Positions 1 through 64,000 of a DNA stretch of 64,000 bases are shown one piece after another. The notes beneath the pieces were generated by a model, which worked only from the letters and a program-made list of their open reading frames with translations, was not told the origin of the DNA and ran no database searches. The translations under genes and the position numbers were made by a program. Origin of the DNA: an uncultured Acidimicrobiaceae bacterium (GTDB lineage Bacteria; Actinomycetota; Acidimicrobiia; Acidimicrobiales; RAAP-2); contig CAVXSD010000009.1 in the NCBI GenBank assembly GCA_963764305.1, positions 369,949 through 433,948 of the forward strand, read 5' to 3'. Numbering within the stretch: the stretch's first letter is position 1; each line of letters begins with the position of its first letter.

Positions 1-236
1 GCGACGTCACCAAGTTCGTGACCGCTGGCGACGCTCGTATCGAGGTAGCCGAGACGTCGACCGGTGTACGTCTCGTCGTGAAGGGACCCGGCGAGACTGT
101 TACCGTGACGGGTTGGGCCGAGGTCGCACCCACCTCGCCTAATGCGAGCGTCGCCCACGACCCGTCGACTGGCGTCTGGACCGCCGCGATCGATGTACCC
201 AGTCGCGGCTGGGCGACCCTTCTCGTCGACGCCTGA
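1..236 (+). CDS. C-terminal fragment of an unidentified protein (runs off the window start)
   Basis: Frame is open from the window edge to the stop at 234-236. GC-rich third codon positions. No family recognisable from 72 aa. Confidence 0.3.
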   Translation, partial: DVTKFVTAGDARIEVAETSTGVRLVVKGPGETVTVTGWAEVAPTSPNASVAHDPSTGVWTAAIDVPSRGWATLLVDA

Positions 237-387
237 CCCTTCGGCATGAAGCGTCCAACAAGGCCATCCCGGTCGCGGGGGTAGCACCATGAAAGTCTGG
301 GGGGCACGAACTGGAGGAGTTCCAGCCTTCTACCCTCCCTGTTCGGGGACAGGCGTCCAGGGGCGCAAGAAGGCAGACTTGGAGGCA

Positions 388-947
388 ATGCCCAGCACAC
401 CGCCCGAGAGAATCGAAGATCCTCCAATCGTGTTACGGAGGTTTCGAGGCGGCGAGTTGCAGGCGCTCTTTGAGGCGTTTTCAACAAGCACTGATCACCT
501 GAGTCCATGGTTGGCGTGGGCCTCGGTAGAGCCGTTGGAGCAAGGACTTGGCGACTTCATCCCTCACTCGATTGAGGCCTTCGAGCGTGGCGACAACTAC
601 GACTATGCGATTTGGAACCTCGCTGAAACCACGCTGGTCGGTGGAGCTGGTCCACATCCTGGGCTGGGTTCGGATCGAAATCGGTTACTGGGTCTGGGCG
701 GGCTGGCTCCGACGTGGCATCGCCTCAGCCGCTGCCCACGCCCCCGACGACGGCCGCGTTTCAGTTGACCGGGATGGAGGAGGTCCACATCCATTGTGAT
801 GAAGCAAACCTTCCCAGTGCCGGCGTCCTCCGTGGCTTGGGGTTTCGCCTGCCAAGAACAATCGATGACGAGGTGAACGCTCACGCCGAGGTCAGACGAA
901 GTACGGAGTGGGCGATGACGGTGAGTGAGTGGAACAGGGTTAATTGA
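388..947 (+). pseudogene. GNAT (RimJ/RimL-type) N-acetyltransferase with the frame broken twice (true pseudogene or assembly indels)
   Basis: GGAGG at 381-385 precedes the ATG at 388. The N-terminal part is in the frame of ORF 289..768. The core motif RIEIGYWVWAGWLRRGIASAAA is in the frame of ORF 548..799. The C-terminal part (FQLTGMEEVHIHCDEANLPSAGVLRGLGF) is in the frame of ORF 714..947. Switches lie near 650 and near the C-run at 741-745. Confidence 0.7.
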
Positions 948-1095
948 GGACGTCGTGGCTCGATGGGATGCAACCCCATCCCGGCGACGCGGGGCAGCCG
1001 GTTCGGAGACGCTCAGGTATAGGGACATAAGCAAGCAAGTGAGGGTCACCTGGTCCTAGGTTTCGACCGAGGCCGCCAGCTAGATCCGACTCAGG

Positions 1096-1122
1096 TGTCA
1101 CGTTCGAGTCGTGGCCGGTGTC
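1096..1122 (+). promoter_or_regulatory. Candidate ECF41-type promoter (TGTCACG-N16-TGTC)
   Basis: TGTCACG at 1096-1102, a 16-nt spacer, then TGTC at 1119-1122. The known ECF41 consensus is TGTCACA-N16-CGTC. It lies about 35 nt upstream of the CMD start, which has a GAGGAGG RBS. Confidence 0.4.
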
Positions 1123-1155
1123 TCATGGTGAAAGCAAGTCACCCGAGGAGGCATT

Positions 1156-1735
1156 ATGGCCAGCAGTACACGGATCCCCCAGGCAGAACTGACCGGACTC
1201 TACGGCGCACTGGTAAAGCGGATGTCGCGCAGAATGTTCGGAGAGGTGCCCGAACCGGTCGGGGTGACGTGGCACAACAGAAAGGTGTTGAACTTCAGCT
1301 TCGGCGTCGGTCGAAAGGCCCAGAAGTGGGACCGATGCGACGAGAATCTGAAATCGTTCGCCCACATGGCGGCGGTCAGCCTCGTCGGTTGCAGCTTCTG
1401 CCTCGACTTCGGCTACTTCCACGCCCACAATGAGGGACTCGACGTCAAAAAGGCGCGTGAGGTGCCGCGCTGGCGGGTGTCGGATGTGTTCACGCCGCTC
1501 GAACGCGACGTCATGGAGTATGCCGAAGCGATGACGCAGACCCCGCCGACGGTGACTGACGAACTGTCGGCTGGACTGCTCAAGGCGCTGGGTCCGGCCG
1601 CCCTGGTCGAAACTCACCGCATTCATTGCGCTGGCCAACTTCATGGCCCGCTCCAATGTCGCCATGGGCATTGAGTCCCAGGAGTTCTCGGCCGCCTGTG
1701 ACCTCAAGCCGCTCGCCCTAGCCTCGTCAGCATGA
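1156..1735 (+). pseudogene. Carboxymuconolactone decarboxylase (AhpD-like) family protein with a +1 frameshift near the 3' end
   Basis: CMD-like sequence (CSFCLDFGYF, TPLERDVMEYAEAMT). After GAAA at 1609-1612 the conserved tail LTAFIALANFMARSNVAMGIESQEFS continues in the next frame. That frame ends at TGA 1733-1735, overlapping the sigma ATG (ATGA). Confidence 0.75.
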
Positions 1736-2595
1736 TGGACGATCCGTTCGTCACCCATCGCGGGCTGCTCTTCACCGTCGCCTACGAGATGCTCGGCTCC
1801 GCGACCGACGCCGAGGACGTCGTTCAGGAGACCTGGCTGCGCTGGGCGGGCGTGGATCGGACTGAGGTACGTGACCAGCGGGCGTATCTGGTCCGGATAG
1901 TCACTCGGCAGGCGCTGAACCGGCTCCGAACGGTGTCCCGCCGCCGAGAGGACTACCCCGGGGAATGGCTGCCCGAACCGGTGTTGACGGGTCCGGACAT
2001 GGCCGAGGACGCCGAGCTCGCCGAGAACATCTCGATCGCCCTGCTCACAGTGCTCGAGACCCTTGGTCCGGTCGAGCGGGCCGTGTTCGTACTGCACGAG
2101 GTATTCGAGACTCCGTACGACGAGGTCGCTGAGGTCGTGAGCAAGACGCCCGCCGCGGTCCGGCAGATCGCGCACCGTGCCCGGGAGCATGTGGCGGCAC
2201 GACGTCCGCGGATGCAGGTGGACCGAGCCCAACAAGAGGCAACCCTCAGACAGTTCATGGCAGCCGTTACCTCCGGTGATGTGCGGGGATTGGTGGAAGT
2301 GCTCGCCCCAGATGTGGTGTTGATCGCCGATGGCGGTGGTCTCGTGCGGGCTGCCAGGAAGCCGCTCGTCGGGGCGGAGACGGTTGTGGCGTTCCTGGCC
2401 CGCGTGGCGGATCTGTCGGGATTGATGGCAACGACTGCCTGGTTCAACGGCATGGCCGGCGCCCGGTTCGATGTTGGTGGCGATGTCACTGCGGTGAGTC
2501 TGGTGATCGAGAATGACCTGATCACACGGATCTACGCTGTCCGCAATCCGAACAAGCTGGGACGACTGGAAGAAGTGGCCGAACTGCGGCGGTGA
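1732..2595 (+). CDS. ECF sigma factor, ECF41/SigJ-like, with a fused SnoaL-like C-terminal domain
   Basis: 287 aa. Sigma-70 regions 2 and 4 are present (EDVVQETWLRW, YDEVAEVVSKTPAAVRQIAHRAREH). A roughly 100-aa C-terminal extension carries DGGGL and NPNKL motifs. There is no adjacent anti-sigma gene, and a CMD gene lies upstream. Confidence 0.9.
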   Translation: MMDDPFVTHRGLLFTVAYEMLGSATDAEDVVQETWLRWAGVDRTEVRDQRAYLVRIVTRQALNRLRTVSRRREDYPGEWLPEPVLTGPDMAEDAELAENISIALLTVLETLGPVERAVFVLHEVFETPYDEVAEVVSKTPAAVRQIAHRAREHVAARRPRMQVDRAQQEATLRQFMAAVTSGDVRGLVEVLAPDVVLIADGGGLVRAARKPLVGAETVVAFLARVADLSGLMATTAWFNGMAGARFDVGGDVTAVSLVIENDLITRIYAVRNPNKLGRLEEVAELRR

Positions 2596-2835
2596 CGTTC
2601 GGCGGTCACTTATGGGCTATCCCCATGGTGCGATTACGAGGGCCGTGCTGTTGCCGGCTTCAGCGCAGTCTTGAAGGGCAGTTGAAGGCCTTGCGACGTC
2701 CCGCCCGTTCATAGAGTCTCGGGTCCCTCAGTCATGAGGACGGTGTACCCACGACCAACACGTCATTAAGCGCCAATGAACTCTGTCCAGGGCAGTGCGC
2801 GACTCGGGCGGGGCCGCGCGTGCCAGGGCTGCTAG

Positions 2836-4548
2836 TCAGGTCCCGCGATCACCTTCCTCGCCCGGTCGTCCCACCACATCCAATTGCTCGTCGGCAAGGA
2901 GTCTTTGGACGAGCCGGACCGCGATTGAGCCCTCTCCTACCGCAGACGCCACCCGCTTGACCGAAGACCGCCTCACGTCTCCGGCTGCGAACACACGGGG
3001 CATGCTGGTCTCGAGTGAGTAGGGCTGTCGATCCAGGGGCCAGTTGGAAACCTCCGACACCTCTCCACCGGTGAGGAGGAACCCATTGGGGTCTCCTACA
3101 ATCTCTGGTGGCAGCCATTCCGTGTGAGGGTCGGCTCCGATCAACACGAACAATGCGTCAGCAGCGACTGTCTCTCGTTCGCCAGACCCTCTTTCTCGAA
3201 GCATCAACTGCTGGAGACGTCCCTCACCATCCCCGCCGACAACTTCGGTGCAGGTACGCACATCGAGGTTCGGCGTTGACTCGATCTCTTGGATGAGATA
3301 ATGCGACATCCCAACTTGAAGTGTCTGAGCCCGCACGACGAGCGTGACCTGTTTCGCATACCGCGCGAGATGGAGAACCGCCTGGCCGGCTGAGTTTCCG
3401 CCACCCACCACATACGCGACTTTGCCGCTCAGCGCAGGGGCCTCCGAGGCCGGCCCGCCGTAGAACACACCCGCCCCGGTCAATTCCTCAAGAGCAGGAA
3501 TACCGAGACGACGGTAGGTGGCCCCGACGGTCAGGATCACCGTTCGGGCCGTCACATGCCGTTCGTCAGCAAACGAGAGGGTGAGGAGGTCCCCCAAGCA
3601 AGTGAGGGCAGTGACGCGGTGCATGAACACGAAGGTCGCTCCGAACACTGAAGCCTGCTCGTAGGCCTGTTCGGCAAGCCGACTGCCGCTCACCCCTTTC
3701 GGAAAGCCCAGGTAGTTGCGAATCAGCGAGCTCGACCGCACCTGTCCCCCGATTCCGCCCTCATCGAGCACGAGGACCCGCAGGCCCTCCGAGGCGCCAT
3801 AGACAGCCGCGGACAGTCCCGCCGGCCCCGCACCCACAATGACGACGTCGTAGGTGTCTTCGTCGAAGTCGCTCGTGACCCCAGCGGCCTCTGCGATTTC
3901 CATGTTGGACGGATCGCTCAGAACCCGGCCGTCAGGAAGCACCATCATGGGGAGTTTGGCCTCGGGTCCTGCCTTGGCGAGCAGTTCACGCCCCTCAGTG
4001 GAGTCCGCCAGGCAAAAGGCGTGCGGAACCGCGCAACGCTCGAAAGTCTCCCTGAGCTCATACGCCCTGCCCGACCAGTCCTGACCGACAATGTGAATGG
4101 TGTGCGGGACCGTCCGTCGTTCGGTTGCCCACTCGAGGAGGAAGCTCGTCACGGACTCATGGAAGACCTCATCGGGTGGCCCACCGGGCCTAATTGCGTA
4201 GTAATGCACTCGCCCCAACGCGATGGAGGAGCGAAGCACATCTGCCCTCGACCTGTCTGCCCAGACATCCGGGGCAACCAGAAGCGCGCACTTCGCGTGC
4301 GGGTGGAGCTCGCGCACATGTTCGAGCAATCCACCCGAGGCGGTAACGGCCTCCGACTGCCCGACGAGTACCAGGGCAATATCCTCGGCGGCTTCCGCCA
4401 ACTCGGTCAGGCGCTGTCGTGCCAGTACTGGATCCCCGAGACACTCGACGCGATAGTCGTGCGCGTACCTTTGGCTCAACTGAGTCTTGAGAACGCCAAG
4501 GGTCCGTGGGTCCTCGTCAAAGGCGAACAGAACCGGGAGCGCCATCAT
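2836..4548 (-). CDS. FAD-dependent pyridine nucleotide-disulfide oxidoreductase (thioredoxin-reductase-like) with a roughly 230-aa N-terminal extension
   Basis: Two Rossmann motifs (VVIVGAGPAGLSAAVY, VVGGGNSAGQAV) and a TrxR-like C-terminus (VFAAGDVR). Start chosen at ATG 4548, which overlaps the upstream stop (ATGA). Confidence 0.85.
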   Translation of the reverse strand: MMALPVLFAFDEDPRTLGVLKTQLSQRYAHDYRVECLGDPVLARQRLTELAEAAEDIALVLVGQSEAVTASGGLLEHVRELHPHAKCALLVAPDVWADRSRADVLRSSIALGRVHYYAIRPGGPPDEVFHESVTSFLLEWATERRTVPHTIHIVGQDWSGRAYELRETFERCAVPHAFCLADSTEGRELLAKAGPEAKLPMMVLPDGRVLSDPSNMEIAEAAGVTSDFDEDTYDVVIVGAGPAGLSAAVYGASEGLRVLVLDEGGIGGQVRSSSLIRNYLGFPKGVSGSRLAEQAYEQASVFGATFVFMHRVTALTCLGDLLTLSFADERHVTARTVILTVGATYRRLGIPALEELTGAGVFYGGPASEAPALSGKVAYVVGGGNSAGQAVLHLARYAKQVTLVVRAQTLQVGMSHYLIQEIESTPNLDVRTCTEVVGGDGEGRLQQLMLRERGSGERETVAADALFVLIGADPHTEWLPPEIVGDPNGFLLTGGEVSEVSNWPLDRQPYSLETSMPRVFAAGDVRRSSVKRVASAVGEGSIAVRLVQRLLADEQLDVVGRPGEEGDRGT

Positions 4549-5195
4549 TGAACTGCCTCCGAGGGTTGACCAGGAAGCGGCTTCCAATAGTCGAGTCCCC
4601 TCCGATTCCGACTCGAGGAGGCGCTTGTGGCGTGCACGTCTTCGAACTGAGGAGCTTCGTCCTCGAGCGTCAGCTCAACGCCATTCGCGGCGAAACTGAT
4701 CGCGTGGTACCAGCCGCACAGCATCAGCAAGTCGAGGATCTCGACTTCAGTCAATTCTTCCGACAGGCGTTCCCATAATCCGTCAGGGATGCGACACTCG
4801 TCGTGCAGGGCATCGGCGACATCGATCAGGACTCGATCTCTCTGGTTCGCCCAGCACGGATCCCTCGACGCACCGTGGGTCAATGAGCTGATCTGCTCGG
4901 TAGTCAACCCGACCCGGTTGGCGAAGAATGCGACGTGGACGCCCCATTCGTACTCACAGCGACAGCGTGCACACGTTCGATCGATCACGATCTCTCGGTC
5001 ACGCATCGACAACGACAGGCGTTTGCTCAACTCGTAGCTGCCCCACGCCCCCATCGCGTTCGTCATCGCAAGGTTCTTCACAAAGGTACGAAACAGAAGT
5101 ATCGGTGGAACGCCCGGAGGCATCATCGCCTCCAACTGATCGCCCACGTCATCCTCATATGGTGGTTGTACTGGACTAATTCTGGACAGCATCAC
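4545..5195 (-). CDS. Carboxymuconolactone decarboxylase family protein
   Basis: 216 aa, intact. CMD-like CxxC region (RTCARCRCEYEWGVHV). Translationally coupled to the downstream oxidoreductase. Confidence 0.8.
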   Translation of the reverse strand: MMLSRISPVQPPYEDDVGDQLEAMMPPGVPPILLFRTFVKNLAMTNAMGAWGSYELSKRLSLSMRDREIVIDRTCARCRCEYEWGVHVAFFANRVGLTTEQISSLTHGASRDPCWANQRDRVLIDVADALHDECRIPDGLWERLSEELTEVEILDLLMLCGWYHAISFAANGVELTLEDEAPQFEDVHATSASSSRNRRGLDYWKPLPGQPSEAVQ

Positions 5196-5211
5196 TCACC
5201 TCCGGTGTTTT

Positions 5212-5250
5212 GATTTCCGAAACCTTTGCCATGGTAACGTTTCGGAAATC
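5212..5250. promoter_or_regulatory. Perfect 12-bp inverted repeat (GATTTCCGAAAC-N15-GTTTCGGAAATC), candidate HxlR operator
   Basis: Located in the roughly 90-bp divergent intergenic region between the CMD operon start (5195) and the HxlR start (5285). The arms at 5212-5223 and 5239-5250 are exact reverse complements. Confidence 0.5.
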
Positions 5251-5284
5251 GAAATGCAATTGGTTCAAGGATCGGGAGGGCTCG

Positions 5285-5641
5285 ATGGCTCGCAGCACAA
5301 CTCCGAAACCGGGGCAGGAGGTTCGGGGTTCGACCACGGGGCGCCCTCTGATGGCGGCAATGGATCTTCTGGGACGGCGTTGGGCGCTCCGAATCCTTTG
5401 GGAGCTCCAGGCTGGGCCCATCGGAGCAAGAGCCCTTCAGGCCAGGTGCGACGGCATGTCGTCGAGTGTCCTCTACGACCGCCTCAGGGATCTTGCGACG
5501 TCTGGACTCGTCGAACGGACGCACGATGATCAGTACATTCTGAGCGAGCTGGGCGCTGCGCTCGGATCCGCACTCAAGCCACTGGACACATGGGCTCAGT
5601 CCTGGGCGACATCGCTCCAGCACAGGCCGTACGAAGAGTGA
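5285..5641 (+). CDS. HxlR-family winged-helix transcriptional regulator
   Basis: The motif AMDLLGRRWALRILWEL ... SSSVLYDRLRDLATSGLV is typical of HxlR. The ATG at 5285 is preceded by GGGAGGG. Confidence 0.85.
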   Translation: MARSTTPKPGQEVRGSTTGRPLMAAMDLLGRRWALRILWELQAGPIGARALQARCDGMSSSVLYDRLRDLATSGLVERTHDDQYILSELGAALGSALKPLDTWAQSWATSLQHRPYEE

Positions 5642-5834
5642 GGTGGCGAAGTTGCCTTCAGCTGCCTCCCTGGCGTTTCCAATCGCTGCGAAAGAGGTGT
5701 CGGGACTCTCACGTCAACCCGGCTTCATCTGCTGGTCGTCGACGAGCGAACGTGCCGGTCGGTGCGCCATGGCCATGGTTCGCCATTGGTTCGTGGATAT
5801 GTCGCTTCTCCCTGATCGACGGGTTCGTTGCCGT

Positions 5835-6233
5835 TCAGCCGGGTGGTGCAAAGAACTCAAGCGCGATGCCGTCAGGATCCCGAAAGCTCAGCGCTGAGCC
5901 GTAGGCAGCGTCCTTGATTGTGCCGTGCTCGATGCCGAGCTCGTCGAGGCGCGACGCCCACTTCTCAAGTTCGTCGCGGTTTGCACAGCCAAAGGCCAGA
6001 TGATCCAAACCGACTCGGTATTCGCTGAACGACTCCCTTGGTGCAGACCGCTTGTGCCGATGTAACCCGAGGAGCGTTCCGCCATCGAGCAGGTAGACAG
6101 TGTGGTGAAACTCGGGGTCAGTGTCCTCGTCGATCACGGGCTCGGCGTCGAGAAGTGCCTCGTACCACGGAACGCTGACCGAGAGGTCCCGTACGGTGAG
6201 AGCCGCAGGTGTGATTGATGGGAAGGTGCTCAT
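5835..6233 (-). CDS. VOC (glyoxalase/bleomycin-resistance/dioxygenase) family protein
   Basis: 132 aa, intact, with a single VOC-like module (HHTVYLLDGGTLLGLH, GLDHLAFG, ALSFRDPDGIALEFF). Confidence 0.8.
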   Translation of the reverse strand: MSTFPSITPAALTVRDLSVSVPWYEALLDAEPVIDEDTDPEFHHTVYLLDGGTLLGLHRHKRSAPRESFSEYRVGLDHLAFGCANRDELEKWASRLDELGIEHGTIKDAAYGSALSFRDPDGIALEFFAPPG

Positions 6234-6373
6234 TAACTTCGCTCTTGCTCTCGGACCGTGCAGCGCAACTCCACGGTCAGTTCGTTATTGTCAAGACCAG
6301 CTTCTGCTCGAAAGGGGCCGGTGACCATGACTGAGCGCCCATGTGTGCGTGCCGGGACACCACACCGAGGGAA

Positions 6374-6897
6374 ATGAGTGCTTTGGAGGGCTCTGAGGAA
6401 CGCTGTCTGCTGGACTCAGCTCTCCATCAGCTTCGACTGGAAGGTGCAATCTTCTTTCGATCCGAACTCACGGAGGCATTCCATTCGAATCAACACCTCT
6501 GGCCCTCGCAAACGCGCTTCATCCTGGGGCGACGCGCCTGATCCTGTTCCACATCGTGGCCCAGGGAACTTGCTGGGTTTCAGGTGAGGACGAAGAGCGG
6601 CACTGGGCAAGTCCGGACGACGTGATCGTTCTTCCATACGGAGACCGTCACGTCATCGGTGGTGAAGCCCCCGCTGATCCAGTGTCGATCGTCAGGCTTC
6701 TCGATCCTCTGCCATGGAAAGATATCCCGCTCTTGCGCCACGGCGGCGGTGGGCGGCGTACCGACCTGGTTTGTGGCTACCTGTACTCCGAGGATCCCTT
6801 ATTCGACCCGGCGATGAGAGCATTGCCCTCCGTCTTCGTGGTTCGTCTCCCAAGGACACCGGAGGACACTGGGTCGAAGCAAGCATCACCTACCTTG
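6374..6897 (+). pseudogene. AraC-family regulator, cupin N-terminal half only, with two frame breaks and a truncated C-terminus
   Basis: LRLEGAIFFRSELTEAF is in one frame. PFESTPLALANALHPGATRLILFHIVAQGTCWVSG is in the next (switch near 6480). HWVEASITYLVD is in a third (switch near 6850). No HTH domain follows. Confidence 0.6.
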
Positions 6898-7046
6898 TCG
6901 ACCTCGGCGACGTCACGATCGGGCGACAGCACCGCCACGGCAATCGATTCCTTCGACACGTCCATCCCCAAATGGATGAATCCTCGGTCGGCAATACCGG
7001 ACACGGCACGCTCCTTCCTTCCGCATGTCGGCTCCGTCCACCGCAC
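6893..7046 (-). mobile_element. IS110-family transposase N-terminal remnant
   Basis: The minus-strand reading IHLGMDVSKESIAVAVLSPDRDVAEVDK matches the characteristic IS110 N-terminus (GIDVSK..xAVAVL). It stops after about 35 aa where the AraC fragment ends. Confidence 0.45.
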
Positions 7047-7121
7047 AAGTGAATGATCCGCGTAAATGCGGACGCCGGAGGAGCTGGCCGTTCCATACTG
7101 AATGGGGGCACCTCGGTCCCT

Positions 7122-7769
7122 CTAAAGGGGCGCCAGCCTGAGGATGTCGGCCAGCCACGCTTCAGCGTTTGGAGTGCCGAGGTCGGGGTTGATGTCGAAG
7201 CGGTCGGAATTGAGCGAGTCGATCCGCCAGCCGGATCGGAACGCGGCGCGCAGCTCGCCATCGGTGACGCGACGGGGGCCCCAGTCACCGGGCTGACGGT
7301 CGCTGAAACACATCAGATGAAGGTGGCCGCCTGGACGTAGAACCGCATGGAGGGCCGCGACATACCGGGTACGGGCAGCGTCGTCGAAGACGTGGAACAA
7401 CCCACTGTCGAGTATCGTCTGGAAGGACCCTTCGAGCGCGTCGAGGCGGAGCGCGTCGAGGCGGAGCGCGTCGAGAACCTGGAAGATGGTCTCGACCCCA
7501 CGCTCAGCGGCTTTGCGCCGGGCGATCTCGATCGCGCGCGGGGAGATGTCAATGCCGAGGGCCTCAGCGCCGCGGCGCGCAGCAAGGATCGTGTGCTCGC
7601 CGGTCCCGCAGCCCGCGTCGAGGAGGGCACCGGTGAGCGCGCCGGCGTCGGCGAGACGGAGAAACGCGGGCTGGGGGCGGCCGATGTCCCACGGCGGCGC
7701 CGGGCCCGTGTACGAGTCGTCCCAGTCGTGGGCTGGGCCGGTTGCAGTCATGTGACCATTCTCGCTCAA
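7122..7769 (-). CDS. Class I SAM-dependent methyltransferase
   Basis: Motif I LLDAGCGTGEHT, followed by GIDISPRAIEIARRKA. Intact 215-aa ORF. Confidence 0.85.
   Translation of the reverse strand: MSENGHMTATGPAHDWDDSYTGPAPPWDIGRPQPAFLRLADAGALTGALLDAGCGTGEHTILAARRGAEALGIDISPRAIEIARRKAAERGVETIFQVLDALRLDALRLDALEGSFQTILDSGLFHVFDDAARTRYVAALHAVLRPGGHLHLMCFSDRQPGDWGPRRVTDGELRAAFRSGWRIDSLNSDRFDINPDLGTPNAEAWLADILRLAPL
7434..7475. repeat. 15-bp tandem repeat, about 2.8 copies (GAGCGCGTCGAGGCG), in frame within the methyltransferase
   Basis: Copies at 7434-7448 and 7449-7463, partial copy at 7464-7475. Encodes DALRL-DALRL-DALE on the minus strand. Confidence 0.9.
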
Positions 7770-8166
7770 CTGGGCAAGCGAGAGGCGCGTCTATCCAATG
7801 AACGGGGACAGTGTCAGGAGGCCGTTGCGCGAGTAGTGAAGTGGACTACTAACCAAGAGACGGGGGGAGGCGTGGCCTGCATCGTGCCGTCATGGATCAC
7901 CGCCCAGCATCGCATCGGCCCGACAAGGAGACCAGATGGTGGTCACCGGGCTGTGGCATCGGCCTGACGGGGCAACCGTACACCGGGGGAGGATCAAGGT
8001 CCGCCCGCGGTCCAACCGAAGGCGCATGATTGGACCGGTCACCCCCCATTCGGACCGTTGGCGATCGGTCACGGTGACGGGCGTCATCTCAGCGCATACT
8101 CAGTGCGCGTGCAAAGTTGCATTTGGTCATCCGACTCGATAGACCGCCGCCGCACCCCCAGAGGCG

Positions 8167-8448
8167 ATGACTGCGCGCCCGCCGATCGAATGGCTCATGA
8201 CGCCCGACGCCCGACGCCCGACGCCCGAGCCCGAGCCCGATGACATCCTACGCCGCCCTGAGTGGCACCGGGCCGCCTGGAGGGGCGTGTGGCCGGACGT
8301 GTTCATCCGTGGCCCGAAGGCGGACCACGGGACGAGCCGGACGCCGTGCGAGGACTATTCGGAAGGGCAACGGTGCCTCGAGATCACGCCGGCCGATGAC
8401 TCGTTAGGGGGTCTGTGGACGGGACTGCGGACGCCGGACGCCGCGTGA
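8167..8448 (+). CDS. WhiB-like (Wbl) protein lacking two of the four conserved cysteines (degenerate or divergent)
   Basis: EWHRAAWRGVWPDVFI ... PCEDYSEGQRCLE ... GGLWTGL aligns with the Wbl pattern W..A.C....PdlFF ... C-x2-C-x5-C ... GvWGG. TGG (8278-8280) and TAT (8356-8358) sit at two of the Cys positions. Confidence 0.5.
   Translation: MTARPPIEWLMTPDARRPTPEPEPDDILRRPEWHRAAWRGVWPDVFIRGPKADHGTSRTPCEDYSEGQRCLEITPADDSLGGLWTGLRTPDAA
8201..8240. repeat. Microsatellite: (CGCCCGA)x4 followed by (GCCCGA)x2
   Basis: Direct count: 7-mers at 8201-8228 and 6-mers at 8229-8240. Lies inside the N-terminal Pro/Glu-rich tail of the Wbl-like ORF. Confidence 0.9.
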
Positions 8449-8499
8449 TGCGTCGGGCGGAGGCGTAGGTCAGTCGGCCCCTGTCTTCAAAGGGGCCAA

Positions 8500-8680
8500 T
8501 CTCACCTGACCCCCTCCGACGGGGCTTCGCTGGCTGGGAGCCAGGTTCTCGATGCAGGGGCCGCTGACCCAGCGGGGGTGACCAAGGTCCAATTCGAGCT
8601 CACGGGTGGAACGCTCAGCCAAGCGGTGATCGCCACCGGCACGCCGACCGTGTTCGCGTGGCTGGCGAAGTGGGACATGA
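8500..8680 (+). pseudogene. Fragment resembling a bacterial Ig-like domain
   Basis: SDGASLAGSQVLDAGAADPAGVTKVQFELTGGTLSQAVIATGTPTVFAWLAKWD resembles Ig-like domains of actinobacterial secreted proteins. There is no start codon or continuation. Confidence 0.25.
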
Positions 8681-8703
8681 GCGGGTTAGGGGGGCTCTCT
8701 GGC

Positions 8704-8931
8704 CTACTCATGCGACAGTTCCAGCCGCGTCCGCTGATCCAGCCGCGTCCGCTGATCACCGATTACGCGTGCGCCTGCCCAAATCAGCAGTGAACCTACC
8801 AAGCGCCGCGACCGAGCGAACCATTGCGAATGCTTGCGGAGTCGGACTCTTCCCTGCCGTGCGTGGCGGCGCTCATTCAGTAGATCCTCATGTCTGGCCT
8901 TCGCGAGGGCCCGTAACACATCGGGGTGCAT
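8704..8931 (-). CDS. Small hypothetical protein (75 aa, Arg-rich)
   Basis: The N-terminus MHPDVLRALAKARHEDLL resembles small actinobacterial hypothetical proteins. Contains an 18-bp tandem duplication. Confidence 0.4.
   Translation of the reverse strand: MHPDVLRALAKARHEDLLNERRHARQGRVRLRKHSQWFARSRRLVGSLLIWAGARVIGDQRTRLDQRTRLELSHE
8721..8756. repeat. 18-bp perfect tandem duplication (CCAGCCGCGTCCGCTGAT x2)
   Basis: 8721-8738 is identical to 8739-8756. Encodes DQRTRL-DQRTRL in the minus-strand ORF. Confidence 0.9.
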
Positions 8932-9380
8932 CGTTGCTCCTTAGGGACGAAGGAGAAGTATTTCGACAGGGTGTGACAATGGCCACGGCACGGCAGAGAT
9001 CGCCGTAGTAGGTACGGGAGGGGAGCCGTCCGGGATTGCGCATATCACAGAGCTGGAGAATTTCATGGGAAGGATGGTGGGTTGGTCAGTTCTCGGGATG
9101 CAACATGATCGTCATCGTCGCGTGGCTCGGGGGGATTGGACAGTCGGATTTCCACCGAATGGCGTCCGCCGGTCGGTCCCCAAGGTCCGTCATCCGCCTG
9201 GGACATCCGCTAGGTCAAAGAAAGTGCAGGGTCCCGTTCGCCGGGACCGTTACTGCCGGTGCGGTGGTATGACTTCTTTAGATACTTCCCCCTGAAAAAG
9301 TCGCCGTAGGTGCTCGCGATTTGAGCCCCGATCGATAAGGATGGCCCCGAACCGTAGGACTAGTACGGATCGAGGCCATC

Positions 9381-10766
9381 GTGTTGAGAACTGTAAACGC
9401 GCAGCCCACATTGTGGGAAGCGATCCTCCCCGAGATGTGCCTCGGGATGCCGGCCGAGCTCGAGGCGGTTGACCGGCTGCTCAACGATCCGGCCTTCTTC
9501 GAGCCGTTCCGTGCACATTTCCACGCTGCGCTCGGGCGCCCGTCGGTACCGATCGAGACGTACTTGCGTCTGATGTTCTTGAAGTACCGCTACCGCCTCG
9601 GCTTCGAGCCGTTGTGCCGGGAGGTCGCCGATTCGATCTCGTGGCAGCGCTTCTGTCGGATCCCGTTGGGCACGACGGTGCCGCATCCGACCACCTTGAT
9701 GAAGATCACCACCCGGTGCGGGTCATCCGCGGTCGACGGCTTGAACGAGGCGCTGCTGGCCAAGGCCCAGGCCGCCAAGGTCTTGAAGACCAACAAGGTC
9801 CGTGCCGACACCACGGTGGTCCCCGCCAACGTCGCCTACCCGACGGACTCGGGCCTGATGGCCAAGGGCGTGGCCAAGATGGCCAAGGCAATCGAGAAGC
9901 TCAAGGATGTGGGACTGGCTTCGAGGACCAGGTCGCGGGACCGAACTCGGATGATGAGGGCCCGGGCCCGCTCCATCGGCGCCAACCTGCGACGACGCAG
10001 CGGCGAGGCAAAAGACGAGGTCATGGCCATCAACGCCGACATGGTCCGCATCGCACACGTTGCCGTCGACGAGGCCCGCCAAGTCGCGGCGAACGCTCTG
10101 CGGGCGCTCAAACGCCTCGGTGACGCCGCCCCAAGAAGGCTCTGCTCCATTGCCGGCGACTTGGCGATGACCGCCGGTCGGGTCGCTCAGATCGCCGAAC
10201 AGACCGAGAAGCGTCTCGGTGGCGAAGTTCCCGACGGAGCGACCAGGCTGGTGTCGCTGCACGACCCCGATGCCCGCCCCATCCGCAAGGGTCGGCTCGG
10301 CAAGCCCGTCGAGTTCGGCTACAAGGCCCAGGTCGTCGACAACGAGGACGGCGTGGTGATCGACCACAACGTCGAGGTCGGCAACCCAGCGGATGCGCCC
10401 ATGCTCGTCCCCGCCATCGAGCGCGTCGCCCGGCGGGCCAGGCGCATGCCCAAGGCAGTCACCGCTGACCGCGGCTATGGGGAGAACGCGGTGAGAGTCC
10501 AGCTCGGCGCGCTCGGGGTGCGAACCGTCGTCCTTCCGACGAAAGGTAAACCGAGCGCGTCACGGCGCGCCGTCGAGAGCAGGCCGCAGTTCCAGCGCCT
10601 GGTGAAGTGGAGAACGGGAAGCGAAGGTCGGATCAGCTGCCTCAAACGAGACTTCGGTTGGAGCCGAACACAGATCGACGGCATCGAAGGAGCACGCACC
10701 TGGTGCGGTTATGGGGTCTTCAACCACAATCTGGTGAAGATCGGAGCACTGACAACCTCCGAATAG
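9381..10766 (+). mobile_element. Intact DDE transposase of the IS5 superfamily (type usually annotated ISNCY), 461 aa
   Basis: InsH-like N-terminal domain (ETYLRLMFLKYRYRLGFEPLCREVADSISWQRFCRI). DDE core (VRADTTVVPANVAYPTDSGL, HDPDARPIRKG, VTADRGYGE). I could not identify terminal inverted repeats. Confidence 0.8.
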
Positions 10767-10883
10767 GGCGAATCGAACCCAGCACCCCCACGATGCTGAG
10801 GGAACTCCACGATCTGGACGCACGCGTCGACTCGACCTCGGTCCTGGGTGCGCTCCGATCGAGTCGTGGTTCGCCAATGGTCG

Positions 10884-11689
10884 TCACTGCCTCAGCCAGT
10901 TGTCGACGAGAGCGTCAACACCTCGGTGCAACCGGTCTGGAATTCGATGACCGCACGAAGGCCATCGGACGTCTCCACTTCCTTCCTCGCGGTTCCCCGC
11001 GGAGGCCGCCTGGGTCGGAGGCCCGTAGAATGTCTTGAACTCGGCGAGGAGCTCGGACGGCGTGCCCGCGAAATTGCCCGCGAAATTGAAGGTGTACGTG
11101 TCCCGCTCCAACGCGATCTGCCCTGCGGTGACACCCGCGCCGGCGAACCTTCGATCACGTGCTCCTCGACTGCCCACGTCATCGGGCTGATGAATCCCTC
11201 TGGAGGAGGCGGGGAGTAGCTCGAGCTGATCTTGAGAACCTGGGCGACGAGCGTCGGGTCGTTGGGGATCCAATTGCCCATGACGATCCGGCCGCCGGGC
11301 GTGTGACCCGGACGACCTCCTTGGCCACGTTGTGTGGCCTTGGCGCGAACATGGCCCCGAAGATGCTGACCACGAGGTCGAAGCGATCGTTCTCGAGACC
11401 GTGCAGATCGGTGGGTGTCGCCTTGCCCGGATCGGCAGTTGGTCAACCCGAGGCTCCGAGCCCGGGCGTTGCCGGCCTCGACGAGGTTGCTGGCGATGTC
11501 GACCCCGAGCACGTTCGCCCCGAGGGCGGCGGCCGGTAGGGCGGTCGTCCTGTCCCCACACCCAAGGTCCAGGACCTCGAGATCCCTCGTGATCGCCAGC
11601 TCCTTGGCGAGCGCCTCACCGCTGTCCCGCATGCTGGCCGCAATTCGGGTGAAATCGCCTTTTTCCCAGAGTGTCTGTTTCGGATTCAT
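10884..11689 (-). pseudogene. Class I SAM-dependent methyltransferase with at least 3 frame switches
   Basis: GGGAGG precedes the ATG at 11689. VLDLGCGDRTTALPAA is in one frame, [39 protein letters not shown] in a second, and [17 protein letters not shown] back in the first. RFAGAGVTAGQIALERDTYTFNF is in the third. Confidence 0.7.
11063..11086. repeat. 12-bp perfect tandem duplication (GCCCGCGAAATT x2)
   Basis: 11063-11074 is identical to 11075-11086. Encodes the FAGN-FAG duplication in the methyltransferase pseudogene. Confidence 0.9.
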
Positions 11690-11929
11690 CTTCTTCGTTG
11701 CCTCCCGGGTCGTTGACACGTCATGACCGCAGCCCGGGTTGCCAGGGGCGAGTTTGAAACTCGAGCGCGGGTACCCCCTGCTGAGCTCTGGGCGCAGCAC
11801 CGCCCCGGGGGAGCACCCTTCACTCCGATGCTCGCGGGCTGGTCACGCTCACTGCCTGCGGGGCCACCTTCGGGCGCCTCTGAGGAGGTGACCGATCGCC
11901 GGCCCGAGCTCTCGTGCGGGTGGGCCGCC

Positions 11930-12756
11930 CTACCCGGGCTCGTCGGGCCGCGGGTTCGGCGCGAGGTCGGGCGCCGGCACCGCGATGGCCGGTGCCTCGG
12001 TGCCGCCGTCGATCTCGAACACCTTGCCCGTCACCCACGATGAGGCGTCGGACACGAGGTAGAGCACGGCACAGGCGATGTCCTCGGGCTCTCCCGGTCG
12101 TCCCAGCGGGGTGCCGTCGAGGAACTGCTGCCGCAGGGTGTCGTCGGTCAGGACGACGTCGAGCGAGCGCGTGGCAACGCCGCCGACGTCGATGGCGTTG
12201 ACTCGCACCCGTGGGGCGAGCTCGGGCGCGATGTTGCGCGTCATCCGGTCGAGCGCCGCCTTGGCCGCGCCATAGGCGACGAACATGGTCTGGGTCATGC
12301 TGGCCGAGCGCGACGAGATGTTGACGACGGCACCGGCGCCGACGGTGTCGACCATCTGGCGGGCCGCCAGCTTGGTCAGCGTGAGCGGCGCAGTGACATT
12401 GAACGCGAAGGTGCGGGCCATGAAGCCCTCGCTGGTCTCCATCGCGGCCCGGGGCATGGCGCCGCCCGCGTTGTTGACCAGGATGTCGAGGCGGCCGAAC
12501 TCCGTCGACGGCACGGGCCACCAGCTCGCTCGCAGGCGGCCGCGTCGGTGACGTCGGTGGGCACGACGAGCGCCCGGCGGCCGAGCGATCGGATCTGCGC
12601 CGCCACGTCCTCGAGGTCGGACGCCGTGCGCGCCGCCAGCACCACGTCCGCTCCTGCCTCGGCCAGGCCGATGGCGATGCCGCGCCCGATCCCGAGGCCC
12701 GCCCCCGTGACGATGGCCGACCCGGTCCCTGCGACGGAGAAGCGATCGAGGATCAC
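11930..12756 (-). pseudogene. SDR-family oxidoreductase (FabG-like) with 2 frame switches about 30 nt apart
   Basis: [12 protein letters not shown] and the N-terminal half are in the frame of ORF 12376..12888. ELVARAVD is in a third frame. [14 protein letters not shown] ... YGAAKAAL ... is in the frame of ORF 11930..13081. The GTG start at 12756 overlaps the upstream stop (GTGA). Confidence 0.75.
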
Positions 12757-13846
12757 GCCGGCGGGTGTCCCCGCCGGCTCCGGTGCAGCCCCGGCTCGGC
12801 CCGGCCGGCCACCAGGGGCAGGTCGAGGTAGGTGCGCAGTCCCGGGCTCGGCCTCGCAGACGTAGGGGATGGCGTTGACGCAGTGCAATGCCGTGGCGAC
12901 GATGCCCGGATTGCGGACGCAGGCCGGCCTCCACCGACTCGGGGTGCAACTTCTTGAAGGTGACGAGGCAGTTCGGATCGCCCGTGACCTCGACCTCGAA
13001 GCGTTCCCCGGCCGGCCCGAAGCCCCAGGCCGGGTCGAGGTGCTCCTCGCCCATCAGCCAGTTGACCGCCGCGGTGACCACCGGCTCGCCGTCGACCAGC
13101 CGCCTCCCACTTGAACCGCTGTGCCGCCACCGTCCCCGGTTGGATCGGGCCGATGGGCGAGTCGATCGGCGCCGTGGCGACCGCCATCTCGTGGGTGGTC
13201 CGCAGCTGCGGATCGATGTCGAACCCCAGCTCGTCGGCGACCATGAAGATCGACTGGCGGAATCCCGCGCCGAGCGCGTCGGTCATGATGCTGCCGCGCG
13301 CCTCCTCCGGGGTCTTGCCGAACAGCATCCAGTCGCGGACGACGTCGGGGGCGCCGTAGGTGCGGATGTCGGAGAACTCCTCGGCCCGCACGTGGGTGAT
13401 GGAGCCCGACAGGGCGGAGATCATGAGCGGGAACCGCTCGGTGATCCCCCCGGGGTGGATGCCGGTGCCGTGCAAGGTCACGCCGGCCGCCCGGGCGATG
13501 GCGTCGAACTTCTCCCGCTCCTCGCTCGGTGGGTAGAACCAGCCGAGCGGGGTGACCACGTTCTTGCCCGACTCCAGGATGGCGGCCACCACGTCGGATC
13601 GGCCATGAAGGGGCTGTAGAGGACGCAGTCGGCGTCGGTGGCCAGCAGCGCGTCGACGTCGCCGGTGGCGGTCACGCCCAATTCTCCTCGCGCCCAGCAG
13701 GACCCCGAGGTCCACCCCTCCTTGGCCGGGCTGTGGACCCAGGCCCCGGCGAGCTCGAGATCGGGATGCTGGAGGACCCCCTCGATGGCGGCACGGCCCA
13801 CCCCCCCGGTCGCCCACTGGATCACGCGGAAGCTCACGGGCCACAT
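12753..13846 (-). pseudogene. NAD(P)-binding oxidoreductase (DapB-N/saccharopine-dehydrogenase-like family) with 6 frame switches
   Basis: Conserved segments alternate between frames. In order they are RVIQWATGGVGRAAI..HSPAKEG, VDLGVLLGARR, GVTATGDVDALLATDADCVLYSPFMAD and DVVAAILESGKNVVTPLG...QRFKWE. These are followed by [13 protein letters not shown]..., [25 protein letters not shown] and [14 protein letters not shown]. Confidence 0.65.
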
Positions 13847-13936
13847 CCTTTGCTCGTCGGGACAGGCATCGCCCGGAATGATGCCACCTGGCCGGCGAAG
13901 TGACAGAGGTGCGGCGGCACCGTGGCGATGCTGCAA

Positions 13937-15220
13937 TCACCCGAGGGGCGTGAACTCCAAATGCAACCGTTGCAGGCCGCGCAAGATGTAGGTCGGCGCG
14001 TACTCGTACCGGCGTGCGCCGGCCGGGCCGTGTTCCGAGTCCGAGATCTCGATGTCGCCCATGCGGGCGAGGAGCCGCTCGACGCTGATGCGGGCCTCGG
14101 CCCGGGCCAGCGGCCCCCCGGGGCAGGAATGCGGGACCGCGTCCGAAGGCGAGATGCTCGCTGGCGTTCGGCACGGTCCAGCCGGAACTCGCCGGGGTCC
14201 TCGAAATGGCGGGGGTCTCGGCCGGCGGCTCCGTTGAGCACCATGATCGTGGTGCCGGCCGGGATGTCGACACCGCCGACCGTGCTCGGCGTGCGCGACA
14301 GGCGGAAGTCCCCTTGCACCGGGCTCTCCATCCGGAGGCACTCCTCGATGAAATCGGGAATGCGGGTGCGGTCCTCCCGGAGCAGTTGCTGCAGGTCGCT
14401 GCGCTCGCCGATCAACTGCAGCGCGGCGGCGAGCAGCCGCACCGTCGTCTCCTGGCCGGCCGAGAACACGTTGGCGGCCACCCGGACGACGTCGATCACT
14501 TCGGGCATCGAGCCGTCGGGAAAGGTGGCGGTCGCCAGGCCCGTCAGCACGTCGTCGCGCGGCTCGCGGCGCCGGTCCTCGACGTACGTCGTCAGCTGGT
14601 CGTAGAGGAACTCGAGCGGCGAGTGGCCGAGCGAGCCGGACCCCGTGCTCCCGAGCGCCTGGCTGTGTTGGCGGCTGCCCTGGAGCTCCTCGCGGAACCA
14701 CTCGTGGTCGGACTCGGGAACGCCCAGGAGATCGGCGATCACGTACAGCGTGAAAGGCCCGGCGAAGTCCCTGATGAGCTCGCACTCCCCGCGTGCGACG
14801 AACTCGTCGATCTGTCGGTCCGCCCGGCGCCACATGAATTCCTCGTTCTCCCTGAGGCGCTTCGGGGTGATCAGCCGCATCAGCATGCCCCGGTGCGCCT
14901 TGTGCTTGGGCGGGTCCATCGTGGTGATCTGGTCGCTGAACGGCAACTCGTCGCGGTGCTGCTCGATGAGGGCGCTGACGTCGTCGCCCTCGAGCGGGAC
15001 AGGGAACCCGGGGAACGGGCCGGTCACGGCATTGCACGACGAGAAGGTGGCGGTGTCGGTGTAGACCGAGACCGCCTCTTCGTAGCCCGTGACCATCACG
15101 ACGCCGTGGTGCGGCTCCGGCTGCACGGGGCATTGCGCACGCAGGCGCGTCGAAGTACGGGTAGGGGTCGACGACCAGCTCGCGGCCCCGGAAGAAGTCG
15201 ATGCCGTCGTAGTCGCTCAT
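13937..15220 (-). pseudogene. Cytochrome P450 with 3 frame switches
   Basis: MSDYDGIDFFRG.. is in one frame and the body (AGQETT, ESPV) in a second. PNASEHLAFGRGP is in a third, and HSCPGGPLARAE... to the stop is back in the first. One switch falls inside the haem-binding loop FGRGPHSCPG. Confidence 0.75.
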
Positions 15221-15368
15221 GATCTCTCCTCCCGCGTTGCCCCGCCCCGCCTCTGCGGTACCTGTGAGAATGGCATTCTCGGAGGGAGAGAGTATCTGCT
15301 CCGTGGTGCCCCGGCCAAGGTCCGGGCTAGGAGAGAGGCGCAGCTGGGCGTCGACTCACGCGGGTCGG

Positions 15369-15674
15369 TCAGCCCCCTGGGGTGTGATGGGCCACGAGCT
15401 CGATCCAGGTCACGCTCGACGGGGCGCCGGTGATGCCCCCTTCGACGAGCGCCGCACCCAGCCGCTCTTCCATGAACCGGGCCTGGTGCTCGGGGGTGTC
15501 CCAGATCTCGGTCACGACCAGGTGCCCGTCCTCGTTGAGCCCGGCCGCGTGGACCTGGAGCCCGTCGGGCCAGTCGCCGGCGCCGGTTGCCGGATCGATT
15601 CCGAGGGCGGCGTTGACGGCCTCGTACTCCTTCGTCGTGACTCCTTCGAACTCGAGGATCAGCTGGGCCGGCAT
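15369..15674 (-). CDS. Small conserved hypothetical protein (101 aa)
   Basis: GGAGG lies 7 nt upstream of the ATG at 15674. Intact, family not recognised. Confidence 0.55.
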   Translation of the reverse strand: MPAQLILEFEGVTTKEYEAVNAALGIDPATGAGDWPDGLQVHAAGLNEDGHLVVTEIWDTPEHQARFMEERLGAALVEGGITGAPSSVTWIELVAHHTPGG

Positions 15675-15759
15675 GTCATACCTCCATCGTCGTTGCAACC
15701 AGGGTGGGCCCAGTATGCCCGTGCCACCTCTGTGTCACCTGAGGAACGCCGGGAGGCGC

Positions 15760-16137
15760 TCAGGCGGCCGGCCCGGTGAGCACCTCGAGCAGCACCGCGG
15801 CAGCGGAATGCTCGACGTCGCGAGTCGAGGTCAGTAGGACGACCCCGCTGCTCCCGGCCCGGGCGCGGAGCCGCGCCACGCCGTCGCGGGCCGGCGCGAT
15901 GGCCAACTCGGCCCGGTAGCGCACCGCGAACGCCTCGAACTTGGCGGGGTCGTGCCCGTACCAGCGCCGGAGGTCGGTGCTCGGTGCCACATCTTTCAGC
16001 CATTCGTCCATGGGCGCATCCGCCTTGGCCACTCCCCTCGGCCAGAGCCGATCGATCAACACCCGGGGCGTCCCGTCATCGGGATGATGGTCATAGACGC
16101 GCCGGATCTCGACCCGGGGCGCCCGGGGCCGGGTCAA
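15760..16137 (-). CDS. DUF488-family protein
   Basis: The motif VEIRRVYD..DGTPRVLIDRLWPRGV is typical of DUF488. The only in-frame start near the domain is TTG at 16137, which overlaps the PhyH stop (TTGA). Confidence 0.7.
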   Translation of the reverse strand: MTRPRAPRVEIRRVYDHHPDDGTPRVLIDRLWPRGVAKADAPMDEWLKDVAPSTDLRRWYGHDPAKFEAFAVRYRAELAIAPARDGVARLRARAGSSGVVLLTSTRDVEHSAAAVLLEVLTGPAA

Positions 16138-17012
16138 CCCAGCGCTTCCCGATACGGCCCCAGGTCGATGCCCGGATACCGGGCGGCGACGCCCAGGAGC
16201 GTCTCCTCGCACCAATAGCGATCGCCGGGCCGTGGAAAGCCGAAGAGGTCACGCTGCCGCACAGTGCACTGCGGGAGGAACTTCGCCCAACGCTCGGGCG
16301 ACTGCTTGGGCCAGGCCATCTTACCGCCCCAGGTGGTGCCGCGGACCTGAAAGTCGGCGAGGATCGAGAAGCGCGACCGGTCGGGACCCGTGATCTCCGA
16401 GCCGCGGTGGAGGATGTCGGTCCGGTAGAGAAGCAGTGTCCCCGCCGGCCCCGTGCACGGCACCTCGGCGTCGGCCAGCGACCCGAACGGCAGGTACAGC
16501 GGCGTGTACGCGACGTCCTTCCCGTCCTCGTAGGGCACGATGCGCGTGGGCCCATCCGCGGCGGTCACTTCGGACAGGAAGATGAAAGTCGTCAGCTGCT
16601 GGTAGCGGGGCTCGGGCCGCGGCACCACGAGGCTGTGGCTGCCGTAGTCGCGGTGGAGCGGCTGGTCGTAGTTCACGGCGCCGGCGTACTTGGCCCACAG
16701 CTCGACCTTGTAGAGATGCAGCTCTGCCGTCTCCAAGTAGCGCTCGGCGGCGTCCACGAGGTCGGGGTGCACCGCCAAGCGGTTCAGGTCCCACGAGCGG
16801 TAGGGGAACTCCTCCACGCCGGCGAATTGGCTCCCTGCGTAGCGCACGAACGCGGCCGGGTCCGCGAAGTACTGCCCGGGACGGGGGAAGTGCAGCCAGA
16901 GCGCTTCTTGGGCGGCCGCCAGCTCCTCGTGGCTCAAGAAACCCTCAAGGAGCGAGAAGCCCCGCTCGCGCACCTCAGCCAGCGTGGCGTCAGGAACCCG
17001 CATCGCCGGCAC
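16134..17012 (-). CDS. Phytanoyl-CoA dioxygenase (PhyH) family Fe(II)/2-oxoglutarate oxygenase
   Basis: 292 aa, intact, with PhyH-like HRD (QPLHRDYG) and distal His (RTDILHRG) motifs. Confidence 0.75.
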   Translation of the reverse strand: MPAMRVPDATLAEVRERGFSLLEGFLSHEELAAAQEALWLHFPRPGQYFADPAAFVRYAGSQFAGVEEFPYRSWDLNRLAVHPDLVDAAERYLETAELHLYKVELWAKYAGAVNYDQPLHRDYGSHSLVVPRPEPRYQQLTTFIFLSEVTAADGPTRIVPYEDGKDVAYTPLYLPFGSLADAEVPCTGPAGTLLLYRTDILHRGSEITGPDRSRFSILADFQVRGTTWGGKMAWPKQSPERWAKFLPQCTVRQRDLFGFPRPGDRYWCEETLLGVAARYPGIDLGPYREALG

Positions 17013-17067
17013 CTTATGCCAGGCGGTCTCCCGGTGAGCCCAGGCCGGGCGCGCCTACGCTCACACG

Positions 17068-18249
17068 GTGCGCGCCGTGGTGTTCGACATGGTTGACCCC
17101 GAATTCCCCGCTTCACTCACCGAGGTCCCCGAACCCGCGCTGCCCGGGCCGTCGTGGGCGCGCGTGCAGGTCACGACGGGGGGCATCTGCGGCAGCGACC
17201 TCCACCTGTTCGCGCACAACACCGGGCCGTCACCCACGCTCGCCTCCATCGGGACCTTTCCTTTCGTCCTCGGCCACGAGACGGCGGGCCGCGTCGTCGA
17301 AGCCGGCCCGAACTGCTCCGTCGCCGTCGGGACGCGGGTGGCCCTCGACCCGTGCATCCCCTGTCTGCCCCGGGGGATCGAGCCGCCGTGCGACAACTGC
17401 GCCCGTGGCTGGACGTCCTCCTGCCTCAATCTGGACAGCCGTATTCTCAGCTCTGGGCGTTCGCTCGGGTTCACCCGGGACCTCGGCGGAGGCTGGGCGG
17501 ACAGCGTGCTGGCCCACGACTCCATGCTCCACCCGATGCCCGACGCCATCCCCGACCGTGGCGCCAGCCTCTACGAGCCCGTGTCCATCGCCTGCCACGG
17601 CCTGCTGCGAGCCATGCCGGTCGACGGCGAACCCGTCCTGATCGTGGGTGCCGGCATCATCGGGCTGGCTTCCCTCGCCGCGTTGCGCGGGCTCTTCCCG
17701 CGCTCCCCGGTCACCGTGCTGGCTCGCCACCCCCACCAGGGAGCGGCGGCCGAGGCCTGCGGAGCGGACCATGTCGTCTACGCCGATCCCGGGCACGGCC
17801 ACTGGGAGGAGCTGGCGGCACTGAGCGGCTCTCGGGTCGTCGGCCGGAAGCGCCACCAGATGCTGATGGGCGGGTTCCCCTACGTCATCGAAGCGGTGGG
17901 GTCGCCGGACTCCGTGACCGAAGCGCTACGGGCCGTCGCGCACCGCGGGACGGTCCTCCTGCTCGGCGCGGCCGGGATCAGCGAGGTCGACCTCACACCG
18001 ATCTGGTACAAGGAGGCGGCGCTGGTCGGCTCCATCGACCACACGGTGGATGCCCACTCGTCACCGGGGCTCGCCGGCGGCGCGGGTCGCCACTCCGTCG
18101 ACCGGGCCCTCGCCGTGCTCGAAGCCGGGCTCCTCCCGGACTCGGTCGTCGTGACGCACGAGTTCGGGTTGGACGACTACCGGCAGGCCATCGAGACGGC
18201 CATCGACCGGCAGACGTCGCACGCCATCAAGGTCGTCTTCCGGCCTTGA
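17068..18249 (+). CDS. Zinc-dependent medium-chain alcohol dehydrogenase family protein
   Basis: GGICGSDLH, VLGHETAGRVVE and the Rossmann motif LIVGAGIIGL. 393 aa, intact. Confidence 0.85.
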   Translation: MRAVVFDMVDPEFPASLTEVPEPALPGPSWARVQVTTGGICGSDLHLFAHNTGPSPTLASIGTFPFVLGHETAGRVVEAGPNCSVAVGTRVALDPCIPCLPRGIEPPCDNCARGWTSSCLNLDSRILSSGRSLGFTRDLGGGWADSVLAHDSMLHPMPDAIPDRGASLYEPVSIACHGLLRAMPVDGEPVLIVGAGIIGLASLAALRGLFPRSPVTVLARHPHQGAAAEACGADHVVYADPGHGHWEELAALSGSRVVGRKRHQMLMGGFPYVIEAVGSPDSVTEALRAVAHRGTVLLLGAAGISEVDLTPIWYKEAALVGSIDHTVDAHSSPGLAGGAGRHSVDRALAVLEAGLLPDSVVVTHEFGLDDYRQAIETAIDRQTSHAIKVVFRP

Positions 18250-18296
18250 GGGGCAGGAGGCGCGCATGCGTGGCCGGCGCCCCGGGCAACCAGATC

Positions 18297-19167
18297 TCAG
18301 CGCACCCCGGTCGGCGGGAGGCCCTGCACACTGGTGCGGTACATCTCGCGGCGGACGCCCGCATAGTCGTTCGAGCGCGTTGTGCATCGTGCAACGGTTG
18401 TCCCAGATGGCCACTGTCCCGACGGACCAGCGCAACCTGCAGGTGAAGTTCTCGTTGATGCTGTGCCGGTACAGCCAGCCCAACAGGTCGCCTGACTCCT
18501 CCTTCGTCCAGCCCTCGAAACGGGTCGTGTAGACGGGGTTGAGGTACAGCGCCCTCTTGCCGGTGACCGGGTGGACGGTCACCGCCGGGTGGACGTGCTC
18601 GGCGTAGGCAGCAACCGAGGGCGCGATGGCCATGGAGGTGAGGTCCTTGACCCGGTCGAGTAGACCGCCCGTGCCATAGGCCGTCCCGGCCGAGTGCACG
18701 GCGCACAGACCGTCGAGCGTCGTCCTGAGCCCGTGCGAGAGCGTCTCGTAGGCGAGATACTGGTTCGACCACACGGTGTCGCCTCCGTGATCGGGCACGT
18801 CCCAGGCCTGGAGCAGCGTGTAGGCCGGCGGCGCAGGTAGGTAGCTCAGGTCGCTGTGCCAGGCGTTGGCGAAGTTCAGGGCGTCGGTGGGCTCCTTGAT
18901 CACCCGGATCACGTAGGGGCGGTCCTCCAGCGGGTCCACGAAGGGCGTGACGTCGCGGCCGCCCAACAGCTCGGTCACCCGCTCGAGGGCATCGAGGTCG
19001 AGCTCCTGGTCGGGCAGGAAGACGACCAGGTGGTCGGCCAGGGCCCGGCGCAACTCGTCCAGCTGCGCCTCCTCGGACACCCGGGCCAGCTCGATGCCCG
19101 TCACTGACGCCCCCAGGGCGCCGGCCACCGGCTCGACCGTCAGCACCGTCCTTCCGGCCGTCGTCAC
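18297..19167 (-). pseudogene. TauD/TfdA-family Fe(II)/2-oxoglutarate dioxygenase with one frameshift near the 3' end
   Basis: ANAWHSDLSY and VAIWDNRCTMHNA motifs. After HNAL the conserved tail NDYAGVRREMYRTSVQG continues in another frame (switch near 18375) and ends at 18297. Confidence 0.75.
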
Positions 19168-19181
19168 CAGGCTCCCTTCGT

Positions 19182-20312
19182 TCAGGCCAGGCCGAGAAGC
19201 TCGGCTCCGTTGCTCCAGAAGAAGCGCTCCCGGGTCGACGCGTCGAATCCGGCCACGGCATCACCGAAGGCCTCGAACGGCCGCTTGCCACCCTCGGGAT
19301 GCGGGTAGTCGGTCGAGAACATGAACAGGTCGGGACCGCACTGCTCGAGCAGCCAGGCCGTGTCCTCGAACGGGAACGGCGTGAAGCGCACCTGGCGGCG
19401 GAGGTACTCCGAAGGAAGCAGCGTCAGCTCCTGGAGCGCCGGTTCGAACTTGGAGAACGAGCGAAGCGCGTGGTCGACGTTGCGTAGCAGGCCGGGCACC
19501 CAACTCGCCCCGAGCTCGATCGCCGCGCCCCGCAGCCCCGGGTGGCGCTCGAAGACCCCATCGAGCGCCATGCAGGCCAGGAAGCGCTCGGGCGAATGGT
19601 GCAGGACCGGGAAGTCCTTGGACCGCAGGTTCTCCCCACCACCGAGCCAGTCCTTGGGCCGGGGGCGGCCGTTGTTGTGGAACGCCTTGGGCAGGAGCCT
19701 CCCGCCGCCCACGTGGAGAACGAAGGGGACACCGGCCTCGGCCAGGCAGGCCCAGACGGGCTCGAGGTCCACGTGCGCGGGAGAGAAGTCCCCGGGCGCG
19801 TCGGAGGGGACCCAGATGGCCGCCACGCCGACCTCGAGCGCCTCCATCAGGGTCCCGAGGGCCCGGGCGGGGTCGTTGAGCGGCAGGTAGCCGACGGCCT
19901 TCAGCCGCGGGTCCGGTGCGCAGAAGGCGGTCATAGCCCGGTTCAGGGCCTCGGTGCCGCCATAGAGGACGTCGGGATCCTTGCTCCGCGAGAAATGGGC
20001 CAGGGCGAAGGTCGGGAAGACGAGCTGCGCGTCGATCGCCAGGGCATCGAGCACCTTCGACCGCACCGCCGTGTCGAGGGCGCCCGGCGCCATCCACCCC
20101 TTGGGGCCCTTGAGGACCTCGGGCCCGATCTCCTGCCGACGGTGCGCCTCCCAGAGCTCGGGCAGTCCGGCCATCAGCTGGGCCGCTCCGGCTCCCGCTC
20201 CCTCCAGGCCCAGCGAACCGAGACGGTCGCGCAGCCCGGCGTCGGCGAAGCCGCCCAGCCACTCGGGCGTCTCCATGAGGTGGCTGTCGGCGTCGAAGAT
20301 CGCTGATTCCAT
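19182..20312 (-). CDS. Amidohydrolase-2 family protein
   Basis: N-terminal DADSH metal motif and C-terminal FSTDYPHPEG. Start at ATG 20312. Intact. Confidence 0.8.
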   Translation of the reverse strand: MESAIFDADSHLMETPEWLGGFADAGLRDRLGSLGLEGAGAGAAQLMAGLPELWEAHRRQEIGPEVLKGPKGWMAPGALDTAVRSKVLDALAIDAQLVFPTFALAHFSRSKDPDVLYGGTEALNRAMTAFCAPDPRLKAVGYLPLNDPARALGTLMEALEVGVAAIWVPSDAPGDFSPAHVDLEPVWACLAEAGVPFVLHVGGGRLLPKAFHNNGRPRPKDWLGGGENLRSKDFPVLHHSPERFLACMALDGVFERHPGLRGAAIELGASWVPGLLRNVDHALRSFSKFEPALQELTLLPSEYLRRQVRFTPFPFEDTAWLLEQCGPDLFMFSTDYPHPEGGKRPFEAFGDAVAGFDASTRERFFWSNGAELLGLA

Positions 20313-20561
20313 TGGCCCCCCAGTGGTCAGATCGTCGCAACTAGCGTAGACCGACCGGGCGACCATGATGATGTGGAGGCCACCTCGACCGCGCCTTCCG
20401 GGCGATTTCCGAGGCCTGAATAGGTTTCCACAGGCGTCGGCGCCCCACAGACAACATTTATCCCGGTCATAAGTTTCTCTGACCTGGCGTTCAGACCTGC
20501 CGTGTCAAATGGATGCCGTGGAGAGCCGGGGCCGCCCGAGCTCAGACGGAGGACCGCAGAC

Positions 20562-22244
20562 ATGACAGAGCAGCAGAACGACCAGACGAACGGCGAGCCC
20601 GTGGGCGACCCCGCAGCGGAGACCGCTCCGACGCCGGTGCCCGAGGCGACCAACGAAGCGGCCATCCCGATGCCGGCCGCTGCCGCCGCGCCAACGGAAC
20701 AGCCACTCCCCCTCCCCCAGCAGCCCGACACGCCCCCGATGGGTGTTCCTCAGGGCACGACGCCGACCGAGGGCACGACCCCGCCGCAGGGCACCTACGC
20801 GATGGGCGCGCTGGCCGGCAACCCCATGCTCGGTGACGCCCCTGTCTCTCCGTTCGCCGGCCCGTCGCCTACCGACCCCGGCGCCCCCGTGTGGACTGCG
20901 CCCCCCGCTCCCGCCGCGGCAGGCAGCACCAACCACCGTGTGCGCAACGGCCTCTTGGCCGGCGCTGCCGCGCTCGCCGTCCTGGGCGCGGGCATCGGCA
21001 TCGGCCACGCCACGACCGACAACAACGGGTCGAGCACGCAGGCCTTCGCCCCCTCCTCGGGCAGCTCACACCTGCATTCGGGTTCCGGGTCCTCTGGGGG
21101 CTCGGGATCCTCTGGCAGCCCCTTCGGCAACGGCTCTCCCTTCGGGGGGATCTTCGGTGGCTCGGGCAACTCCGGCGGCAACTCCGGTAATGGCAACTCG
21201 GGCTCGTCGAACTCCTCTGGGCCGAGTGACGCCGACGCCATCGCGTCGAAGGTCGACCCGGGTCTGGTCGACATCAACACGACGCTCGGCTACCAGCAGG
21301 AGCAGGCCGCGGGGACGGGCATCGTGCTCACGTCCAACGGCGTGATCCTCACCAACAACCACGTGATCAACGGAGCCACGAGCATCAGCGTGACCGATGT
21401 CGGCAACCACAAGACGTACACGGCCAGCGTGGTCGGGTACGACCGGACCAAGGACATCGCGGTCCTGCAGCTGCACAACGCCTCGGGACTCCAGACGGCA
21501 ACGCTGGCGACCTCGTCCAGCGCCTCGGTCGGCCAGAACGTCGTCGGCGTCGGCAACGCTGGCGGCACCGGCGGGACGCCGAGTGCGGCCGGCGGAACGG
21601 TGACGGCGCTCAACCAGTCGATCACCGCCAGCGACGAAGGTGACGGCACCTCGGAGCAGCTGAGCGGCCTCATCGAGACCAACGCCGACATCCAGCCCGG
21701 TGACTCGGGAGGTGCCCTCGTCAACACCTCGGGCGAGGTGATCGGTGTGGACACGGCTGCCTCCGCCGGGTTCTCGTTCCAGTCCAGCGACCAGTCCTCG
21801 GGGAACCAGGGCTATGCCATCCCTATCAACACCGCCCTGAGCATCGCCCGGGCGATCGAGGCCGGGTCGGGCTCGTCCACGATCCACATCGGCCAGACGG
21901 CGTTCCTGGGCGTCGAGATCAACGCCGCGAGTGACAACTCCGGCAACGGCGGTCAAGGAGGCGGCTTCGGTGGATTCTTCGGAGGCAACTCCGGCAACAC
22001 CGGGTCATCGGTCTCCGGGGCCTCCATCGCCAGTGTCGTCACCAACGGTCCGGCGCAGGAGGCCGGTCTCGCCCAGGGTGACGTCATCACGTCGCTCGGT
22101 GGCAAGACGATCGGCACCGCCAACGACCTCACCGGCGACATGGGCGCCTACCACCCCGGCGACAAGGTGACGATCGGTTGGACCGACGGGTCGGGCCAGA
22201 CCCACACGGCCACGGTGCAACTCTCGTCAGGTCCTCCGCAGTAG
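20562..22244 (+). CDS. HtrA/DegP-like S1C serine protease with a PDZ domain
   Basis: GGAGGA precedes the ATG at 20562. Domain order is a Pro-rich N-terminus, a TM segment (LLAGAAALAVLGAGIGIG), a Gly/Ser-rich linker, a trypsin fold (TNNHVI, DIAVLQ, GDSGGAL) and a C-terminal PDZ (GPAQEAGLAQGDVITSLGG). Confidence 0.9.
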   Translation: MTEQQNDQTNGEPVGDPAAETAPTPVPEATNEAAIPMPAAAAAPTEQPLPLPQQPDTPPMGVPQGTTPTEGTTPPQGTYAMGALAGNPMLGDAPVSPFAGPSPTDPGAPVWTAPPAPAAAGSTNHRVRNGLLAGAAALAVLGAGIGIGHATTDNNGSSTQAFAPSSGSSHLHSGSGSSGGSGSSGSPFGNGSPFGGIFGGSGNSGGNSGNGNSGSSNSSGPSDADAIASKVDPGLVDINTTLGYQQEQAAGTGIVLTSNGVILTNNHVINGATSISVTDVGNHKTYTASVVGYDRTKDIAVLQLHNASGLQTATLATSSSASVGQNVVGVGNAGGTGGTPSAAGGTVTALNQSITASDEGDGTSEQLSGLIETNADIQPGDSGGALVNTSGEVIGVDTAASAGFSFQSSDQSSGNQGYAIPINTALSIARAIEAGSGSSTIHIGQTAFLGVEINAASDNSGNGGQGGGFGGFFGGNSGNTGSSVSGASIASVVTNGPAQEAGLAQGDVITSLGGKTIGTANDLTGDMGAYHPGDKVTIGWTDGSGQTHTATVQLSSGPPQ

Positions 22245-22271
22245 CGCTCCGCTCACCGGCACGGTGACTGC

Positions 22272-22310
22272 GAAGGCCCCTCCCGCCACTACCAGGCAGG
22301 GGGGGCCTTC
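22272..22310 (+). terminator. GC-rich stem-loop downstream of the protease gene
   Basis: GAAGGCCCCTCC (22272-22283) pairs with GGGGGGGCCTTC (22299-22310), including one G-U pair. There is no clear T-tract, which is common in high-GC actinobacteria. Confidence 0.5.
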
Positions 22311-22381
22311 GTCGTATCCGTGGTCAGTCCGCCTCACCCCGGACGTCGTTACCCAGGGCCCGGAGGGGTAGCTTGGCCTGT

Positions 22382-22681
22382 ATGGCGCTGGAGTACGTGA
22401 TTCCCGGGGGAAGGCTCACGGACACCGAGCTCACGGACACCGAGCTCACCGCCCTGGCTCTGGCCGCCGACCCGGATGCGCCGATCGCCGACGGGGCGGT
22501 GCCCATCGGCATCCACCTGGCCCAGCTGGGAACCGCTCTCCCGCTCTGGTACATGCCGCCGGTGGTGCACCGGGGCGGCCGCCGGTGGAAGGCGCCCTTC
22601 GTGATCGCCGTTGTCTCGGCCTTCCTGCTGATCGATCTCATGGGTCTGTGCAATACCTATGGGCTCCTCACCTGGGCCTGA
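22382..22681 (+). CDS. Small membrane protein (hypothetical)
   Basis: C-terminal hydrophobic segment APFVIAVVSAFLLIDLMGL. Contains an in-frame 15-bp duplication. Confidence 0.45.
   Translation: MALEYVIPGGRLTDTELTDTELTALALAADPDAPIADGAVPIGIHLAQLGTALPLWYMPPVVHRGGRRWKAPFVIAVVSAFLLIDLMGLCNTYGLLTWA
22415..22449. repeat. 15-bp tandem duplication (CTCACGGACACCGAG x2 plus 5 nt)
   Basis: 22415-22429 is identical to 22430-22444. Encodes LTDTE-LTDTE. Confidence 0.9.
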
Positions 22682-22747
22682 GGCGCTCCCGGAACCCAGG
22701 GCCGGGCCTGAAGGCGGGTCGAGCGGGCAGTCGGAAGAACCAGTCGG

Positions 22748-23098
22748 TCAGGGCTTGCCCGCCGCTCTCCAGCTCTTGACCCGGGCGTCGCTGATCCGTC
22801 GAGCCGTCGGCATGTTCGCCCAGGCCCGGAAACGGGCCTTCTCCTCGGCGCTCAGCTTGGAGTAGAGCGACTCTTCGGCCGGTGGACCACTCGGCCGCGG
22901 TGAGCGGGTACGGCCCCCACCCCCGCGGCTACTCCGTCCCTTCTCGATATACGGCTTGAACGCCCGACGAAGCTCCGACGCGTTGGCTGTGCTCAGGTCG
23001 ATCTCGTAGGTCTGGCCATCGAGGGCAAACTCGATCGTCTCGTCGGCGTCCCCGCCATCCATGTCATCGGTCAGCTTCACTATCACGGTCTTTGCCAT
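22748..23098 (-). CDS. lsr2: Lsr2-family nucleoid-associated protein
   Basis: The N-terminus MAKTVIVKLTDDMDG..ETIEFALDGQTYEIDLS is diagnostic of the Lsr2 dimerisation domain. A basic linker and a C-terminal DNA-binding-like segment follow. Confidence 0.85.
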   Translation of the reverse strand: MAKTVIVKLTDDMDGGDADETIEFALDGQTYEIDLSTANASELRRAFKPYIEKGRSSRGGGGRTRSPRPSGPPAEESLYSKLSAEEKARFRAWANMPTARRISDARVKSWRAAGKP

Positions 23099-23418
23099 GG
23101 ACAAATGGTGACAGAGCCCTCGACGGCCCACAAAGGCCGCCTGTGGCGAATGGGCAGGAACAGCAGCAGGAATTCGGCGGTCACGGTCGTCGGTGCCCGC
23201 AAAGGTGCAGCCGGACGCCGGTCGCGGCCAGCTGAACGGTGCAATCACCCGGAATGTCGATTGCCCAGGAGACATACGGGTAGGCTAGAGGTGTCCCGAC
23301 GTGCCGGATTTGACCCCTTTTCCCCCTCTGTCAAATCCAAGGCGCGGTCGGGGCCTTTTCGCCCACCACCGCCAAGAATGCTCCGTCTGTCGGGCGGCCC
23401 GGTCGCCAGAATGGTCCG

Positions 23419-23661
23419 ATGCCACGTCGAAACAGTGCCCGCAAGGGCCAAGGGCAGCAGTCTCTAGGCGATCACCGCGTCCCGGGCCTGGGATCGCACT
23501 GGCGCGCCGACGGCCTCCCGAAGGCCGCCTACGCGAGCCAGGCTGACGCGCTGACCGCGGCACTCGTGCGTCGGCAGGAGTCAGGGGTGGACTTGACCGT
23601 CTATCGCTGCGACGTCTGCTCGGCCTGGCACATGGGCAATCCACGGCGCGATCCGTCGTAA
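23419..23661 (+). CDS. Small hypothetical protein ending in a VYRCDVCSAWHMG motif
   Basis: The C-terminal CxxC..H motif is typical of a small actinobacterial family. The true start may lie downstream of 23419. Confidence 0.45.
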   Translation: MPRRNSARKGQGQQSLGDHRVPGLGSHWRADGLPKAAYASQADALTAALVRRQESGVDLTVYRCDVCSAWHMGNPRRDPS

Positions 23662-23673
23662 CGAGGGGCTGGC

Positions 23674-24192
23674 ATGGATCCGTCGTCGCGCCCCCCGGGT
23701 TGGGAACGCCAGCAGGCCCTGTGCCCCGAGTGCGGGTTCGATTGGGACGAGGCGAGCTACGAGGTACTGGTCGGCCGGTGCGTGACCAACATCGCCGTCT
23801 TCGGTGGCGTGCTCTCTAGGATCGACCCGGCGGAGGCCGTCGAACCTGGTCTCTGGTCCGCCAGCCGTTACGTGTGGCACACCGTCGACGTCCTCCGCTT
23901 CGGGACCGAGCGCCTGTGGACGATCAGTGCGGACCCCGCGTTCGGTGTCCCGGCTTGGGACGAGAACATCGTCGCCGAGGTGCGCTCCTACGACCAGCTC
24001 TCGCCCATGGTCGGCCTCATCGCACTGCTCTCCGCGGCCGATGCGTGGCGCACGGCAGCCTTCGAGGCACCGCACGACGTGACGACACTGCACCCCGAGT
24101 CCGGCGCGATCAATGCCTTCGACGTCGTCCAACGAAATGCACACGAGGTCTGCCACCACCTGTGGGACGTCCGACGGGCGATGGACGACTGA
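23674..24192 (+). CDS. DinB-like protein with an N-terminal CxxC motif
   Basis: CPECGFDWDE at the N-terminus and a four-helix DinB-like His pattern (WHTVDVLRF, NAHEVCHHLWD). A paralogue lies at 56720-57241. Confidence 0.65.
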   Translation: MDPSSRPPGWERQQALCPECGFDWDEASYEVLVGRCVTNIAVFGGVLSRIDPAEAVEPGLWSASRYVWHTVDVLRFGTERLWTISADPAFGVPAWDENIVAEVRSYDQLSPMVGLIALLSAADAWRTAAFEAPHDVTTLHPESGAINAFDVVQRNAHEVCHHLWDVRRAMDD

Positions 24193-24265
24193 CCCCGAGA
24201 ACACCGCGCCACACCTCGTACGCCGACACCGTGAGATCGTCAGGGCCGTCGGGGCCGCCGAGTTG

Positions 24266-24601
24266 ATGGCCGCCCAACCCTGCGAGGATGGAGCCATGGG
24301 ATCGGATGGCGACGAAGGGTCTGCAGAGGCCGAGCCCGTCGGGACTGAGACCGAGGAGGAGGGCGCAGGGGGCTTCGACAGCTGGCGGCGTGAGTCGGCC
24401 CTGGGCGCAGTCGGCACCGGAATCGCCCGAGGCCTCCACGCCGTGTTCGCTCCACGCGTCCATGAGGTGGCGATCATCGCCGCCGTGCCGGGCGAACCCC
24501 CTGACGCAGATCAGCGTGTGCAGGTCATCCTCGATCCCGATGATCCGACGAAGTCGGTCGCCATCATGCCCAAGACACCGCTCGACCCGCCTTCGGAGTA
24601 G
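24266..24601 (+). CDS. Acidic hypothetical protein
   Basis: GC-rich third positions, no recognisable family, start uncertain. Confidence 0.3.
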   Translation: MAAQPCEDGAMGSDGDEGSAEAEPVGTETEEEGAGGFDSWRRESALGAVGTGIARGLHAVFAPRVHEVAIIAAVPGEPPDADQRVQVILDPDDPTKSVAIMPKTPLDPPSE

Positions 24602-24785
24602 TCCTGCTGGAGGACGCCGCAGCGCTCGCCGGCCGTCCGGCTGGTCGAGCAGTCAGCTTGCGGCGTGCGACGCGGCAATTCCTTTGGAGGTCTGGCCGCG
24701 GCGGTGCATTGACTCTCCAGGATCCCGGACTTATCATCCGGGGTATCGGACAATGTGTCCGATACATCAGAGGAGTTGTCAAAGC

Positions 24786-26021
24786 ATGAGCACCGTGGCG
24801 AGCATGACCCCTGTCGACCTCTCGGATTCCCGTTCCTACGTGGCCGGGGTCCCGCATGCCTGGCTGGCCCATCTGCGCCGCCACGACCCCGTCCACTGGC
24901 AGGACGAGCCCGGCGGCCCCGGGTTCTGGGCCGTCACCCGTTACGAGGACTGCGTGACCGTGAACCGGGACTACGAGCGCTTCAGCTCCGCCGCCCAGGG
25001 GACCATGCCCTTCGAGCTCGGGGCGGACGAGGTCGCCCAGCAGAGCCTGATGATGCTCAACATGGACCCGCCGCTGCACACCCGCTACCGACGCCTCGTC
25101 AACAAGGGATTCACCCCCCGCACGGTGCGCGACCTCGAGGAGAGCACCCGCCGGTCGACCGAAGCGATCATCGACTCGGTGATCGAGAAGGGTGAGGCCG
25201 ACTTCGTCACCCAGCTCTCCGCCGAGCTCCCGCTGCAGGTGATCGCCGAGCTGCTCGGCGTGCCCCAGGAGGACCGCCACCGCGTGTTCGACTGGTCCAA
25301 CCGCATGGTGGGCAACGAGGACCCCGAATACCAGGCCCAGGCGGAGATGGCCCTCGACGCCGCCATGGAGCTCTACGCCTACGCGGCCGAGCTCTTCGGC
25401 AAGAAGCGGATCGATCCCCATGCCGACCTCATGAGCGTGCTCACGGGCGTCGAGGTCGAGGGCGAGCGCCTCAGCGACCTGGAGCTCGAGCTCTTCTTCC
25501 TGCTGCTCACCGTCGCCGGCAATGAGACCACCCGCAACCTCATGTCCGGCGCCATGCACGCCTTCTTCCAGAATCCCGCGCAGTGGGAGCGCCTCCTCGC
25601 CGACCGCAGCCTCCTGCCCAGCGCCGTCGACGAGATGCTGCGGTTCGTGTCGCCCGTCATGAACTTCCGCCGCACGGCCATGTGCGACCTCGAGCTGAGC
25701 AACACCAAGCTGGCCGCCGGCGACAAGGTGGTGTTCTTCCACACATCGGCCAACCGGGACGAGGACGTCTTCACGGACCCCGACACCTTCGACATCGGGC
25801 GGGACCCCAATCCCCACATCGCCTTCGGCGGTGGCGGGCCCCACTTCTGCCTGGGCACCAATCTGGCCCGGATGGAGATCCGGGTGATGTTCGAACTTCT
25901 GTTGGACCGGATGCCCGACATTCGCCAGGACGGTGACGTGCAGCGCCTACAGTCCCAGTTCATCAATGGCGTCAAACACCTCCCCGTGGCGTTCACCCCA
26001 TCAGCCCGCGTCGGCTCCTGA
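24786..26021 (+). CDS. Cytochrome P450 (CYP124/125/142-like by N-terminal and haem-loop motifs)
   Basis: FWAVTRYEDCVTVNRDYERFSS, AGNETT, EMLRF and the haem loop FGGGGPHFCLG. The upstream part of ORF 24288..26021 is treated as non-coding read-through. Confidence 0.9.
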   Translation: MSTVASMTPVDLSDSRSYVAGVPHAWLAHLRRHDPVHWQDEPGGPGFWAVTRYEDCVTVNRDYERFSSAAQGTMPFELGADEVAQQSLMMLNMDPPLHTRYRRLVNKGFTPRTVRDLEESTRRSTEAIIDSVIEKGEADFVTQLSAELPLQVIAELLGVPQEDRHRVFDWSNRMVGNEDPEYQAQAEMALDAAMELYAYAAELFGKKRIDPHADLMSVLTGVEVEGERLSDLELELFFLLLTVAGNETTRNLMSGAMHAFFQNPAQWERLLADRSLLPSAVDEMLRFVSPVMNFRRTAMCDLELSNTKLAAGDKVVFFHTSANRDEDVFTDPDTFDIGRDPNPHIAFGGGGPHFCLGTNLARMEIRVMFELLLDRMPDIRQDGDVQRLQSQFINGVKHLPVAFTPSARVGS

Positions 26022-26045
26022 GCCGGCGGGCTGAGAGCGGGCACG

Positions 26046-26666
26046 GTGGCGCGCCGCGCGCCCGACGCGCTGAAAGACGTCATCCGTGACTTCCGGCGGG
26101 ACCAGCTGGTCGACACGGCGCGCCGGCTCTTCGGCGAGCGCGGCTCCACCGACGTCTCCATAGACGAGATCGCCGCCGAGGCCGGGGTCGCCCGCTCGAC
26201 GGTGTACGTCTACTTCGCCAACCGGGACGAGCTCCTGCGGGCCTGCGTGCAGTCGATGTACGACCGCCTGCAGGACACCATCGCCCTCGTCGTGGACGAC
26301 GGCGCCGCGCCCGTGGCGCGATTGCACCGGCTGATCCTCGGCGCGCTCGAGCGGGTCGACGAGAGCCCCGCCTTCTTCCGTCTCGCCATGGCCACACAGT
26401 CGACCACCGCGGCCGGTTCGGAGGCGGTGGGAGGCGCGCTCATGATGATCGGGCTCGACATGATCCGCGTGCTCGAGGACATCGTCGTGGCGGGCATCGC
26501 CGCCGGGGACTTCCGGGCCGACCTCGATCCCGAGCGCGCCGTGGTGCTCGTCGGCCAGCAGATCTACGGGGCGCTGTCGGTCCGGGCGGGCGAGCCCGAC
26601 CCGATCCCGGTCGGCCAGGCCGCCGACGAGATGAGTTCGTTCGTGTGCCGGGGACTGGGGGTGTGA
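26046..26666 (+). CDS. TetR/AcrR-family transcriptional regulator
   Basis: N-terminal HTH VSIDEIAAEAGVARSTVYVYFANRDEL. Confidence 0.85.
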   Translation: MARRAPDALKDVIRDFRRDQLVDTARRLFGERGSTDVSIDEIAAEAGVARSTVYVYFANRDELLRACVQSMYDRLQDTIALVVDDGAAPVARLHRLILGALERVDESPAFFRLAMATQSTTAAGSEAVGGALMMIGLDMIRVLEDIVVAGIAAGDFRADLDPERAVVLVGQQIYGALSVRAGEPDPIPVGQAADEMSSFVCRGLGV

Positions 26667-26667
26667 C

Positions 26668-27543
26668 GTGAAGTTCGACCTGTGGATGCCGACCGCCAGC
26701 CCGATGACCACCGCCGCGCTCCTCGACGCCGTGGCCGACGGGGCCGAGGCCCGCGGCGTCGGGACCATCTGGGTGGGCGAACACGTGGTGCTCTTCGAGC
26801 AGTACGAGAGCCATTACCCCTACGCCGAGGACGGCCGCATCCCGGCCCCGTCGGGGAGCGGTCTGCTCGAGCCCATGGTCACGTTGACCTACCTGGCGGC
26901 GCGCACGTCCGCGGTCCGGCTCGGCACCGCGATGCTGCTCCTCCCCCAGCGCAACCCCGTCTACACCGCCAAGGAGGTCAGCACGCTCGACTGGCTCTCG
27001 GGCGGGAGAGTCGACCTCGGCATCGGCGTTGGCTGGCTCAAGGAGGAGTTCGACGTCCTCAACGTGCCCTGGGAACGCCGGGGGCGCCGGACCGACGAAT
27101 ACCTCGAGGTGCTGCGCACGCTCTGGCTCGACGACACCTCCTCCTTCCACGGCGAGATCTACGACCTCCCCCCGTGCGAGATGTACCCCAAGCCGGTGCA
27201 GCAACCGCCCCCCGTCCACGTCGGAGGCGAGACGCCGGCCGCGCTGCGCCGGGCGGCGCGCCTGGGGCAGGGATGGCACACCTTCAACCGGTCGCCCGAC
27301 GAGTTGGCGGCCGGCCTGGCCGCGCTCGACGACGAGCTGGCCAAGGTCGGGCGCAGCCGCGCCGAGCTGCGCATCACGGTGTGCCCCTACTTCAACCAGC
27401 TGACGCCCGAATGGGTGGAGCGCTACGCCGAGGCCGGCGCCGATGCCGTGGCCGCGCTCTTCTTCGCCTTCACCCCGGACGACGTGGCCCGGGCCTTCGA
27501 CGACCTCGAGGCCTGCCGCGAAGCGGCGGCCCGCGCCGGCTGA
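26668..27543 (+). CDS. Luciferase-like monooxygenase (LLM) class F420-dependent oxidoreductase
   Basis: LLM pattern (IWVGEHVV, LGTAMLLLPQRNPVYTAKE, LSGGRVDLGIGVGW). GTG start 1 nt after the TetR stop. Confidence 0.8.
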   Translation: MKFDLWMPTASPMTTAALLDAVADGAEARGVGTIWVGEHVVLFEQYESHYPYAEDGRIPAPSGSGLLEPMVTLTYLAARTSAVRLGTAMLLLPQRNPVYTAKEVSTLDWLSGGRVDLGIGVGWLKEEFDVLNVPWERRGRRTDEYLEVLRTLWLDDTSSFHGEIYDLPPCEMYPKPVQQPPPVHVGGETPAALRRAARLGQGWHTFNRSPDELAAGLAALDDELAKVGRSRAELRITVCPYFNQLTPEWVERYAEAGADAVAALFFAFTPDDVARAFDDLEACREAAARAG

Positions 27544-27819
27544 GCGGCGGCGCCACCCACGGGCGGCGCGAGGCGCGCTGCGTGCTCGGGGCGGACCACG
27601 CCCGCTCCCTCGCGCCGCCCGAAGGCTTGGCTCTCCGAACGTAGGCCCGGAACCCCGCCCGGCCGAATCGTCCGCAGGAATGATCCGCCCACTGAGGTTT
27701 CATTCCTGGGGATGAGCACCGGCCCGTCCCCGACCAGGGAGGCTGGGGAGGTGTTCCTGCAGGGAGGCCCAGCTCAAGCCGCAGTACGATGGTCGTCCCG
27801 CCTGGGAACGAAGGATCCA

Positions 27820-29154
27820 ATGGCCCCCAGCTCACGTCACCTTTTCCCCGAGTGGCCCCGGCCCCGGATTGCCCGCAGCGGCAGACCGGCCGGGGGGCCC
27901 GAGAGCGACGGGGCGTGGCGGGTCTGGGAGTGGTTGCGGGCCATCGACCGGCGCTACGCCACCGTGGTCGACGTCGTTCTCGCCGCCGGGCTCTTCGTGG
28001 TGTGCTCGGGGTGGGTGATCGAGCGCACGGCGACCCGGCCCGATCTCTGGTTCGTGGCGGCCCTCATCTTCCCGCTGGTGTTCCGGCGGCGGGCCCCCAT
28101 GACGGTGTTCCTGGTCATTGCCACCGTGGCCTTCGTGCAGTGGCTCGTGACCGGTCCGGCCCTGGCCGACGGCGCGCTCCTCGTCGCGCTCTACACGGTG
28201 GCGCTCGAGTCGGCGTGGTTCCTCGTCGCCGCGGCCACGGTCATCCTGGAGGTGGGCGTGGTGATGGCTACGGCCCGCTGGACACCCACGGGCAACGACG
28301 TCAAGTCCTTCGTGTTCCTCACCGGGCTGGTCTTCACCGCGCTGCTGGGGGGCGTGGTGGTGCGGGCCCTGCGCAGCCAGCTCGACTGGCTGGCCGAGCG
28401 GGCAGAGCGGCTGGAGCGCGAGCGCGACCAGCAGGCGACCCTCGCCGCGGTCACCGAGCGGGCCCGCATCGCGCGCGAGATGCACGACGTGGTCTCACAC
28501 AACATCCAGGTGATGGTGACCCTGGCCGATGCCGCCTCCGTGGCACAGGCCGCGGACCCGGCACGTGCGGCGGAGGCGATCCAGGAGGTCTCGAGCACGG
28601 GACGCCAGGCGCTGACCGACATGCGCCGGATACTCGGCGTGCTGCGTGAGGAGCCCTCAGCGGCCGGGACGAACGGCTCGGCGGGTGAGGGCGGTCGCCC
28701 GCCGTTCGCCCCCCAGCCGGGCCTGCGTGACCTCGACCCACTCGTCGAGCGGGTCCGGGGCACGGGCCTCGACGTCTCGGTCCGCTACGTGGGCGCGCCG
28801 TTCGAGCTCTCCGGGGCCGCGGGGCTGACCGTCTATCGCATTGTGCAGGAGGCCCTGACCAACACCCTGAAGCACGCCGACGCGCCCGCCTCGGTGGAGG
28901 TGCGGCTGGACTTCGCCGACCCCGACGTGTCGGTGCGAATCACCGACGACGGCCGGGCCGGCGTGGCCGTGCCGTCCTCCATTGCGGGGAACGGGCACGG
29001 TCGAGCCGAGGTGTCAGGCGGCGGCCACGGGCTGGCGGGCATGGCGGAACGGGCGACGGCGTTCGGCGGGACGCTCCAGGCCGGTCCGGGCCCCACGGGT
29101 GGCTGGGAGGTGGCGGCCACGCTGCGCGACTGCAAAGCGCCCGCCCCCGCATGA
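27820..29154 (+). CDS. Sensor histidine kinase (HisKA_3/NarL-partner type)
   Basis: Four or five TM segments, the H-box RIAREMHDVVSHNI, and an HATPase_c region. Start uncertain (27712 or 27820). Confidence 0.85.
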   Translation: MAPSSRHLFPEWPRPRIARSGRPAGGPESDGAWRVWEWLRAIDRRYATVVDVVLAAGLFVVCSGWVIERTATRPDLWFVAALIFPLVFRRRAPMTVFLVIATVAFVQWLVTGPALADGALLVALYTVALESAWFLVAAATVILEVGVVMATARWTPTGNDVKSFVFLTGLVFTALLGGVVVRALRSQLDWLAERAERLERERDQQATLAAVTERARIAREMHDVVSHNIQVMVTLADAASVAQAADPARAAEAIQEVSSTGRQALTDMRRILGVLREEPSAAGTNGSAGEGGRPPFAPQPGLRDLDPLVERVRGTGLDVSVRYVGAPFELSGAAGLTVYRIVQEALTNTLKHADAPASVEVRLDFADPDVSVRITDDGRAGVAVPSSIAGNGHGRAEVSGGGHGLAGMAERATAFGGTLQAGPGPTGGWEVAATLRDCKAPAPA

Positions 29155-29855
29155 CCATCCGGGTCGTGCTGGCGGACGATCAGGCGCTCCTGCGCAAGGG
29201 CTTCCGCATGATCCTCGAGGCCGAGGAGGGCATGGAGATCGTCGGCGAGGCGCCCGACGGCGCCGACGCGGTGCGCCTCGTAGAGCTCTACCGGCCCGAC
29301 GTCGTGCTCATGGACGTGCGTATGCCCGTCCTCGACGGGATCGAGGCCACCCGGGCCATCACCGCCTCGCCGGCCGGCGCGGAGACACGCGTGCTCATCC
29401 TCACCACCTTCGACCTCGACGAGTACGCCTTCAGCGCGCTGCGGGCGGGCGCCAGCGGGTTCCTGCTCAAGGACGTCCCACCTTTGGAGCTCATCTCGGC
29501 CATCCGGACCGTGGCCCGGGGCGATGCCGTGGTGTCGCCCCGCATCACCCGGCGCCTGCTCGAGGAGTATGCCGAGACCCTGCCCGACCTCTCCGAGGGC
29601 GCCGCGGCGGGAGACGCCGCCGAGGACCCGGCGTTGGCGAGCCTGACCGAGCGCGAGCGCGAGGTCCTGCTGGCCGTGGCCGACGGGCTGTCCAACGCCG
29701 AGATCGCCGAGCGCCTGTACGTCTCCGAGGCCACGGTCAAGTCCCACGTCGGGCGGCTGCTGGCCAAGCTCGGGCTGCGCGACCGGGTGCAGGCGGTGGT
29801 CTTCGCGTTCCAATCGGGCCTCGTTCAGCCCGGACCGGGGCGGGCGCACCCGTAG
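29151..29855 (+). CDS. Response regulator, NarL/LuxR family
   Basis: Receiver domain (RVVLADDQ, DVVLMDVRMP) plus a LuxR HTH (LTEREREVLLAVADGLSNAEIAERLYVSEATVKSH). ATGA overlap with the kinase. Confidence 0.9.
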   Translation: MTIRVVLADDQALLRKGFRMILEAEEGMEIVGEAPDGADAVRLVELYRPDVVLMDVRMPVLDGIEATRAITASPAGAETRVLILTTFDLDEYAFSALRAGASGFLLKDVPPLELISAIRTVARGDAVVSPRITRRLLEEYAETLPDLSEGAAAGDAAEDPALASLTEREREVLLAVADGLSNAEIAERLYVSEATVKSHVGRLLAKLGLRDRVQAVVFAFQSGLVQPGPGRAHP

Positions 29856-29864
29856 GCTCGTCCC

Positions 29865-31472
29865 GTGGCGTCTGCCGACCTCCATCTGGGCACCTTCAGT
29901 GACACCGGGCCGTGGACCATCGAGCCGGAGGCGCCGGACTGGCGCCGCGGCCTCGCCGGCGTGCGGGCCCGCCTCACCGCCTCGCTCCCCTCCCTGACCC
30001 GGTCCCGCTCCCTGCCGCCCGTTCGGCGCCTCGGGACGACGGTGCGCCACGCCGGCGGCGCCCTGGGGCTGTGGTACCTGCTGGAGCGGCGGCGCGGGGG
30101 CACGGCGTCGATCGCCGGAATTTCGCGGCGGATGCGCGTCGCGGCCGAGCGGCTCGGCCCCACCTACATCAAGCTGGGCCAGATCATCGCGTCGGGTGAC
30201 GGCATCTTCCCGCCGGAGCTGGTGGCCGAGTTCAAGTGGTGCCGCGATCAGGTGACCCCCGAGCCCTGGCCGGTCGTCGAGCGGGTCCTGGCCGAGGAGC
30301 TCGGCGGTCCCCTCTCGACCGCGTTCGCCTCGGTCGAGCGCGCACCGCTCGCCGCCGCCTCCATCGCCCAGGTGCACGCGGCGACGCTGCGTGACGGCAC
30401 CCCGGTCGTGGTCAAGGTCCAGCGCCCGTCGGTGTCGGCCCGCGTGCGCCAGGACCTCGCCGTCATGGCGTGGCTGGCCCCCCACCTGGTGGGCCGGATC
30501 CCGGTCGCCGCCCTGGCCAACCCGCCGGCCCTGGTGGAGCTCTTCGCCGAGACGATCGTCGAGGAGCTCGACTTCCGGCTCGAGGCCGAGAACATGCTCG
30601 ATATCGCGGCGACCTTCGCCGCGCTCGACCAGCGGGCCTTCGTCGTGCCCCGGCCCCACCCGACGTTGGTGACGCGGCGCATGCTCGTGATGGAACGGCT
30701 CGACGGCTTCCACTTCGGTGACGTCGACGGCATGCGGGCGGCCGGCATCGACACCGAGGCGGTGGTGCGGGCCGGCATGATCGGCTTCCTGGAGGGCGCG
30801 CTCTTCTACGGCATCTTCCACGGGGACCTGCACGGCGGGAATCTCTTCGTGCTGCCGTCGGGGAAGACCGCGCTGTTGGACTTCGGCATCACGGGCCGGC
30901 TGACGGAGGCCAAGCGGCTGGCCCTGCTCTCGCTCCTGGTCGGGGCTTCCAACGGGGACATCCCCGCGCAGGTCGGCGCCCTGCGCGACCTCGGCGCCTT
31001 CCCCGACGACGTCGACGTCCAGCACGTCATCGACGTGCTGGGGTTGGACCGGCCCCCGATCGACCCGACCGCGCTGACCGCCGACGAGCTGGTCGCCGAG
31101 ATGCAGCGCTCCATCAAGACGCTGCTCGGGATCGGCGCCCGCCTGCCCAAGGAGCTGATGCTCTTCGTGAAGAACATGATGTTCCTCGACGGCGCCATCG
31201 CCACGCTGGCACCCGACCTCGACCTCTTCGCCGAGGTCGAGGCGATCGCGCTGCTGTTCGCGGCCAAGCACGGCGAGCGCATCATGGCCCAACTGGGCCT
31301 CGAGCAGTCCGACGACTGGGCGCCTGACATGGCGGGGATCAAGGCGGGCTTCGGGCTCGACGAGTCGACCGACGGCCTGACCCACCGCGAGCTGCAGGCC
31401 CGCCGGGCCCAGGTGCGCGAGAAGTTCGAGGGGCGCGGCCGGCCAGGGCGGCGGCGAGGCGCCCCGAAGTAG
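29865..31472 (+). CDS. ABC1/UbiB/AarF-family atypical kinase
   Basis: LGPTYIKLGQ, AAASIAQVHAA and FHGDLHGGNL motifs. 535 aa, intact. Confidence 0.85.
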   Translation: MASADLHLGTFSDTGPWTIEPEAPDWRRGLAGVRARLTASLPSLTRSRSLPPVRRLGTTVRHAGGALGLWYLLERRRGGTASIAGISRRMRVAAERLGPTYIKLGQIIASGDGIFPPELVAEFKWCRDQVTPEPWPVVERVLAEELGGPLSTAFASVERAPLAAASIAQVHAATLRDGTPVVVKVQRPSVSARVRQDLAVMAWLAPHLVGRIPVAALANPPALVELFAETIVEELDFRLEAENMLDIAATFAALDQRAFVVPRPHPTLVTRRMLVMERLDGFHFGDVDGMRAAGIDTEAVVRAGMIGFLEGALFYGIFHGDLHGGNLFVLPSGKTALLDFGITGRLTEAKRLALLSLLVGASNGDIPAQVGALRDLGAFPDDVDVQHVIDVLGLDRPPIDPTALTADELVAEMQRSIKTLLGIGARLPKELMLFVKNMMFLDGAIATLAPDLDLFAEVEAIALLFAAKHGERIMAQLGLEQSDDWAPDMAGIKAGFGLDESTDGLTHRELQARRAQVREKFEGRGRPGRRRGAPK

Positions 31473-31499
31473 CCGAAGTAGCCGAAGTAGCCGAAGTAG
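31464..31499. repeat. 9-bp tandem repeat CCGAAGTAG x4, each copy carrying an in-frame TAG
   Basis: Copies at 31464-72, 31473-81, 31482-90 and 31491-99. The first copy supplies the last two codons and the stop of the ABC1 kinase (..APK*). Confidence 0.95.
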
Positions 31500-31504
31500 C
31501 CCTT

Positions 31505-31518
31505 GGGCCTTCGGGCCC
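31505..31518. terminator. GGGCC-TTCG-GGCCC hairpin between convergent genes
   Basis: Perfect 5-bp stem with a UUCG tetraloop. It is flanked by CCGAAGTAGCC repeats (left) and GGCTACTTCGG (31531-31541, right), which can extend the stem. Confidence 0.5.
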
Positions 31519-31532
31519 CTTCTGCGCGCCGG

Positions 31533-31787
31533 CTACTTCGGCCGGAAGTGCACGAAGACGCGGCCGAAGTTGCGCGGGTCCTTCTCCACCCGGTGGTAGA
31601 GCACCTTGATGTCCTTGCGGTCGAGGAAGCGCAGGACGCGCTTCTTCAGCTGCCCGCTGCCCTTGCCGGGGATGATCTCGACCAGCTTGGCCTTCTTGGC
31701 CACCGCTTCGTCCATGACTCCCTGCAGCGCCCGGTCGATGTCGCCGCCCCGGTTGTAGATGTCGTGGAGATCGAGCGTCAGCTTCAT
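31533..31787 (-). CDS. Stand-alone Smr-domain protein (84 aa)
   Basis: LDLHD...IIPGKGSGQLKKRV matches the Smr pattern LDLHG...GKGxG. Confidence 0.7.
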   Translation of the reverse strand: MKLTLDLHDIYNRGGDIDRALQGVMDEAVAKKAKLVEIIPGKGSGQLKKRVLRFLDRKDIKVLYHRVEKDPRNFGRVFVHFRPK

Positions 31788-31969
31788 GCGGAAGGGCCCG
31801 GGCGGCGTGACCCGTCGATGTCCGCGGCCGCCGGGCTGAACACCACGATGCGGTCGGGCACGGGGGTCGCCAGACCCGGCTCGTCGAGCCCGGTCGCGGT
31901 CCCGGTGACCAGGGCGAGCAGGCGCGCCCGGGAGTCGCCGTCGAGCTGCGCGAGGGCCGGTTCGGCCAT
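31784..31969 (-). CDS. Small hypothetical protein (61 aa) translationally coupled to the Smr gene
   Basis: The stop overlaps the Smr ATG (ATGA at 31784-31787). GC-rich third positions. Confidence 0.4.
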   Translation of the reverse strand: MAEPALAQLDGDSRARLLALVTGTATGLDEPGLATPVPDRIVVFSPAAADIDGSRRPGPSA

Positions 31970-32047
31970 GACAGAACGATAGGGCCGCACGGTAGGCCCG
32001 GCGGGCGGGTCCCGGCCCCCGCCACCGGTCGATGGGAAGCTGGAGGG

Positions 32048-32485
32048 GTGGGCACCATCCGGGCTCTGCAACGCGAGGACTGGGACGACTGGCGGGCCCT
32101 CTGGGGGGGCTACCTGGCCTTCTACCGGGCCGAGCTGCCCGACGCCACCTCCCGGGCGACCTTCGACCGCCTCTGCGCCGGTGACGACGGCCTGTTCGGC
32201 CTGCTCGCCGTCGACGACACCGGGCGGGGCATCGGGATGGCCAACTGCGTCGTGCACGCCTCGACCTGGTCCCGGCAGCCCAAGTGCTACCTGGAGGACC
32301 TCTTCGTGGCCCCGACGGCCCGGGGCCACGACGTCGGGCGAGCCCTGCTGGTGGCGGTCAAGGAGGCCGGCGCGGCGCGGGGGGCCGGCCGCGTCTACTG
32401 GCACACCCAGCAGTACAACGGGCGGGCCCGCTCGCTCTACGACCAGGTGGGGCAGCCCACGTCCTTCGTCGTCTACGAGATGTAG
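32048..32485 (+). CDS. GNAT-family N-acetyltransferase
   Basis: 145 aa with the acetyl-CoA motif VAPTARGHDVGRALLVAV. Confidence 0.8.
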   Translation: MGTIRALQREDWDDWRALWGGYLAFYRAELPDATSRATFDRLCAGDDGLFGLLAVDDTGRGIGMANCVVHASTWSRQPKCYLEDLFVAPTARGHDVGRALLVAVKEAGAARGAGRVYWHTQQYNGRARSLYDQVGQPTSFVVYEM

Positions 32486-32601
32486 CCGGCGCCGGCGCCG
32501 GCGCCTGTCACAGCAGTTCCGTAGGGTGTGCTCCATGCCCGGTGCGCGCCCTCTGATCCCGGCCCCGGCGCGTGGCGGCCGGTAGGGTTCGAGCCGACCG
32601 A

Positions 32602-34025
32602 ATGCCGCTTCGCCGTCGCACCGCGACCTCCAATTTCGGCGTCGGGCGCCGCGAATCGCACGTGGCGGACGCCTTCTACGCCCGCTTCGAGGCACCGGAG
32701 CTCAGCGCCGACGAGCACGTGCAGCCGCACGCGCCCGGCGTCTCCTGTGTGCAGGGCGACGCCCGGCGGATGGAGGCCGTGGCGGACGACTCGGTGGCCC
32801 TCGTGGTCACCTCGCCGCCGTACTTCGCCGGGAAGCAGTACGAGGAGGAGCTCGACCGTGAGGGAGTGCCGGGCTCCTACATCGAGTACCTGGCGCTGCT
32901 GCGCGGCGTCTTCGCCGAGTGCAAGCGGGTGCTCGAGCCGGGCGGCCGCATCGCCGTCAACGTGGCGAATCTCGGCCGCAAGCCCTATCGGAGCCTGGCC
33001 GCCGACGTCATGGCCATTCTGCAGGACGACCTGCACCTGTTGCCCCGGGGCGAGATCGTGTGGCAGAAGGGCGAGGGGGCCAGCGGCTCCTGCGCCTGGG
33101 GCTCCTTCCGCTCCCCCGCCAATCCGGTGCTGCGCGACGTGACCGAGCGCGTCATCGTGGCCAGCAAGGGGCGCTTCGGGCGGGCCCGCAGCGCCAAGGA
33201 GCGCCGGCGCGAGGGCCTGCCCCACGAGAGCACCATCGGGGCGGACGACTTCATGGCGCTGACGCTCGACGTCTGGGACATCCCGCCCGAGAGCGCGGTG
33301 CGCGTGCGGCACCCCGCACCCTTCCCCGTCGAGCTACCGCAACGGCTGATGGAGCTCTACACGTATCGAGGCGATCTCGTGGTCGATCCCTTCGCCGGGT
33401 CCGGCTCCACCCTCGTGGCGGCGCTGCACTGCGGGCGGGACGCCGTGGGCTACGACCTCGACCCCGCCTACGTCGAGCTGTCCCGTGCGCGCCTGGCGGC
33501 CGAGGCGCCGGTCGCCGGGGCCGCGGGCGTGGCCGCGTGCGCGGCGACGCCCAGGCCGTGGCGTTCGACGGGACCTCCGCCGCCACGCTGGCGCGGGCCG
33601 CGCTCGAGTCCGCCGGCTTCGCCGACGTGCGGCCCAACCGCCGCCTGCGCGGACTGGGACTGGCCGTCGACTTCACCGGCAGCGACGCCGCGGGCCGGAC
33701 GTGGTACTTCGACGTGGCCGGCCCGAACTCGGCCTACCGGGGCGGCATGGCGCGCTCCGAGACGGTGTGGCGGGCGCTCGGCCGGGCCCATGTGATGGCC
33801 GCCGGCGCAAAGGCGCCCTTCGTGGTGCTCACGACGCAGCTGCCCCGGTCCGGCACCGGGGCGGACCGCGCCCTGCGTGCTCCGGGACCGGGCGGGATCT
33901 TCGACGCCATCGACCTCCTCTCGGCCGACGCCCGGGCGCGGCTGGCGACGTACGCCGGCGGCCGGACGGTCTCACCCCGGGCGGGGTTCTGGTCGGCCGC
34001 GGACGTGACCCCGGGCGGCGTCTGA
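32602..34025 (+). pseudogene. Beta-class (N6_N4-type) DNA methyltransferase with an SPPY motif. The frame switches near 33535 into an uncharacterised 160-aa C-terminal module (fusion broken by an indel, or two overlapping genes)
   Basis: Motif IV VVTSPPYFAGKQYE lies before motif I VVDPFAGSGSTLVAA, which is the beta-class order. After about 33530 the MTase frame becomes Pro/Arg-rich off-frame-like sequence. The frame of ORF 32919..34025 instead reads well-formed protein (DFTGSDAAGRTWYFDVAG...PFVVLTTQLP) to TGA 34023-34025. Confidence 0.75.
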
Positions 34026-34059
34026 CCATGGACGGCGTCTGACCATGGACGGGGTCTGA
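34017..34059. repeat. 17-bp tandem repeat (GGCGTCTGACCATGGAC x2 plus 9 nt) at a gene junction
   Basis: 34017-34033 is identical to 34034-34050, with a partial third copy at 34051-34059. Each copy contains a TGA and an ATG. Confidence 0.95.
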
Positions 34060-34373
34060 TGGGCTCCGTCGTCGCCTGCGCGGTCGTGCGGGAGGACCCG
34101 CCGCGCGTGTTCGTCGCCGAGGACCTCGACACGCTGAACTGGGTGCTGGCCTGCCAGCTGGTGGCCAAGACGCCCGGTCGCGACCTGCCGCCCGGCGAGC
34201 GCGCCGCGCTGCGCCAGGCCCTGCGCGAAGAGCGCTGGGGCGACGCCGTGTTCGCCTTCATCGCCCGCACGGGGACGGCGGTCGACGTCTACGAGAGCAC
34301 CGACCTGCACCTGACCGCCGATGCGCCGGTGGGGCCACTGGAGCTCCAGCTCACCCCCCTGTTCACCGAGTAG
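34059..34373 (+). CDS. Hypothetical protein (104 aa)
   Basis: The ATG at 34059 overlaps the TGA of the second mini-ORF. GC-rich third positions, no recognisable family. Confidence 0.45.
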   Translation: MGSVVACAVVREDPPRVFVAEDLDTLNWVLACQLVAKTPGRDLPPGERAALRQALREERWGDAVFAFIARTGTAVDVYESTDLHLTADAPVGPLELQLTPLFTE

Positions 34374-34537
34374 ACGCCGACTCGCCCGAAACCAGGCGCG
34401 CGACGCCTGAGGTCGGGCTCTCCCTGCCGCTGCGAGAAGAGGTACCGGAACGACACCTTGACGTCGTGCTCGCCCGGCGGCACGGCGAACATGTGGTCAC
34501 CCCACTTGAGCACCGAGGTCGTCCCGTCGATGGTCAC
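34289..34537 (-). pseudogene. Possible C-terminal gene fragment
   Basis: The reading TKIFPLAFLLLRFNTNVTIDGTTSVLKWGDHMFAVPPGEHDVKV looks protein-like. However, an in-frame stop lies just upstream and only a GTG is available as a start. The tail overlaps the convergent ORF. Confidence 0.2.
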
Positions 34538-34783
34538 GTTCGTGTTGAAGCGCAGGAGCAGGAAGGCCAGCGGGAAGATCTTGGTCCTGACCAGTATTCC
34601 AGTGGTTGTCTCGTGCTGAGCTCACGACGATGGTCCCTTTCCTCGCATACAGCGAGCTGCGAGCCCGTCCGTCCCTGTCGTCGAGCGCAACGCGTGTCGC
34701 CTCGGAAACGCGTCGGTAAGGGCGCTCCGGGATGGGGTACGTCCGTTCGGAACAGCGGGGTCTCCGGGTGGGAGGATGCCCTC

Positions 34784-35980
34784 ATGCCGAGCGACCGCAC
34801 CACGGTGACCGAGCTCAGCACCGGTCTCGGCATGCTGGGGCTGGCGGGCATCGAGGAGGCGCTGCGGCAGCGCACGGCCGTGATGCACAGCCTGTCCCCC
34901 GAGATGTGGGAGCGCCTGGACCGCCTGCGCTCCGGGGGCGCCTACGACGCGGAGTTCCACGCCGCCTGGGCGAACGGGCGGGCCTTCCTGACGGCCGCCG
35001 ACGGCCTCCGGGGCCGACCGCCCCGGGTGGTCGAGTGGAAGGGCACCGGCCGCGCCCCGGGCGACGAGGTGGCACCCATCGACCTCCGCATCGACCACGT
35101 CTATCTCGTGAGCTGCAAGTACCTCTCGAAGATCCTCTTCAACGTCTCGCCGACCAGCGTCTTCGACTCCCTCCTCTTCGGGGGGCAGGGCCGGGGTGCC
35201 CGCGCCGCGAGGGAGGTGCTGCCGGGCGGCGGCGACTGGTACGTCGAGGTGGCGCCGGCCGAGTACCAGGCCTTGTACGAGGCCGTCCGCGAATCAGCGC
35301 GGGGTGGCGTGGCGGCCGAGCCACCACCGCCCGGATCGGCGGCCCACCCGGAGCGCGCCGGCCGGCCGGCCGCCGCCCCGGTGCTCCCGGGACTCGGAGC
35401 GGTCCCGGTCACCGGGGCGGTCGCGTCCGGTGGATCACGAGGCGAGGCGCGGCCGGCGCTGTTGCGCGACCTGCCACTCCGGGCGGTGGACCTCACCGTG
35501 CCCCAGCGCGACGCGCTGGGCCGGTGGCTCCGAGCCGGCTGGCCGGCGGGCGCCAAGGATCTCTACGCGGCGCTGTCGAGTGCGGTCGCCCGTGCCTCCG
35601 CACGTCGGTGGGAAGCGGCGATGGAAGCCGGGGCGGCGGCCGGTGAGGCCATGCTCTGGCGCCTCCTGCGCATCGGGAGCGCGCCGTACTTCGTGCTGGG
35701 TTCCTCGACCGCCCGCTCCCTGCGCCTGCGCATCGCCACTTCTTGGGACTGGCGCCAGCAGTTCCAGCTCGTCGCGTTCGCCATGGAGGCCCAGCCCGGA
35801 GGCCAGCCCCGGGTGGGATGGGAGGCCACGGTGCGCGACCGGGTCTCCCATGCGGTGCACTCCGTGGTCGGGCACATCGAGGTCCGCTGGAGCCACGGCC
35901 GCTTCGGAGGGCTCCCCGAGGCCAAGGGTTACCTCGACACGGCTCACCATCTCGTTCCCGGCTATTTCACGCTCCGATGA
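34784..35980 (+). CDS. Uncharacterised 398-aa protein with a PD-(D/E)xK-like D-x9-S-x-K motif (candidate nuclease)
   Basis: GGAGGA lies 7 nt upstream of the ATG at 34784. The motif is APIDLRIDHVYLVSCKYLS. There is a central Ala/Pro/Gly-rich low-complexity insert. The C-terminal half is well formed (APYFVLGSS...EVRWSHGRFGG). Confidence 0.6.
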   Translation: MPSDRTTVTELSTGLGMLGLAGIEEALRQRTAVMHSLSPEMWERLDRLRSGGAYDAEFHAAWANGRAFLTAADGLRGRPPRVVEWKGTGRAPGDEVAPIDLRIDHVYLVSCKYLSKILFNVSPTSVFDSLLFGGQGRGARAAREVLPGGGDWYVEVAPAEYQALYEAVRESARGGVAAEPPPPGSAAHPERAGRPAAAPVLPGLGAVPVTGAVASGGSRGEARPALLRDLPLRAVDLTVPQRDALGRWLRAGWPAGAKDLYAALSSAVARASARRWEAAMEAGAAAGEAMLWRLLRIGSAPYFVLGSSTARSLRLRIATSWDWRQQFQLVAFAMEAQPGGQPRVGWEATVRDRVSHAVHSVVGHIEVRWSHGRFGGLPEAKGYLDTAHHLVPGYFTLR

Positions 35981-36564
35981 GCGCCTTCGACCCCACGGCC
36001 TTCACCCCCCCGCTGCGGGTCCCCGAACTCTCCTCCCCGCAGGTCGTGCTTCGGCCCTACGCTGTCTCCGATCTCGCGATGGTGCGCGAGGCCGCGGCCG
36101 ATCCGTTCATCCCCTCCATCTCGTCGGTGCCACGGACGTACACGGACGACTCCGGCCGGGCTTTCATCGAGCGCCAGCACGCGTGCAGCACCGAGGGCGA
36201 CGGGTACTCCTTCGTGATCGCGCCGGCGAAGGACCCCGAGGCCGGCGTCGGGTCCATCGGGCTGTGGCTGCAGGAGATAGAGGGCGGGCGCGCCTCCATC
36301 GGCTACTGGATCGTCACCAGCGCGCGCGGGCAGGGTCTCGCCGCCTGCGCCCTGCAGGCCGTGGTGTCGTTCGCGTTCGGGACCCTCGCCATCCCGCGGC
36401 TGCACCTCTTCGTCGAGCCCTGGAACGTGGCATCGGCCCGGACGGCCGAGGCCGCCGGCTTCCGGCGCGAGGCGACGCTGCGGGGCTGGGAGCGCATCGA
36501 CGGTCAGCAACACGACGCCGACTGCTTCGCCCTTCTCCATGCGGAGTGGGCTCCGCAGGGCTGA
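35977..36564 (+). CDS. GNAT (RimJ/RimL-type) N-acetyltransferase
   Basis: The ATG overlaps the upstream stop (ATGA at 35977-35980). Motifs IGYWIVTSARGQGLAACA and EPWNVASARTAEAAGF. Confidence 0.8.
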   Translation: MSAFDPTAFTPPLRVPELSSPQVVLRPYAVSDLAMVREAAADPFIPSISSVPRTYTDDSGRAFIERQHACSTEGDGYSFVIAPAKDPEAGVGSIGLWLQEIEGGRASIGYWIVTSARGQGLAACALQAVVSFAFGTLAIPRLHLFVEPWNVASARTAEAAGFRREATLRGWERIDGQQHDADCFALLHAEWAPQG

Positions 36565-36601
36565 GCGGGACTCGGTCGACCCCCTCTGCGAGACTGCCCA
36601 G

Positions 36602-37000
36602 GTGTTCGGGCACGATCACCGGGACGAGAAGATCGAGACGCGGATCGACCACCTGATGGCGGGCGTCTTCGTGGTGAACGACGACGAGCGCATGGAGAGT
36701 TTGGCCGCGCACGTTGCGCCCGACTTCGTCTACGTCAGCCCGGAGGCGGTCTTCGAGGGGCCGCAAGGTCTCAGCGACGCGTTCACCCGCCATCGCAATG
36801 CAGTCCGGTGGACCAGCCTGCAGCGGACCAGCCCGGTGGACATCCATCACGGCTACTTCCGCTACTGCTGGGAGCGGATCGAGCGAGGCACCGTCGCCAT
36901 GGAGGGCTGGAGCTTCGGTTGGCTGGACGAGGCGGGGGCGATCTGCCGGGTCGTGACCTTCGAGGGATTGGTGCCGGGCCAGCCCGACGGCCGATCATGA
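36602..37000 (+). CDS. NTF2/SnoaL-like fold protein
   Basis: Small alpha+beta pattern. The GTG at 36602 is chosen because the upstream part overlaps the GNAT gene. Confidence 0.5.
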   Translation: MFGHDHRDEKIETRIDHLMAGVFVVNDDERMESLAAHVAPDFVYVSPEAVFEGPQGLSDAFTRHRNAVRWTSLQRTSPVDIHHGYFRYCWERIERGTVAMEGWSFGWLDEAGAICRVVTFEGLVPGQPDGRS

Positions 37001-37028
37001 GGGCTCACGACGTGGGGAGGAAACGCTG

Positions 37029-37826
37029 ATGCTGGTGCTCGTCGAGGTCGAGGACCGGGTGGCCACGGTCACCCTCAACCGCCCGGAATCCCGCAACGCC
37101 ATTTCGGCCGAGCTGCACGGGCAGCTCGACGATGCCGTCACCAGCCTTGACGCCCGTGACGACGTGGGATGCATGGTGCTCACCGGCGCCGACCCGGCGT
37201 TCTGCGCCGGCATGGACCTCAAGTCCCTCGCCGCCGAGCTCCGCGAGGTGCAGAAGGAGCGGCTGCGGGGACCGTCACAGCGCTCCGGCATGATGCCGCC
37301 CCACGACACCCCGATCGTCGGCGCCATCAACGGCGCGACCGTGACGGGAGGTCTGGAGCTGGCCATGTGCTGTGACTTCCTGATCGCCTCCGATCAGGCT
37401 CGTTTCGCCGACACGCACGCCCGGGTCGGTGTCATGCCGGGCGGCGGCATGACCATCAGGCTGCCCCAACTCGTCGGCATCGACCGGGCCCGCCGCATGA
37501 GCTTGACCGGCGACTACATCGACGCCGAGACGGCGCGCGACTGGGGGCTGGTGGTCGAGGTCGTCCCCCATGCGTCACTGCTGGTGCGGGCTCGTGAGCT
37601 GGCGGCCACCATCGCGTCCATACCCGCCGAATACGTGCGCGAGCTCAGGCGCGGGTATGACGAGATCGGGGCCATGACCGGGCCCGAGGCGTTCCGGGCC
37701 GAGGCCAAGTGGTCGCGCTCGTGGATGTCGGAGCGCTTCGACCAGTCGCGGCTGTCAGCCGAGCGCGAGAACATCGTCGCCCGGGGTCGGGAGCAGAGCA
37801 CGGGGCTCGACGGCGCGCCGGCGTGA
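37029..37826 (+). CDS. Enoyl-CoA hydratase/isomerase family protein
   Basis: LNRPESRNA, TGADPAFCAGMDL and GAINGATVTGGLELAMCCD. GGAGGA RBS. Confidence 0.9.
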   Translation: MLVLVEVEDRVATVTLNRPESRNAISAELHGQLDDAVTSLDARDDVGCMVLTGADPAFCAGMDLKSLAAELREVQKERLRGPSQRSGMMPPHDTPIVGAINGATVTGGLELAMCCDFLIASDQARFADTHARVGVMPGGGMTIRLPQLVGIDRARRMSLTGDYIDAETARDWGLVVEVVPHASLLVRARELAATIASIPAEYVRELRRGYDEIGAMTGPEAFRAEAKWSRSWMSERFDQSRLSAERENIVARGREQSTGLDGAPA

Positions 37827-38857
37827 GGGTCTACGCGGGCATGGATCCGCGCCTGAGCCTGCCCGAGTCCGTCGCCCACGCACAGCGGGTGGAGCGGCTC
37901 GGCTACGACGGGCTGCACGTGGCCGAGACGGTGCACGACTCGCTGGCGGTGGCGCTCCTGGTCGCCGAGCACACCGAGCGCATCGTCGTCCGCACGAGCG
38001 TGACCCTCGCCTTCACCCGGAGCCCGACGCTCCTCGCCTACGCAGCATGGGACCTCGCGAAGCTGAGTGGCGGCCGCTTCGAGCTCGGCCTCGGGACGCA
38101 GGTCCGCCAGAACATCGAGGACCGGTACGCCGTGCCGTTCGGCCAGAACCCCATCGGTCGCCTGGCGGACTACGTCGGCGCAGTGCGGGCCGCCTTCACG
38201 TCGTTCGCCTCGGGTTCGGCGCCCGCCTACGCCAGCCCGCACTACCGGGTCACCCGCATGCAGCCCTACTTCAACCCGGGCCCGGACGCGGTGACGGTGG
38301 CACCGCAGATCTACCTCGGCGGCGTGCAGCGCCGGGCCTGCGAGCTGGCGGGAGCAGTGGCGGACGGCTTCGTCAGCCACCCGACCAACTCGAACCCGCG
38401 CGACCTGCGCGAGACGTGCCTCCCGGCTCTGGCCGAGGGAGCACGCGCCGCGGGGCGGGATCTGCATTCCGTCGGGTTCGAGACCGTCATCGGCACGTCC
38501 GTGATCACCGGGGCCTCGCTCGGCGCAGTGGTGGCCGAGCGAGAACGCCAACGCCGCCTCCTCGCCTTCTTGTACTCGACCCCCGCCTACGCCCCGACGT
38601 TGGAGCTCTACGGCTGGACCGACGTCGGTCCCCGCCTGCGCGAGCTCATCCACCACGATCGCTGGGACGACCTGGCCGGCGTGCTCTCCGACGAGGTGCT
38701 CGACACCCTCGTCCCCAGCGGCACCTTCGACGAGCTTCCGGGCCTGCTGCGCGACCGCTTCGCCGGGCTGGGGCAGGGCATCGTGGTGTCGCCACCTAGC
38801 GACGGGGCCGACGACGAGGCCTTCCGCCCCGTGGTGCAGGCACTGCAGGCGGCCTGA
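37823..38857 (+). CDS. LLM-class F420-dependent oxidoreductase
   Basis: The GTG at 37823 overlaps the upstream stop (GTGA). LLM-like motifs (GYDGLHVAETVHD, LSGGRFELGLGTQV). Confidence 0.8.
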   Translation: MRVYAGMDPRLSLPESVAHAQRVERLGYDGLHVAETVHDSLAVALLVAEHTERIVVRTSVTLAFTRSPTLLAYAAWDLAKLSGGRFELGLGTQVRQNIEDRYAVPFGQNPIGRLADYVGAVRAAFTSFASGSAPAYASPHYRVTRMQPYFNPGPDAVTVAPQIYLGGVQRRACELAGAVADGFVSHPTNSNPRDLRETCLPALAEGARAAGRDLHSVGFETVIGTSVITGASLGAVVAERERQRRLLAFLYSTPAYAPTLELYGWTDVGPRLRELIHHDRWDDLAGVLSDEVLDTLVPSGTFDELPGLLRDRFAGLGQGIVVSPPSDGADDEAFRPVVQALQAA

Positions 38858-38876
38858 ACCTGAACCGGCCGGCGCC

Positions 38877-39776
38877 TCAGCGGGGCATGGGGAAGATGAG
38901 CTCCTCGGCCGCCATGGCCTCGACGGCGGCGCGGCGCGCCTCGTCGTCCATCGGCGTGTACCGCTCGGCCGACGCGAGCACGCGAGGGAGGAGCGCGATG
39001 TCCCCGGGCGTGCAGAAGGCGTGGACGCCGGGCGTGGAGAGGGCGAAATGGATGCCGCGATCGAGCTCGTCGTCGCTGCCCTGCGGCTCGTACCACGAGT
39101 CGGCCCAGCGGGCCGAGGTGGCGGCACTCCCGACCACTGCCTCGGCCAGCGGTCGCCGGTCGGCCCATGGCCGGCGCGCCACCGCCTTGATGACCATCAC
39201 GCCCACGTCGCGCTCGGTGCACAGGGCGAGGAGCTCCTCGGCCGGCTCGCGGTACTCGGGTCGGGACCACAGGGCGGGGTAGACCGGGAACATCACGGTG
39301 TCGAGGTCGAAGCGTCGCAGCGCCTCGAGATGCGCACGCGGGACCTCGATGTCGTGCCCGGTGATCCCGGCGAAGCGGGTGTGACCGGCATTGCGGAGCG
39401 ACAGGATCCGTTCCAGCGCGGGCGAGCGCCGGTCGAGCTCTTCGAGTGAGGTCACCGCGTGGGCCTGATAGAGGTCCAGGACGTCCGCGTTGAGCAGGCG
39501 GCGGGTCGTGTCGAACTGGTCGGTGACACCGTCGGGATTGGCCCGCAACGTCTTGCCCGCGATGAACAGCTCGTCCCGATGGGCCGCCAGGTGCGGACCC
39601 ACCACCGACTCGGCCGCCCCGTACTGCGGCGCGATGTCAAGGTGGTTGACGCCGTGGTCGAGCGCCAGCTGCAGCCAGTCCCCGGCTTCCTCGACCGTGG
39701 CGGCCCAGCAGGCCGCGCCACCGAGCACGGCCACGCTGCTCTCGTGACCAGTCCGTCCGAGCCGGCGGCGCTCCAC
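38877..39776 (-). CDS. Aldo/keto reductase
   Basis: MERRRLGRTGHESSVAVLG..., GVNHLDIAPQYG and other AKR-like motifs. 299 aa, intact. Confidence 0.8.
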   Translation of the reverse strand: MERRRLGRTGHESSVAVLGGAACWAATVEEAGDWLQLALDHGVNHLDIAPQYGAAESVVGPHLAAHRDELFIAGKTLRANPDGVTDQFDTTRRLLNADVLDLYQAHAVTSLEELDRRSPALERILSLRNAGHTRFAGITGHDIEVPRAHLEALRRFDLDTVMFPVYPALWSRPEYREPAEELLALCTERDVGVMVIKAVARRPWADRRPLAEAVVGSAATSARWADSWYEPQGSDDELDRGIHFALSTPGVHAFCTPGDIALLPRVLASAERYTPMDDEARRAAVEAMAAEELIFPMPR

Positions 39777-39788
39777 GGTCGCGCCCCG

Positions 39789-40559
39789 CTAGCTCTTGAG
39801 CTGCAGCACGTTGAAGACGGCGCCGACGTTGTCGGCGAGCACGGCGAAGCGCCCAGGTTCGATATCGGTCGGCCCCATGAACAGGCTGGCCCCGAGCTCC
39901 TGGGCCTTGGCCACGGTGGCGTCGGTGTCGGCCACGGCGAAGTAGACGCCCCAATTCGGCGGCATCTCCGCGGGCATCTCGGGGGTCTTGGCCATCATCC
40001 CCCCGACCGACTTCCCCGTGAGCTTCCACTCCGTGTAGGCCGGTGGGCCTCCGGGAGGGCCCTGGTCCTCGGCGCCCCATCCGAACACGGCGCCATAGAA
40101 GGCCTTCGAAGCGTCGAGGTCCGTCGTGATCAGCTCGCTCCAGCAGTAGGTGCCGGGCTCGTTGGCCACCTGGGCCCCGGTGTGCTGGTTGGGCTGCCAG
40201 AGGCCCATGACGGCGCCGAGGGGGTCGGCGAAGATCGCCATGCGCCCCGCCTCCATCACGTCCATCGGGGGAGCGAGGACGGTTCCGCCGTTGGCGGACA
40301 CCTTGGCCACGGTGGCGTCGGCGCTGTCGACGTTGACGTACGTCAGCCAGACGGGCGGCATGTCAGGGTTCATCTGCGGGCCGAGCCCCGCCACGGTCTT
40401 CCCGCCCAGGTCGCACACCGAATAGCCACCGGCTTCGGGCGGCCCCTCAGGGCAGTTCCAGCCGAAGAGCCCGCCGTAGAACTCCTTCGACTTCGCCAGG
40501 TCGCTGCTGCCCAGATCGACCCAAGATGGGATTCCGTCTTCGTAGCGCTCGAACTCCAC
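39789..40559 (-). CDS. Two-module VOC (glyoxalase-like) family protein
   Basis: Two repeats of the pattern GIPSWVDL../YCWSELIT.. with FGW and GG..V module signatures. Confidence 0.8.
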   Translation of the reverse strand: MEFERYEDGIPSWVDLGSSDLAKSKEFYGGLFGWNCPEGPPEAGGYSVCDLGGKTVAGLGPQMNPDMPPVWLTYVNVDSADATVAKVSANGGTVLAPPMDVMEAGRMAIFADPLGAVMGLWQPNQHTGAQVANEPGTYCWSELITTDLDASKAFYGAVFGWGAEDQGPPGGPPAYTEWKLTGKSVGGMMAKTPEMPAEMPPNWGVYFAVADTDATVAKAQELGASLFMGPTDIEPGRFAVLADNVGAVFNVLQLKS

Positions 40560-40674
40560 AGTGCCTTCTCCTCATGAGCGTGCCCCGACGGGTTCGACGG
40601 TACCCGATCGATACCCCCCATGCACCGGCCGCGGGTGAGAAGATCACTGGAATGTCACGGAGCACGGGGGACAC

Positions 40675-41133
40675 ATGAGCCCCAACCCCATCGGCGTACG
40701 GGTGGAGCAGCTGGCCCAGGCGCTGGCCGAGCGCATCGTGCCGTTGATCATCGATGCGATCGACCTCAACGCGATCCTCGACAAGGTCGACGTGGAGAAG
40801 ATCATCGAACGCGTGGACATCGAAAAGGTCATCGATCAGGTCGACATGCAGAAGGTCATCGACAGGATCGACCTGCAGAAGGTCATCGAGCGTGTCGACC
40901 TGAACGCAGTCATTCAGGAGATCGACATCGAAGCACTGGTGGAACACACCGAGCTGGGCGCCATCATCGCCCGGTCCACCACCGGGGTCCTGACCGAGGT
41001 CCTCGACGTCATCCGGGCCCAGGGGGTCGGATTGGACGATTTCGTCCTCCGCTGGGGCAACCGGATCGTCGGGCGTGGCAGGCGCATCGCCGACTGGCCA
41101 GAAGGGCCGCCGCTCCTGGTGGGGGCGAAGTGA
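40675..41133 (+). CDS. Hypothetical protein containing 7 tandem 9-residue [IV]D[LVIM]xx[IV][IL][DEQ]x repeats
   Basis: The repeats are IDLNAILDK, VDVEKIIER, VDIEKVIDQ, VDMQKVIDR, IDLQKVIER, VDLNAVIQE and IDIEALVEH. The gene ends 7 nt before the RDD gene. Confidence 0.65.
   Translation: MSPNPIGVRVEQLAQALAERIVPLIIDAIDLNAILDKVDVEKIIERVDIEKVIDQVDMQKVIDRIDLQKVIERVDLNAVIQEIDIEALVEHTELGAIIARSTTGVLTEVLDVIRAQGVGLDDFVLRWGNRIVGRGRRIADWPEGPPLLVGAK
40759..40947 (+). repeat. 7 x 27-bp degenerate coding repeat
   Basis: Periodic GTCGAC/ATCGAC...AAGGTCATCGA units seen directly in the sequence. Confidence 0.85.
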
Positions 41134-41140
41134 TGCGGAA

Positions 41141-41698
41141 ATGACGACCGTGCCTGTGCCCCCGGCCGAGAGGACAGTCGGCCGCCAGGGCCACTACGCC
41201 GGGGCCGTCAGCCGCCTCGTCGCCTTCGCCGTCGACGTCGGCGTCTCGTGGGGCTTGTACACGCTGGGCGCAGCGCTGCTCGGCGGCGCGATCAAGCTGG
41301 TCACCGGGCACTCGTACACGGTCAGCAACCACCAGACCCTGTCCGCCGTCACCGTGACGCTCTGGGTCTTCTTCTACTTCACCTACCAGTGGGCGGTCAG
41401 CGGCAAGACGCTGGGCATGGCCGGGCTCGGCCTGCAGGTGGTGACGACCCAGGGCGGGCCCATCAGCGGACGCCAGGCCTTCCTGCGGACCGTCGGGCTC
41501 GCTTTCACGCTGTTCATCACTCTTGGCATCGGATTCCTCGGCATCGTGTACCAGCGCGAACGGCGCGGCCTCGACGACTATTTCGCCGGGACCGCCGTCG
41601 TCTACGACTGGGACGCCCGGGCCGCCCGCCTGCGCTGGATCGCCCGCACGGAGGGCCCCCATGCCGGCGCGGCAGCGCACAAGGAGCAGGCCGCCTGA
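41141..41698 (+). CDS. RDD-family membrane protein
   Basis: YAGAVSRLVAFAVDVG.. and ..GKTLGMAGLGLQVV.., with three hydrophobic segments. Confidence 0.8.
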   Translation: MTTVPVPPAERTVGRQGHYAGAVSRLVAFAVDVGVSWGLYTLGAALLGGAIKLVTGHSYTVSNHQTLSAVTVTLWVFFYFTYQWAVSGKTLGMAGLGLQVVTTQGGPISGRQAFLRTVGLAFTLFITLGIGFLGIVYQRERRGLDDYFAGTAVVYDWDARAARLRWIARTEGPHAGAAAHKEQAA

Positions 41699-41742
41699 CG
41701 AGGAGCAGCTCCGGTCGGGCGTGACCCGCGCCCTACGCTGCC

Positions 41743-42549
41743 GTGATGTCCTTCACCGAAGTCTCCCGGCCGCATCCCCAGGTCGCAGTCGTCACGCTGA
41801 ACCGCCCCGAGCGCATGAATGCCATGGCCTTCGACGTCATGATCCCATTCCGCGACGCGCTGCGCGAAATCGGCGACGACAACGCCGTGCGGGTGGTCGT
41901 CATCACGGGGGCCGGTCGCGGCTTCTGCTCGGGAGCGGACCACGAGAACCCCGGGACGATGCCCAACATGGACGGCCTCACGCTCCCGACCATCGCATTG
42001 CGCTCCATGGAGATGCTGGACGACGTGATCTCGACCATCCGCCGCCTGCACCAGCCCGTCATCGCCGCCGTCAACGGGGCCGCCATCGGCGGTGGCTTCT
42101 GCCTCGCCCTGGCGGCGGACATCCGGATCGCCTCGGACGAGGCTTATTTCCGGGCGGCGGGCATCAACAACGGTCTCACGGCGGCCGAGCTCGGGCTGAG
42201 CTTCCTCCTGCCCCGGTCCGTGGGGCACTCGAGGGCGGCCGAGATCATGCTCACGGGCCGCGATGTCGACGCGGGCGAAGCCGACCGCATCGGGTTGGTC
42301 TCGCAAGTCGTGCCGCCGGCCCGGCTCCTGCCGGCCTGCTTCGAGCTCGCCGACCGCATCAACGGCTGGGGGCGGCCCGGCGTCGAGTTGACCAAGCGCC
42401 AGCTCTGGAACAGCTTGGACGCCAGCAGCCTCCAGACCCACATGGACGCGGAGGGCACCTCCCAACTCTTCGTCCGCATCACGACGCGCAACTTCGAGGA
42501 GTCGGTGGCAGCCCGTACGGAGGGGCGCACGCCCGACTTCAGGGACTGA
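41743..42549 (+). CDS. Enoyl-CoA hydratase/isomerase family protein
   Basis: LNRPERMNAM, TGAGRGFCSGAD and AAVNGAAIGGGFCLALAAD. Confidence 0.9.
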   Translation: MMSFTEVSRPHPQVAVVTLNRPERMNAMAFDVMIPFRDALREIGDDNAVRVVVITGAGRGFCSGADHENPGTMPNMDGLTLPTIALRSMEMLDDVISTIRRLHQPVIAAVNGAAIGGGFCLALAADIRIASDEAYFRAAGINNGLTAAELGLSFLLPRSVGHSRAAEIMLTGRDVDAGEADRIGLVSQVVPPARLLPACFELADRINGWGRPGVELTKRQLWNSLDASSLQTHMDAEGTSQLFVRITTRNFEESVAARTEGRTPDFRD

Positions 42550-42560
42550 CGGCTCGGTGG

Positions 42561-42941
42561 TCAAGGAGAATTCATGAGCGAGTTCGCTGCCATCTGGAGA
42601 TAGTCGCGGAACTCGACTGCGTCGGCTGCCGAGATGCGCGACGCCGACTCGAGCTCGAGCAGCGCGCCAAGCATGTGGCGGAGCCAGGCTTCGCGTTCCG
42701 CCGGGCCGATGACGAATGGGACGTGGCGCATGCGCAGCCGAGGATGCCCGCGCTCCTCGCCGTAGGTGCCCGGGCCCCCCCAGTACTGCATCAGGAAGAG
42801 CGCAAGATGGCGCGACGACTCACGCAGGTCGTCGGGGTAGAGCGGGCGCAGGAGGGGATCGCCCGCCACGCCGAGATAGAAGCGGTCGACCAGGTCGACG
42901 AAGAACTGCTCCCCGCCGACCCGCTCGTACAATGCGTCCAC
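42561..42941 (-). CDS. glbO: Group II truncated haemoglobin (GlbO-like)
   Basis: LYERVGGEQFFVDLVDRFY...LYPDD..., YWGGP..Y and HPRLRMRH motifs. Confidence 0.85.
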   Translation of the reverse strand: MDALYERVGGEQFFVDLVDRFYLGVAGDPLLRPLYPDDLRESSRHLALFLMQYWGGPGTYGEERGHPRLRMRHVPFVIGPAEREAWLRHMLGALLELESASRISAADAVEFRDYLQMAANSLMNSP

Positions 42942-42979
42942 AAGCTCGACAGTAGAGGCTTTAGACTGCTCCCCGATTC

Positions 42980-43050
<71 letters not shown>

Positions 43051-43256
43051 CTCTTCAGACGTGCAGGCACGACGGTTGTAGCGGAATGATCGGCTGGCGG
43101 GCCCTCATCGTCATCCCGCGGACATCCCGCGAGTCGCAGTCGCCCCAGCTAACTGGGTCGGCGCCTGCCTCCCCATGCCGATCGGGGCTGATTCAGGTCC
43201 GGCGGTACAGCCCCTCAACACGGCAGGGAGGGACCAAGGGCAGACTGTCTGGAGCG

Positions 43257-44591
43257 ATGACCCATTCCCCTGAGACCCAGTACGCCCGCTCTGCCGACGG
43301 GACCAACCTCGCGTACCAGGTGAGCGGCGCCGGGCCACTCGAGATGGTGCTGATGCTGGGCGGCATTCCGATCGACCTCTCCGCTGAGGAACCCGGAATC
43401 GTCCGCCTGCGCAAGCGGCTGACAAGCTTCAGCCGCACCGTCTGGTTCGACGCCCGGGGTAGAGGCGCATCGGAAGGTGAACCCCGCGACGCCATTATCG
43501 AAGACGTTTTCGCTGCCGACCTCACCGCCGTGCTCGATGCGTCTGGTTTCGAGCGACCGGTGTTGGTGATGGGCGGTGAAGGGGGCGGGCTGGCGATCCA
43601 TTTCTCGGTCAACCATCCCGAGCGAGTAAGCGCTCTTGTCTTGGTCAACAGTTGTGCGTACTACGTGCGCGAGGACGACTACCCGTGGGGCACTCCTCCC
43701 GAAAGTCTCGATTACCTCCAGGCCACCATCAATGCACACTGGGGCAGGAGCGCACCCTTGGAGCTCCTCGCCCCCAGCCGGGTCACTGACGAGCGCTTCA
43801 AGGCCTGGTTCACCCGGACTCAGCGAGTCGACATGGGCCCTGACCAGGTCGCCGCAATCGTCCGGGCCGCTTTCGAAAGAGATGTACGCGAGCTTCTTCC
43901 GTCCATCTCTTGTCCAACCCTCGTCCTGCACCGTGAGGGCGACCGCTACATCCACCTGGGCGCCGGTCAGTACCTCGCCGAACACATCCCCGGCGCACGT
44001 CTCGTGGTTCTCCCAGGTGACGACCACCTCGCCTTCGTGGGCGACACCGACGCCTTGGCGGACGAGATCGAGGAGTTCTTGACCGGAGTGCGGAGCGGGT
44101 CCGAGGGCGATCTGAAGACCATGACCGTCCTCTTCACCGATATCGTCGCCTCTACCGAGCACGAGGCCAGGATCGGCTCGAGCCAGTGGTCCAGGCTGAC
44201 CGACCACCACGACGCACTGATCCGCGCTGCGCTTCTCCGCCACCGGGGGCGCTGGGTGAGGACGACCGGAGATGGCTTCGTGGCCACCTTCGACGGCACT
44301 AGGGGAGCGATTCGTTGCGCCGCCGAGATCCTGGCATCCGCCAAGGACATCGGCCTCGACCTGCGGGCTGGTATCCACACAGGTGAGGTCGAAATGCGAG
44401 GCGAGGATATAGCCGGTTTGACGGTGAACATCGCAAAGCGCGTGTGCGATCTGGCAGAACCTGGTGAGGTGCTCGTGACGAGGACGGTGACCGACCACGT
44501 GGTCGGCTCCGGCATCGCGTTTGAGGATCGGGGCGAACGCGAACTGAAGGGCGTCCCTGGGAGTTGGCGACTGTTCCGCGTCGAGGGTTGA
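43257..44591 (+). CDS. Alpha/beta-hydrolase-fold domain fused to a class III adenylate/guanylate cyclase domain (LipJ-like architecture)
   Basis: The N-terminal part is hydrolase-like (DARGRGASEG, GGEGGGLAI). The C-terminal part is a cyclase (MTVLFTDIVASTE, TTGDGFVATF, RAGIHTGEV, LKGVPGSWRLFRV). GGAG precedes the ATG at 43257. Confidence 0.85.
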   Translation: MTHSPETQYARSADGTNLAYQVSGAGPLEMVLMLGGIPIDLSAEEPGIVRLRKRLTSFSRTVWFDARGRGASEGEPRDAIIEDVFAADLTAVLDASGFERPVLVMGGEGGGLAIHFSVNHPERVSALVLVNSCAYYVREDDYPWGTPPESLDYLQATINAHWGRSAPLELLAPSRVTDERFKAWFTRTQRVDMGPDQVAAIVRAAFERDVRELLPSISCPTLVLHREGDRYIHLGAGQYLAEHIPGARLVVLPGDDHLAFVGDTDALADEIEEFLTGVRSGSEGDLKTMTVLFTDIVASTEHEARIGSSQWSRLTDHHDALIRAALLRHRGRWVRTTGDGFVATFDGTRGAIRCAAEILASAKDIGLDLRAGIHTGEVEMRGEDIAGLTVNIAKRVCDLAEPGEVLVTRTVTDHVVGSGIAFEDRGERELKGVPGSWRLFRVEG

Positions 44592-44739
44592 CTTGATCGT
44601 TCGCAAGGTGACGGAAACCGGATGGCTTGGGTGTCCCACAACGCCGGGACGCGGGCACTTCGGCCGTCCGGGGTCGCCTCGAAGCGTCGGTCAATCTCAA
44701 CCAACGGTTGAAAACTGTTGCCACCTATACTCACCACCT

Positions 44740-45204
44740 GTGGGTTATTCCGTTGATTTCGTCAACGTATCTGCCGTCGGCCTGGAGTCGTCGCCAATGG
44801 TGGCCGCGTTGGCCGGCCTGCGGGCGAACGAGGCTCGCTACTTCAAGAACAAGTACGACCACATCTTCACGGTTGAGCCTGCCGCCAAGGCCAAGAAGGA
44901 CATCGACATGGTGCACCGCATCCTCAAGGAGGAACGTGACATCGTCATCGCGTCGCCCGCGCTCGAGGCAACTACGTTCCAGGTCGAGAACATCCGCTGG
45001 ACCTACGTGTTCTACGAGAGCGGGCTGTCGATCAACGTCCTGTACACGCTCGACGGACCGAATCCGAAGCGGGCGGTCGGGTTCAAGCTCTCCGAAGGGA
45101 TGGACGTCCCCGCCGAGTTGGGCTCGTTCAAGTTCGCACGCCAGAAATCGAAACTCGCAGGGACCATCCGAGGCTCGTACTTCGTGATCAAGGGCGAGTA
45201 CTGA
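44740..45204 (+). CDS. Lys-rich hypothetical protein with no recognisable family
   Basis: GC-rich third positions despite a Lys/Phe-rich composition. Start uncertain (GTG 44740 or ATG 44797). Confidence 0.5.
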   Translation: MGYSVDFVNVSAVGLESSPMVAALAGLRANEARYFKNKYDHIFTVEPAAKAKKDIDMVHRILKEERDIVIASPALEATTFQVENIRWTYVFYESGLSINVLYTLDGPNPKRAVGFKLSEGMDVPAELGSFKFARQKSKLAGTIRGSYFVIKGEY

Positions 45205-45356
45205 ATCCATAAGGCGTCGGATCCGCCAGCGTTCGGTCCTGGTCCGGCCAGGCCCGAGAGTCCGGCAGCCGTCAACAACTGTGCGCCCTGTCGCAGGCGG
45301 TGGCTGTTCAACGGGCAACGATCCGCTCCAGAGTCTCCTCGCAGTGCCATGTCAAG

Positions 45357-45754
45357 ATGGCAGCGATGACCGATCGATCTGCTGTTCGCAGCTGGGTAGA
45401 GAGGTACGAGCCGCGTGGCGCATGGCCGGAACGGCTGAGATCTCGGCTTTATTCACGACCGATGCCACCTATCTGCACTCTCCTTACGAAGAGCCTGTGA
45501 TGGGCGTCGATGCCATCGGTCGAATGTGGGAACAAGATCGGGACGGGCCAAACGAGGTGTTTACGCTCTCCACCGAGGTTGTAGCGGTCGACGATCAGAC
45601 GGCGGTCGTTCGAGCTGAGGTGCGATATGGCCAACCCGTAAGCCAGGAATATCGGGACCTGTGGATCCTTCAACTCGAAGCTGACGGCCGATGTTCACGG
45701 TTCGAAGAGTGGCCCTATTGGCCTGGTCGTTCGTACTCCGCGCGGGAGGGGTAG
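45357..45754 (+). pseudogene. NTF2/SnoaL-like protein with one frameshift near 45406
   Basis: MAAMTDRSAVRSWVERYE is in one frame and AAWRMAGTAEISALFTTDATYLHSPYEEP... in the next. The two parts together form the typical SnoaL N-terminus. Confidence 0.6.
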
Positions 45755-45876
45755 CCAGCGTTCTGATCACTAGTCGAAGGTGATTGCTGGCAGGCAGACC
45801 GCTGCTCCCGGCACAGCCGTTGTCGTTTCGGCCAAAGGGTGTGAAACTTGGGCGTCAGCGACCGAGGAGGAGTTCG

Positions 45877-46197
45877 ATGCCGAAGTACCTTGTCCAAGCG
45901 TCTTATATCGGCGATGGGGTCCAAGGACTCCGCAAGGAGGGGGGCACGGCCCGTCGGGGCGTCGTCGAAAAGGCGTGTTCCAGCGTGGGTGGAAAGCTTG
46001 ACGCGTTCTACTTCTCGTTCGGCGAAACGGATGTCGTTACGATCATGGATCTGCCAGACAATGTGACCGCTGCCGGCGTCGCTCTGCTCGTCGCTGCGAG
46101 TGGCACGATTGACGTCAAGACCACCGTCCTGCTGACTCCGGAAGAAGTCGACGCCGCGGTGAAGGTGGGAGGCGACTACCGGCCACCCGGAGCTTGA
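45877..46197 (+). CDS. GYD-domain protein
   Basis: MPKYLVQASY..GKLDAFYFSFGETDVVTIMDLPD. GGAGGA RBS. Confidence 0.75.
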   Translation: MPKYLVQASYIGDGVQGLRKEGGTARRGVVEKACSSVGGKLDAFYFSFGETDVVTIMDLPDNVTAAGVALLVAASGTIDVKTTVLLTPEEVDAAVKVGGDYRPPGA

Positions 46198-46363
46198 AGG
46201 GAGTGATCCCCACCCCTTCCGCATAGTGCCCAAAGAACGGGAGCAGTGCCCCCGTTCACCGGCTACGGGCGCCCATGCATTGACGGCCGCATAGGTATTC
46301 GCTGTCCTCCTCATCGCAAGGAGGAGGACATGTCCACCCCCGATTCCCGGTTCAATAGCACTC

Positions 46364-46612
46364 TTGAGCGCTCGCGACGCCGATCCGTTCGCCCAGGCAC
46401 AGATGGCGGCGGCTGCGTTCCTGGTCCGTTACAGCGGTCAGACCCTCGAGACCTACCGCTACGGCCTGCGCACGTACTTCCAGTGGTGCACCGACGTCAG
46501 TCTCGAGGTCCTCGAGGCCAAGCGGGCCATTGAGCTGTGGCGCAGCGCTGTGTAGGAGCGAGGCTTGGCTGCCTCGACCATCGACAGGCGGCTGTCCACC
46601 ATCTGTGGCGTG
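46364..46612 (+). pseudogene. Tyrosine recombinase remnant (N-terminal SAM-like domain only, with an internal TAG)
   Basis: AAAAFLVRYSGQTLETYRYGLRTYFQWC...IELWRSAV, then TAG, then ERGLAASTIDRRLSTICG. No catalytic domain follows. Confidence 0.65.
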
Positions 46613-46695
46613 ACTGCTTGGCGGGTGGAAGCGTTGGTGAACTATTTCCAGGTGGTTGCCGTCGAATTCGTGGAGCGGCAGGTGTTCGCGGACGC

Positions 46696-47918
46696 TCAAG
46701 GACGGACGGCCGACGGGACTTGGCTGACCACCTTATAAGCCCGCTCGCGCACCCGATCGATGACGCCCGCACTGCTGGGCGCCGGATCGTCACCGGCACG
46801 AGGGGGCAAGACGAAGTCGGTGTACATGACGCGGCGTTCCCGCGCGACCGGCGCATGGCTCATGTGCAGGGTGCACGAGCAGTGGACGGTGACGTCGCCA
46901 GTGCGGGTCGGGAGCGGGACCGCGGGCAGCCCCCAGGAGTCGCGGAAGAAGGCGGGCTGGACGAGGGCCCGGTGGGAACCGGCCACGACCCCGAGCTGGC
47001 CCGAGCGATGGTCGGCGCCGGTGACCGAGATCCCAACCGTCAGGCTGCAGCAGCGCGAGGAGTGCCGCCCGAGGCTGCAGTCCTTGTGCCACGGCAGGTC
47101 GGAGATGCCCCTAACGACGCCGATGGGTTTGACAAGCGCCTCGATCTTGTTGCTGCCCTGGTCTCGCGGCACGTGCCCGTCGCCCGTGAGCGAGGCGAGG
47201 CGAAGGAGCCGGTCGTCCTCCAGCAATGCCGTGGTCGCAAGACTCTCCTCTTGGAACCCCTGTAGGCGTACCGCCCGCTCCTCGCCGTCGGCGGTGGTGG
47301 CCCACCAGGACCGGCCGTCACCCTCGTGGTAGCGCGGGAGGGCGGCATCCATGTCGGCCGAGACCTGCGCCATTTCGTCGGTCGTGAAGACCTCGGTCAG
47401 GTGGAGGTACCCCGCCTCGCCAAGGTAGTACCCCAGTTCGGCCGGATCGTCGTCGACCGTAAACGAGCGCTGGAGGTCGAGCGGGCCGCCGTCACGGTCG
47501 GTGAATGTGACGTCACCCGCGGTGTGCACGGTGCGGGCATCGAGCAGCGAGCGGAGGACGACCCACCAGTCGAGGAAGTCGTTGATGTCACCGATCGGCA
47601 TGTCGAGCGTTGCGGCCGCGAGGAGCGTCATCGGCGTCCGGCGGTCGTGGACGATGTCGGTGATCTCGTCCACGTCGAGGCGCACAGCGGCGTGCCCACC
47701 GCCGCCGGGGCGCACCCGGACGGCATCGTCATCGACCGACAACGTCCAGGTGCCGGCGGTCGTCTCGATCGTGAACGGCCGGACGCCCAGCTCGCGGCGC
47801 CTGGGACGGCCAGCGCAGAGCCGTCCGCCGCCAGGCGGGGCAGCTGGGTCCCGAAGAAGTCCGCGACGTCGATCGTCTCGACGTCGACGTCGTTGCGGGT
47901 GCGGAAATCGATCGTCAT
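46696..47918 (-). pseudogene. PhyH-family dioxygenase with an N-terminal extension and one frameshift near 47795
   Basis: MTIDFRTRNDVDVETIDVADFFGTQLPRLAADG.. is in one frame. RELGVRPFTIETTAGTWTL... to the end (LPWHKDCS, VTVHCSCTLHMS) is in another. Confidence 0.65.
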
Positions 47919-48237
47919 GACGGGCCAGGCTAGCGACGGGCTGGCGTCGGCGCAGCACAGCTGGGGCGTCTGACGACGGTGGCGTCCGACGGCACCCCCG
48001 TGAACGTCGGTACGCACAGCTGGAGCTTCTCGGTCATCACCCGATCTAGGAGGAGGGCTAGAGGGTTCTGCGGGTTGGATCACACAGCCGGCAGCGCACG
48101 GGGGCACTTGGTCGGTAACGTCCTCTTGCGCCGAGACCGGAGCAGCTCGTATCCGAGAGTTCTTCTCGCCTTAGCCTGATGCCGGTGAAGAGGATCGGAC
48201 TCCGCGTTCCGCAAGAGCGTCGGGAGGAGGTTTCAGG

Positions 48238-48780
48238 ATGGCCAGCCTGACCTATTTAGCGATTGCGTCGCTCGACGGCTACGTCGAGGACGAGCAGGGC
48301 AAATTCGACTGGGCGGCGCCTGATGAGGAGGTGCACGCCTTCGTCAACGACCTCGCGCGGCCCTGGGGCACCCACCTGTACGGGCGGCGGATGTACGAGA
48401 CGATGGTCTGGTGGGAGACCGGCGATCATGCGGCGGTGTACCGGGACTACGCGGAGATCTGGCGGGCGGCCGAGAAGGTTGTCTACTCCCGGACGCTTCA
48501 CACGGTTTCCAGCGAGAGAACCCGAATCGAGCGTGAGTTCGACGCCGCGGCGATCAGGCGGCTGAAGGAGAGCTCCCGATCCGATATCTCGATCGGCGGG
48601 GCGGAGCTCGCCGGCCAAGCGGTCGCCGCGGAGTTGGTCGACGAGTGCCATCTCTTCCTCGGGCCGGTCCTAGTGGGCGGTGGCAAGCGCGCCCTGCCAG
48701 CCGGCATCCATGCCGAGCTCGAGCTGTTGGACGAGCGCCGCTTTCGCAGCGGCGTCGTATATCTCCATTACCGCTTATGA
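48238..48780 (+). CDS. RibD C-terminal/dihydrofolate-reductase-like family protein
   Basis: IASLDGYVEDE.GKFDWA ... GGAELAGQA ... LFLGPVLVGGGKRALP. Confidence 0.75.
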   Translation: MASLTYLAIASLDGYVEDEQGKFDWAAPDEEVHAFVNDLARPWGTHLYGRRMYETMVWWETGDHAAVYRDYAEIWRAAEKVVYSRTLHTVSSERTRIEREFDAAAIRRLKESSRSDISIGGAELAGQAVAAELVDECHLFLGPVLVGGGKRALPAGIHAELELLDERRFRSGVVYLHYRL

Positions 48781-49515
48781 GCCGAAATGGGCTCGATAAA
48801 AGCTCCTGACTGGCTGCTGCTGCTCGCGTATGGATCGATTACGAGTCCGTTAGCGAGAGGCTCGACGCGCTGCTGCATCAATACGGCCAGCCAGGATGTA
48901 AGCAGTGGAGTGTCCCCAAGGGGCCGGTCGATGGCCGTTAGCTCACGGCAACCACTTGGGCCTGGACAACGCGCCCAAAGCCGGCAGCGTTCCGGGACAG
49001 GTAGACAAGCGCGCACCTCAGGCCTCGGCTATGTCTTCGATGGCTGCCAACGTCGCCTCAATACCGTTCCTCGCCCGGTCGCTGCGGATGCCAATCTCCC
49101 TTCGCAGCATCGTCACCGAACATCTTCTCGAAGAAAGCTGAACCCTCGGGAGGTAGCTCGTCGTCAGGACTCGCTGAATCCGCCGCTCGTTGGGGCTAGC
49201 CGTTCGGCCAAACGGCCAGGTCGCTTACGATAATTGACCGCATCAGTAATGACCGCGGTAGGCGGTCCAACCACCACCTCCCAGGCGAACCGGCGGCCAC
49301 GGTCTGCCAGAGATCTCACCGCAGGCGAGGTCGAGGACCGGTTCATCTCCATCCTGAATCACTTCAGCGAGCACCTCGTAGGAGTTGCGGCCGACATCAT
49401 CGGTCAGGGAAACCAGCATCGTCGACGTTGCTCCCGGGTGGCGATCGTGCCACTCCTGCAAGTAGTCGCCGCCTCCCATCGCCTCACAGGCCATAGCTGA
49501 CGATTTCATCCCCAC
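48768..49515 (-). pseudogene. Heavily degraded class I methyltransferase-like gene
   Basis: The N-terminal reading ends in EPVLDLACG and then breaks. Later pieces lie in other frames and contain stops. Confidence 0.3.
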
Positions 49516-49724
49516 CTCAGCGAATAGTCAACCCGCACGCTCCTGCGCTGAGTATATGGTTGCCCTCGTTCGCCGGCTCTGGGTGCCGCCCTGCGGCACT
49601 TCAGGTATAGGCGGGCTTCGCCCGGCGGAATGGTCATCCCAGAGCGACGGTGGGCGGCCGATCGTCCGAGTGGACGATCTCGTGCGAACCTGCGAGTTTG
49701 GGAATCGACTGTCAGGAGGCCGCC

Positions 49725-50381
49725 ATGTCCCAGGTCCGAGTTCACAACTTCTCGATCTCCCTAGACGGGTTCGGGACCGGCACCGGCATCACCTTCGAGG
49801 CCCCGTTCGGTCACGCCGGGAACCGCCTGCACCAGTGGATGTTCGCCACCCGATTCTGGCGCTCGATGGTCGGCGAGCCCGGTGGCACCTCGGGTGTCGA
49901 CCACTCGTTTGCCGACCGCCATGGCACCGGCATCGGTGCCGAGATCATGGGCCGGGGCAAGTTTGGTGTGCAGACCGGCCCGTGGACCGATGTGGGCACT
50001 GCCGACGAGTGGCGCGGCTGGTGGGGCCCGAACCCGCCGTTTCACACGCCGGTGTTCGTACTCACTCATCACCAGCGCCCGTCGATCGAGATGGAGGGCG
50101 GCACGGTGTTCCACTTCGTCGACGCCAGCCCGCAGGAAGCGCTCGCCCTCGCCCAAGAAGCAGCCGGGGACCTCGACGTGCGCATCGGCGGTGGCCCGAT
50201 GGTCGTCCGCGACTTCCTCGCCGCCGACCTCATTGACTCGCTCCATGTAGTGCAGGTGCCGATCCTGCTCGGCCGTGGCGTTCGCCTGTGGGACGGCGTC
50301 GGGGGGGTCGAGGAGCGCTACGACATCGAGGCGGTCTCGTCACCGAGCGGCGTCACCCACTTGACCTTCACGCGTCGATAA
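49725..50381 (+). CDS. RibD C-terminal/dihydrofolate-reductase-like family protein (second copy)
   Basis: AGGAGG precedes the ATG at 49725. FSISLDGFGTG..., GRGKF and IGGGPMVVRDFLAADLIDSLHVVQVPILLGRG. Confidence 0.75.
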   Translation: MSQVRVHNFSISLDGFGTGTGITFEAPFGHAGNRLHQWMFATRFWRSMVGEPGGTSGVDHSFADRHGTGIGAEIMGRGKFGVQTGPWTDVGTADEWRGWWGPNPPFHTPVFVLTHHQRPSIEMEGGTVFHFVDASPQEALALAQEAAGDLDVRIGGGPMVVRDFLAADLIDSLHVVQVPILLGRGVRLWDGVGGVEERYDIEAVSSPSGVTHLTFTRR

Positions 50382-50779
50382 CCGATCCTGCGAACCTCCT
50401 GCGACGTAGTTCGCCACCAATCCAAGACGCATTCCGACATCAGCTCAGACGAACTGACGACCATCCCAGAAACGCCGGACCTGGAACCAGAAGCGACCTG
50501 ATTGAGCGTTGGCGTCCGGCTCGTGAATCTGGACGATCTGAGGCTGGCTCTCGATCGCGAAGGGATCACAGAGACCAACTACTTCGTGGGCGGCGATCAA
50601 CCCGAACGGTATTGCCTCGGCTGGCTCCCAGCGGGCGGTCGGTCGTGAACGTTCGGCAAGGAGCTAGCGACGCAGGTGGGTGTCCCCGTTCGTCGGGACG
50701 GTGGGACAGTTCGGCACCTTGGGGGCAGGGGGGCGACTGCCCAGACTTATTGCTCGCCTACGAGCGCGAAACTGTGGAC

Positions 50780-51499
50780 ATGAACGACGATGACCTGCTC
50801 GCCGAGCAGCGTTCGTACTATCGGGCGCGAGCGCCCGAGTATGACGAATGGTGGCAGCGACGGGGCCGTTATGACCGGGGCCAGGAACAGCTGCTCGAAT
50901 GGCAGCGCCAAGTAGCGGTCGTGGACGACGCCCTAACCTCCTTTGGCGCTAAGGGCTCGGTCTTGGAACTGGCGGGGGGAACTGGTTGGTGGACTGAGCG
51001 TCTCGCACGGATAGCCGACAGTCTCACCGTTGTGGACAGTTCGCCGGAGGTTCTCGCACTCAACCAGGAACGGGTGGGACGCTCGGATGTCAACTATGTC
51101 GTAGAGGATCTCTTCGATTGGCACGCCGACTCCAAATATGACGCTGTGTTCTTTTCCTTCTGGCTTTCGCACGTACCAAGGGCCCGATTCGGCGAGTTCT
51201 GGTCCCTCGTTGACTCATGCCTCACTCCCTCGGGCCGGGCGTTCTTCGTCGACAATCGAAACGACCCAATGCCAGGCACGACCGTCAAGGATCCATTCGT
51301 CGTCAAATACGACACCGACCTTCACTTGCGTCGTCTTAACGACGGATCGCGGTACCGGGTTGTCAAGGTGATGTACGAGCCCGGTGAGCTGCAGTCACTT
51401 ATCGAGGCAGAGGGTTGGACGACTGAGATCCAGGCGACGCGATGGTTCATTTTCGGCTCAGCCGGTCGCCTCCGAATTGAACTGCCCCCAAACGCTTAA
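50780..51499 (+). CDS. Class I SAM-dependent methyltransferase
   Basis: VLELAGGTGWWT motif I and DAVFFSFWLSHVP. The upstream part of ORF 50288..51499 is treated as read-through. Confidence 0.75.
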   Translation: MNDDDLLAEQRSYYRARAPEYDEWWQRRGRYDRGQEQLLEWQRQVAVVDDALTSFGAKGSVLELAGGTGWWTERLARIADSLTVVDSSPEVLALNQERVGRSDVNYVVEDLFDWHADSKYDAVFFSFWLSHVPRARFGEFWSLVDSCLTPSGRAFFVDNRNDPMPGTTVKDPFVVKYDTDLHLRRLNDGSRYRVVKVMYEPGELQSLIEAEGWTTEIQATRWFIFGSAGRLRIELPPNA

Positions 51500-51817
51500 C
51501 GCCGGATTGGGGTGCAGCCAGCTGGCGTTGACCCAGTGGTTATCCCAGGACTTTCGCCAGCCCTCGGGGCCCGACCGCACGATCTTGCATGCAAACCGGA
51601 GAACGTTGGGCTCTTTCCGATTCTTCTGATAGTCCAAGAAGATGGGCTGATCGGAACCGGGACCGAAGTCTCCGATCTCGATCATCAAGTCCAGGTCGAC
51701 CTCAGCGGATGCAAAGAACCGCTCGTAACCCCGGCACTTCGTCGATACCCCAAGAGATCGAGGTACATTGCCGGGACGGCAGGAATGGCGGTGGCGAGAG
51801 ATGCAACTTCAACTAAG
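51458..51817 (-). pseudogene. SMI1/KNR4 (SUKH-1)-like gene, frameshifted, with its 5' end interrupted by the IS1380 insertion
   Basis: The C-terminal part is LMIEIGDFGPGSDQPIFLDYQKNRKEPNVLRF. The N-terminal-like part IPAVPAMYLDLLG lies in another frame and abuts the IS end at 51817/51818. Confidence 0.45.
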
Positions 51818-53441
51818 CCCTGATCCACCGACGAATAGAGTCTGATCGCGGTCGCGCATCCGCGAAAAGTGCCTTCCTGCAAGGGAAAATGGTGGTTACC
51901 ACAACGACCACATCCCCTACCGGAAGGCACTATTTCGATGCGCGTATCTTGCCACAGCCTCGACCGTCTCGACGTGACCTTCGACGACGAGCGTCTGGTG
52001 GCCAACGCTGGGCTTGATGCTGCCGGCGACATTGGCCCAGCATCTGGGCCTGCGGGAGCTCTTCGACGAACACGTCGACCTCGGCGATGCGGCGGGACGG
52101 GCCAATGTCGGCCACAAGGCCATGACGCTCGTCCACTCGGCGCTGGCCGGGGGCGACTCGATCGACGATGCCGATGTCCTGCGGGCGGGCGACACCCAGG
52201 CGGTGCTCGGCCACGTGGTGTTGGCGCCGTCGACGCTCGGAACGTTCCTGCGCAGCTTCACCTGGGGCCATGCTCGTCAGCTCGACCCGGTGGCCGGCGA
52301 GCTGCTGACACGGGCCTGGGCGGCCGGGGCGGGTCCGGGCGAGGAGCCGGTCACCATCGATGTCGACTCGTCTATCTACGAGACCTACGGGCTTGGCCAA
52401 ACAGGGCGGGACCCACTTCACCTACAACCACGTGCGCGGCTACCACCCTCTCTACGCCGTGACGGCCGGCACCGGCGACGTCGTGCACGTCCGCCTGCGG
52501 GGCGGCAACGCCCACCGGGTCGGGGGCGGCCAGCTTCCTCACCGAGACGTTCGCCCGGGTGCGGGGGCGGGTGCCAGCGGGCCGATCGTCCTGCGGGCCG
52601 ACTCGGGCTTCTACAGCCGCAACGTCGTCGACGCCTGCCGCCGGGCCGACGTGTCCTACTCGATCACCGCCAAACTCCACAAAGGCGGCGTGCAAACGGC
52701 CATCGCCGCCATCGACGAGTCCGCCTGGGTCGCCGATCCCCTACTTCCTCGACGGCGCCGACGTGGCCGAGACCACCTACCGGCCCTTCGGCACCAAGGG
52801 CCAGCCGTGTCGGCTCATCGTGCGCCGGGTGCGGCCCACACCGGGCAGCCAGCTGGCGCTGTTCGTCGAGTTCGCCTACCACGCCTTCATCACCGACCGC
52901 GAAGGCGACATGCTCGAGCTCGAGGCCGACCACCGCCGCCACGCCGAGATCGAGAACACCATCCGCGACCTCAAATACGGTGTCGGTCTCAACCACCTGC
53001 CGTCGGGGCGCTTCGGGGCCAACGCCGCCTGGCTGGCTCTCAACGTCATCGCCCACAACCTGGCCCGCTTCAGCACCCGGCTCGGACTCGGCGACACCCT
53101 CATCACCACCGAAACCCTCCGCCGCCACTACCTGAGCCTCCCGGGACGCCTCACCCGCTCGGCCCGACACCTCACCTTGCACCTGCCGGCCCGTTGGCCA
53201 TGGGCGGAGCGCTTCGTCGCTGCGCTCACCTGGCACCGCAACGTCTTGCTCGTGACCTGACCGTTCGTGTGGACGTGGCCCGAGCACCCTGCGGCCGCCA
53301 GTGCAGATCGCCGATCACAAGAAGCTCTGGTTCAACGCGTCCCTGAACACGTCACAGCCACTGACCACCGCACGGCACAGACAGGAGAGTTACACATCGT
53401 TGGCAGAAGCCGTCGCACCGAGGCCGATCGGTGGATCAGGG
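51818..53441 (+). mobile_element. IS1380-family insertion sequence (1624 bp) with perfect 14-bp terminal inverted repeats and a 5-bp target-site duplication
   Basis: The left repeat CCCTGATCCACCGA (51818-51831) is the exact reverse complement of 53428-53441. CTAAG flanks both ends (51813-51817 and 53442-53446). Confidence 0.85.
51938..53260 (+). pseudogene. IS1380-family transposase with 5 frame switches
   Basis: Conserved blocks occur in alternating frames, in this order: LDVTFDDERLVANAGL, LPATLAQHLGL...SSIYETYGLG, KQGGTHFTYNHVRGYHPL, AASFLTETFARVRG and AGASGPIVLRADSGFYS...DESAWVA. The last block, IPYFLDGADVAETTY...HAEIENTIRDLKYG, runs to the stop. Confidence 0.85.
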
Positions 53442-53782
53442 CTAAGTCGGATGAATGAGTCGAATCCGTTCGACTGGCACCGACGGCGCGCCGTAGCACT
53501 CGACTAACTCGGTCCTGTACTTTGCGTCGTCGTAAAGGGCCCGGATAGGCATCCTCGAAGCGCCTGGCTTGTTCCCAGTCGGCCGGCCACACCTCCCGAT
53601 CGACAAGCTCCAAGAGCAGCCCGGCAACGGGAGGGTGTCATCCACAACGCTTAAGAGATTAGGTGGGAGCGCCCACCTAATCGGAGCGTTCGGGGCTACC
53701 CCAAGGGGAATCCGGTGTGCAAACCTTGGCGGTCGTGAGTCTGGATTACGCCGCCAATCACCTGCTCGACGCTGTCTAGTAG

Positions 53783-54079
53783 GTGGCGGTCTCCGATGGT
53801 CCATTACAGACCAGACTGCAGACCGTCTGGGATGAATCGGCGCAGCACGGTTGGGAGAAACCTTGCCTCACGACCGAACTTCTGGCTCGATTCAAGGCAC
53901 TCTGGGACCGGGTCACCGATCCGACGGCTGGTCCCCGAAGCACCAGGCTTCGGCAGTTGACAACGTCAGAGGCCCTCGCAGCCGTCGATGAGCAGATCGC
54001 CCTGGCGGTACAGACCGCGGTCACATCCTCTCAGGCTCCAGATGACGTCAGGCTCGCCACTCTTGGGGACTTGGAATAG
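53783..54079 (+). CDS. Hypothetical protein (98 aa)
   Basis: GTG start, moderate coding-like third-position bias, no family recognised. The region may instead be gene debris. Confidence 0.25.
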   Translation: MAVSDGPLQTRLQTVWDESAQHGWEKPCLTTELLARFKALWDRVTDPTAGPRSTRLRQLTTSEALAAVDEQIALAVQTAVTSSQAPDDVRLATLGDLE

Positions 54080-54162
54080 CTGCATCTTGCCGGCGTTCGG
54101 GGCGAGGCAGCCTCCGCTGAAACTGAACAGGTTCTGTCCTCTTTCGATGCAAGACTCGGTCC

Positions 54163-54735
54163 ATGCCGCTAAACGCACCTCTGATCCAAAGTGAGCACGA
54201 AGGCCTCCTTGCCTTCCTCGAACACCAGCGTGAAGCAGTTCGCAATGCCACATACGGATTGCATGAGGATCAAGCTCGCCTCCAGCCAACACAGAGTGGG
54301 CTGAGTCTCGGAGGGCTCGTGAAGCACCTCACGGACGCAGAACGCGGCTGGACCGATCGCATCCTGGGCGTACCGCCAAGCGACACGACTTTCGACGACT
54401 ACATGGCGAGTTTTGTCCTCTCAGAGGATGAGACGTTGGCTGCAGTCCTCCTGCAGTACGGAGAGACGTGCGCCCGAACCGACACAGTGATCAGTGAAAT
54501 CGACGACTTGGGGCGTCGCGTACCCCTTCCCGAGGCGCCTTGGTTTCCTGATCCAGAGGACTGCACAGTCCGGTGGATCCTGCTCCACCTCATCGAGGAA
54601 ACCGCACGACATGCCGGTCATGCCGACATCATCCGCGAGGCTCTCGACGGAGCGTTGAGTGGTCCACTCATGGCAGCAGTGGAGGGATGGCCCGGAGACG
54701 GGTGGGTCAAACCCTGGCGGCCCCCGGCGGGATGA
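54163..54735 (+). CDS. DinB-family (DUF664-like) protein
   Basis: LLAFLEHQREAV...LGGLVKHLTDAERGW...LLHLIEETARHAGHADIIRE. Confidence 0.8.
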   Translation: MPLNAPLIQSEHEGLLAFLEHQREAVRNATYGLHEDQARLQPTQSGLSLGGLVKHLTDAERGWTDRILGVPPSDTTFDDYMASFVLSEDETLAAVLLQYGETCARTDTVISEIDDLGRRVPLPEAPWFPDPEDCTVRWILLHLIEETARHAGHADIIREALDGALSGPLMAAVEGWPGDGWVKPWRPPAG

Positions 54736-54823
54736 GCCTTCCGCCAACGAACTGACCGTCCGGCCGGGCGATAGGCGTCTCCAATCCGGCGAATGGGGCA
54801 CACCCTGAGGCGGTGTCTTTCGT

Positions 54824-55210
54824 TCAGCCGAGTTGAATGAGCCCAGCCGAAGTCGGCGTGAAGCCACAGGATTGGAAATAGAACTTCGCGAGTTCCTCGT
54901 CGAAGTCAACATGCAGCCACTCACAGCCTGCTCTCTGGCATTCGGACCGCACAATCTCAATCATCTGAGTGCCGATGCCCCGGCTGCGGTCCGCATTGGC
55001 AACCATCGTGTCTTGAATCCAAACATGCGTAAACGCCCACACGACACTGGCAAATCCGACGAGGCGTCTGTCGTCTCGTGCAACAACCCAACCGAGGCTG
55101 TGCTTAGCGAGGAGGTCATTCCAGTTCCATTGGTCGTCGGAGTACACCCGAGTCTCGAAGGCTTCGGCGTGGAGTCCGTTGACCTCGGCATTCTCAAAGG
55201 ACCACGCCAT
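54824..55210 (-). CDS. GNAT-family N-acetyltransferase
   Basis: 128 aa with the motif RSRGIGTQMIEIVRSECQRAGCEWLHVDF. Confidence 0.75.
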   Translation of the reverse strand: MAWSFENAEVNGLHAEAFETRVYSDDQWNWNDLLAKHSLGWVVARDDRRLVGFASVVWAFTHVWIQDTMVANADRSRGIGTQMIEIVRSECQRAGCEWLHVDFDEELAKFYFQSCGFTPTSAGLIQLG

Positions 55211-55339
55211 TCGTAGCTGACAGGTATCCGCGGAGATATCTGGAACGCCCTCACGCAGCGCCCGCTCCCGGCCGCGTACTGGGCGACCCTGACTCCATTC
55301 ATTTGGTCGGAATTGGGGACACCTCGACCGGATGGCGGC

Positions 55340-55896
55340 TCAGAATATGAAAGGAATCAGCTTCTTTGTTGAGCGCTTGTATGCCGGATAGGCGTCGGGA
55401 AAGAGGCGCTCCATAGTGTGCCCCTCGACGGTTGCGCTATAGACGAAATAGGCGCCCATCAACGCGACGGCGACGAGCCAATACCAGCTGACGGCTACCG
55501 CTGTCCCGATGGCAGCGAGCATGATTCCCGAGTAGATGGGGTTGCGGATGTACTGGTACGGACCGGTTGTGACCAACTCCGCATCCACTTTCTCGGACAT
55601 CGGGGCGCCCCAGTTCCGTCCCAGATGGACCCGTGCCCACACCGCCAGCCCCAACCCCATCAAGAACAGGGCCATGCGAATTCCTTGGAGAACGGGGATA
55701 CTGCACGATGGCATGGTGACCTTTTTGAAGGCTCCCGAGCGAACGACCAAGAGCACGATACCACAAATATGGCGACCCTAAAGCCCACGAACTGTCTTCC
55801 GGACTGAGCTTCCCTCTTTGCACTCAGGGCAGCCACCAGCCATGCAAACCAGAAGACGGCCCACAAGCTGTAGATGACGTAGTCGATGAGGTGCAT
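55340..55896 (-). pseudogene. Isoprenylcysteine carboxyl methyltransferase (ICMT)/phospholipid methyltransferase family with one frameshift near 55755
   Basis: The N-terminal TM part (MHLIDYVIYSLWAVFWFAWLV) is in one frame. The C-terminal catalytic part (LVTTGPYQYIRNPIYSG...) is in another. Confidence 0.65.
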
Positions 55897-56266
55897 GGAC
55901 GGATTGCGATGGTAACGGGGTCAACGTCCATGTGAGATGACCTGCGTTCCGACCGTCCACTGCGTTGCAGTCCTGACTTCGTCACGCCACGCCCGGTTAC
56001 TGCGAGGAGATCCTAAGGGTCGATGGCATGACAGATGCAGAGCGGAGTTTCTGAGGCAAGCCACTCGGCAACTCAGCTCCGTGCGGGCTAACGACGGGCA
56101 TTCGCTGGAGACTTCTTGGCCATCCCAGACCCGGCGTTCTATGGGCTACCCGTGCCTGCCGTCTCGCAGCTTGCTGCCGCTCCCGCGGCACTTCCCGCCC
56201 TGATGGACGAAGGGCAGTCGATCCGCGAGGATTCTGGGACGGCGTTCGCCTGTGGGAAGGAGGCCA

Positions 56267-56620
56267 ATGTCGGAGGAAGCCAATCTTGCCGTCATCGAAG
56301 CGATGTGGCTGGCCTGGAACGAGAAGCGCCTCAATGACGCTGCCGACTCGGTAGCCAAGGATGCCCACTTTTGCCACTTCACTCTCGGAATCGAACTTCA
56401 CGGGCGAGAAGCGATTCGTGACCTCATGGAGCAGTCACTGGCGGCGCTTCCCGAGAGGAGGAGCACCGTCCTCCACAGCCACTCTGCCGACGACTACGTC
56501 ATTACAGAGAATCACTATGAGGCAGTGCGAACCGAATCGGGCCAACCCTTGACGAAGGACATCTGCTACATCTTCCGACTAGACGACGGGCAGATCGTCG
56601 AATGGCGCGAATACGGGTAG
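56267..56620 (+). CDS. NTF2/SnoaL-like protein
   Basis: GGAGG RBS. N-terminal ANLAVIEAMWLAWNEKRL and C-terminal FRLDDGQIVEWREY. Confidence 0.7.
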   Translation: MSEEANLAVIEAMWLAWNEKRLNDAADSVAKDAHFCHFTLGIELHGREAIRDLMEQSLAALPERRSTVLHSHSADDYVITENHYEAVRTESGQPLTKDICYIFRLDDGQIVEWREYG

Positions 56621-56719
56621 GGCGGGCAGCTAGGCGGGGCAGCGGGACATATTCGGGAGGGCCATCGACCGGGTCGGCCCGATCCCCAAGGGCCATGCTT
56701 TATAGCTCGGCGACCAAGG

Positions 56720-57241
56720 TCAGCGGGGTCTCGACCTGAGAATGGCAAGGCCATTGTCCACATCCACCAGATGGTGGTGCGAGTCGTGGAGCGCGTGCTC
56801 GAGAAGCCCACGGACGTCGCTCCGCGAATCGCCGATCGTGATGCCTCGGGACCATGAAGCGGGCCCTGACTCCTGAGCCAAGTCGGCAAGTCTTCTAGTG
56901 TGACTTTGGAGCTCCAGCCCAACGACACTCGGGTCTTGGCTGGCATAGCTTGCAGAAGCGCTCTGAACGAGTTCCTCACCGGCGATCTCGGGGAACCTGG
57001 GCTCATCGATCGTCAACGCCTGCTCGACGCCAAAGACGTGAAGTGCCGTGACGTCCCTACTGTGAGCCGCATATTCGAGTGCCGACCATGTTTCAGGCGC
57101 TGGTCTCAGCCGAAGTTCGTCGCCAACATCGAGCAGGAGTTGAATCCATTGCGGCCCAAGATCTCGGATCGCGTCCAACAGCAGCACCGGCTCATACTCA
57201 GAGCCATCGAAGCCACATGCCTCACATTGCTCGTGATCCAC
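56720..57241 (-). CDS. DinB-like protein with an N-terminal CxxC motif (paralogue of 23674-24192)
   Basis: GTG at 57241 with an AAGGGAG RBS. CEACGFDGSEY and EHALHDSHHHL motifs. Confidence 0.65.
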   Translation of the reverse strand: MDHEQCEACGFDGSEYEPVLLLDAIRDLGPQWIQLLLDVGDELRLRPAPETWSALEYAAHSRDVTALHVFGVEQALTIDEPRFPEIAGEELVQSASASYASQDPSVVGLELQSHTRRLADLAQESGPASWSRGITIGDSRSDVRGLLEHALHDSHHHLVDVDNGLAILRSRPR

Positions 57242-57379
57242 GCTGAACTCCCTTCGGCAACCTCTCCACTCTCGTTGCCAGAGAAGGCGACCTCTCTGAG
57301 GGTCTCTCGAGTGACCCTTACGACGCTGCCGGGACGGGGTGCCACCCACCGGCGCACAACGGGGAACCTGTCCCCCGAC

Positions 57380-57814
57380 TCAGGACTCAGGATTCCGGTG
57401 AACAGGTAAGAGGCGCTTCGCTTCACGCTGGGTTTCGAGGACTGTCGTGAGTTGGCTCAGGGCGTCTGGGTTCTCGCTCACCCGATTGTGGCGCTCCTCG
57501 GGGTCCGCGGTCAGGTTGTGCAGCTCGAAGAACGGGCTGGCAGCGGCAGCCGCAAATGGGCTCTTGGGGATGCCGTGATCGGCATTCCAGTCGTCGAGCC
57601 GTTCGTAGTAGTGGTTGAGCTTCCAGAGCTCCTCGGAGCCGTCGGGACCGGTCGCGAGGGTGACGATCACAGATTCGACCCGTGAGGGCGAAGCAGCGGG
57701 GTCAAAGGGCTTTCCGCTCAGCAGGTTGGTCTGGTTGAGGCCCCTCGAAATGTAGTCCTCGGTCATGAAGTAGATCGGCGAAGCCATGTCTGAGGATGTT
57801 GTCTTACCTGTCAC
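57380..57814 (-). pseudogene. C-terminal fragment of a sulfatase
   Basis: PIYFMTEDY... and ELHNLTADPEERHNR are typical of the C-terminal domain of large arylsulfatases. The roughly 400-aa catalytic N-terminal domain is absent, and the next gene ends 50 nt upstream. Confidence 0.55.
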
Positions 57815-57864
57815 GACCCGGCTCAGGTCCCGTCCGGGTAGAGGCTGGGCCTCGTCGTGTCGAA

Positions 57865-59316
57865 CTACAGACCCGACTCAACCGTGATCCGTCCTGTGGA
57901 CGCAGCGCGCCGCAGCGCCTCGTAGTCACGCTGGTTCTGCTCGGCATAGGTGTCAGCAAACTCGGCCAGAGCCCGGTCGAATGTCGGTCCGTTCCCGAGA
58001 TAGCTGGCGATCGCGACGCGGTCACCCGAGCGGGCGTGCGCCCGGGCCAGGGCCTGGGCGCATACTCCGACATACTTGGCGAGGCCCTGTGGGATCGCCC
58101 CTTCAACCTCGAAGCTCCCCTTCCAGTCCCGGAGCTGGCGGAGATAGAAGTCTCGGGTCACACCGTCAGGACCTTCGACCGCTTGGTAGCCGAGGAAGAT
58201 GTCGCTGGCCGCCTGCATCAGATGTTGGCCGGCCACCACCCGCGCCCCATGGTTGGCGTGGCCGCTCTTGCCAACGAACTCCTCGAGCACGGACGCCTCC
58301 GCCTCCTTGGCTTGGAGGATCAGCGGGTCCTCGTTGCCCAAGCCGACCATGAGCAGGATCCAGGCCCGGGTGCCCACGCTCCCCACACCCACCACCTTGC
58401 GGGCGATCTGGACGAACTCGAACTCCTCGAGCAGGTGGCGCCGATCGGACTGGAGGCTCCGTCGGTAGCCGCGCACGAGCTGGTGGAACGACTCGTGGAG
58501 CGCGTCACTCACTTCCTGGGGGAACAGCTCCTCGGCCGGCACGATCAGCGGCGGATCACTCACGATGCGGAGCTCGCCGTCGATGACGGTGGTGAGCTTG
58601 CCCAGGGCCTGGAGGCTGTCCCGGGTACGGGCCTTGGTGACCATCTGAGCGGTGCGCGTCGCCATGTGCTTGTCGGCCTTGGACCCCGTCTTGCCGGCCG
58701 TCGCCTCGAGCCCGGCGAGCAGACCGGCGACGTCGATGTGGGAGTACCACACGTTCAGAGTGGAGAGCCCGGCCAGGCGGGCCATCTCTCGGCGGTAGTT
58801 TGCTCCTACTTCCAGAGCGGCGGTGCGAGCCTCTTTCGCCGTGAACTCGAGGTCTTGGGCGGCGATCACCACGCTGGCGGCAAGTCGCTTGAGGTCCCAC
58901 TCCCATGGTCCCGGCAGGGTCTCGTCGAAGTCATTGACGTCGAACATCAACTTGCGCTCGGGCGAGGCGAACAGTCCGAAGTTGGACAAGTGGGCATCGC
59001 CGCAGGCCTGTGCGGTGAGGCCCGACCGGGGAGTAAACGCGAGGTCCGAGGCCATGATCAGCGCGGCTCCCCGGAAGAAGGTGAACGGCGAGACCAGCAT
59101 GCGCCCGTAGCGGATCGGAACCAGTTCGGGTACCCGGGTGGTGGCCTGCCGCTCGAGCAGGCTGACCGGGTCCGGCCGGCTAGTAGTAGGACGGAACTCC
59201 GCCTGGGACGATCGGGGTGCCCGAGCGCGGGCCTCCTTGCCGAGTTTCACGCGCTCCTCGACGGTGAGGTGCGGCACGGCATGAGCCGCTCGGTCTGGTC
59301 GTTGCTTCAGATCCAT
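57865..59316 (-). CDS. DUF2252-family protein
   Basis: RYGRMLVSPFTFFRGAA, CGDAHLSNFG and FDVNDFDET motifs. Start at ATG 59316 with a GGGGGA RBS. Confidence 0.8.
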   Translation of the reverse strand: MDLKQRPDRAAHAVPHLTVEERVKLGKEARARAPRSSQAEFRPTTSRPDPVSLLERQATTRVPELVPIRYGRMLVSPFTFFRGAALIMASDLAFTPRSGLTAQACGDAHLSNFGLFASPERKLMFDVNDFDETLPGPWEWDLKRLAASVVIAAQDLEFTAKEARTAALEVGANYRREMARLAGLSTLNVWYSHIDVAGLLAGLEATAGKTGSKADKHMATRTAQMVTKARTRDSLQALGKLTTVIDGELRIVSDPPLIVPAEELFPQEVSDALHESFHQLVRGYRRSLQSDRRHLLEEFEFVQIARKVVGVGSVGTRAWILLMVGLGNEDPLILQAKEAEASVLEEFVGKSGHANHGARVVAGQHLMQAASDIFLGYQAVEGPDGVTRDFYLRQLRDWKGSFEVEGAIPQGLAKYVGVCAQALARAHARSGDRVAIASYLGNGPTFDRALAEFADTYAEQNQRDYEALRRAASTGRITVESGL

Positions 59317-59810
59317 AATCGCTCCCCCGATCCTGGTTCGAACGTTGATGCTGCGCCCTCCATCATGGTCCCGAGGTCGCCAGCAGTACAGGGCTGGCGA
59401 ACCCTGAGCGTTGCGTGGTGACGGCAGCGGTGATCTGACCCCGGGAAGAGGGCAGTGGCCTGGGTCGACCTTGACGAGGTGCCCCCGGCCTCGCCGGGAA
59501 GAGAGGACACCTGGAGTGTCGCCGTGCGGCACCCAGGTGGCAAACGTCGGCTCGCAAGGGCGCACGTCGTGGGACACCTATCCGAGCGCAAATTGCCGAC
59601 TCTAGGCGCAGCGATTCGGGGGGGTCGCCAGCCATCGTTCGGACGTTATGGCGTTGATGGAACCCGCTAGCCCGTGGCGATAGCGTCTCTTCTCGGGCAA
59701 GCCCACGACCACGTCAGTAGTCGTCGGGCGAATTCGTGCGGGCCGATCATGTCGGCGACGATCAAGTAAACCGGTTCATCCGGAACCAGGTCATCTGACC
59801 GCGAACTCGA

Positions 59811-62030
<2,220 letters not shown>

Positions 62031-62119
62031 TCACTGTTTGCATGTTTTCATCTGATGGCCGGTTGCACACGACCTGGCATTCTGGACGTCACGCTGCCTG
62101 CTCAGGCGGGATCATACGC

Positions 62120-62464
62120 TCAGCTATCGCTCGAGATCGCTCGACCCACCACAAGGGACGACGTTCGCCTCGTGTGTTGTCTGGCCCGGGTCGTCGCCTC
62201 CACCCCGATACTGGTGTCCGACGTGGCCTGAGGTCCGGCTGGCTCGACGCGACTGTGGGCGCGCTGGTGCCTCACCACGATCTCGAACATGTGGCGGTAC
62301 GCCTCCACCGTTGCGGCCGACGGCCCTCCCCATCGATCACTCGCGGCCGCCTCCGACAGCGTGGCCCCACGACCGGGCCCCGGGAAGACTTGGGCGTCGA
62401 TTTCCTCGAAGGCTCGTGTGCAGGCGGTCACCTTGTCAGAGCCCGCGTCCTCCTTGTCGCTCAT
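62120..62464 (-). CDS. Hypothetical ORF between fur and katG
   Basis: The first half has GC-rich third positions. No family recognised and the RBS is weak. Confidence 0.3.
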   Translation of the reverse strand: MSDKEDAGSDKVTACTRAFEEIDAQVFPGPGRGATLSEAAASDRWGGPSAATVEAYRHMFEIVVRHQRAHSRVEPAGPQATSDTSIGVEATTRARQHTRRTSSLVVGRAISSDS

Positions 62465-62547
62465 GTCTCTTGGCGCCCTCCCCAGCACCGATCGGAGCTC
62501 CTGCCCGTTCGGCCTGCTGTCGTCGTGGTTCGCGGCCTTGGCTCACC

Positions 62548-62600
62548 TTAAATCTGGACCTAGAACGATTCAAGGGTTATTTCCAATTCATTCTTAGAGG
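62548..62600. promoter_or_regulatory. AT-rich island with imperfect dyads in the fur / orf-katG divergent region (candidate Fur-family operator)
   Basis: 19 of 53 bases are G/C by my count, in a strongly GC-rich background. It contains GAACGATTCAAGG ... CCAATTCATTC and flanking CTAGAA/TTCTTAG half-sites. Confidence 0.35.
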
Positions 62601-62624
62601 CTGTCGCTTGGTATACATGGACGC

Positions 62625-63047
62625 ATGCCCTCGATGCCGCTTCTCGACCGCCTTCGAGCGCTGGACTGGCGCTTGACGCCCCAGCGACGGGTCATAGCCG
62701 AGGCGATGGAGGGGGACAACGTCCACCTCACAGCGGAAGAGGTGCTCGAGCGGGCACGGGGGCGTCTGCCAGAGGTGAGCCTGGCGACGGTGTACAACAC
62801 GCTCAACGAACTGGTTTCGATGGGCGAGGTTCAGCAGGTGGACGCGGGTGGCAGCCCTACCCGCTACGACCCCAACACCAAGGACGGCCATCACCACCTC
62901 GTGTGCCTCAAATGCGGCGACCTACGCGACGTGCATCCGCAAGGACTGGACGCGCTCGAGTTGCCACGGTCGGACCGCTTCGGCTACCGGATCATCAACC
63001 GAGAAGTGCTCTTCCAGGGCTACTGCCGCGACTGCGGAAGGTCGTAG
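62625..63047 (+). CDS. Fur-family transcriptional regulator (FurA/PerR-like context)
   Basis: RLTPQRRVIAEAM, HLTAEEV...SLATVYNTL, HHHLVCLKCG and a C-terminal CRDCG (two CxxC pairs). Confidence 0.85.
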   Translation: MPSMPLLDRLRALDWRLTPQRRVIAEAMEGDNVHLTAEEVLERARGRLPEVSLATVYNTLNELVSMGEVQQVDAGGSPTRYDPNTKDGHHHLVCLKCGDLRDVHPQGLDALELPRSDRFGYRIINREVLFQGYCRDCGRS

Positions 63048-63329
63048 AGCGGTCGTTCGGAGCGGCTGACGAGAATGACAAATGAAGAACGTCCGCATCT
63101 GCGTCGGCGGAGGCGGACTAATTGAGTCTTGGGGGGCTGGAGGGTCGGGTAGCCCGGGGGGAATTGCACCCCCCGGTTCCCACAGATCCCGGCGTGACAT
63201 TCTCCCGTCACCGGGCTCTTCTCATCCGTCACACGGTCAATAGGCACGGGCCCACTTCCATTGGGCGGACAGACCGGGCTGTCGATCGATCAGTCCGGTC
63301 CTCCACCGTCTGAAAGCTGTATTGGTCCG

Positions 63330-63460
63330 CAGCCGCCGGTACTTCCTCCCAGCCCAGCGCCTCAGGGTAGGTGCTGGCACGTTGGAAGAGGGGAATCATG
63401 CCCGTCCTGTGAAACCGGCCGTTGTAGTTCATCCACCACTGGAGAGGCTGGGTCAGGAGT
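63330..63460 (-). pseudogene. Possible remnant of an rve-type (IS3/IS481-like) transposase C-terminus
   Basis: The minus-strand reading LQWWMNYNGRFHRTGMIPLFQ resembles the W..YN..R.H..LGY motif at integrase-core C-termini. No upstream catalytic region is present. Confidence 0.2.
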
Positions 63461-63505
63461 TGTCCCCGATACCCACAAGGCGGGGCGCCGTGCAAGGCTG
63501 GCGAG

Positions 63506-64000
63506 GTGATCGAGGCCCGGGGGCTCTCAAAACGGTTCGGCAACGTAGTGGCGGTGGACGACCTGTCCTTCGACGTGCGTCCGGGGACCGTGACCGGCTT
63601 TCTCGGGCCCAACGGGTCCGGCAAGTCGACCACGATGCGCATGATCATGGGCCTCGACTCGCCGGCGTCGGGCTCTGTCTCCGTGTTGGGCCGGCGCTAC
63701 CACGACCTCCCCTGGCCGCTGCGGGAAGTGGGCGGGCTCCTCGAAGCGAAGGCCATCCATCCCGGTCGCTCCGCCCGCGCGCATCTACTTACCCTGGCCC
63801 GGAGCAATGCCATCGCCCGGGCGCGCGTCGACGAGGTGCTGGAGCTCGTGGGTCTCACCTCAGTCGCTGGCAAACGGGTGGGCAAGTTTTCACTCGGCAT
63901 GGGCCAGCGCCTGGGCATTGCCGCCGCCCTGCTTGGCGACCCTGGAGTGCTTCTTTTCGACGAGCCCGTGAACGGCCTCGATCCCGAGGGCATCCGCTGG
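63506..64000 (+). CDS. ABC transporter ATP-binding protein (5' part, runs off the window end)
   Basis: The GTG at 63506 is followed by IEARGLSKRFG. Walker A is GPNGSGKST, the signature is LGMGQR, and Walker B is LLFDEP. Confidence 0.85.
   Translation, partial: MIEARGLSKRFGNVVAVDDLSFDVRPGTVTGFLGPNGSGKSTTMRMIMGLDSPASGSVSVLGRRYHDLPWPLREVGGLLEAKAIHPGRSARAHLLTLARSNAIARARVDEVLELVGLTSVAGKRVGKFSLGMGQRLGIAAALLGDPGVLLFDEPVNGLDPEGIRW

Follow-up and report, generated by a model that had tools for sequence, protein, structure and literature searches.

Residual frameshifting indels are documented in Nanopore consensus sequences (PMC9262707). Classical long-read errors fall in homopolymers; in metagenome assemblies with collapsed strains, consensus errors arise at strain-variable sites (microdiversity). 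Broken reading frames are also found in pseudogene decay next to insertion sequences (IS), of the type known from Mycobacterium leprae and M. ulcerans. The locus described here lies in a window of 64,000 nucleotides, the whole stretch of DNA analyzed, which belongs to the metagenome-assembled genome (MAG) of an uncultured Acidimicrobiaceae bacterium (GCA_963764305.1). The assembly comprises 4.94 Mb in 10 contigs at 90.5% completeness, figures characteristic of a metagenome bin built from long reads. Four adjacent minus-strand genes of the window are interrupted by frame switches (Table 1). Very probably, these switches are errors in the consensus sequence of a long-read-type metagenome assembly, clustered where the reads of co-occurring strains were collapsed, and not the marks of a dying operon; in the living organism all four genes are most likely undamaged.

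Table 1. Broken genes, their flanks and similar lesions elsewhere, in window positions
Feature	Position	Strand	Frame changes and state
Cytochrome P450, CYP150-like (PF00067)	13937..15220	-	+1 at 15148, 14173 and 14132
NAD-binding oxidoreductase, DapB_N + DAP_DH_C (Pfam)	12753..13837	-	six private 1-bp indels: -1 at 13714, +1 at 13691, -1 at 13594, +1 at 13098/9, +1 at 12919/20, +1 at 12843-6
Short-chain dehydrogenase/reductase (SDR), adh_short_C2 (Pfam)	11930..12756	-	+1 at 12527 and 12505, 22 nt apart; additional in-frame +3 at 12724-12726
Class I SAM-dependent methyltransferase, Methyltransf_11/25/31 (Pfam)	10892..11689 (about)	-	+1 near 11415, -1 near 11300, -1 near 11150
IS element, DDE transposase of 461 aa (DUF772 + DDE_Tnp_1)	9279..10794 (transposase 9381-10766)	+	intact, adjoins the broken genes
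109-aa gene, DUF488 (151 aa), PhyH (292 aa)	15369..17012	-	intact, no private frame-breaking indel versus L031
TauD gene, near its 3' end	18373	-	+1, CT[C]G, third-position C/G doublet, versus L031
IS1380-type copy	51813..53446	+	six private 1-bp indels versus intact near-identical genome copies L037-L039
CMD/ECF-sigma module	1608	+	private +1, GT[C]G, third-position C/G doublet, backed by the loci of 9 relatives

A preliminary description, made from the sequence alone, had counted at least 14 frame switches in the four genes. Alignment to intact orthologues reveals at least 15, each of exactly one base. The earlier figures of three switches in the P450, six in the oxidoreductase and two close together in the SDR are confirmed, while the methyltransferase, previously credited with at least three, carries at least four: comparison with intact 270-aa orthologues by tblastn and three-frame translation adds at least one shift near position 10995. 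The single-base lesions of the four genes amount to approximately 10 insertions versus 4 deletions, and shifts in both directions occur, some of them spaced just 22-24 nt. As had also been noted, one switch (14132) interrupts the haem loop of the P450, where it separates FGRGP from HSCPG, and the start codon GTG of the SDR overlaps the stop codon of the oxidoreductase in the sequence GTGA (12753-12756), an overlap kept in relatives. Both flanks proved to be as intact as the preliminary description held them to be.

The references for these comparisons were L002 from the congener G024, the JGI contig loci L025/L027 and L031, and 10 further congeners, all with intact orthologues. Gene order is conserved in the relatives (ADH, PhyH, P450, DAP_DH-type oxidoreductase, SDR), and their intact operons share 82-92% nucleotide identity with the window. 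None of the 11 frame-switch sites in the P450, oxidoreductase and SDR recurs in any of 13 orthologous loci; the six oxidoreductase indels are private to the window in a 14-sequence alignment and against the 92%-identical L031 as well. In nucleotide alignment with L021 and L022, the methyltransferase sites are likewise private. The preliminary description had raised the question of whether the switches sit in homopolymers, and the answer is negative for the majority: of the 11 sites in the three best-aligned genes (P450, oxidoreductase and SDR), no more than 2-3 touch a homopolymer of at least 3 bases. No motif is common to all of the sites, and 10 of approximately 15 doublets read CG. The two oxidoreductase deletions (13714 and 13594) both occupy alignment columns in which the relatives vary.

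The privacy of the sites bears directly on the idea that programmed ribosomal frameshifting or transcriptional slippage restores the frames. Such recoding would agree with the conserved protein sequence of all segments and with the preserved gene overlaps. Against it, none of the 13 orthologous loci carries any of the shifts, the 15 different sites share no slippery motif and no homopolymer, and +1 and -1 shifts are intermixed at the short distances given above. We consider recoding scarcely credible, and the lack of conservation in relatives effectively refutes it.

Frame correction yields regular proteins. No stop codons appear in the corrected P450, oxidoreductase and SDR, in line with the earlier reading, a result that is weak evidence alone since long open off-frames are expected at 70% G+C. 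The frame-corrected P450 aligns along its full length to P450s of 426-427 aa and has the haem loop FGRGPHSCPG (FxxGxHxCxG); its best database match shows 89% identity over 100% of the length. The stitched sequence deviates at 3 of 281 conserved columns, in each case conservatively, which is inside the range of 120 intact homologues. The best database relative of the oxidoreductase shares 94% protein identity. The methyltransferase differs in having a 12-bp tandem duplication (11065-11088) and a diverged C-terminal (3') end; these may be genuine changes.

The surroundings of the locus offer an opening for an explanation by true gene loss. The adjacent IS element has three more copies in the same genome at 99-100% identity, and the homology to L031 ends at window position 10795, exactly at the IS. 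A very recent pseudogenisation would have begun with an IS-linked rearrangement at 10795, followed by loss of operon function or expression and by the accumulation of real single-base indels. The lesions do cluster in four adjoining non-essential genes, at a synteny break and beside an IS that is active and present in four copies; no such damage is seen in the core genes at 24-42 kb, and the 3' end of the methyltransferase has diverged. Furthermore, the closest lineage, L031, has here truly lost the P450 and the greater part of the methyltransferase, so that part of the clade can do without the locus. We nevertheless regard this course of events as unlikely, for the reasons that follow. The decay of the L031 lineage at the same locus took the form of deletions of 90 bp, 91 bp and ~1.2 kb; this is real decay, and it contrasts with the 1-bp lesions of the window, where the broken genes contain no nonsense codons and no deletions exceeding 1 bp. 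The ratio of 10 insertions to 4 deletions is opposite to the usual deletional bias.

Selection on the genes points in the same direction. Relative to L031, dN/dS is 0.147 in the oxidoreductase and 0.166 in the SDR, compared with 0.10-0.23 in six intact neighbours (0.098 in PhyH). The broken genes appear selectively maintained, and no relaxed selection is visible. Since dN/dS is at the level of the neighbours, the excess of neutral substitution is limited to approximately 0.01 per site or less. In bacterial mutation spectra, indels typically stand to substitutions in a ratio of roughly 0.1; with 8 indels over the 1.9 kb that oxidoreductase and SDR occupy together, the implied ratio would be several-fold to tenfold higher. 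A three-taxon count by codon position had given a raised ratio of positions 1+2 to position 3 on the oxidoreductase branch of the window (1.22), but this apparent excess of nonsynonymous change vanishes with the closer L031 as reference and is attributed to tree shape. Of the two interpretations that the preliminary description left side by side, a silenced operon decaying next to the IS is thus disfavoured by the lack of a nonsynonymous excess, the lack of nonsense codons and larger deletions, and the surplus of insertions over deletions.

The other interpretation, an error-rich stretch of assembly with collapsed strain variants, is favoured by this normal selection and by two further lines of evidence, the first of which concerns the bases inserted. 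In five of the six insertions in the oxidoreductase and SDR, the inserted base and the one beside it reproduce exactly the pair of bases that distinguishes L031 from L002 at that position (null probability of a match 0.07, P = 9e-6), the alleles being taken from relatives and not from polymorphism of the sample itself. At 12505, for example, the window reads GACG where L002 has GAG and L031 has GCG; at 12920 it reads CTGC against CTG in L031 and CTC in L002. When simulated insertions were passed through the same re-alignment pipeline, the test gave four of six matches versus a null of 0.054 (P = 1.2e-4). To judge from these sequences, the insertions look like both alleles of one strain SNP placed adjacently. 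A test for enrichment at third codon positions carries little weight by itself (P estimated at roughly 0.07), because each insertion borders two codon positions. Our literature search found no specific published description of an error that writes two alleles side by side.

These doublets suggest how the lesions could have formed. Reads of at least two co-occurring strains would have been collapsed in this stretch. At strain SNP sites, mainly third-codon C/G in a genome of 70% G+C, the consensus would have written both alleles consecutively, giving a +1 shift, and now and then the consensus step at such a site would have lost the base, giving a -1 shift. The sequencing platform, the mixture of strains in the sample and the exact step producing the doublets are all inferred. 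For real pseudogenisation, insertions on naturally polymorphic sites that copy the alternative allele (P ~1e-5) have no mutational reason. It is quite unlikely that the indels are real in the more specific sense that the P450/oxidoreductase/SDR operon and the methyltransferase were silenced very recently in this population, next to the active IS at a rearrangement breakpoint, and are decaying by unusual, insertion-biased single-base frameshifting at variable sites.

The second line of evidence comes from essential genes. In the same assembly, rpoC is frameshifted by an extra G that is absent from three congeners, and leuS is frameshifted such that its KMSKS half lies in a different frame; rpoB, dnaE, ileS and secA are intact. 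Frameshifts of rpoC and leuS are impossible in a living cell, which speaks against pseudogenisation and shows that the MAG carries consensus indel errors. The sequence around the rpoC insertion, GGCGCGCC[G]AGCGCGCC (site motif GGCGCGCCAGCGCGCC), is a GC-rich palindrome, and the insertion is found at the identical site in the MAG G045 of another species.

Similar lesions also occur in other parts of the window (Table 1). The frame break in the TauD gene appears in a GC3 frame segmentation too; this Viterbi segmentation worked at 70% G+C, while parts of 60-64% G+C were called non-coding and were excluded from the counts. The IS1380-type copy carries, in addition to its indels, 83 private substitutions that fall 22/8/50 by codon position, a pattern of purifying selection. 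By contrast, ~18 kb of core genes (24-42 kb) show about no private indels in multiple alignment, against 15 lesions in 4.3 kb of the broken genes. The errors are therefore patchy, and selection sparing essential genes could give equal clustering. Eight candidate private indels in the core region (22-42 kb), suggested by gaps in BLAST alignments, all disappeared on multiple alignment and represent alignment noise. Metagenome contigs were also scanned with exact patterns that span indel sites and accept either one or two bases at each of them, and no near-identical contig was found. Neither these scans nor the protein searches brought up an independent assembly of the strain.

A technical origin need not involve strain SNPs: local low coverage, as in a stretch spanned by a handful of long reads next to a repeat, or systematic context-dependent basecalling errors, for example at modified bases or GC-rich palindromes, might produce the lesions by themselves. 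The patch adjoins a 1.5-kb IS with 99-100% identical copies elsewhere, the palindromic rpoC site shared with G045 suggests a context effect, and the doublets are mostly CG. Random low-coverage errors, however, have no reason to favour the alleles of relatives; they should also add substitutions, none of which is visible in dN/dS. The IS and the genes beyond its other side are not uniformly affected, and a common motif is missing from the sites. We therefore judge such an origin very unlikely, and return to errors at collapsed strain variants as the preferred reading.

If that reading is correct, the finding is a warning about data quality and not a matter of biology. Gene calls in the MAG would list at least four fragmented "pseudogenes" where an intact, widely conserved operon most likely exists, and genus-level pseudogene counts, completeness estimates and pangenome presence/absence calls would be biased. 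The match to relatives' alleles, dN/dS relative to intact neighbours and the state of essential genes together form a possibly useful diagnostic that needs no reads.

Among known systems, the IS-adjacent decay of the Mycobacterium leprae and M. ulcerans type resembles this locus in the disruption of adjoining non-essential genes beside a multi-copy IS and in the loss of some of the same genes from a sister lineage. It differs in that dN/dS is not raised here, nonsense codons, deletions over 1 bp and a deletional bias are absent, and single genes have taken several hits without other damage. The locus also resembles the indel errors of Nanopore and PacBio CLR assemblies: single-base indels break conserved genes, as revealed by truncated-protein tests of the IDEEL type (PMC9262707). 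Indel errors of long-read MAGs share the few contigs, the moderate completeness, the involvement of essential genes (here rpoC and leuS) and the intact state of relatives. Unlike the classical long-read errors in homopolymers, the lesions are mostly outside such runs, insertion-biased and patchy, and lie on polymorphic, mainly third-codon sites. With the consensus errors that collapsed metagenome assemblies show where strains vary, the locus shares the extra base that equals the alternative allele, the clustering of lesions and the clean state of neighbouring core genes; the alleles here are inferred from related species and not from the sample's own reads.

Four consecutive minus-strand genes within 10884-15220, a region of about 70% G+C, are broken by at least 15 frame switches, every one of a single base, with a lesion spectrum of ten insertions and four deletions. 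On indirect but converging evidence, this broken stretch is very probably not biological. We aligned the window to orthologous loci from the congener G024 (L002, 84% nucleotide identity), from JGI contigs (L025/L027, 82%; L031, 92%) and from ten further congeners. The gene order ADH, PhyH, P450, oxidoreductase, SDR is kept in many congeners and metagenome contigs, and every locus of conserved order carries intact orthologues (P450 of 426 aa, oxidoreductase of 339-363 aa, SDR of 273 aa). The indels of the window are private, being absent from the aligned loci. The alignments uphold the frame-switch counts and positions given in the preliminary description; the GTGA gene overlap reported there is real, and L031 alignment and family assignment show both flanks, the transposase on one side and the genes at 15369-17012 on the other, to be unbroken. 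Recoding as a means of restoring the frames is effectively excluded.

Once the private indels are removed, no stop codons are left in the P450, oxidoreductase and SDR, the three best-aligned genes. The absence of in-frame stops noted earlier therefore holds there; it is little surprise, as open off-frames are unremarkable at this G+C in any case. The methyltransferase has a diverged C-terminus. It also contains, in frame, a perfect 12-bp tandem duplication (CAATTTCGCGGG x2, 11065-11088) absent from the orthologous loci L021 and L022; this duplication may be genuine or an error of the consensus.

Genes, private indels, allele doublets and mobile elements (window coordinates)
Feature	Position	Strand	Detail	Basis
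Cytochrome P450	15220-13937	minus	CYP150-like, PF00067	protein matches, family assignment
P450 private indels	+1 15148, +1 14173, +1 14132	minus	14132 interrupts FGRGP|HSCPG	alignment to orthologous loci
NAD-binding oxidoreductase	13837-12753	minus	DapB_N/DAP_DH_C	protein matches, family assignment
Oxidoreductase private indels	-1 13714, +1 13691, -1 13594, +1 13098/9, +1 12919/20, +1 12843-6	minus		orthologue alignment
SDR	12756-11930	minus		protein matches, family assignment
SDR private indels	+1 12527, +1 12505, +3 12724-6	minus	+3 in frame	orthologue alignment
Class I SAM methyltransferase	about 11689-10892	minus		family assignment
Methyltransferase shifts	+1 near 11415, -1 near 11300, -1 near 11150, at least 1 more near 10995	minus		
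Doublet GACG	12505		L002 GAG, L031 GCG	
Doublet CTGC	12920		L031 CTG, L002 CTC	
Doublet CCCG	12843		oxidoreductase	
Doublet GGCG	13691		oxidoreductase	
Same doublet type, P450	14132; 14173		CCC/CCG; CGT/CGG	
Isolated private +1, C/G doublet	18373		CTC/CTG, near 3' end of TauD	
Isolated private +1, C/G doublet	1608		GTC/GTG, CMD gene, ECF-sigma module	
IS, 1.5 kb	9279-10794		DUF772 + DDE_Tnp_1 transposase, adjoins broken genes	
IS1380-type copy	51813-53446		six 1-bp indels	
Same doublet type, IS1380-type copy	52010 and 52735			

We tested the idea that an inserted base and its neighbour represent the two alleles of one variable site. In five of the six oxidoreductase and SDR insertions, this doublet consists of precisely the two bases that distinguish the two nearest relatives at the site, where random insertions would give such a match with a chance of 0.07 (P = 9e-6). 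With simulated insertions re-aligned identically, the count is 4/6 against a null of 0.054 (P = 1.2e-4), and with all 13 relatives it is 6/6 against a null of 0.33. Both oxidoreductase deletions fall on columns variable among relatives. An alternative allele beside a variable site is expected where two strains have been collapsed into one consensus; mutation, and hence a genuine recent pseudogenisation of the four genes, would have no reason to insert it there. The stretch is accordingly most likely a localised cluster of errors in the consensus, probably arising at SNPs between collapsed strains, where the alternative allele would have been inserted beside the variable site. Other technical causes of the frame switches retain only a very slight probability. 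A homopolymer origin, a possibility raised with the initial observation, was rejected: only 2-3 of the 11 well-aligned sites touch a run of three or more bases, and the explanation therefore fails.

The four broken genes do not look to be decaying. With L031, the closest relative, as reference, the oxidoreductase has a dN/dS of 0.147 and the SDR one of 0.166 (dS about 0.2), both within the range of six intact neighbours (0.10-0.23). Neutral substitution after any inactivation can therefore amount to no more than about 0.01 per site. The two genes together carry 8 indels in 1.9 kb, a ratio of indels to substitutions several-fold to tenfold above bacterial mutation spectra. The stitched P450 departs from residues conserved at 97% or more in 3 of 281 columns (F>L, V>I, K>Q), a level that falls within the spread of 120 intact homologues. 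In a three-taxon count, the oxidoreductase branch of the window had seemed to carry an excess of nonsynonymous change; this signal was gone with the closer reference L031, and is therefore attributed to tree shape.

Real gene loss at the same locus does occur in the L031 lineage (JGI contig Ga0683294_0000650; lesions at 7500-8000 and 9940-10350 of that locus), and this speaks for pseudogenisation. There the P450 was removed by a deletion of ~1.2 kb that leaves roughly its last 180 nt, deletions of 90 bp and 91 bp affect DUF488 and a 109-aa gene, and the methyltransferase is reduced to remnants, while the oxidoreductase and SDR are intact. This is a picture of real decay, unlike the lesions of the window. 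Between the decaying operon and the error-rich assembly first proposed, normal dN/dS, allele doublets and frameshifts in rpoC and leuS favour the assembly errors, and recent pseudogenisation is improbable, keeping a small share of our confidence.

The IS adjoining the broken genes is one of four copies in the genome, the three others being 99-100% identical, and lies exactly where L031 synteny ends (10795), which suggests that the IS mediated a rearrangement or that the assembly was joined at the repeat. The broken stretch thus ends beside a structural difference, where the strains in the sample could plausibly be heterogeneous, and it may be linked to such heterogeneity. Elsewhere in the genome, the IS1380-type element has three intact copies that are nearly identical to one another (L037-L039, 473-aa ORF) and from which the window copy differs by 5%. 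Of the 83 substitutions private to the window copy, most are at third codon positions (22/8/50 by codon position), so that it looks functional apart from its six indels, a distinct functional variant that carries them. At 60-65% G+C, positions 1-9278 and 43000-64000 are less GC-rich than the core (about 70%), and congeners offer few loci orthologous to them; both parts have the look of accessory or mobile DNA.

The assembly (G000; 4.94 Mb, 10 contigs, completeness 90.5%, contamination 4.1%), in which the window occupies G000:C9:369949-433948 and whose protein matches place it in the Acidimicrobiales, is error-prone, in patches. Outside the window, the essential single-copy rpoC (L108, G000:C10 about 203,180-203,225) is frameshifted by an extra G inside a GC-rich palindrome, GGCGCGCC[G]AGCGCGCC. 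The extra G is absent in the genomes G024, G050 and G006 and identical in G045 (L114), a few-contig MAG of a different species; its presence in both G000 and G045 argues for a technical cause. The essential leuS is also frameshifted (L122, G000:C1 about 381,340-381,395), its N-terminal part (model positions 3-557) and KMSKS-containing part (600-842) lying in different frames. Intact are rpoB, two dnaE paralogues, ileS and secA, and in the conserved core of the window (24-42 kb) none of 8 BLAST candidates for private indels was left on multiple alignment. In the collections searched, neither protein searches nor pattern scans of metagenome contigs turned up a second, independently assembled genome of this strain. 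That frameshifting indels persist in consensus sequences and MAGs built from Nanopore data is documented (PMC9262707). The Nanopore consensus errors are attributed there to homopolymers, whereas the sites in the window lie mostly outside them.

Follow-up and report, generated by a model that had tools for sequence, protein, structure and literature searches.

What kind of system is encoded at positions 32602–36564 of the window (the whole stretch of DNA analysed, 64,000 nucleotides long)? The initial annotation proposed a candidate defence locus of five co-oriented elements: a DNA methyltransferase (MTase), a module of 160 amino acids (aa), a duplicated junction, a 104-aa open reading frame (ORF), and a nuclease-like 398-aa orphan coupled to a GNAT acetyltransferase. 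When the sequence was re-read, all five were present at these positions. The core of the locus consists of two genes, a beta-class amino-DNA MTase followed by a protein of the 398-aa family, and it looks like a restriction-modification (R-M) pair that has become a permanent resident rather than a mobile defence island.

The methyltransferase and its C-terminal domain

The MTase ORF starts with an ATG at 32602, and its catalytic domain occupies 32602–33510 on the plus strand, as do the other genes and motifs described below unless stated otherwise. This domain matches Pfam N6_N4_Mtase (PF01555; 7e-35) and the PADLOC model MTase_II (PDLC03350; 4.8e-74, profile positions 7–295 of 312). Its nearest solved relative is TTHA0409 (2zie; 3e-34), and cytosine-N4 MTases come next. 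Motif IV, TSPPY (32809–32823), lies upstream of the SAM-binding motif I, DPFAGSGST (33385–33411), an order that identifies a beta-class enzyme and, together with the profile matches, confirms the original assignment. The SPPY type suggests that the reaction is probably N4-cytosine methylation. Among related loci, median identity to the window copy is 91.7%, which equals the conservation of the best-conserved housekeeping neighbours and places the MTase among the most conserved genes of the region.

In the window, a G+C-rich linker with a frame change (33511–33557) joins the catalytic domain to the sequence that follows, and the frame-1 ORF of the MTase runs on in the wrong register until it meets a stop at 33795. 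Alignment with L001–L013 shows that linker length differs among loci; the window copy contains a 12-bp repeat (33519–33545). The downstream module of about 160 aa (33537/33558–34025) is real and conserved, and in the window its reading frame differs from that of the MTase. It had been described as a separate component without a known family. However, 62 of 75 related loci encode MTase and module in a single continuous ORF of about 460–490 codons, which makes the module the C-terminal domain of the MTase (33558–34025).

The AlphaFold (AF2) model of this domain (pLDDT 88.9, pTM 0.87; topology a-b-b-b-a-b-a-b-a) has a predicted restriction endonuclease (REase)-like fold, with the a-b-b-b-a-b core of PD-(D/E)xK domains. 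The best Foldseek matches are NucS/EndoMS (5gke and 2vld; prob 0.99, TM 0.43–0.45, E 0.03), followed by BsoBI, R2 RLE, Card1, EcoO109I, XisH, and VRR_NUC. Unlike these proteins, the domain shows no conservation of the canonical Asp, (Asp/Glu)-x-Lys, or helix-1 Glu, and its D52 is followed by V-A/S-G; in addition, E-values are only 0.03–0.1 and there is no sequence similarity. Since a conserved D...(D/E)xK was looked for and not found, the domain is more likely to be a DNA-binding or interaction module.

Methylation of CGCG and BAAAA occurs in all Acidimicrobiia MAGs examined (PMC8919816), and such class-wide motifs fit an MTase that is conserved class-wide. Two BAAAA-specific enzymes of marine Acidimicrobiia, M.AspCt9H300mP26I and M.AspCt9H90mP5I, have been termed 'orphan' MTases because their surroundings contain no known REase (Hiraoka et al., 2022; PMC8919816). 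Compared by description only, they resemble the window MTase in being acidimicrobial enzymes behind a class-wide motif; however, their product is m6A and SPPY suggests m4C, which would make CGCG a more natural candidate than BAAAA for the window enzyme. There was no clear site avoidance, the observed/expected ratio of CGCG being about 0.8.

The 398-aa protein and its linkage to the methyltransferase

Far from being an orphan, the 398-aa protein (34784–35980) belongs to a large and undescribed family, which appears to be confined to Acidimicrobiia and whose homologues form more than 3,394 clusters at 90% identity and 510 clusters at the 50% level. In 75 of 80 related genomes, its gene immediately follows a gene of this one MTase family, and the same arrangement is found, within other gene neighbourhoods, in 33 of the 41 distant loci that have enough upstream sequence. 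Spacing is 1–40 nt in most loci (2 nt in L094, 1 nt in L086). The pair also stays linked when rearranged, with the partner preceding the MTase in L114 and the two genes divergent in L108, and adjacency is kept across four types of neighbourhood: that of the window, CarD/thiolase, AcnX/GGDEF, and TIG/glyoxalase. The proposal that the 398-aa protein is the dedicated partner of the MTase is supported, and the objection that its homologues might never be MTase-linked does not survive these counts.

Partner genes that have retained all invariant residues are also found without an adjacent MTase, both within the clade (L048, L049, L052, and L064) and elsewhere (L081, L082, L084, L087, L142, L153, and L166). 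A classical REase would be lethal in this situation unless a second MTase were encoded elsewhere, and the persistence of intact partners after loss of the adjacent MTase thus speaks against an REase of the classical type.

The partner matches nothing in Pfam, NCBIfam, or the PDB. Its AF2 model is confident (pTM 0.81), and a Foldseek search of the PDB with this model found no similar solved structure (best E 0.14, TM at most 0.12) and no nuclease or REase-like fold. Structure prediction, advocated earlier for both proteins, thus points to an REase-like fold for the MTase module and to no solved counterpart for the 398-aa protein. Across 141 sequences, 34 positions show no or almost no variation, many of them charged (D100, K112, E366, H371, E379, and K381). 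The segment PIDLRIDHVYLVSCK (35075–35119) carries the invariant motif P98-x-D100...S110-C111-K112, which has PvuII-like 10-residue spacing and lies on a predicted beta-hairpin (strands 101–103 and 107–110 in the AF2 model); S110 occupies a position that is usually acidic. An invariant C-terminal motif, E366-x-R-W-S-H-G...P-E379-x-K381 (35879–35926), is the sole part of the protein that matches the PADLOC model REase_II (PDLC03456). This REBASE-derived model is matched weakly and collinearly by 13 of 15 members (best E 2.6e-6), over only about 25–30 residues in most. The same motif recurs on an unrelated viral contig, in a gene fragment (L168) that immediately precedes one C5-MTase gene and has another close by in the opposite orientation.

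The conservation pattern and the motif suggest that the partner behaves like an enzyme. As to the earlier view of it as a nuclease, the motif-level hints and the REase_II match are consistent with that identity, whereas the structural comparison lends it no support. PADLOC recognised the MTase strongly and the partner weakly, and no further system. Median identity of the partner to the window copy is 69.7%, and the difference from the MTase is of a kind that would fit an M/R pair. Distant homologues are about 335 aa long and do not contain the clade-specific, low-complexity disordered insert of the window protein (35291–35479), within which residues 185–220 have pLDDT values below 50 (AF2).

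Elements around the pair

The 17-bp duplication reported at the end of the MTase module is a tandem repeat of the stop/start junction (34016–34059; TRF: period 17, 2.6 copies, 96% match). It yields two M-D-G-V-stop mini-ORFs (34028–34042 and 34045–34059), the stop of the second overlapping the ATG of the 104-aa ORF, and relatives have from none to about five extra copies. The 104-aa ORF (34059–34373) is a genuine conserved gene, and 74 of 80 related loci have it, at a median identity of 87.6%. Its distant homologues are always preceded by an MTase that has the C-terminal domain. The protein has no match in Pfam, NCBIfam, PADLOC, or the PDB.

Between this ORF and the 398-aa ORF lies what is left, on the minus strand (34289–34620), of a decayed gene for a small membrane protein, which is outside the system and rules out a single uninterrupted unit of five elements. 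The window copy has neither start codon nor C-terminus; L002 and some ten further loci have an intact copy in the gap, together with a gene for a 411-aa membrane protein.

Downstream, the GNAT gene (35977–36564; Pfam Acetyltransf_3, 1.2e-23) overlaps the TGA of the 398-aa ORF with its ATG, as ATGA (35977–35980). Its product scores far below the cut-off of the RimL/RimJ equivalog models. The coupling is real and holds in 79 of 80 related loci. None of the 87 distant loci has the gene, and the GNAT is an operon neighbour specific to this lineage and no component of the module.

Inheritance and possible role of the pair

Across 80 species-level genomes, the entire region belongs to the syntenic core, which lends no support to a five-part defence locus, whether mobile or novel. 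Gene order relative to the metabolic genes is kept and composition is even, with no island signs in either respect, and no plasmid or phage homologues were found. The pair is ancient in Acidimicrobiia and vertically inherited in the core chromosome.

The reading that we put forward, with about an even chance of being right, is a domesticated R-M-type pair, now a permanent resident, whose partner is most likely a mark-dependent endonuclease. The MTase would put a sequence-specific mark on the chromosome. The partner would most likely descend from Type II REases and be a DNA endonuclease with mark-dependent action, whether in restriction of foreign DNA or in a chromosomal function. Two accessories have been gained in part of the lineage, including the window: the REase-fold C-terminal domain and the translationally coupled 104-aa protein, which is found only with MTases that have that domain. 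The pair resembles Type II systems with an N4-cytosine MTase (PvuII, BamHI-type) in its SPPY beta-class MTase followed by a faster-evolving partner, in the P-D...x-K-type motif with its PvuII-like spacing, in the collinear match to an REase model, and in a gene order and orientation that vary by lineage while linkage is kept. In contrast to such systems, its inheritance is vertical, in conserved class-wide synteny, rather than sporadic or mobile; this and the missing plasmid and phage homologues are atypical of R-M and count against the domesticated-pair reading, as do the housekeeping-level conservation of the MTase and the lack of clear CGCG avoidance. Other differences are a partner that has no detectable REase fold, has Ser where an acidic residue is expected, and persists without an adjacent MTase, and an MTase that is extended by a nuclease-fold domain and accompanied by a coupled 104-aa protein.

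The same observations leave some room for a housekeeping epigenetic module, which we regard as possible but rather unlikely. Here a CcrM/Dam-like MTase with a DNA-binding C-terminal domain would mark the chromosome, and the partner, a MutH-like nicking enzyme or a non-nuclease, would use the methylation state in repair-strand choice, replication, or transcription. This would suit a pair that is group-wide and vertical in the syntenic core, the strong conservation of the MTase, the lack of plasmid or phage homologues, the class-wide motifs (PMC8919816), and a partner that has no REase-like fold match and keeps its invariant residues after MTase loss. CcrM, the 'orphan' regulatory MTase of Alphaproteobacteria, is likewise a beta-class enzyme conserved across a large clade under strong purifying selection, its catalytic domain is followed by an additional domain, which binds DNA (PMC6787082), and the window MTase, too, plausibly accounts for a class-wide motif. 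However, CcrM carries DPPY (N6-adenine), lacks a dedicated partner gene, and resembles the window MTase in sequence only around motif I (6pbd; E 7.6e-7); the NCBIfam CcrM model gives 43.6 bits against a cut-off of 830, and the window C-terminal domain is REase-like, with 6pbd absent from its Foldseek matches. Moreover, a tight M-then-partner pair that stays linked when rearranged is the classic R-M arrangement, the C-terminal motif is common to an REBASE-derived REase model and a fragment beside C5-MTases, the partner has no recognisable regulatory or repair domain, and retention of a mark-needing partner without its MTase would also want explanation. A new multi-component anti-phage system, in which MTase, module, 104-aa protein, 398-aa effector, and GNAT act together, is improbable: co-orientation, the ATGA coupling, and the conservation of MTase, C-terminal domain, 104-aa ORF, and partner as a cassette in distant lineages speak for it, but the GNAT is missing from all distant loci, many lineages keep just MTase and partner, PADLOC recognises only those two, island signs are lacking, and the decayed gene splits the locus. 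Equally doubtful is that the two genes are neighbours through shared ancestry alone. Solo partner genes exist, and the known carriers apparently belong to one class, where linkage and ancestry are hard to separate; yet adjacency has been held while the surrounding genes differ completely and has survived changes of order and orientation, with short spacing in most loci. The group that carries the pair consists of soil and marine actinobacteria.

The locus and its methyltransferase

The layout of the locus was read from positions 32400-36700 of the window, in a region of approximately 72% G+C in which no compositional break was seen. The first ORF starts at an ATG at 32602 and, judged by its sequence, is a beta-class amino-DNA methyltransferase (MTase), with motif IV (TSPPY, 32809-32823, residues 70-74) N-terminal to motif I (DPFAGSGST, 33385-33411, residues 262-270), which is the order characteristic of this class. 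It matches Pfam N6_N4_Mtase (PF01555; 121.4 bits for a cut-off of 26.7, 7e-35) and PADLOC MTase_II (247.6 bits, 4.8e-74), and the family match stops at about residue 298. The nearest solved relatives are TTHA0409 (3e-34) and the cytosine-N4 MTases 8s9m/8s9n, followed by PvuII, RsrI, and CcrM; the CcrM equivalog level is not reached (43.6 bits against NCBIfam DnaMtaseCcrMCaul, cut-off 830). The SPPY motif and the closest solved relatives (8s9m/8s9n, PvuII) lean toward m4C as the product. In a scan of viral contigs, the sole match to this MTase was remote and lay in the motif I region.

Downstream come a conserved module of approximately 155 aa that ends at 34025 in a second frame (frame 3), a 17-bp tandem repeat (34016-34059), a 104-aa ORF (34059-34373), a gap of 410 bp, and a 398-aa ORF (34784-35980), here called the partner, whose TGA overlaps the ATG of a GNAT ORF (35977-36564) as ATGA. 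Rfam, promoter, and terminator scans over the locus detected nothing. The module had initially been taken for a separate element; it is instead the C-terminal domain of the MTase, because the two form a single ORF of approximately 460-490 codons in 62 of the 75 loci of the window's clade that carry them. The frame change in the window (33511-33557) and that in its closest relative, L001 (approximately 4870-4935), go in opposite directions and are therefore independent indels. Both sit in a linker rich in G+C, which varies in length and in which a 12-bp repeat occurs. Frameshifts are common in these MAG assemblies (the 398-aa gene, for example, is broken in about 15 of 80 loci), and the frame changes within the MTase may be assembly errors or may mark a mutable tract.

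The AlphaFold model of the C-terminal domain is confident (pLDDT 88.9, pTM 0.87), and its predicted topology, alpha-beta-beta-beta-alpha-beta-alpha-beta-alpha, is compatible with the alpha-beta-beta-beta-alpha-beta core of PD-(D/E)xK enzymes. The top Foldseek matches are PD-(D/E)xK proteins throughout (probability 0.94-0.99, E 0.03-0.1, TM 0.43-0.47); they are led by NucS/EndoMS (5gke, 2vld; probability 0.99, E ~0.03, TM 0.43-0.45) and include BsoBI, the R2 RLE domain, SfsA, Card1, EcoO109I, EcoT38I, XisH, and VRR_NUC. The statistics of these matches are marginal, yet the matches are mutually consistent. Across 102 sequences, the conserved positions are G20-F21, D43, W49, D52, G55, R61, G63, W71, T92, P96, and D116, among which the only acidic residues are D52 (97%), D43 (86%), and D116; the helix-1 glutamate E17 is variable. 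The catalytic Asp and (Asp/Glu)-x-Lys of PD-(D/E)xK enzymes are absent from these sequences, with no conserved Lys after D52. We take the domain for a module of restriction-endonuclease fold, and probably not a conventional nuclease. Neither it nor the 104-aa ORF has a match in Pfam, NCBIfam, or PADLOC, and profile searches of PDB sequences with either gave only noise.

The 398-aa partner and its family

The partner had been described as an orphan, a label that fails: a word-indexed search returned over 3,394 homologous clusters, and an exhaustive HMMER search delimited a family of 510 clusters at 50% identity. Named sources are Acidimicrobiales, Acidimicrobiaceae, or 'Actinobacteria' without exception, and a look-up of the exact sequence of the window's protein gave no record. 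Distant members have approximately 335 aa and lack an insert of about 60 residues (residues ~170-232, 35291-35479), a disordered, low-complexity, Pro/Ala/Gly-rich stretch specific to the window's clade.

A comparison of 141 intact sequences shows 34 positions with little or no variation. They include E10, E84, W85, P98-x-D100, R102, D104, and S110-C111-K112, as well as R296, Q341, H364, E366-x-R-W-S-H371-G, P378-E379-x-K381, and D385. A predicted beta-hairpin with strands at 101-103 and 107-110 bears the P98-x-D100...S110-x-K112 motif, which has Ser in place of the acidic residue and a 10-residue spacing that resembles that of PvuII. The final hairpin of the model bears a second candidate, E366...E379-x-K381.

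The AlphaFold model of the partner is also confident (pLDDT 83, pTM 0.81). The possibility of a cognate nuclease, raised in the initial annotation, found no echo in this structure: no PD-(D/E)xK fold was found in it, and Foldseek against the PDB gave a best E of 0.14 and a match list free of nucleases. The only structural relative to reach significance (Foldseek against BFVD, E 3.4e-4) is a protein of a marine phage, itself uncharacterised and uninformative as to function. Profile searches of PDB sequences with the family returned noise only, and hhalign comparisons of its two halves with the C-terminal domain of the MTase and with each other showed no relation.

Searches of Pfam, NCBIfam, and PADLOC with the partner and its relatives were likewise empty except for a weak REase_II match. 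This PADLOC model (PDLC03456), which is derived from REBASE, is matched by 13 of 15 family members at a collinear C-terminal position (best E 2.6e-6); the match is short and confined to the C-terminal motif, with approximately 100 residues aligned in one member. The same motif (GQP...E-V-R-W-S-H-G-K-F...P-E-x-K) recurs as GQP...EVRWSHGKF...PESK in a 109-aa ORF or gene fragment, possibly truncated, on L168, a low-G+C viral contig of IMG/VR (IMGVR_UViG_3300000553_003694; features at 88-417, 433-1680, and 2000-3103). There, the fragment is directly 5' of a C5-cytosine MTase gene; another C5-MTase gene, of opposite orientation, is nearby. In our estimate, the partner has about an even chance of being an endonuclease.

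Inheritance and role of the pair

When one genome per GTDB species was scanned, 80 related loci were obtained, all from Acidimicrobiaceae or Acidimicrobiales MAGs, and tblastn with all window genes showed synteny over the whole region. The MTase and its C-terminal domain are each present in 75 of these (median identity to the window 91.7 and 79.7%, respectively), the 104-aa ORF in 74 (87.6%), and the GNAT in 79 (75.9%), while the flanking genes for enoyl-CoA hydratase, luciferase-like monooxygenase, aldo-keto reductase, and glyoxalase are found in 73-76. Median identity is 86.3% for UbiB and 69.7% for the partner; an Smr-domain gene, seen in 16 loci only, equals the MTase (91.7%). Tblastn with the 398-aa protein, one of its distant homologues, or the L168 fragment as query gave no match in plasmids or phages. 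The locus is vertically inherited core genome, and not an island. Three of the related loci (L010, L011, and L026) are contigs of one MAG (MFD01716.bin.2.97) and each carries the entire syntenic region; this bin is therefore likely to be a mixture of strains that are close relatives.

For distant loci, a profile of distant family members served as the query and the contexts of its matches were read, together with 80 metagenome loci. Among the 41 distant loci with at least 1.9 kb of upstream sequence, 33 have an MTase upstream of the partner: (i) alone, directly adjacent and co-oriented, in 12, (ii) with the C-terminal domain in six, and (iii) with the C-terminal domain followed by a 104-aa homologue in 15. 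The MTase is downstream in one locus (L114), and seven have none within the locus; in L108, which has less than 1.9 kb upstream and is outside this set, it is divergent, on the opposite strand. The neighbourhoods of the distant loci are wholly different (CarD/thiolase, AcnX/GGDEF, TIG/glyoxalase, NAD synthase/GlnA), and the MTase and partner can be separated by as little as 2 nt (L094), 1 nt (L086), or 15 nt (L085). These arrangements identify the MTase and the partner as the conserved core. The central proposal of the initial annotation, a functional MTase-partner pair, is strongly supported, with adjacency in 75 of 80 related loci and in 33 of 41 distant ones. In the lineage of L083 (5557-6939), the MTase lacks both the C-terminal domain and the 104-aa ORF and instead has an N-terminal extension of approximately 155 aa with a Cys-rich stretch (CEGCG...WCSDAC), which may be an alternative DNA-binding module.

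The GNAT matches Pfam Acetyltransf_3 (84.8 bits, cut-off 25.4) and is well below the NCBIfam equivalog cut-offs for RimL (33.6 bits for 184) and RimJ (24.6 for 190). It is absent from the distant loci, and so never occurs outside the window's clade; it is a local neighbour outside the conserved core. With PADLOC-DB 2.0, defence-system models were matched only by the generic MTase_II and the marginal REase_II, with the C-terminal domain, the 104-aa ORF, and the GNAT unmatched. With these corrections, the initial observation is largely confirmed: the MTase-partner pair is supported, and a defence island, an orphan, and a GNAT-coupled system are not.

Intact partner genes with no MTase within 5-7 kb on either side occur in at least 11 loci. 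In the window's clade these are L048, L049, L052, and L064 (approximately 5400-6001), where the MTase, the C-terminal domain, and the 104-aa ORF are gone, UbiB or an upstream GNAT abuts the 398-aa gene, and this gene and its coupled GNAT are intact. The others are L081, L082, L084, L087, L142, L153, and L166. The neighbourhood of L082 and L084 is also that of L086, where the full cassette (MTase with C-terminal domain, 104-aa ORF, and partner) is present; L082 and L084 have therefore probably lost the MTase unit and retained the partner. Divergent genes beside these solo partners were considered as hidden MTases and rejected, being unrelated to each other and to all genes of the locus.

Published metaepigenomic work reports methylation of CGCG and BAAAA in every Acidimicrobiia MAG that it examined, describes the verified BAAAA MTases as 'orphan'-looking, and records an m4C motif beside an m6A motif in at least one MAG (PMC8919816). 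We infer that the CGCG mark would naturally be a candidate product of an SPPY MTase conserved across the class. In the whole sequences of the window and the 80 related loci, CGCG is mildly depleted (observed/expected 0.8), and the 6-mer palindromes with the strongest depletion include CGCGCG and TCGCGA (approximately 0.5-0.6). AGTACT and AGATCT are also depleted in the related loci. CTAG is depleted too, as is usual in most bacteria. These depletions are too weak for a target site to be assigned.

A restriction-modification (R-M) system is usually mobile, patchy, and short-lived, and conserved MTases are normally solitary. Here, by contrast, an MTase is kept in the core genome together with a dedicated partner whose fold is unrecognised, and the pair, retained across an entire and mostly uncultured bacterial class, fits neither pattern. 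Our best reading, to which we give about an even chance, is that an R-M-type pair has become a permanent chromosomal resident of Acidimicrobiia and that the partner represents a family of enzymes, probably nucleolytic, that has yet to be described. Its main rival, which we consider rather unlikely, is an epigenetic module with a housekeeping role, the methyl mark being put by the partner to a chromosomal use. Several observations disfavour classical R-M: the pair is fixed, syntenic class-wide, and missing from mobile elements; the MTase changes no faster than its best-conserved housekeeping neighbours; the palindrome statistics reveal no clearly avoided site; and the partner is intact, with all invariant residues, where the adjacent MTase is gone. 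This last point argues against a classical restriction enzyme, which should not outlive the loss of its MTase unless a second one is encoded elsewhere.

It is improbable, in our estimation, that the locus encodes an Acidimicrobiia-wide, vertically inherited form of methylation-coupled DNA processing, in which an m4C or m6A MTase, with a NucS-like fusion in many lineages, and a novel-fold enzyme would put the mark to housekeeping use. The mark would then serve, for example, strand discrimination in repair or replication-coupled processing; such a system would parallel Dam/MutH in function with different components, and would account for the universal methylation motifs reported for the class. 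If the partner is an endonuclease, it founds a new REase family, and the pair would be one of few R-M pairs known to be domesticated for good; otherwise, it is a chromosomal factor of a new, methylation-linked kind. In both cases, the locus is a concrete gene candidate for the CGCG and BAAAA motifs reported in all Acidimicrobiia MAGs, and offers a small gene set amenable to testing in E. coli or a tractable actinobacterium.

The accessory genes and their junction

The 104-aa ORF is restricted to sites 3' of MTases that bear the C-terminal domain, and the two are a co-occurring accessory pair. The junction between the stop of the domain and the start of the 104-aa ORF is a 17-19-bp tandem repeat of species-variable copy number, seen at 34016-34059 in the window, at approximately 5390-5480 in L001, and in L003, L013, L016, and others. 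Some relatives have a GTGA overlap and others a single junction whose gap is 6-8 nt, and the range extends to about five extra copies, each additional copy forming a mini-ORF of 4-5 codons. The end of the domain (...GGC-GxC-GTC-TGA) and the start of the 104-aa ORF (ATG-GGC-xCC-GTC) constitute a direct repeat approximately 17 nt apart, and slippage between these similar sequences is the likely cause of the variation in copy number. The repeat could tune translational coupling.

The 410-bp gap upstream of the partner contains, on the minus strand (34289-34620), a decayed gene for a small membrane protein that has lost its start codon and C-terminus. This gene is intact in L002 (region 4301-5850) and in about ten other loci, where the gap measures 1.7-2.6 kb and also carries a gene for a 411-aa membrane protein, both genes being on the minus strand.

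Follow-up and report, generated by a model that had tools for sequence, protein, structure and literature searches.

The window analysed here, a 64,000-nucleotide stretch of DNA (68% GC) from an uncultured Acidimicrobiaceae bacterium, carries at 32602-34025 a single gene with a product of about 473 amino acids, whose DNA methyltransferase (MTase) part and C-terminal module stand in different reading frames in the given sequence and are fused in one frame as the norm among relatives. It is probable that this gene encodes a beta-class MTase with a degenerate nuclease-fold tail and that the frame break in its linker is a consensus error. The intact protein would consist of an N-terminal beta-class MTase, a variable Ala/Gly-rich linker and a domain of about 150 amino acids with a PD-(D/E)xK fold, which would serve the MTase as an accessory DNA-binding or dimerisation domain, and the one-base break would arise as a long-read consensus indel error in a GC-rich, length-polymorphic stretch rather than being a property of the organism. 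The features of the locus are as follows:

32602-33535, plus strand: beta-class MTase domain, N-terminal part of the gene (PF01555; SPPY at 32812-32823; DPFAGSGST at 33385-33411)
33508-33557, plus strand: variable Ala/Gly-rich linker holding the frame break (DNA alignments, anchor spacing, Viterbi decoding, comparison with the relative L013)
33519-33545, plus strand: imperfect 12-nt direct repeat, 2.2 copies, spanning the switch of frame (Tandem Repeats Finder, score 40)
33536-33795, plus strand: Pro/Arg/Trp-rich continuation of the MTase frame, an off-frame reading of the module and not coding (Viterbi decoding leaves the frame at 33535)
33536-34025, plus strand: C-terminal module in the second frame, stop codon TGA at 34023-34025 (homologue searches, AlphaFold2, Foldseek)
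34016-34059, plus strand: 17-nt tandem repeat, 2.6 copies, 96% matches (Tandem Repeats Finder, score 81)
34059-34373, plus strand: conserved 104-aa ORF, 3' of the MTase-module gene in most relatives (tblastn)
34784-35980, plus strand: conserved 398-aa partner protein, adjoining the MTase-module gene in 20 of the 24 genomes of the genus

Gene layout and joining of the two frames

The MTase frame forms an open reading frame on the plus strand at 32572-33795, open as far as the TGA at 33793-33795, and the ATG at 32602 is likely the true start when judged from the starts of relatives, whose N-termini read MPPRRRTATSNFGVG. Residues 75-304 of this frame (nucleotides 32794-33483) match the Pfam family PF01555 (N6_N4_Mtase) with 121.3 bits against a cut-off of 26.7, and motif IV (SPPY) precedes motif I (DPFAGSGST), which is the permuted order of the beta class. 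An intact homologue matches the PADLOC Type II MTase model at 6e-76. The best solved relative of the MTase part is the TTHA0409-type stand-alone MTase of Thermus thermophilus (PDB 2zie; E 1.8e-34, query residues 61-313), the second rank is taken by the N4-cytosine MTases 8s9m and 8s9n, and the SPPY form of motif IV suggests that the enzyme is probably N4-cytosine-specific. With 297 aa, 2zie aligns up to the RLAxE helix, ends about 15 residues past it and lacks a C-terminal module, and the PADLOC Type II MTase profile (312 positions) also stops shortly past this helix; the module therefore comes in addition to a normal MTase core.

Immediately 5' of the junction the MTase frame reads DLDPAYVELSRARLAAEAP. 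An earlier sequence-only reading of this DNA had described the frame as continuing without a stop to 33795 in a Pro/Arg/Trp-rich, off-frame tail, and this was confirmed by a codon-usage Viterbi decoding, which exits the frame at 33535; a tail of this kind is present in no relative. The stop-free extension by itself is uninformative, because the genome has 68% GC. The module frame is open from 32919 to its TGA and reads AVAFDGTSAATLARAALESAGFADV...PFVVLTTQLP, with AFDGTSAATLARAALESAGFADV...PFVVLTTQLP from about 33555 onwards. All coordinates of the sequence-only reading were correct on re-checking.

The downstream frame has 447 homologues at E<=0.001 in a representative library (134 in another search) and hence is coding sequence beyond chance. 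Using a six-frame search, the 162-aa downstream product was found in 35 of 41 genomes (40 relatives and G000), the matches usually lying within a single open frame of 470-530 aa. The question whether fused homologues of about 470 aa exist, raised by the sequence-only reading, is answered by their abundance: a protein search scored over the C-terminal 151 residues of P0121, the intact 468-aa homologue of a relative, returned 346 matches, mostly of 462-480 aa with PF01555 and usually named 'site-specific DNA-methyltransferase' in Acidimicrobiales MAGs. Single-frame homologues of 462-500 aa in Acidimicrobiales thus number in the hundreds. The closest relatives (P0002, P0089 and P0090) are open straight across the junction, where P0089 reads ...RLAGEVPVAGAGAGSGEVVAFDGTSAATLARAALESAGF, and the end of the MTase and the module share one frame in all 33 metagenome loci that hold both. 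At the same time, substitutions between the window and a 95%-identical relative fall in the downstream region mainly at third codon positions of the module frame. The proposal of one MTase-plus-domain gene, split by an indel near 33530-33540, is thus supported by the fused homologues and by the Viterbi switch at 33535/33536; its wording 'now split' holds for the one gene, but the split is less likely a mutation than a consensus error of the assembly, given breaks confined to Nanopore-only assemblies and the density of frame switches.

Position and origin of the frame break

The linker, which lies between RLAxE and (G/F)DG(T/A)SA, varies in both length and sequence in DNA alignments with relatives. 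The spacing from the GYDLDPAYV to the AGF anchor ranges from 129 to 198 nt and is a multiple of three in most relatives, and in the window it is 164 nt, one base short of being in frame or two bases over. Using a codon-usage Viterbi model trained on the source genome, the coding frame switches at 33535/33536, with the MTase frame left at 33535 and the module frame entered at 33536, and comparison of both frames with relatives bounds the break to about 33528-33542. Relative to in-frame relatives the break is thus a deficit of one base or a surplus of two. When the gene is compared with that of the 95%-identical L013, all indel differences are at 33536 and 33550. The linker in the window has no long homopolymer, only a run of four G, and no long simple-sequence repeat with a unit other than a multiple of three is found in the ORF, which holds only this G4 run and the 12-nt repeat of 2.2 copies.

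The origin of the break was approached by a survey of the gene in other assemblies, using tblastn of P0121 over 80 genome loci, 62 of them from Microflora Danica (MFD) MAGs and 18 from short-read MAGs. To the short-read side were added the 33 metagenome loci with both parts, whose Ga-numbered contigs we take to be mostly Illumina assemblies. MFD MAGs are Nanopore-only Flye assemblies with a single Medaka round (PMC12313526). The gene is frame-broken in 13 of the 62 Nanopore MAG loci, at varied positions and with both signs, and in none of the 18 short-read MAG loci and none of the 33 metagenome loci (13/62 vs 0/51; Fisher p=2e-4). The source genome, assembled to 4.94 Mb in 10 contigs, contains 545 same-strand coding-frame switches with no stop close by, a density of 11 per 100 kb, and the corresponding rate is 19.7 per 100 kb in Nanopore relatives and loci versus 4.0 per 100 kb in short-read ones; 11 or 12 such switches lie inside the window. 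From its contiguity, its relatives and this density of frame switches, we infer that the source genome is itself a Nanopore MAG. On this statistical basis, the most probable cause of the linker break is an indel error in the consensus of a metagenome assembled from long reads only.

About half of the gene's breaks across Nanopore MAGs lie in the linker, which makes up only about 11% of the gene length, and uniformly random errors would not give such clustering. The linker would be GC-rich, of low complexity and length-polymorphic among co-occurring strains, so that a consensus built from mixed strains could lose the frame.

It is unlikely, though to be weighed most seriously among the alternatives, that a recent one-base indel has really occurred in the linker, leaving either a pseudogene or a truncated MTase with a junk tail and an untranslated module. 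The given sequence is indeed out of frame, an indel in the linker would harm the MTase fold least, linker breaks cluster in several genomes, and components of the system can decay, as the partner gene in one mobile island is disrupted by an IS element. However, the gene is broken only in Nanopore-only assemblies, and about 545 comparable switches occur elsewhere in the same genome. Furthermore, neither half of the gene has an in-frame stop, and both halves are under purifying selection in the genomes of the window and of L013: differences in the MTase part fall 1/2/20 on the three codon positions, and those in the module region 3/3/8 when counted in the module frame, compared with 3/8/3 in the MTase frame. 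In the near-conspecific L013 the same linker is broken with the opposite sign, so that two recent inactivations would have had to occur independently.

That the two frames are joined deliberately, whether through programmed -1 ribosomal frameshifting or through a phase-variable repeat that toggles the C-terminal domain, is very improbable: a shift of -1 is what is needed, different genomes show breaks of either sign in this same linker and the imperfect 12-nt repeat spans the site, but a slippery heptamer of the X XXY YYZ type is absent from 33480-33560, the longest homopolymer at the junction is G4, a change in copy number of a 12-nt unit would preserve the frame, the position of the break varies among genomes, and nearly all homologues, including every short-read one, are simply in frame. 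With no slippery site and no suitable repeat, both mechanisms were rejected. The chance is just as slight that there are two overlapping genes, an MTase ending at 33795 and a separate module gene starting at GTG 33537, as the sequence-only reading had considered, or at GTG 33558. Both GTG codons do occur in the module frame, and databases hold many module-only products of 120-170 aa, but neither codon is preceded by a Shine-Dalgarno-like sequence, codon usage in the 260-nt overlap is that of the module frame alone, a stand-alone module is not seen within the clade, and the module-only products that were checked are cuts at contig ends or come from frame-broken assemblies. The stand-alone module gene was discarded on these grounds.

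If the break is a consensus error, as we consider probable, the split matters mainly as a warning for long-read-only MAGs of high-GC bacteria. Frame switches of this kind affect roughly a tenth of the genes in such MAGs and are concentrated in low-complexity linkers; there they give the appearance of gene fission, overlapping genes or recoding.

Two kinds of side observation concern the linker and the consensus around it. The short-read metagenome contigs L178:1-461 and L179:1-452 end within a few bases of the linker/module boundary, and many database 'hypothetical proteins' of 147 aa are products of contig ends at this boundary; short-read contig ends there suggest that the linker is hypervariable or polymorphic between co-occurring strains. 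Elsewhere in the window, Viterbi decoding finds seven frame switches without nearby stops within 3 kb (11147-14159, minus strand) and further ones at 47791, 52386 and 52733, and the 20-kb bin at 340-360 kb of contig C9, just upstream of the window, holds 27; the clusters at 11147-14159 and in this bin look like patches of poor consensus.

Fold and predicted role of the C-terminal module

The conserved module is about 150 aa long, with a structured core at about 33570-34007. Profile and structure searches with the module alone, which the sequence-only reading had proposed, found no family in Pfam, NCBIfam, PADLOC or PHROGs and no PDB sequence match, and pointed by AlphaFold2 and Foldseek to a PD-(D/E)xK-like fold. 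The AlphaFold2 model, run with a 68-sequence alignment, has a pLDDT of 86.2 and a pTM of 0.83, with helices predicted at residues 15-26, 74-89, 108-114 and 130-141 and strands at 29-37, 42-49, 55-61, 95-99 and 123-126 (in the order H15-26, E29-37, E42-49, E55-61, H74-89, E95-99, H108-114, E123-126, H130-141). Its predicted core is alpha-beta-beta-beta-alpha-beta, the topology of the PD-(D/E)xK fold, and the top matches in PDB and BFVD are nearly all PD-(D/E)xK nucleases. In PDB these comprise NucS/EndoMS, BsoBI, the R2 restriction-like endonuclease (RLE), SfsA, Card1 and EcoO109I, and further EcoT38I, Exo5, DrdV, LmuA and VRR-NUC; in BFVD they comprise restriction endonuclease, Mrr, VRR-NUC and Cas4. 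The matches are weak in absolute terms (E 0.002-0.1, TM 0.3-0.49). Compared with the nucleases themselves (NucS/EndoMS C-terminal domain, 2vld and 5gke; BsoBI; EcoO109I), the module shares the core topology with a Foldseek probability of up to 1.0, but has no detectable sequence similarity and reaches a TM of only 0.3-0.48. The structural model thus supports the assignment of the module as a restriction-endonuclease-like PD-(D/E)xK domain, at the level of the fold only.

The same nucleases differ from the module in the active site, where the module has Ser or Ala instead of the lysine of (D/E)xK and usually Asn instead of the first acidic residue. Among the 68 module sequences, position 45 at the site of the first acidic, metal-binding residue on beta2 is N in 44, D in 11 and S in 11, position 59 at the site of the beta3 acid is D in 66 and E in 2, and position 61 at the site of the canonical lysine is S in 48 and A in 20, so that the catalytic D...(D/E)-x-K on beta2 and beta3 was found in none of them. 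The nuclease-like fold that had been suspected from a D..D...FDV pattern is therefore upheld by AlphaFold2 and Foldseek, but an intact PD-(D/E)xK catalytic motif is not. Conserved in the module are D50, R68, K/R79, R83 and D123, and D59 is nearly invariant. Because the canonical lysine is lost and the first acidic residue is usually lost, the module is read as non-catalytic, that is, as a probable degenerate nuclease fold with a DNA-binding or dimerisation role. The family is described in no curated library and represents a nuclease fold without the nuclease motif.

That the module is an active nuclease, and the protein thus a bifunctional restriction-modification enzyme, is distinctly improbable. 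Such an activity would agree with the predicted PD-(D/E)xK-like fold, with the near-invariant D59 and the conservation of D50, R68, K/R79, R83 and D123, and with the presence of a paralogous module at the head of a protein of about 304 aa beside a homologous MTase in an integrase-flanked island. Some PD-(D/E)xK enzymes draw catalytic residues from non-canonical positions, and the conserved R68, K/R79, R83 and D123 might in principle make up an active site of an atypical kind. It is opposed by the Ser or Ala at the canonical lysine position in 68/68 sequences, by the Asn at the first metal-binding position in 44/68, and by the fixed place of the gene in the chromosome, with flanks conserved throughout the clade, and an MTase part that is 83-96% identical between species, both unlike typical mobile restriction-modification enzymes.

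For a degenerate fold that assists the MTase, the nearest known counterpart is CcrM of Caulobacter (PDB 6PBD). Motif IV of CcrM is DPPY, and the window's MTase differs from it with SPPY. Both proteins combine a beta-class PF01555 MTase, a short linker and a C-terminal accessory domain of about 90-150 aa, and both are conserved over a whole bacterial clade at a stable locus. CcrM's C-terminal domain binds the non-target strand of the DNA, and activity depends on it (PMC6787082). It is, however, a six-stranded SAND/PWWP-like domain (PMC6787082), unlike the alpha-beta-beta-beta-alpha-beta core predicted for the module; 6pbd is not among the top 50 Foldseek matches of the module, and the NCBIfam CcrM equivalog NF050803 is matched with only 43.5 bits against a cut-off of 830. 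Homology of the two C-terminal domains was ruled out by the different fold, and the resemblance to CcrM would be one of functional analogy. Once the role of the module is defined, the principle known from CcrM, an MTase paired with an accessory DNA-binding domain, would be extended to a new fold and to a new phylum.

In Type IIG/IIL enzymes an active nuclease at the N-terminus is combined with a gamma-class MTase and a separate target-recognition domain. These enzymes (MmeI, DrdV) resemble the window's protein in joining a nuclease-fold domain to a DNA MTase in one polypeptide, and DrdV is among the weaker fold matches of the module, but the window's protein has a beta-class MTase first, followed by the putatively degenerate nuclease fold, and no separate recognition domain. 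Membership of a MADS system was rejected on the basis of only a weak mad2 match confined to motif I. No relevant work on an actinobacterial MTase with a restriction-endonuclease-like C-terminal domain turned up in a search of the literature.

Locus, partner genes and relatives of the module

Beyond the split, the gene is of interest for an undescribed C-terminal domain on a strongly conserved Acidimicrobiales MTase, and for its conserved partners. The MTase part is 83-96% identical over many Acidimicrobiaceae species at a fixed locus, whose flanks are kept, with a GNAT gene upstream in 68 of 80 loci and an acetyltransferase gene downstream in 76 of 80; the locus is stably chromosomal and not a mobile island. 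Of the 24 genomes of the genus, 20 have the order MTase-module, 104-aa ORF, 398-aa protein, and metagenome loci still show it where identity of the 398-aa protein is as low as 47%.

In most loci the 104-aa ORF separates the module from the 398-aa gene (39-94% identity by tblastn); it has no family in Pfam, NCBIfam or PADLOC. The 398-aa protein has invariant P98, D100, D104 and S110-C111-K112 together with WRLLR and WDWR motifs, and its residues 134-148 and 185-218 are disordered and variable. Its AlphaFold2 model (pLDDT 82.6, pTM 0.82) has no PDB fold match with E<0.3, and searches with the protein found no PDB sequence match and no family in Pfam, NCBIfam, PADLOC or PHROG. For some of its homologues the 6 kb upstream contain no MTase, and elsewhere in the order many MTase-module genes occur without the 398-aa partner. 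Since the 398-aa protein has no family or fold match and the partners are often separate, the reading of the locus as a restriction-modification system is unproven; that the 398-aa protein is a demonstrable restriction endonuclease was not supported, the D100/D104/S-C-K112 residues alone being suggestive. Frame switches in the 398-aa gene of Nanopore MAG relatives cluster in its low-complexity middle.

Rather unlikely is the broader reading in which a clade-wide, vertically inherited 'housekeeping' MTase of Acidimicrobiales, a functional counterpart of CcrM, would form with the 104-aa and 398-aa products an undescribed epigenetic or defence module. If this were true, a degenerate restriction-endonuclease fold would be the MTase's second DNA-binding domain, and the same domain in the family of about 304 aa would target a second activity to the same DNA sites.

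Several smaller features distinguish the window from its relatives in the stretch downstream of the gene. The 17-nt repeat at 34016-34059 spans the stop codon of the module and the start of the 104-aa ORF, and L014 and similar relatives have a plain short spacer in its place; the repeat could be real or another consensus artefact. L014 also carries a gene for a predicted 411-aa membrane protein on the opposite strand (L014:4853-6088, minus strand) between the 104-aa ORF and the 398-aa gene, as do other members of a subset of relatives, in which the 398-aa gene lies about 2.1 kb downstream of the module. The window has only a small opposite-strand ORF at this place (34289-34537). An opposite-strand gene in between means that, in this clade, the MTase and 398-aa genes do not form one operon.

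The 447 relatives of the module in the representative-library search include a family of proteins of about 304 aa (P0398, P0465, P0270 and about 100 more, named 'hypothetical protein', in Actinomycetota and Chloroflexota MAGs), in which the module stands at the N-terminus and is followed by a domain of about 140 aa. This second domain (X) has no Pfam family, only a sub-threshold match to DUF3574. Two genes of the family were placed in their loci:

L093:6001-6915: gene for a protein of about 304 aa, next to a homologous MTase-module gene in an island flanked by integrase and IS
L097:6001-6933: gene for a protein of about 304 aa, with no MTase nearby

The order in the L093 island is a 491-aa MTase with module, a 173-aa ORF, the 304-aa protein and a 313-aa protein. 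The 491-aa MTase is 61% identical to that of the window, the module of the 304-aa protein is 52% identical to the module in the island's MTase, and the 313-aa protein is 40% identical to the 398-aa ORF of the window. This homologue of the 398-aa protein (L093:6919-7860 and 9011-9187) is cut by an IS with HTH_Tnp_1 and rve, and its last 60 or so residues are encoded beyond the insertion.
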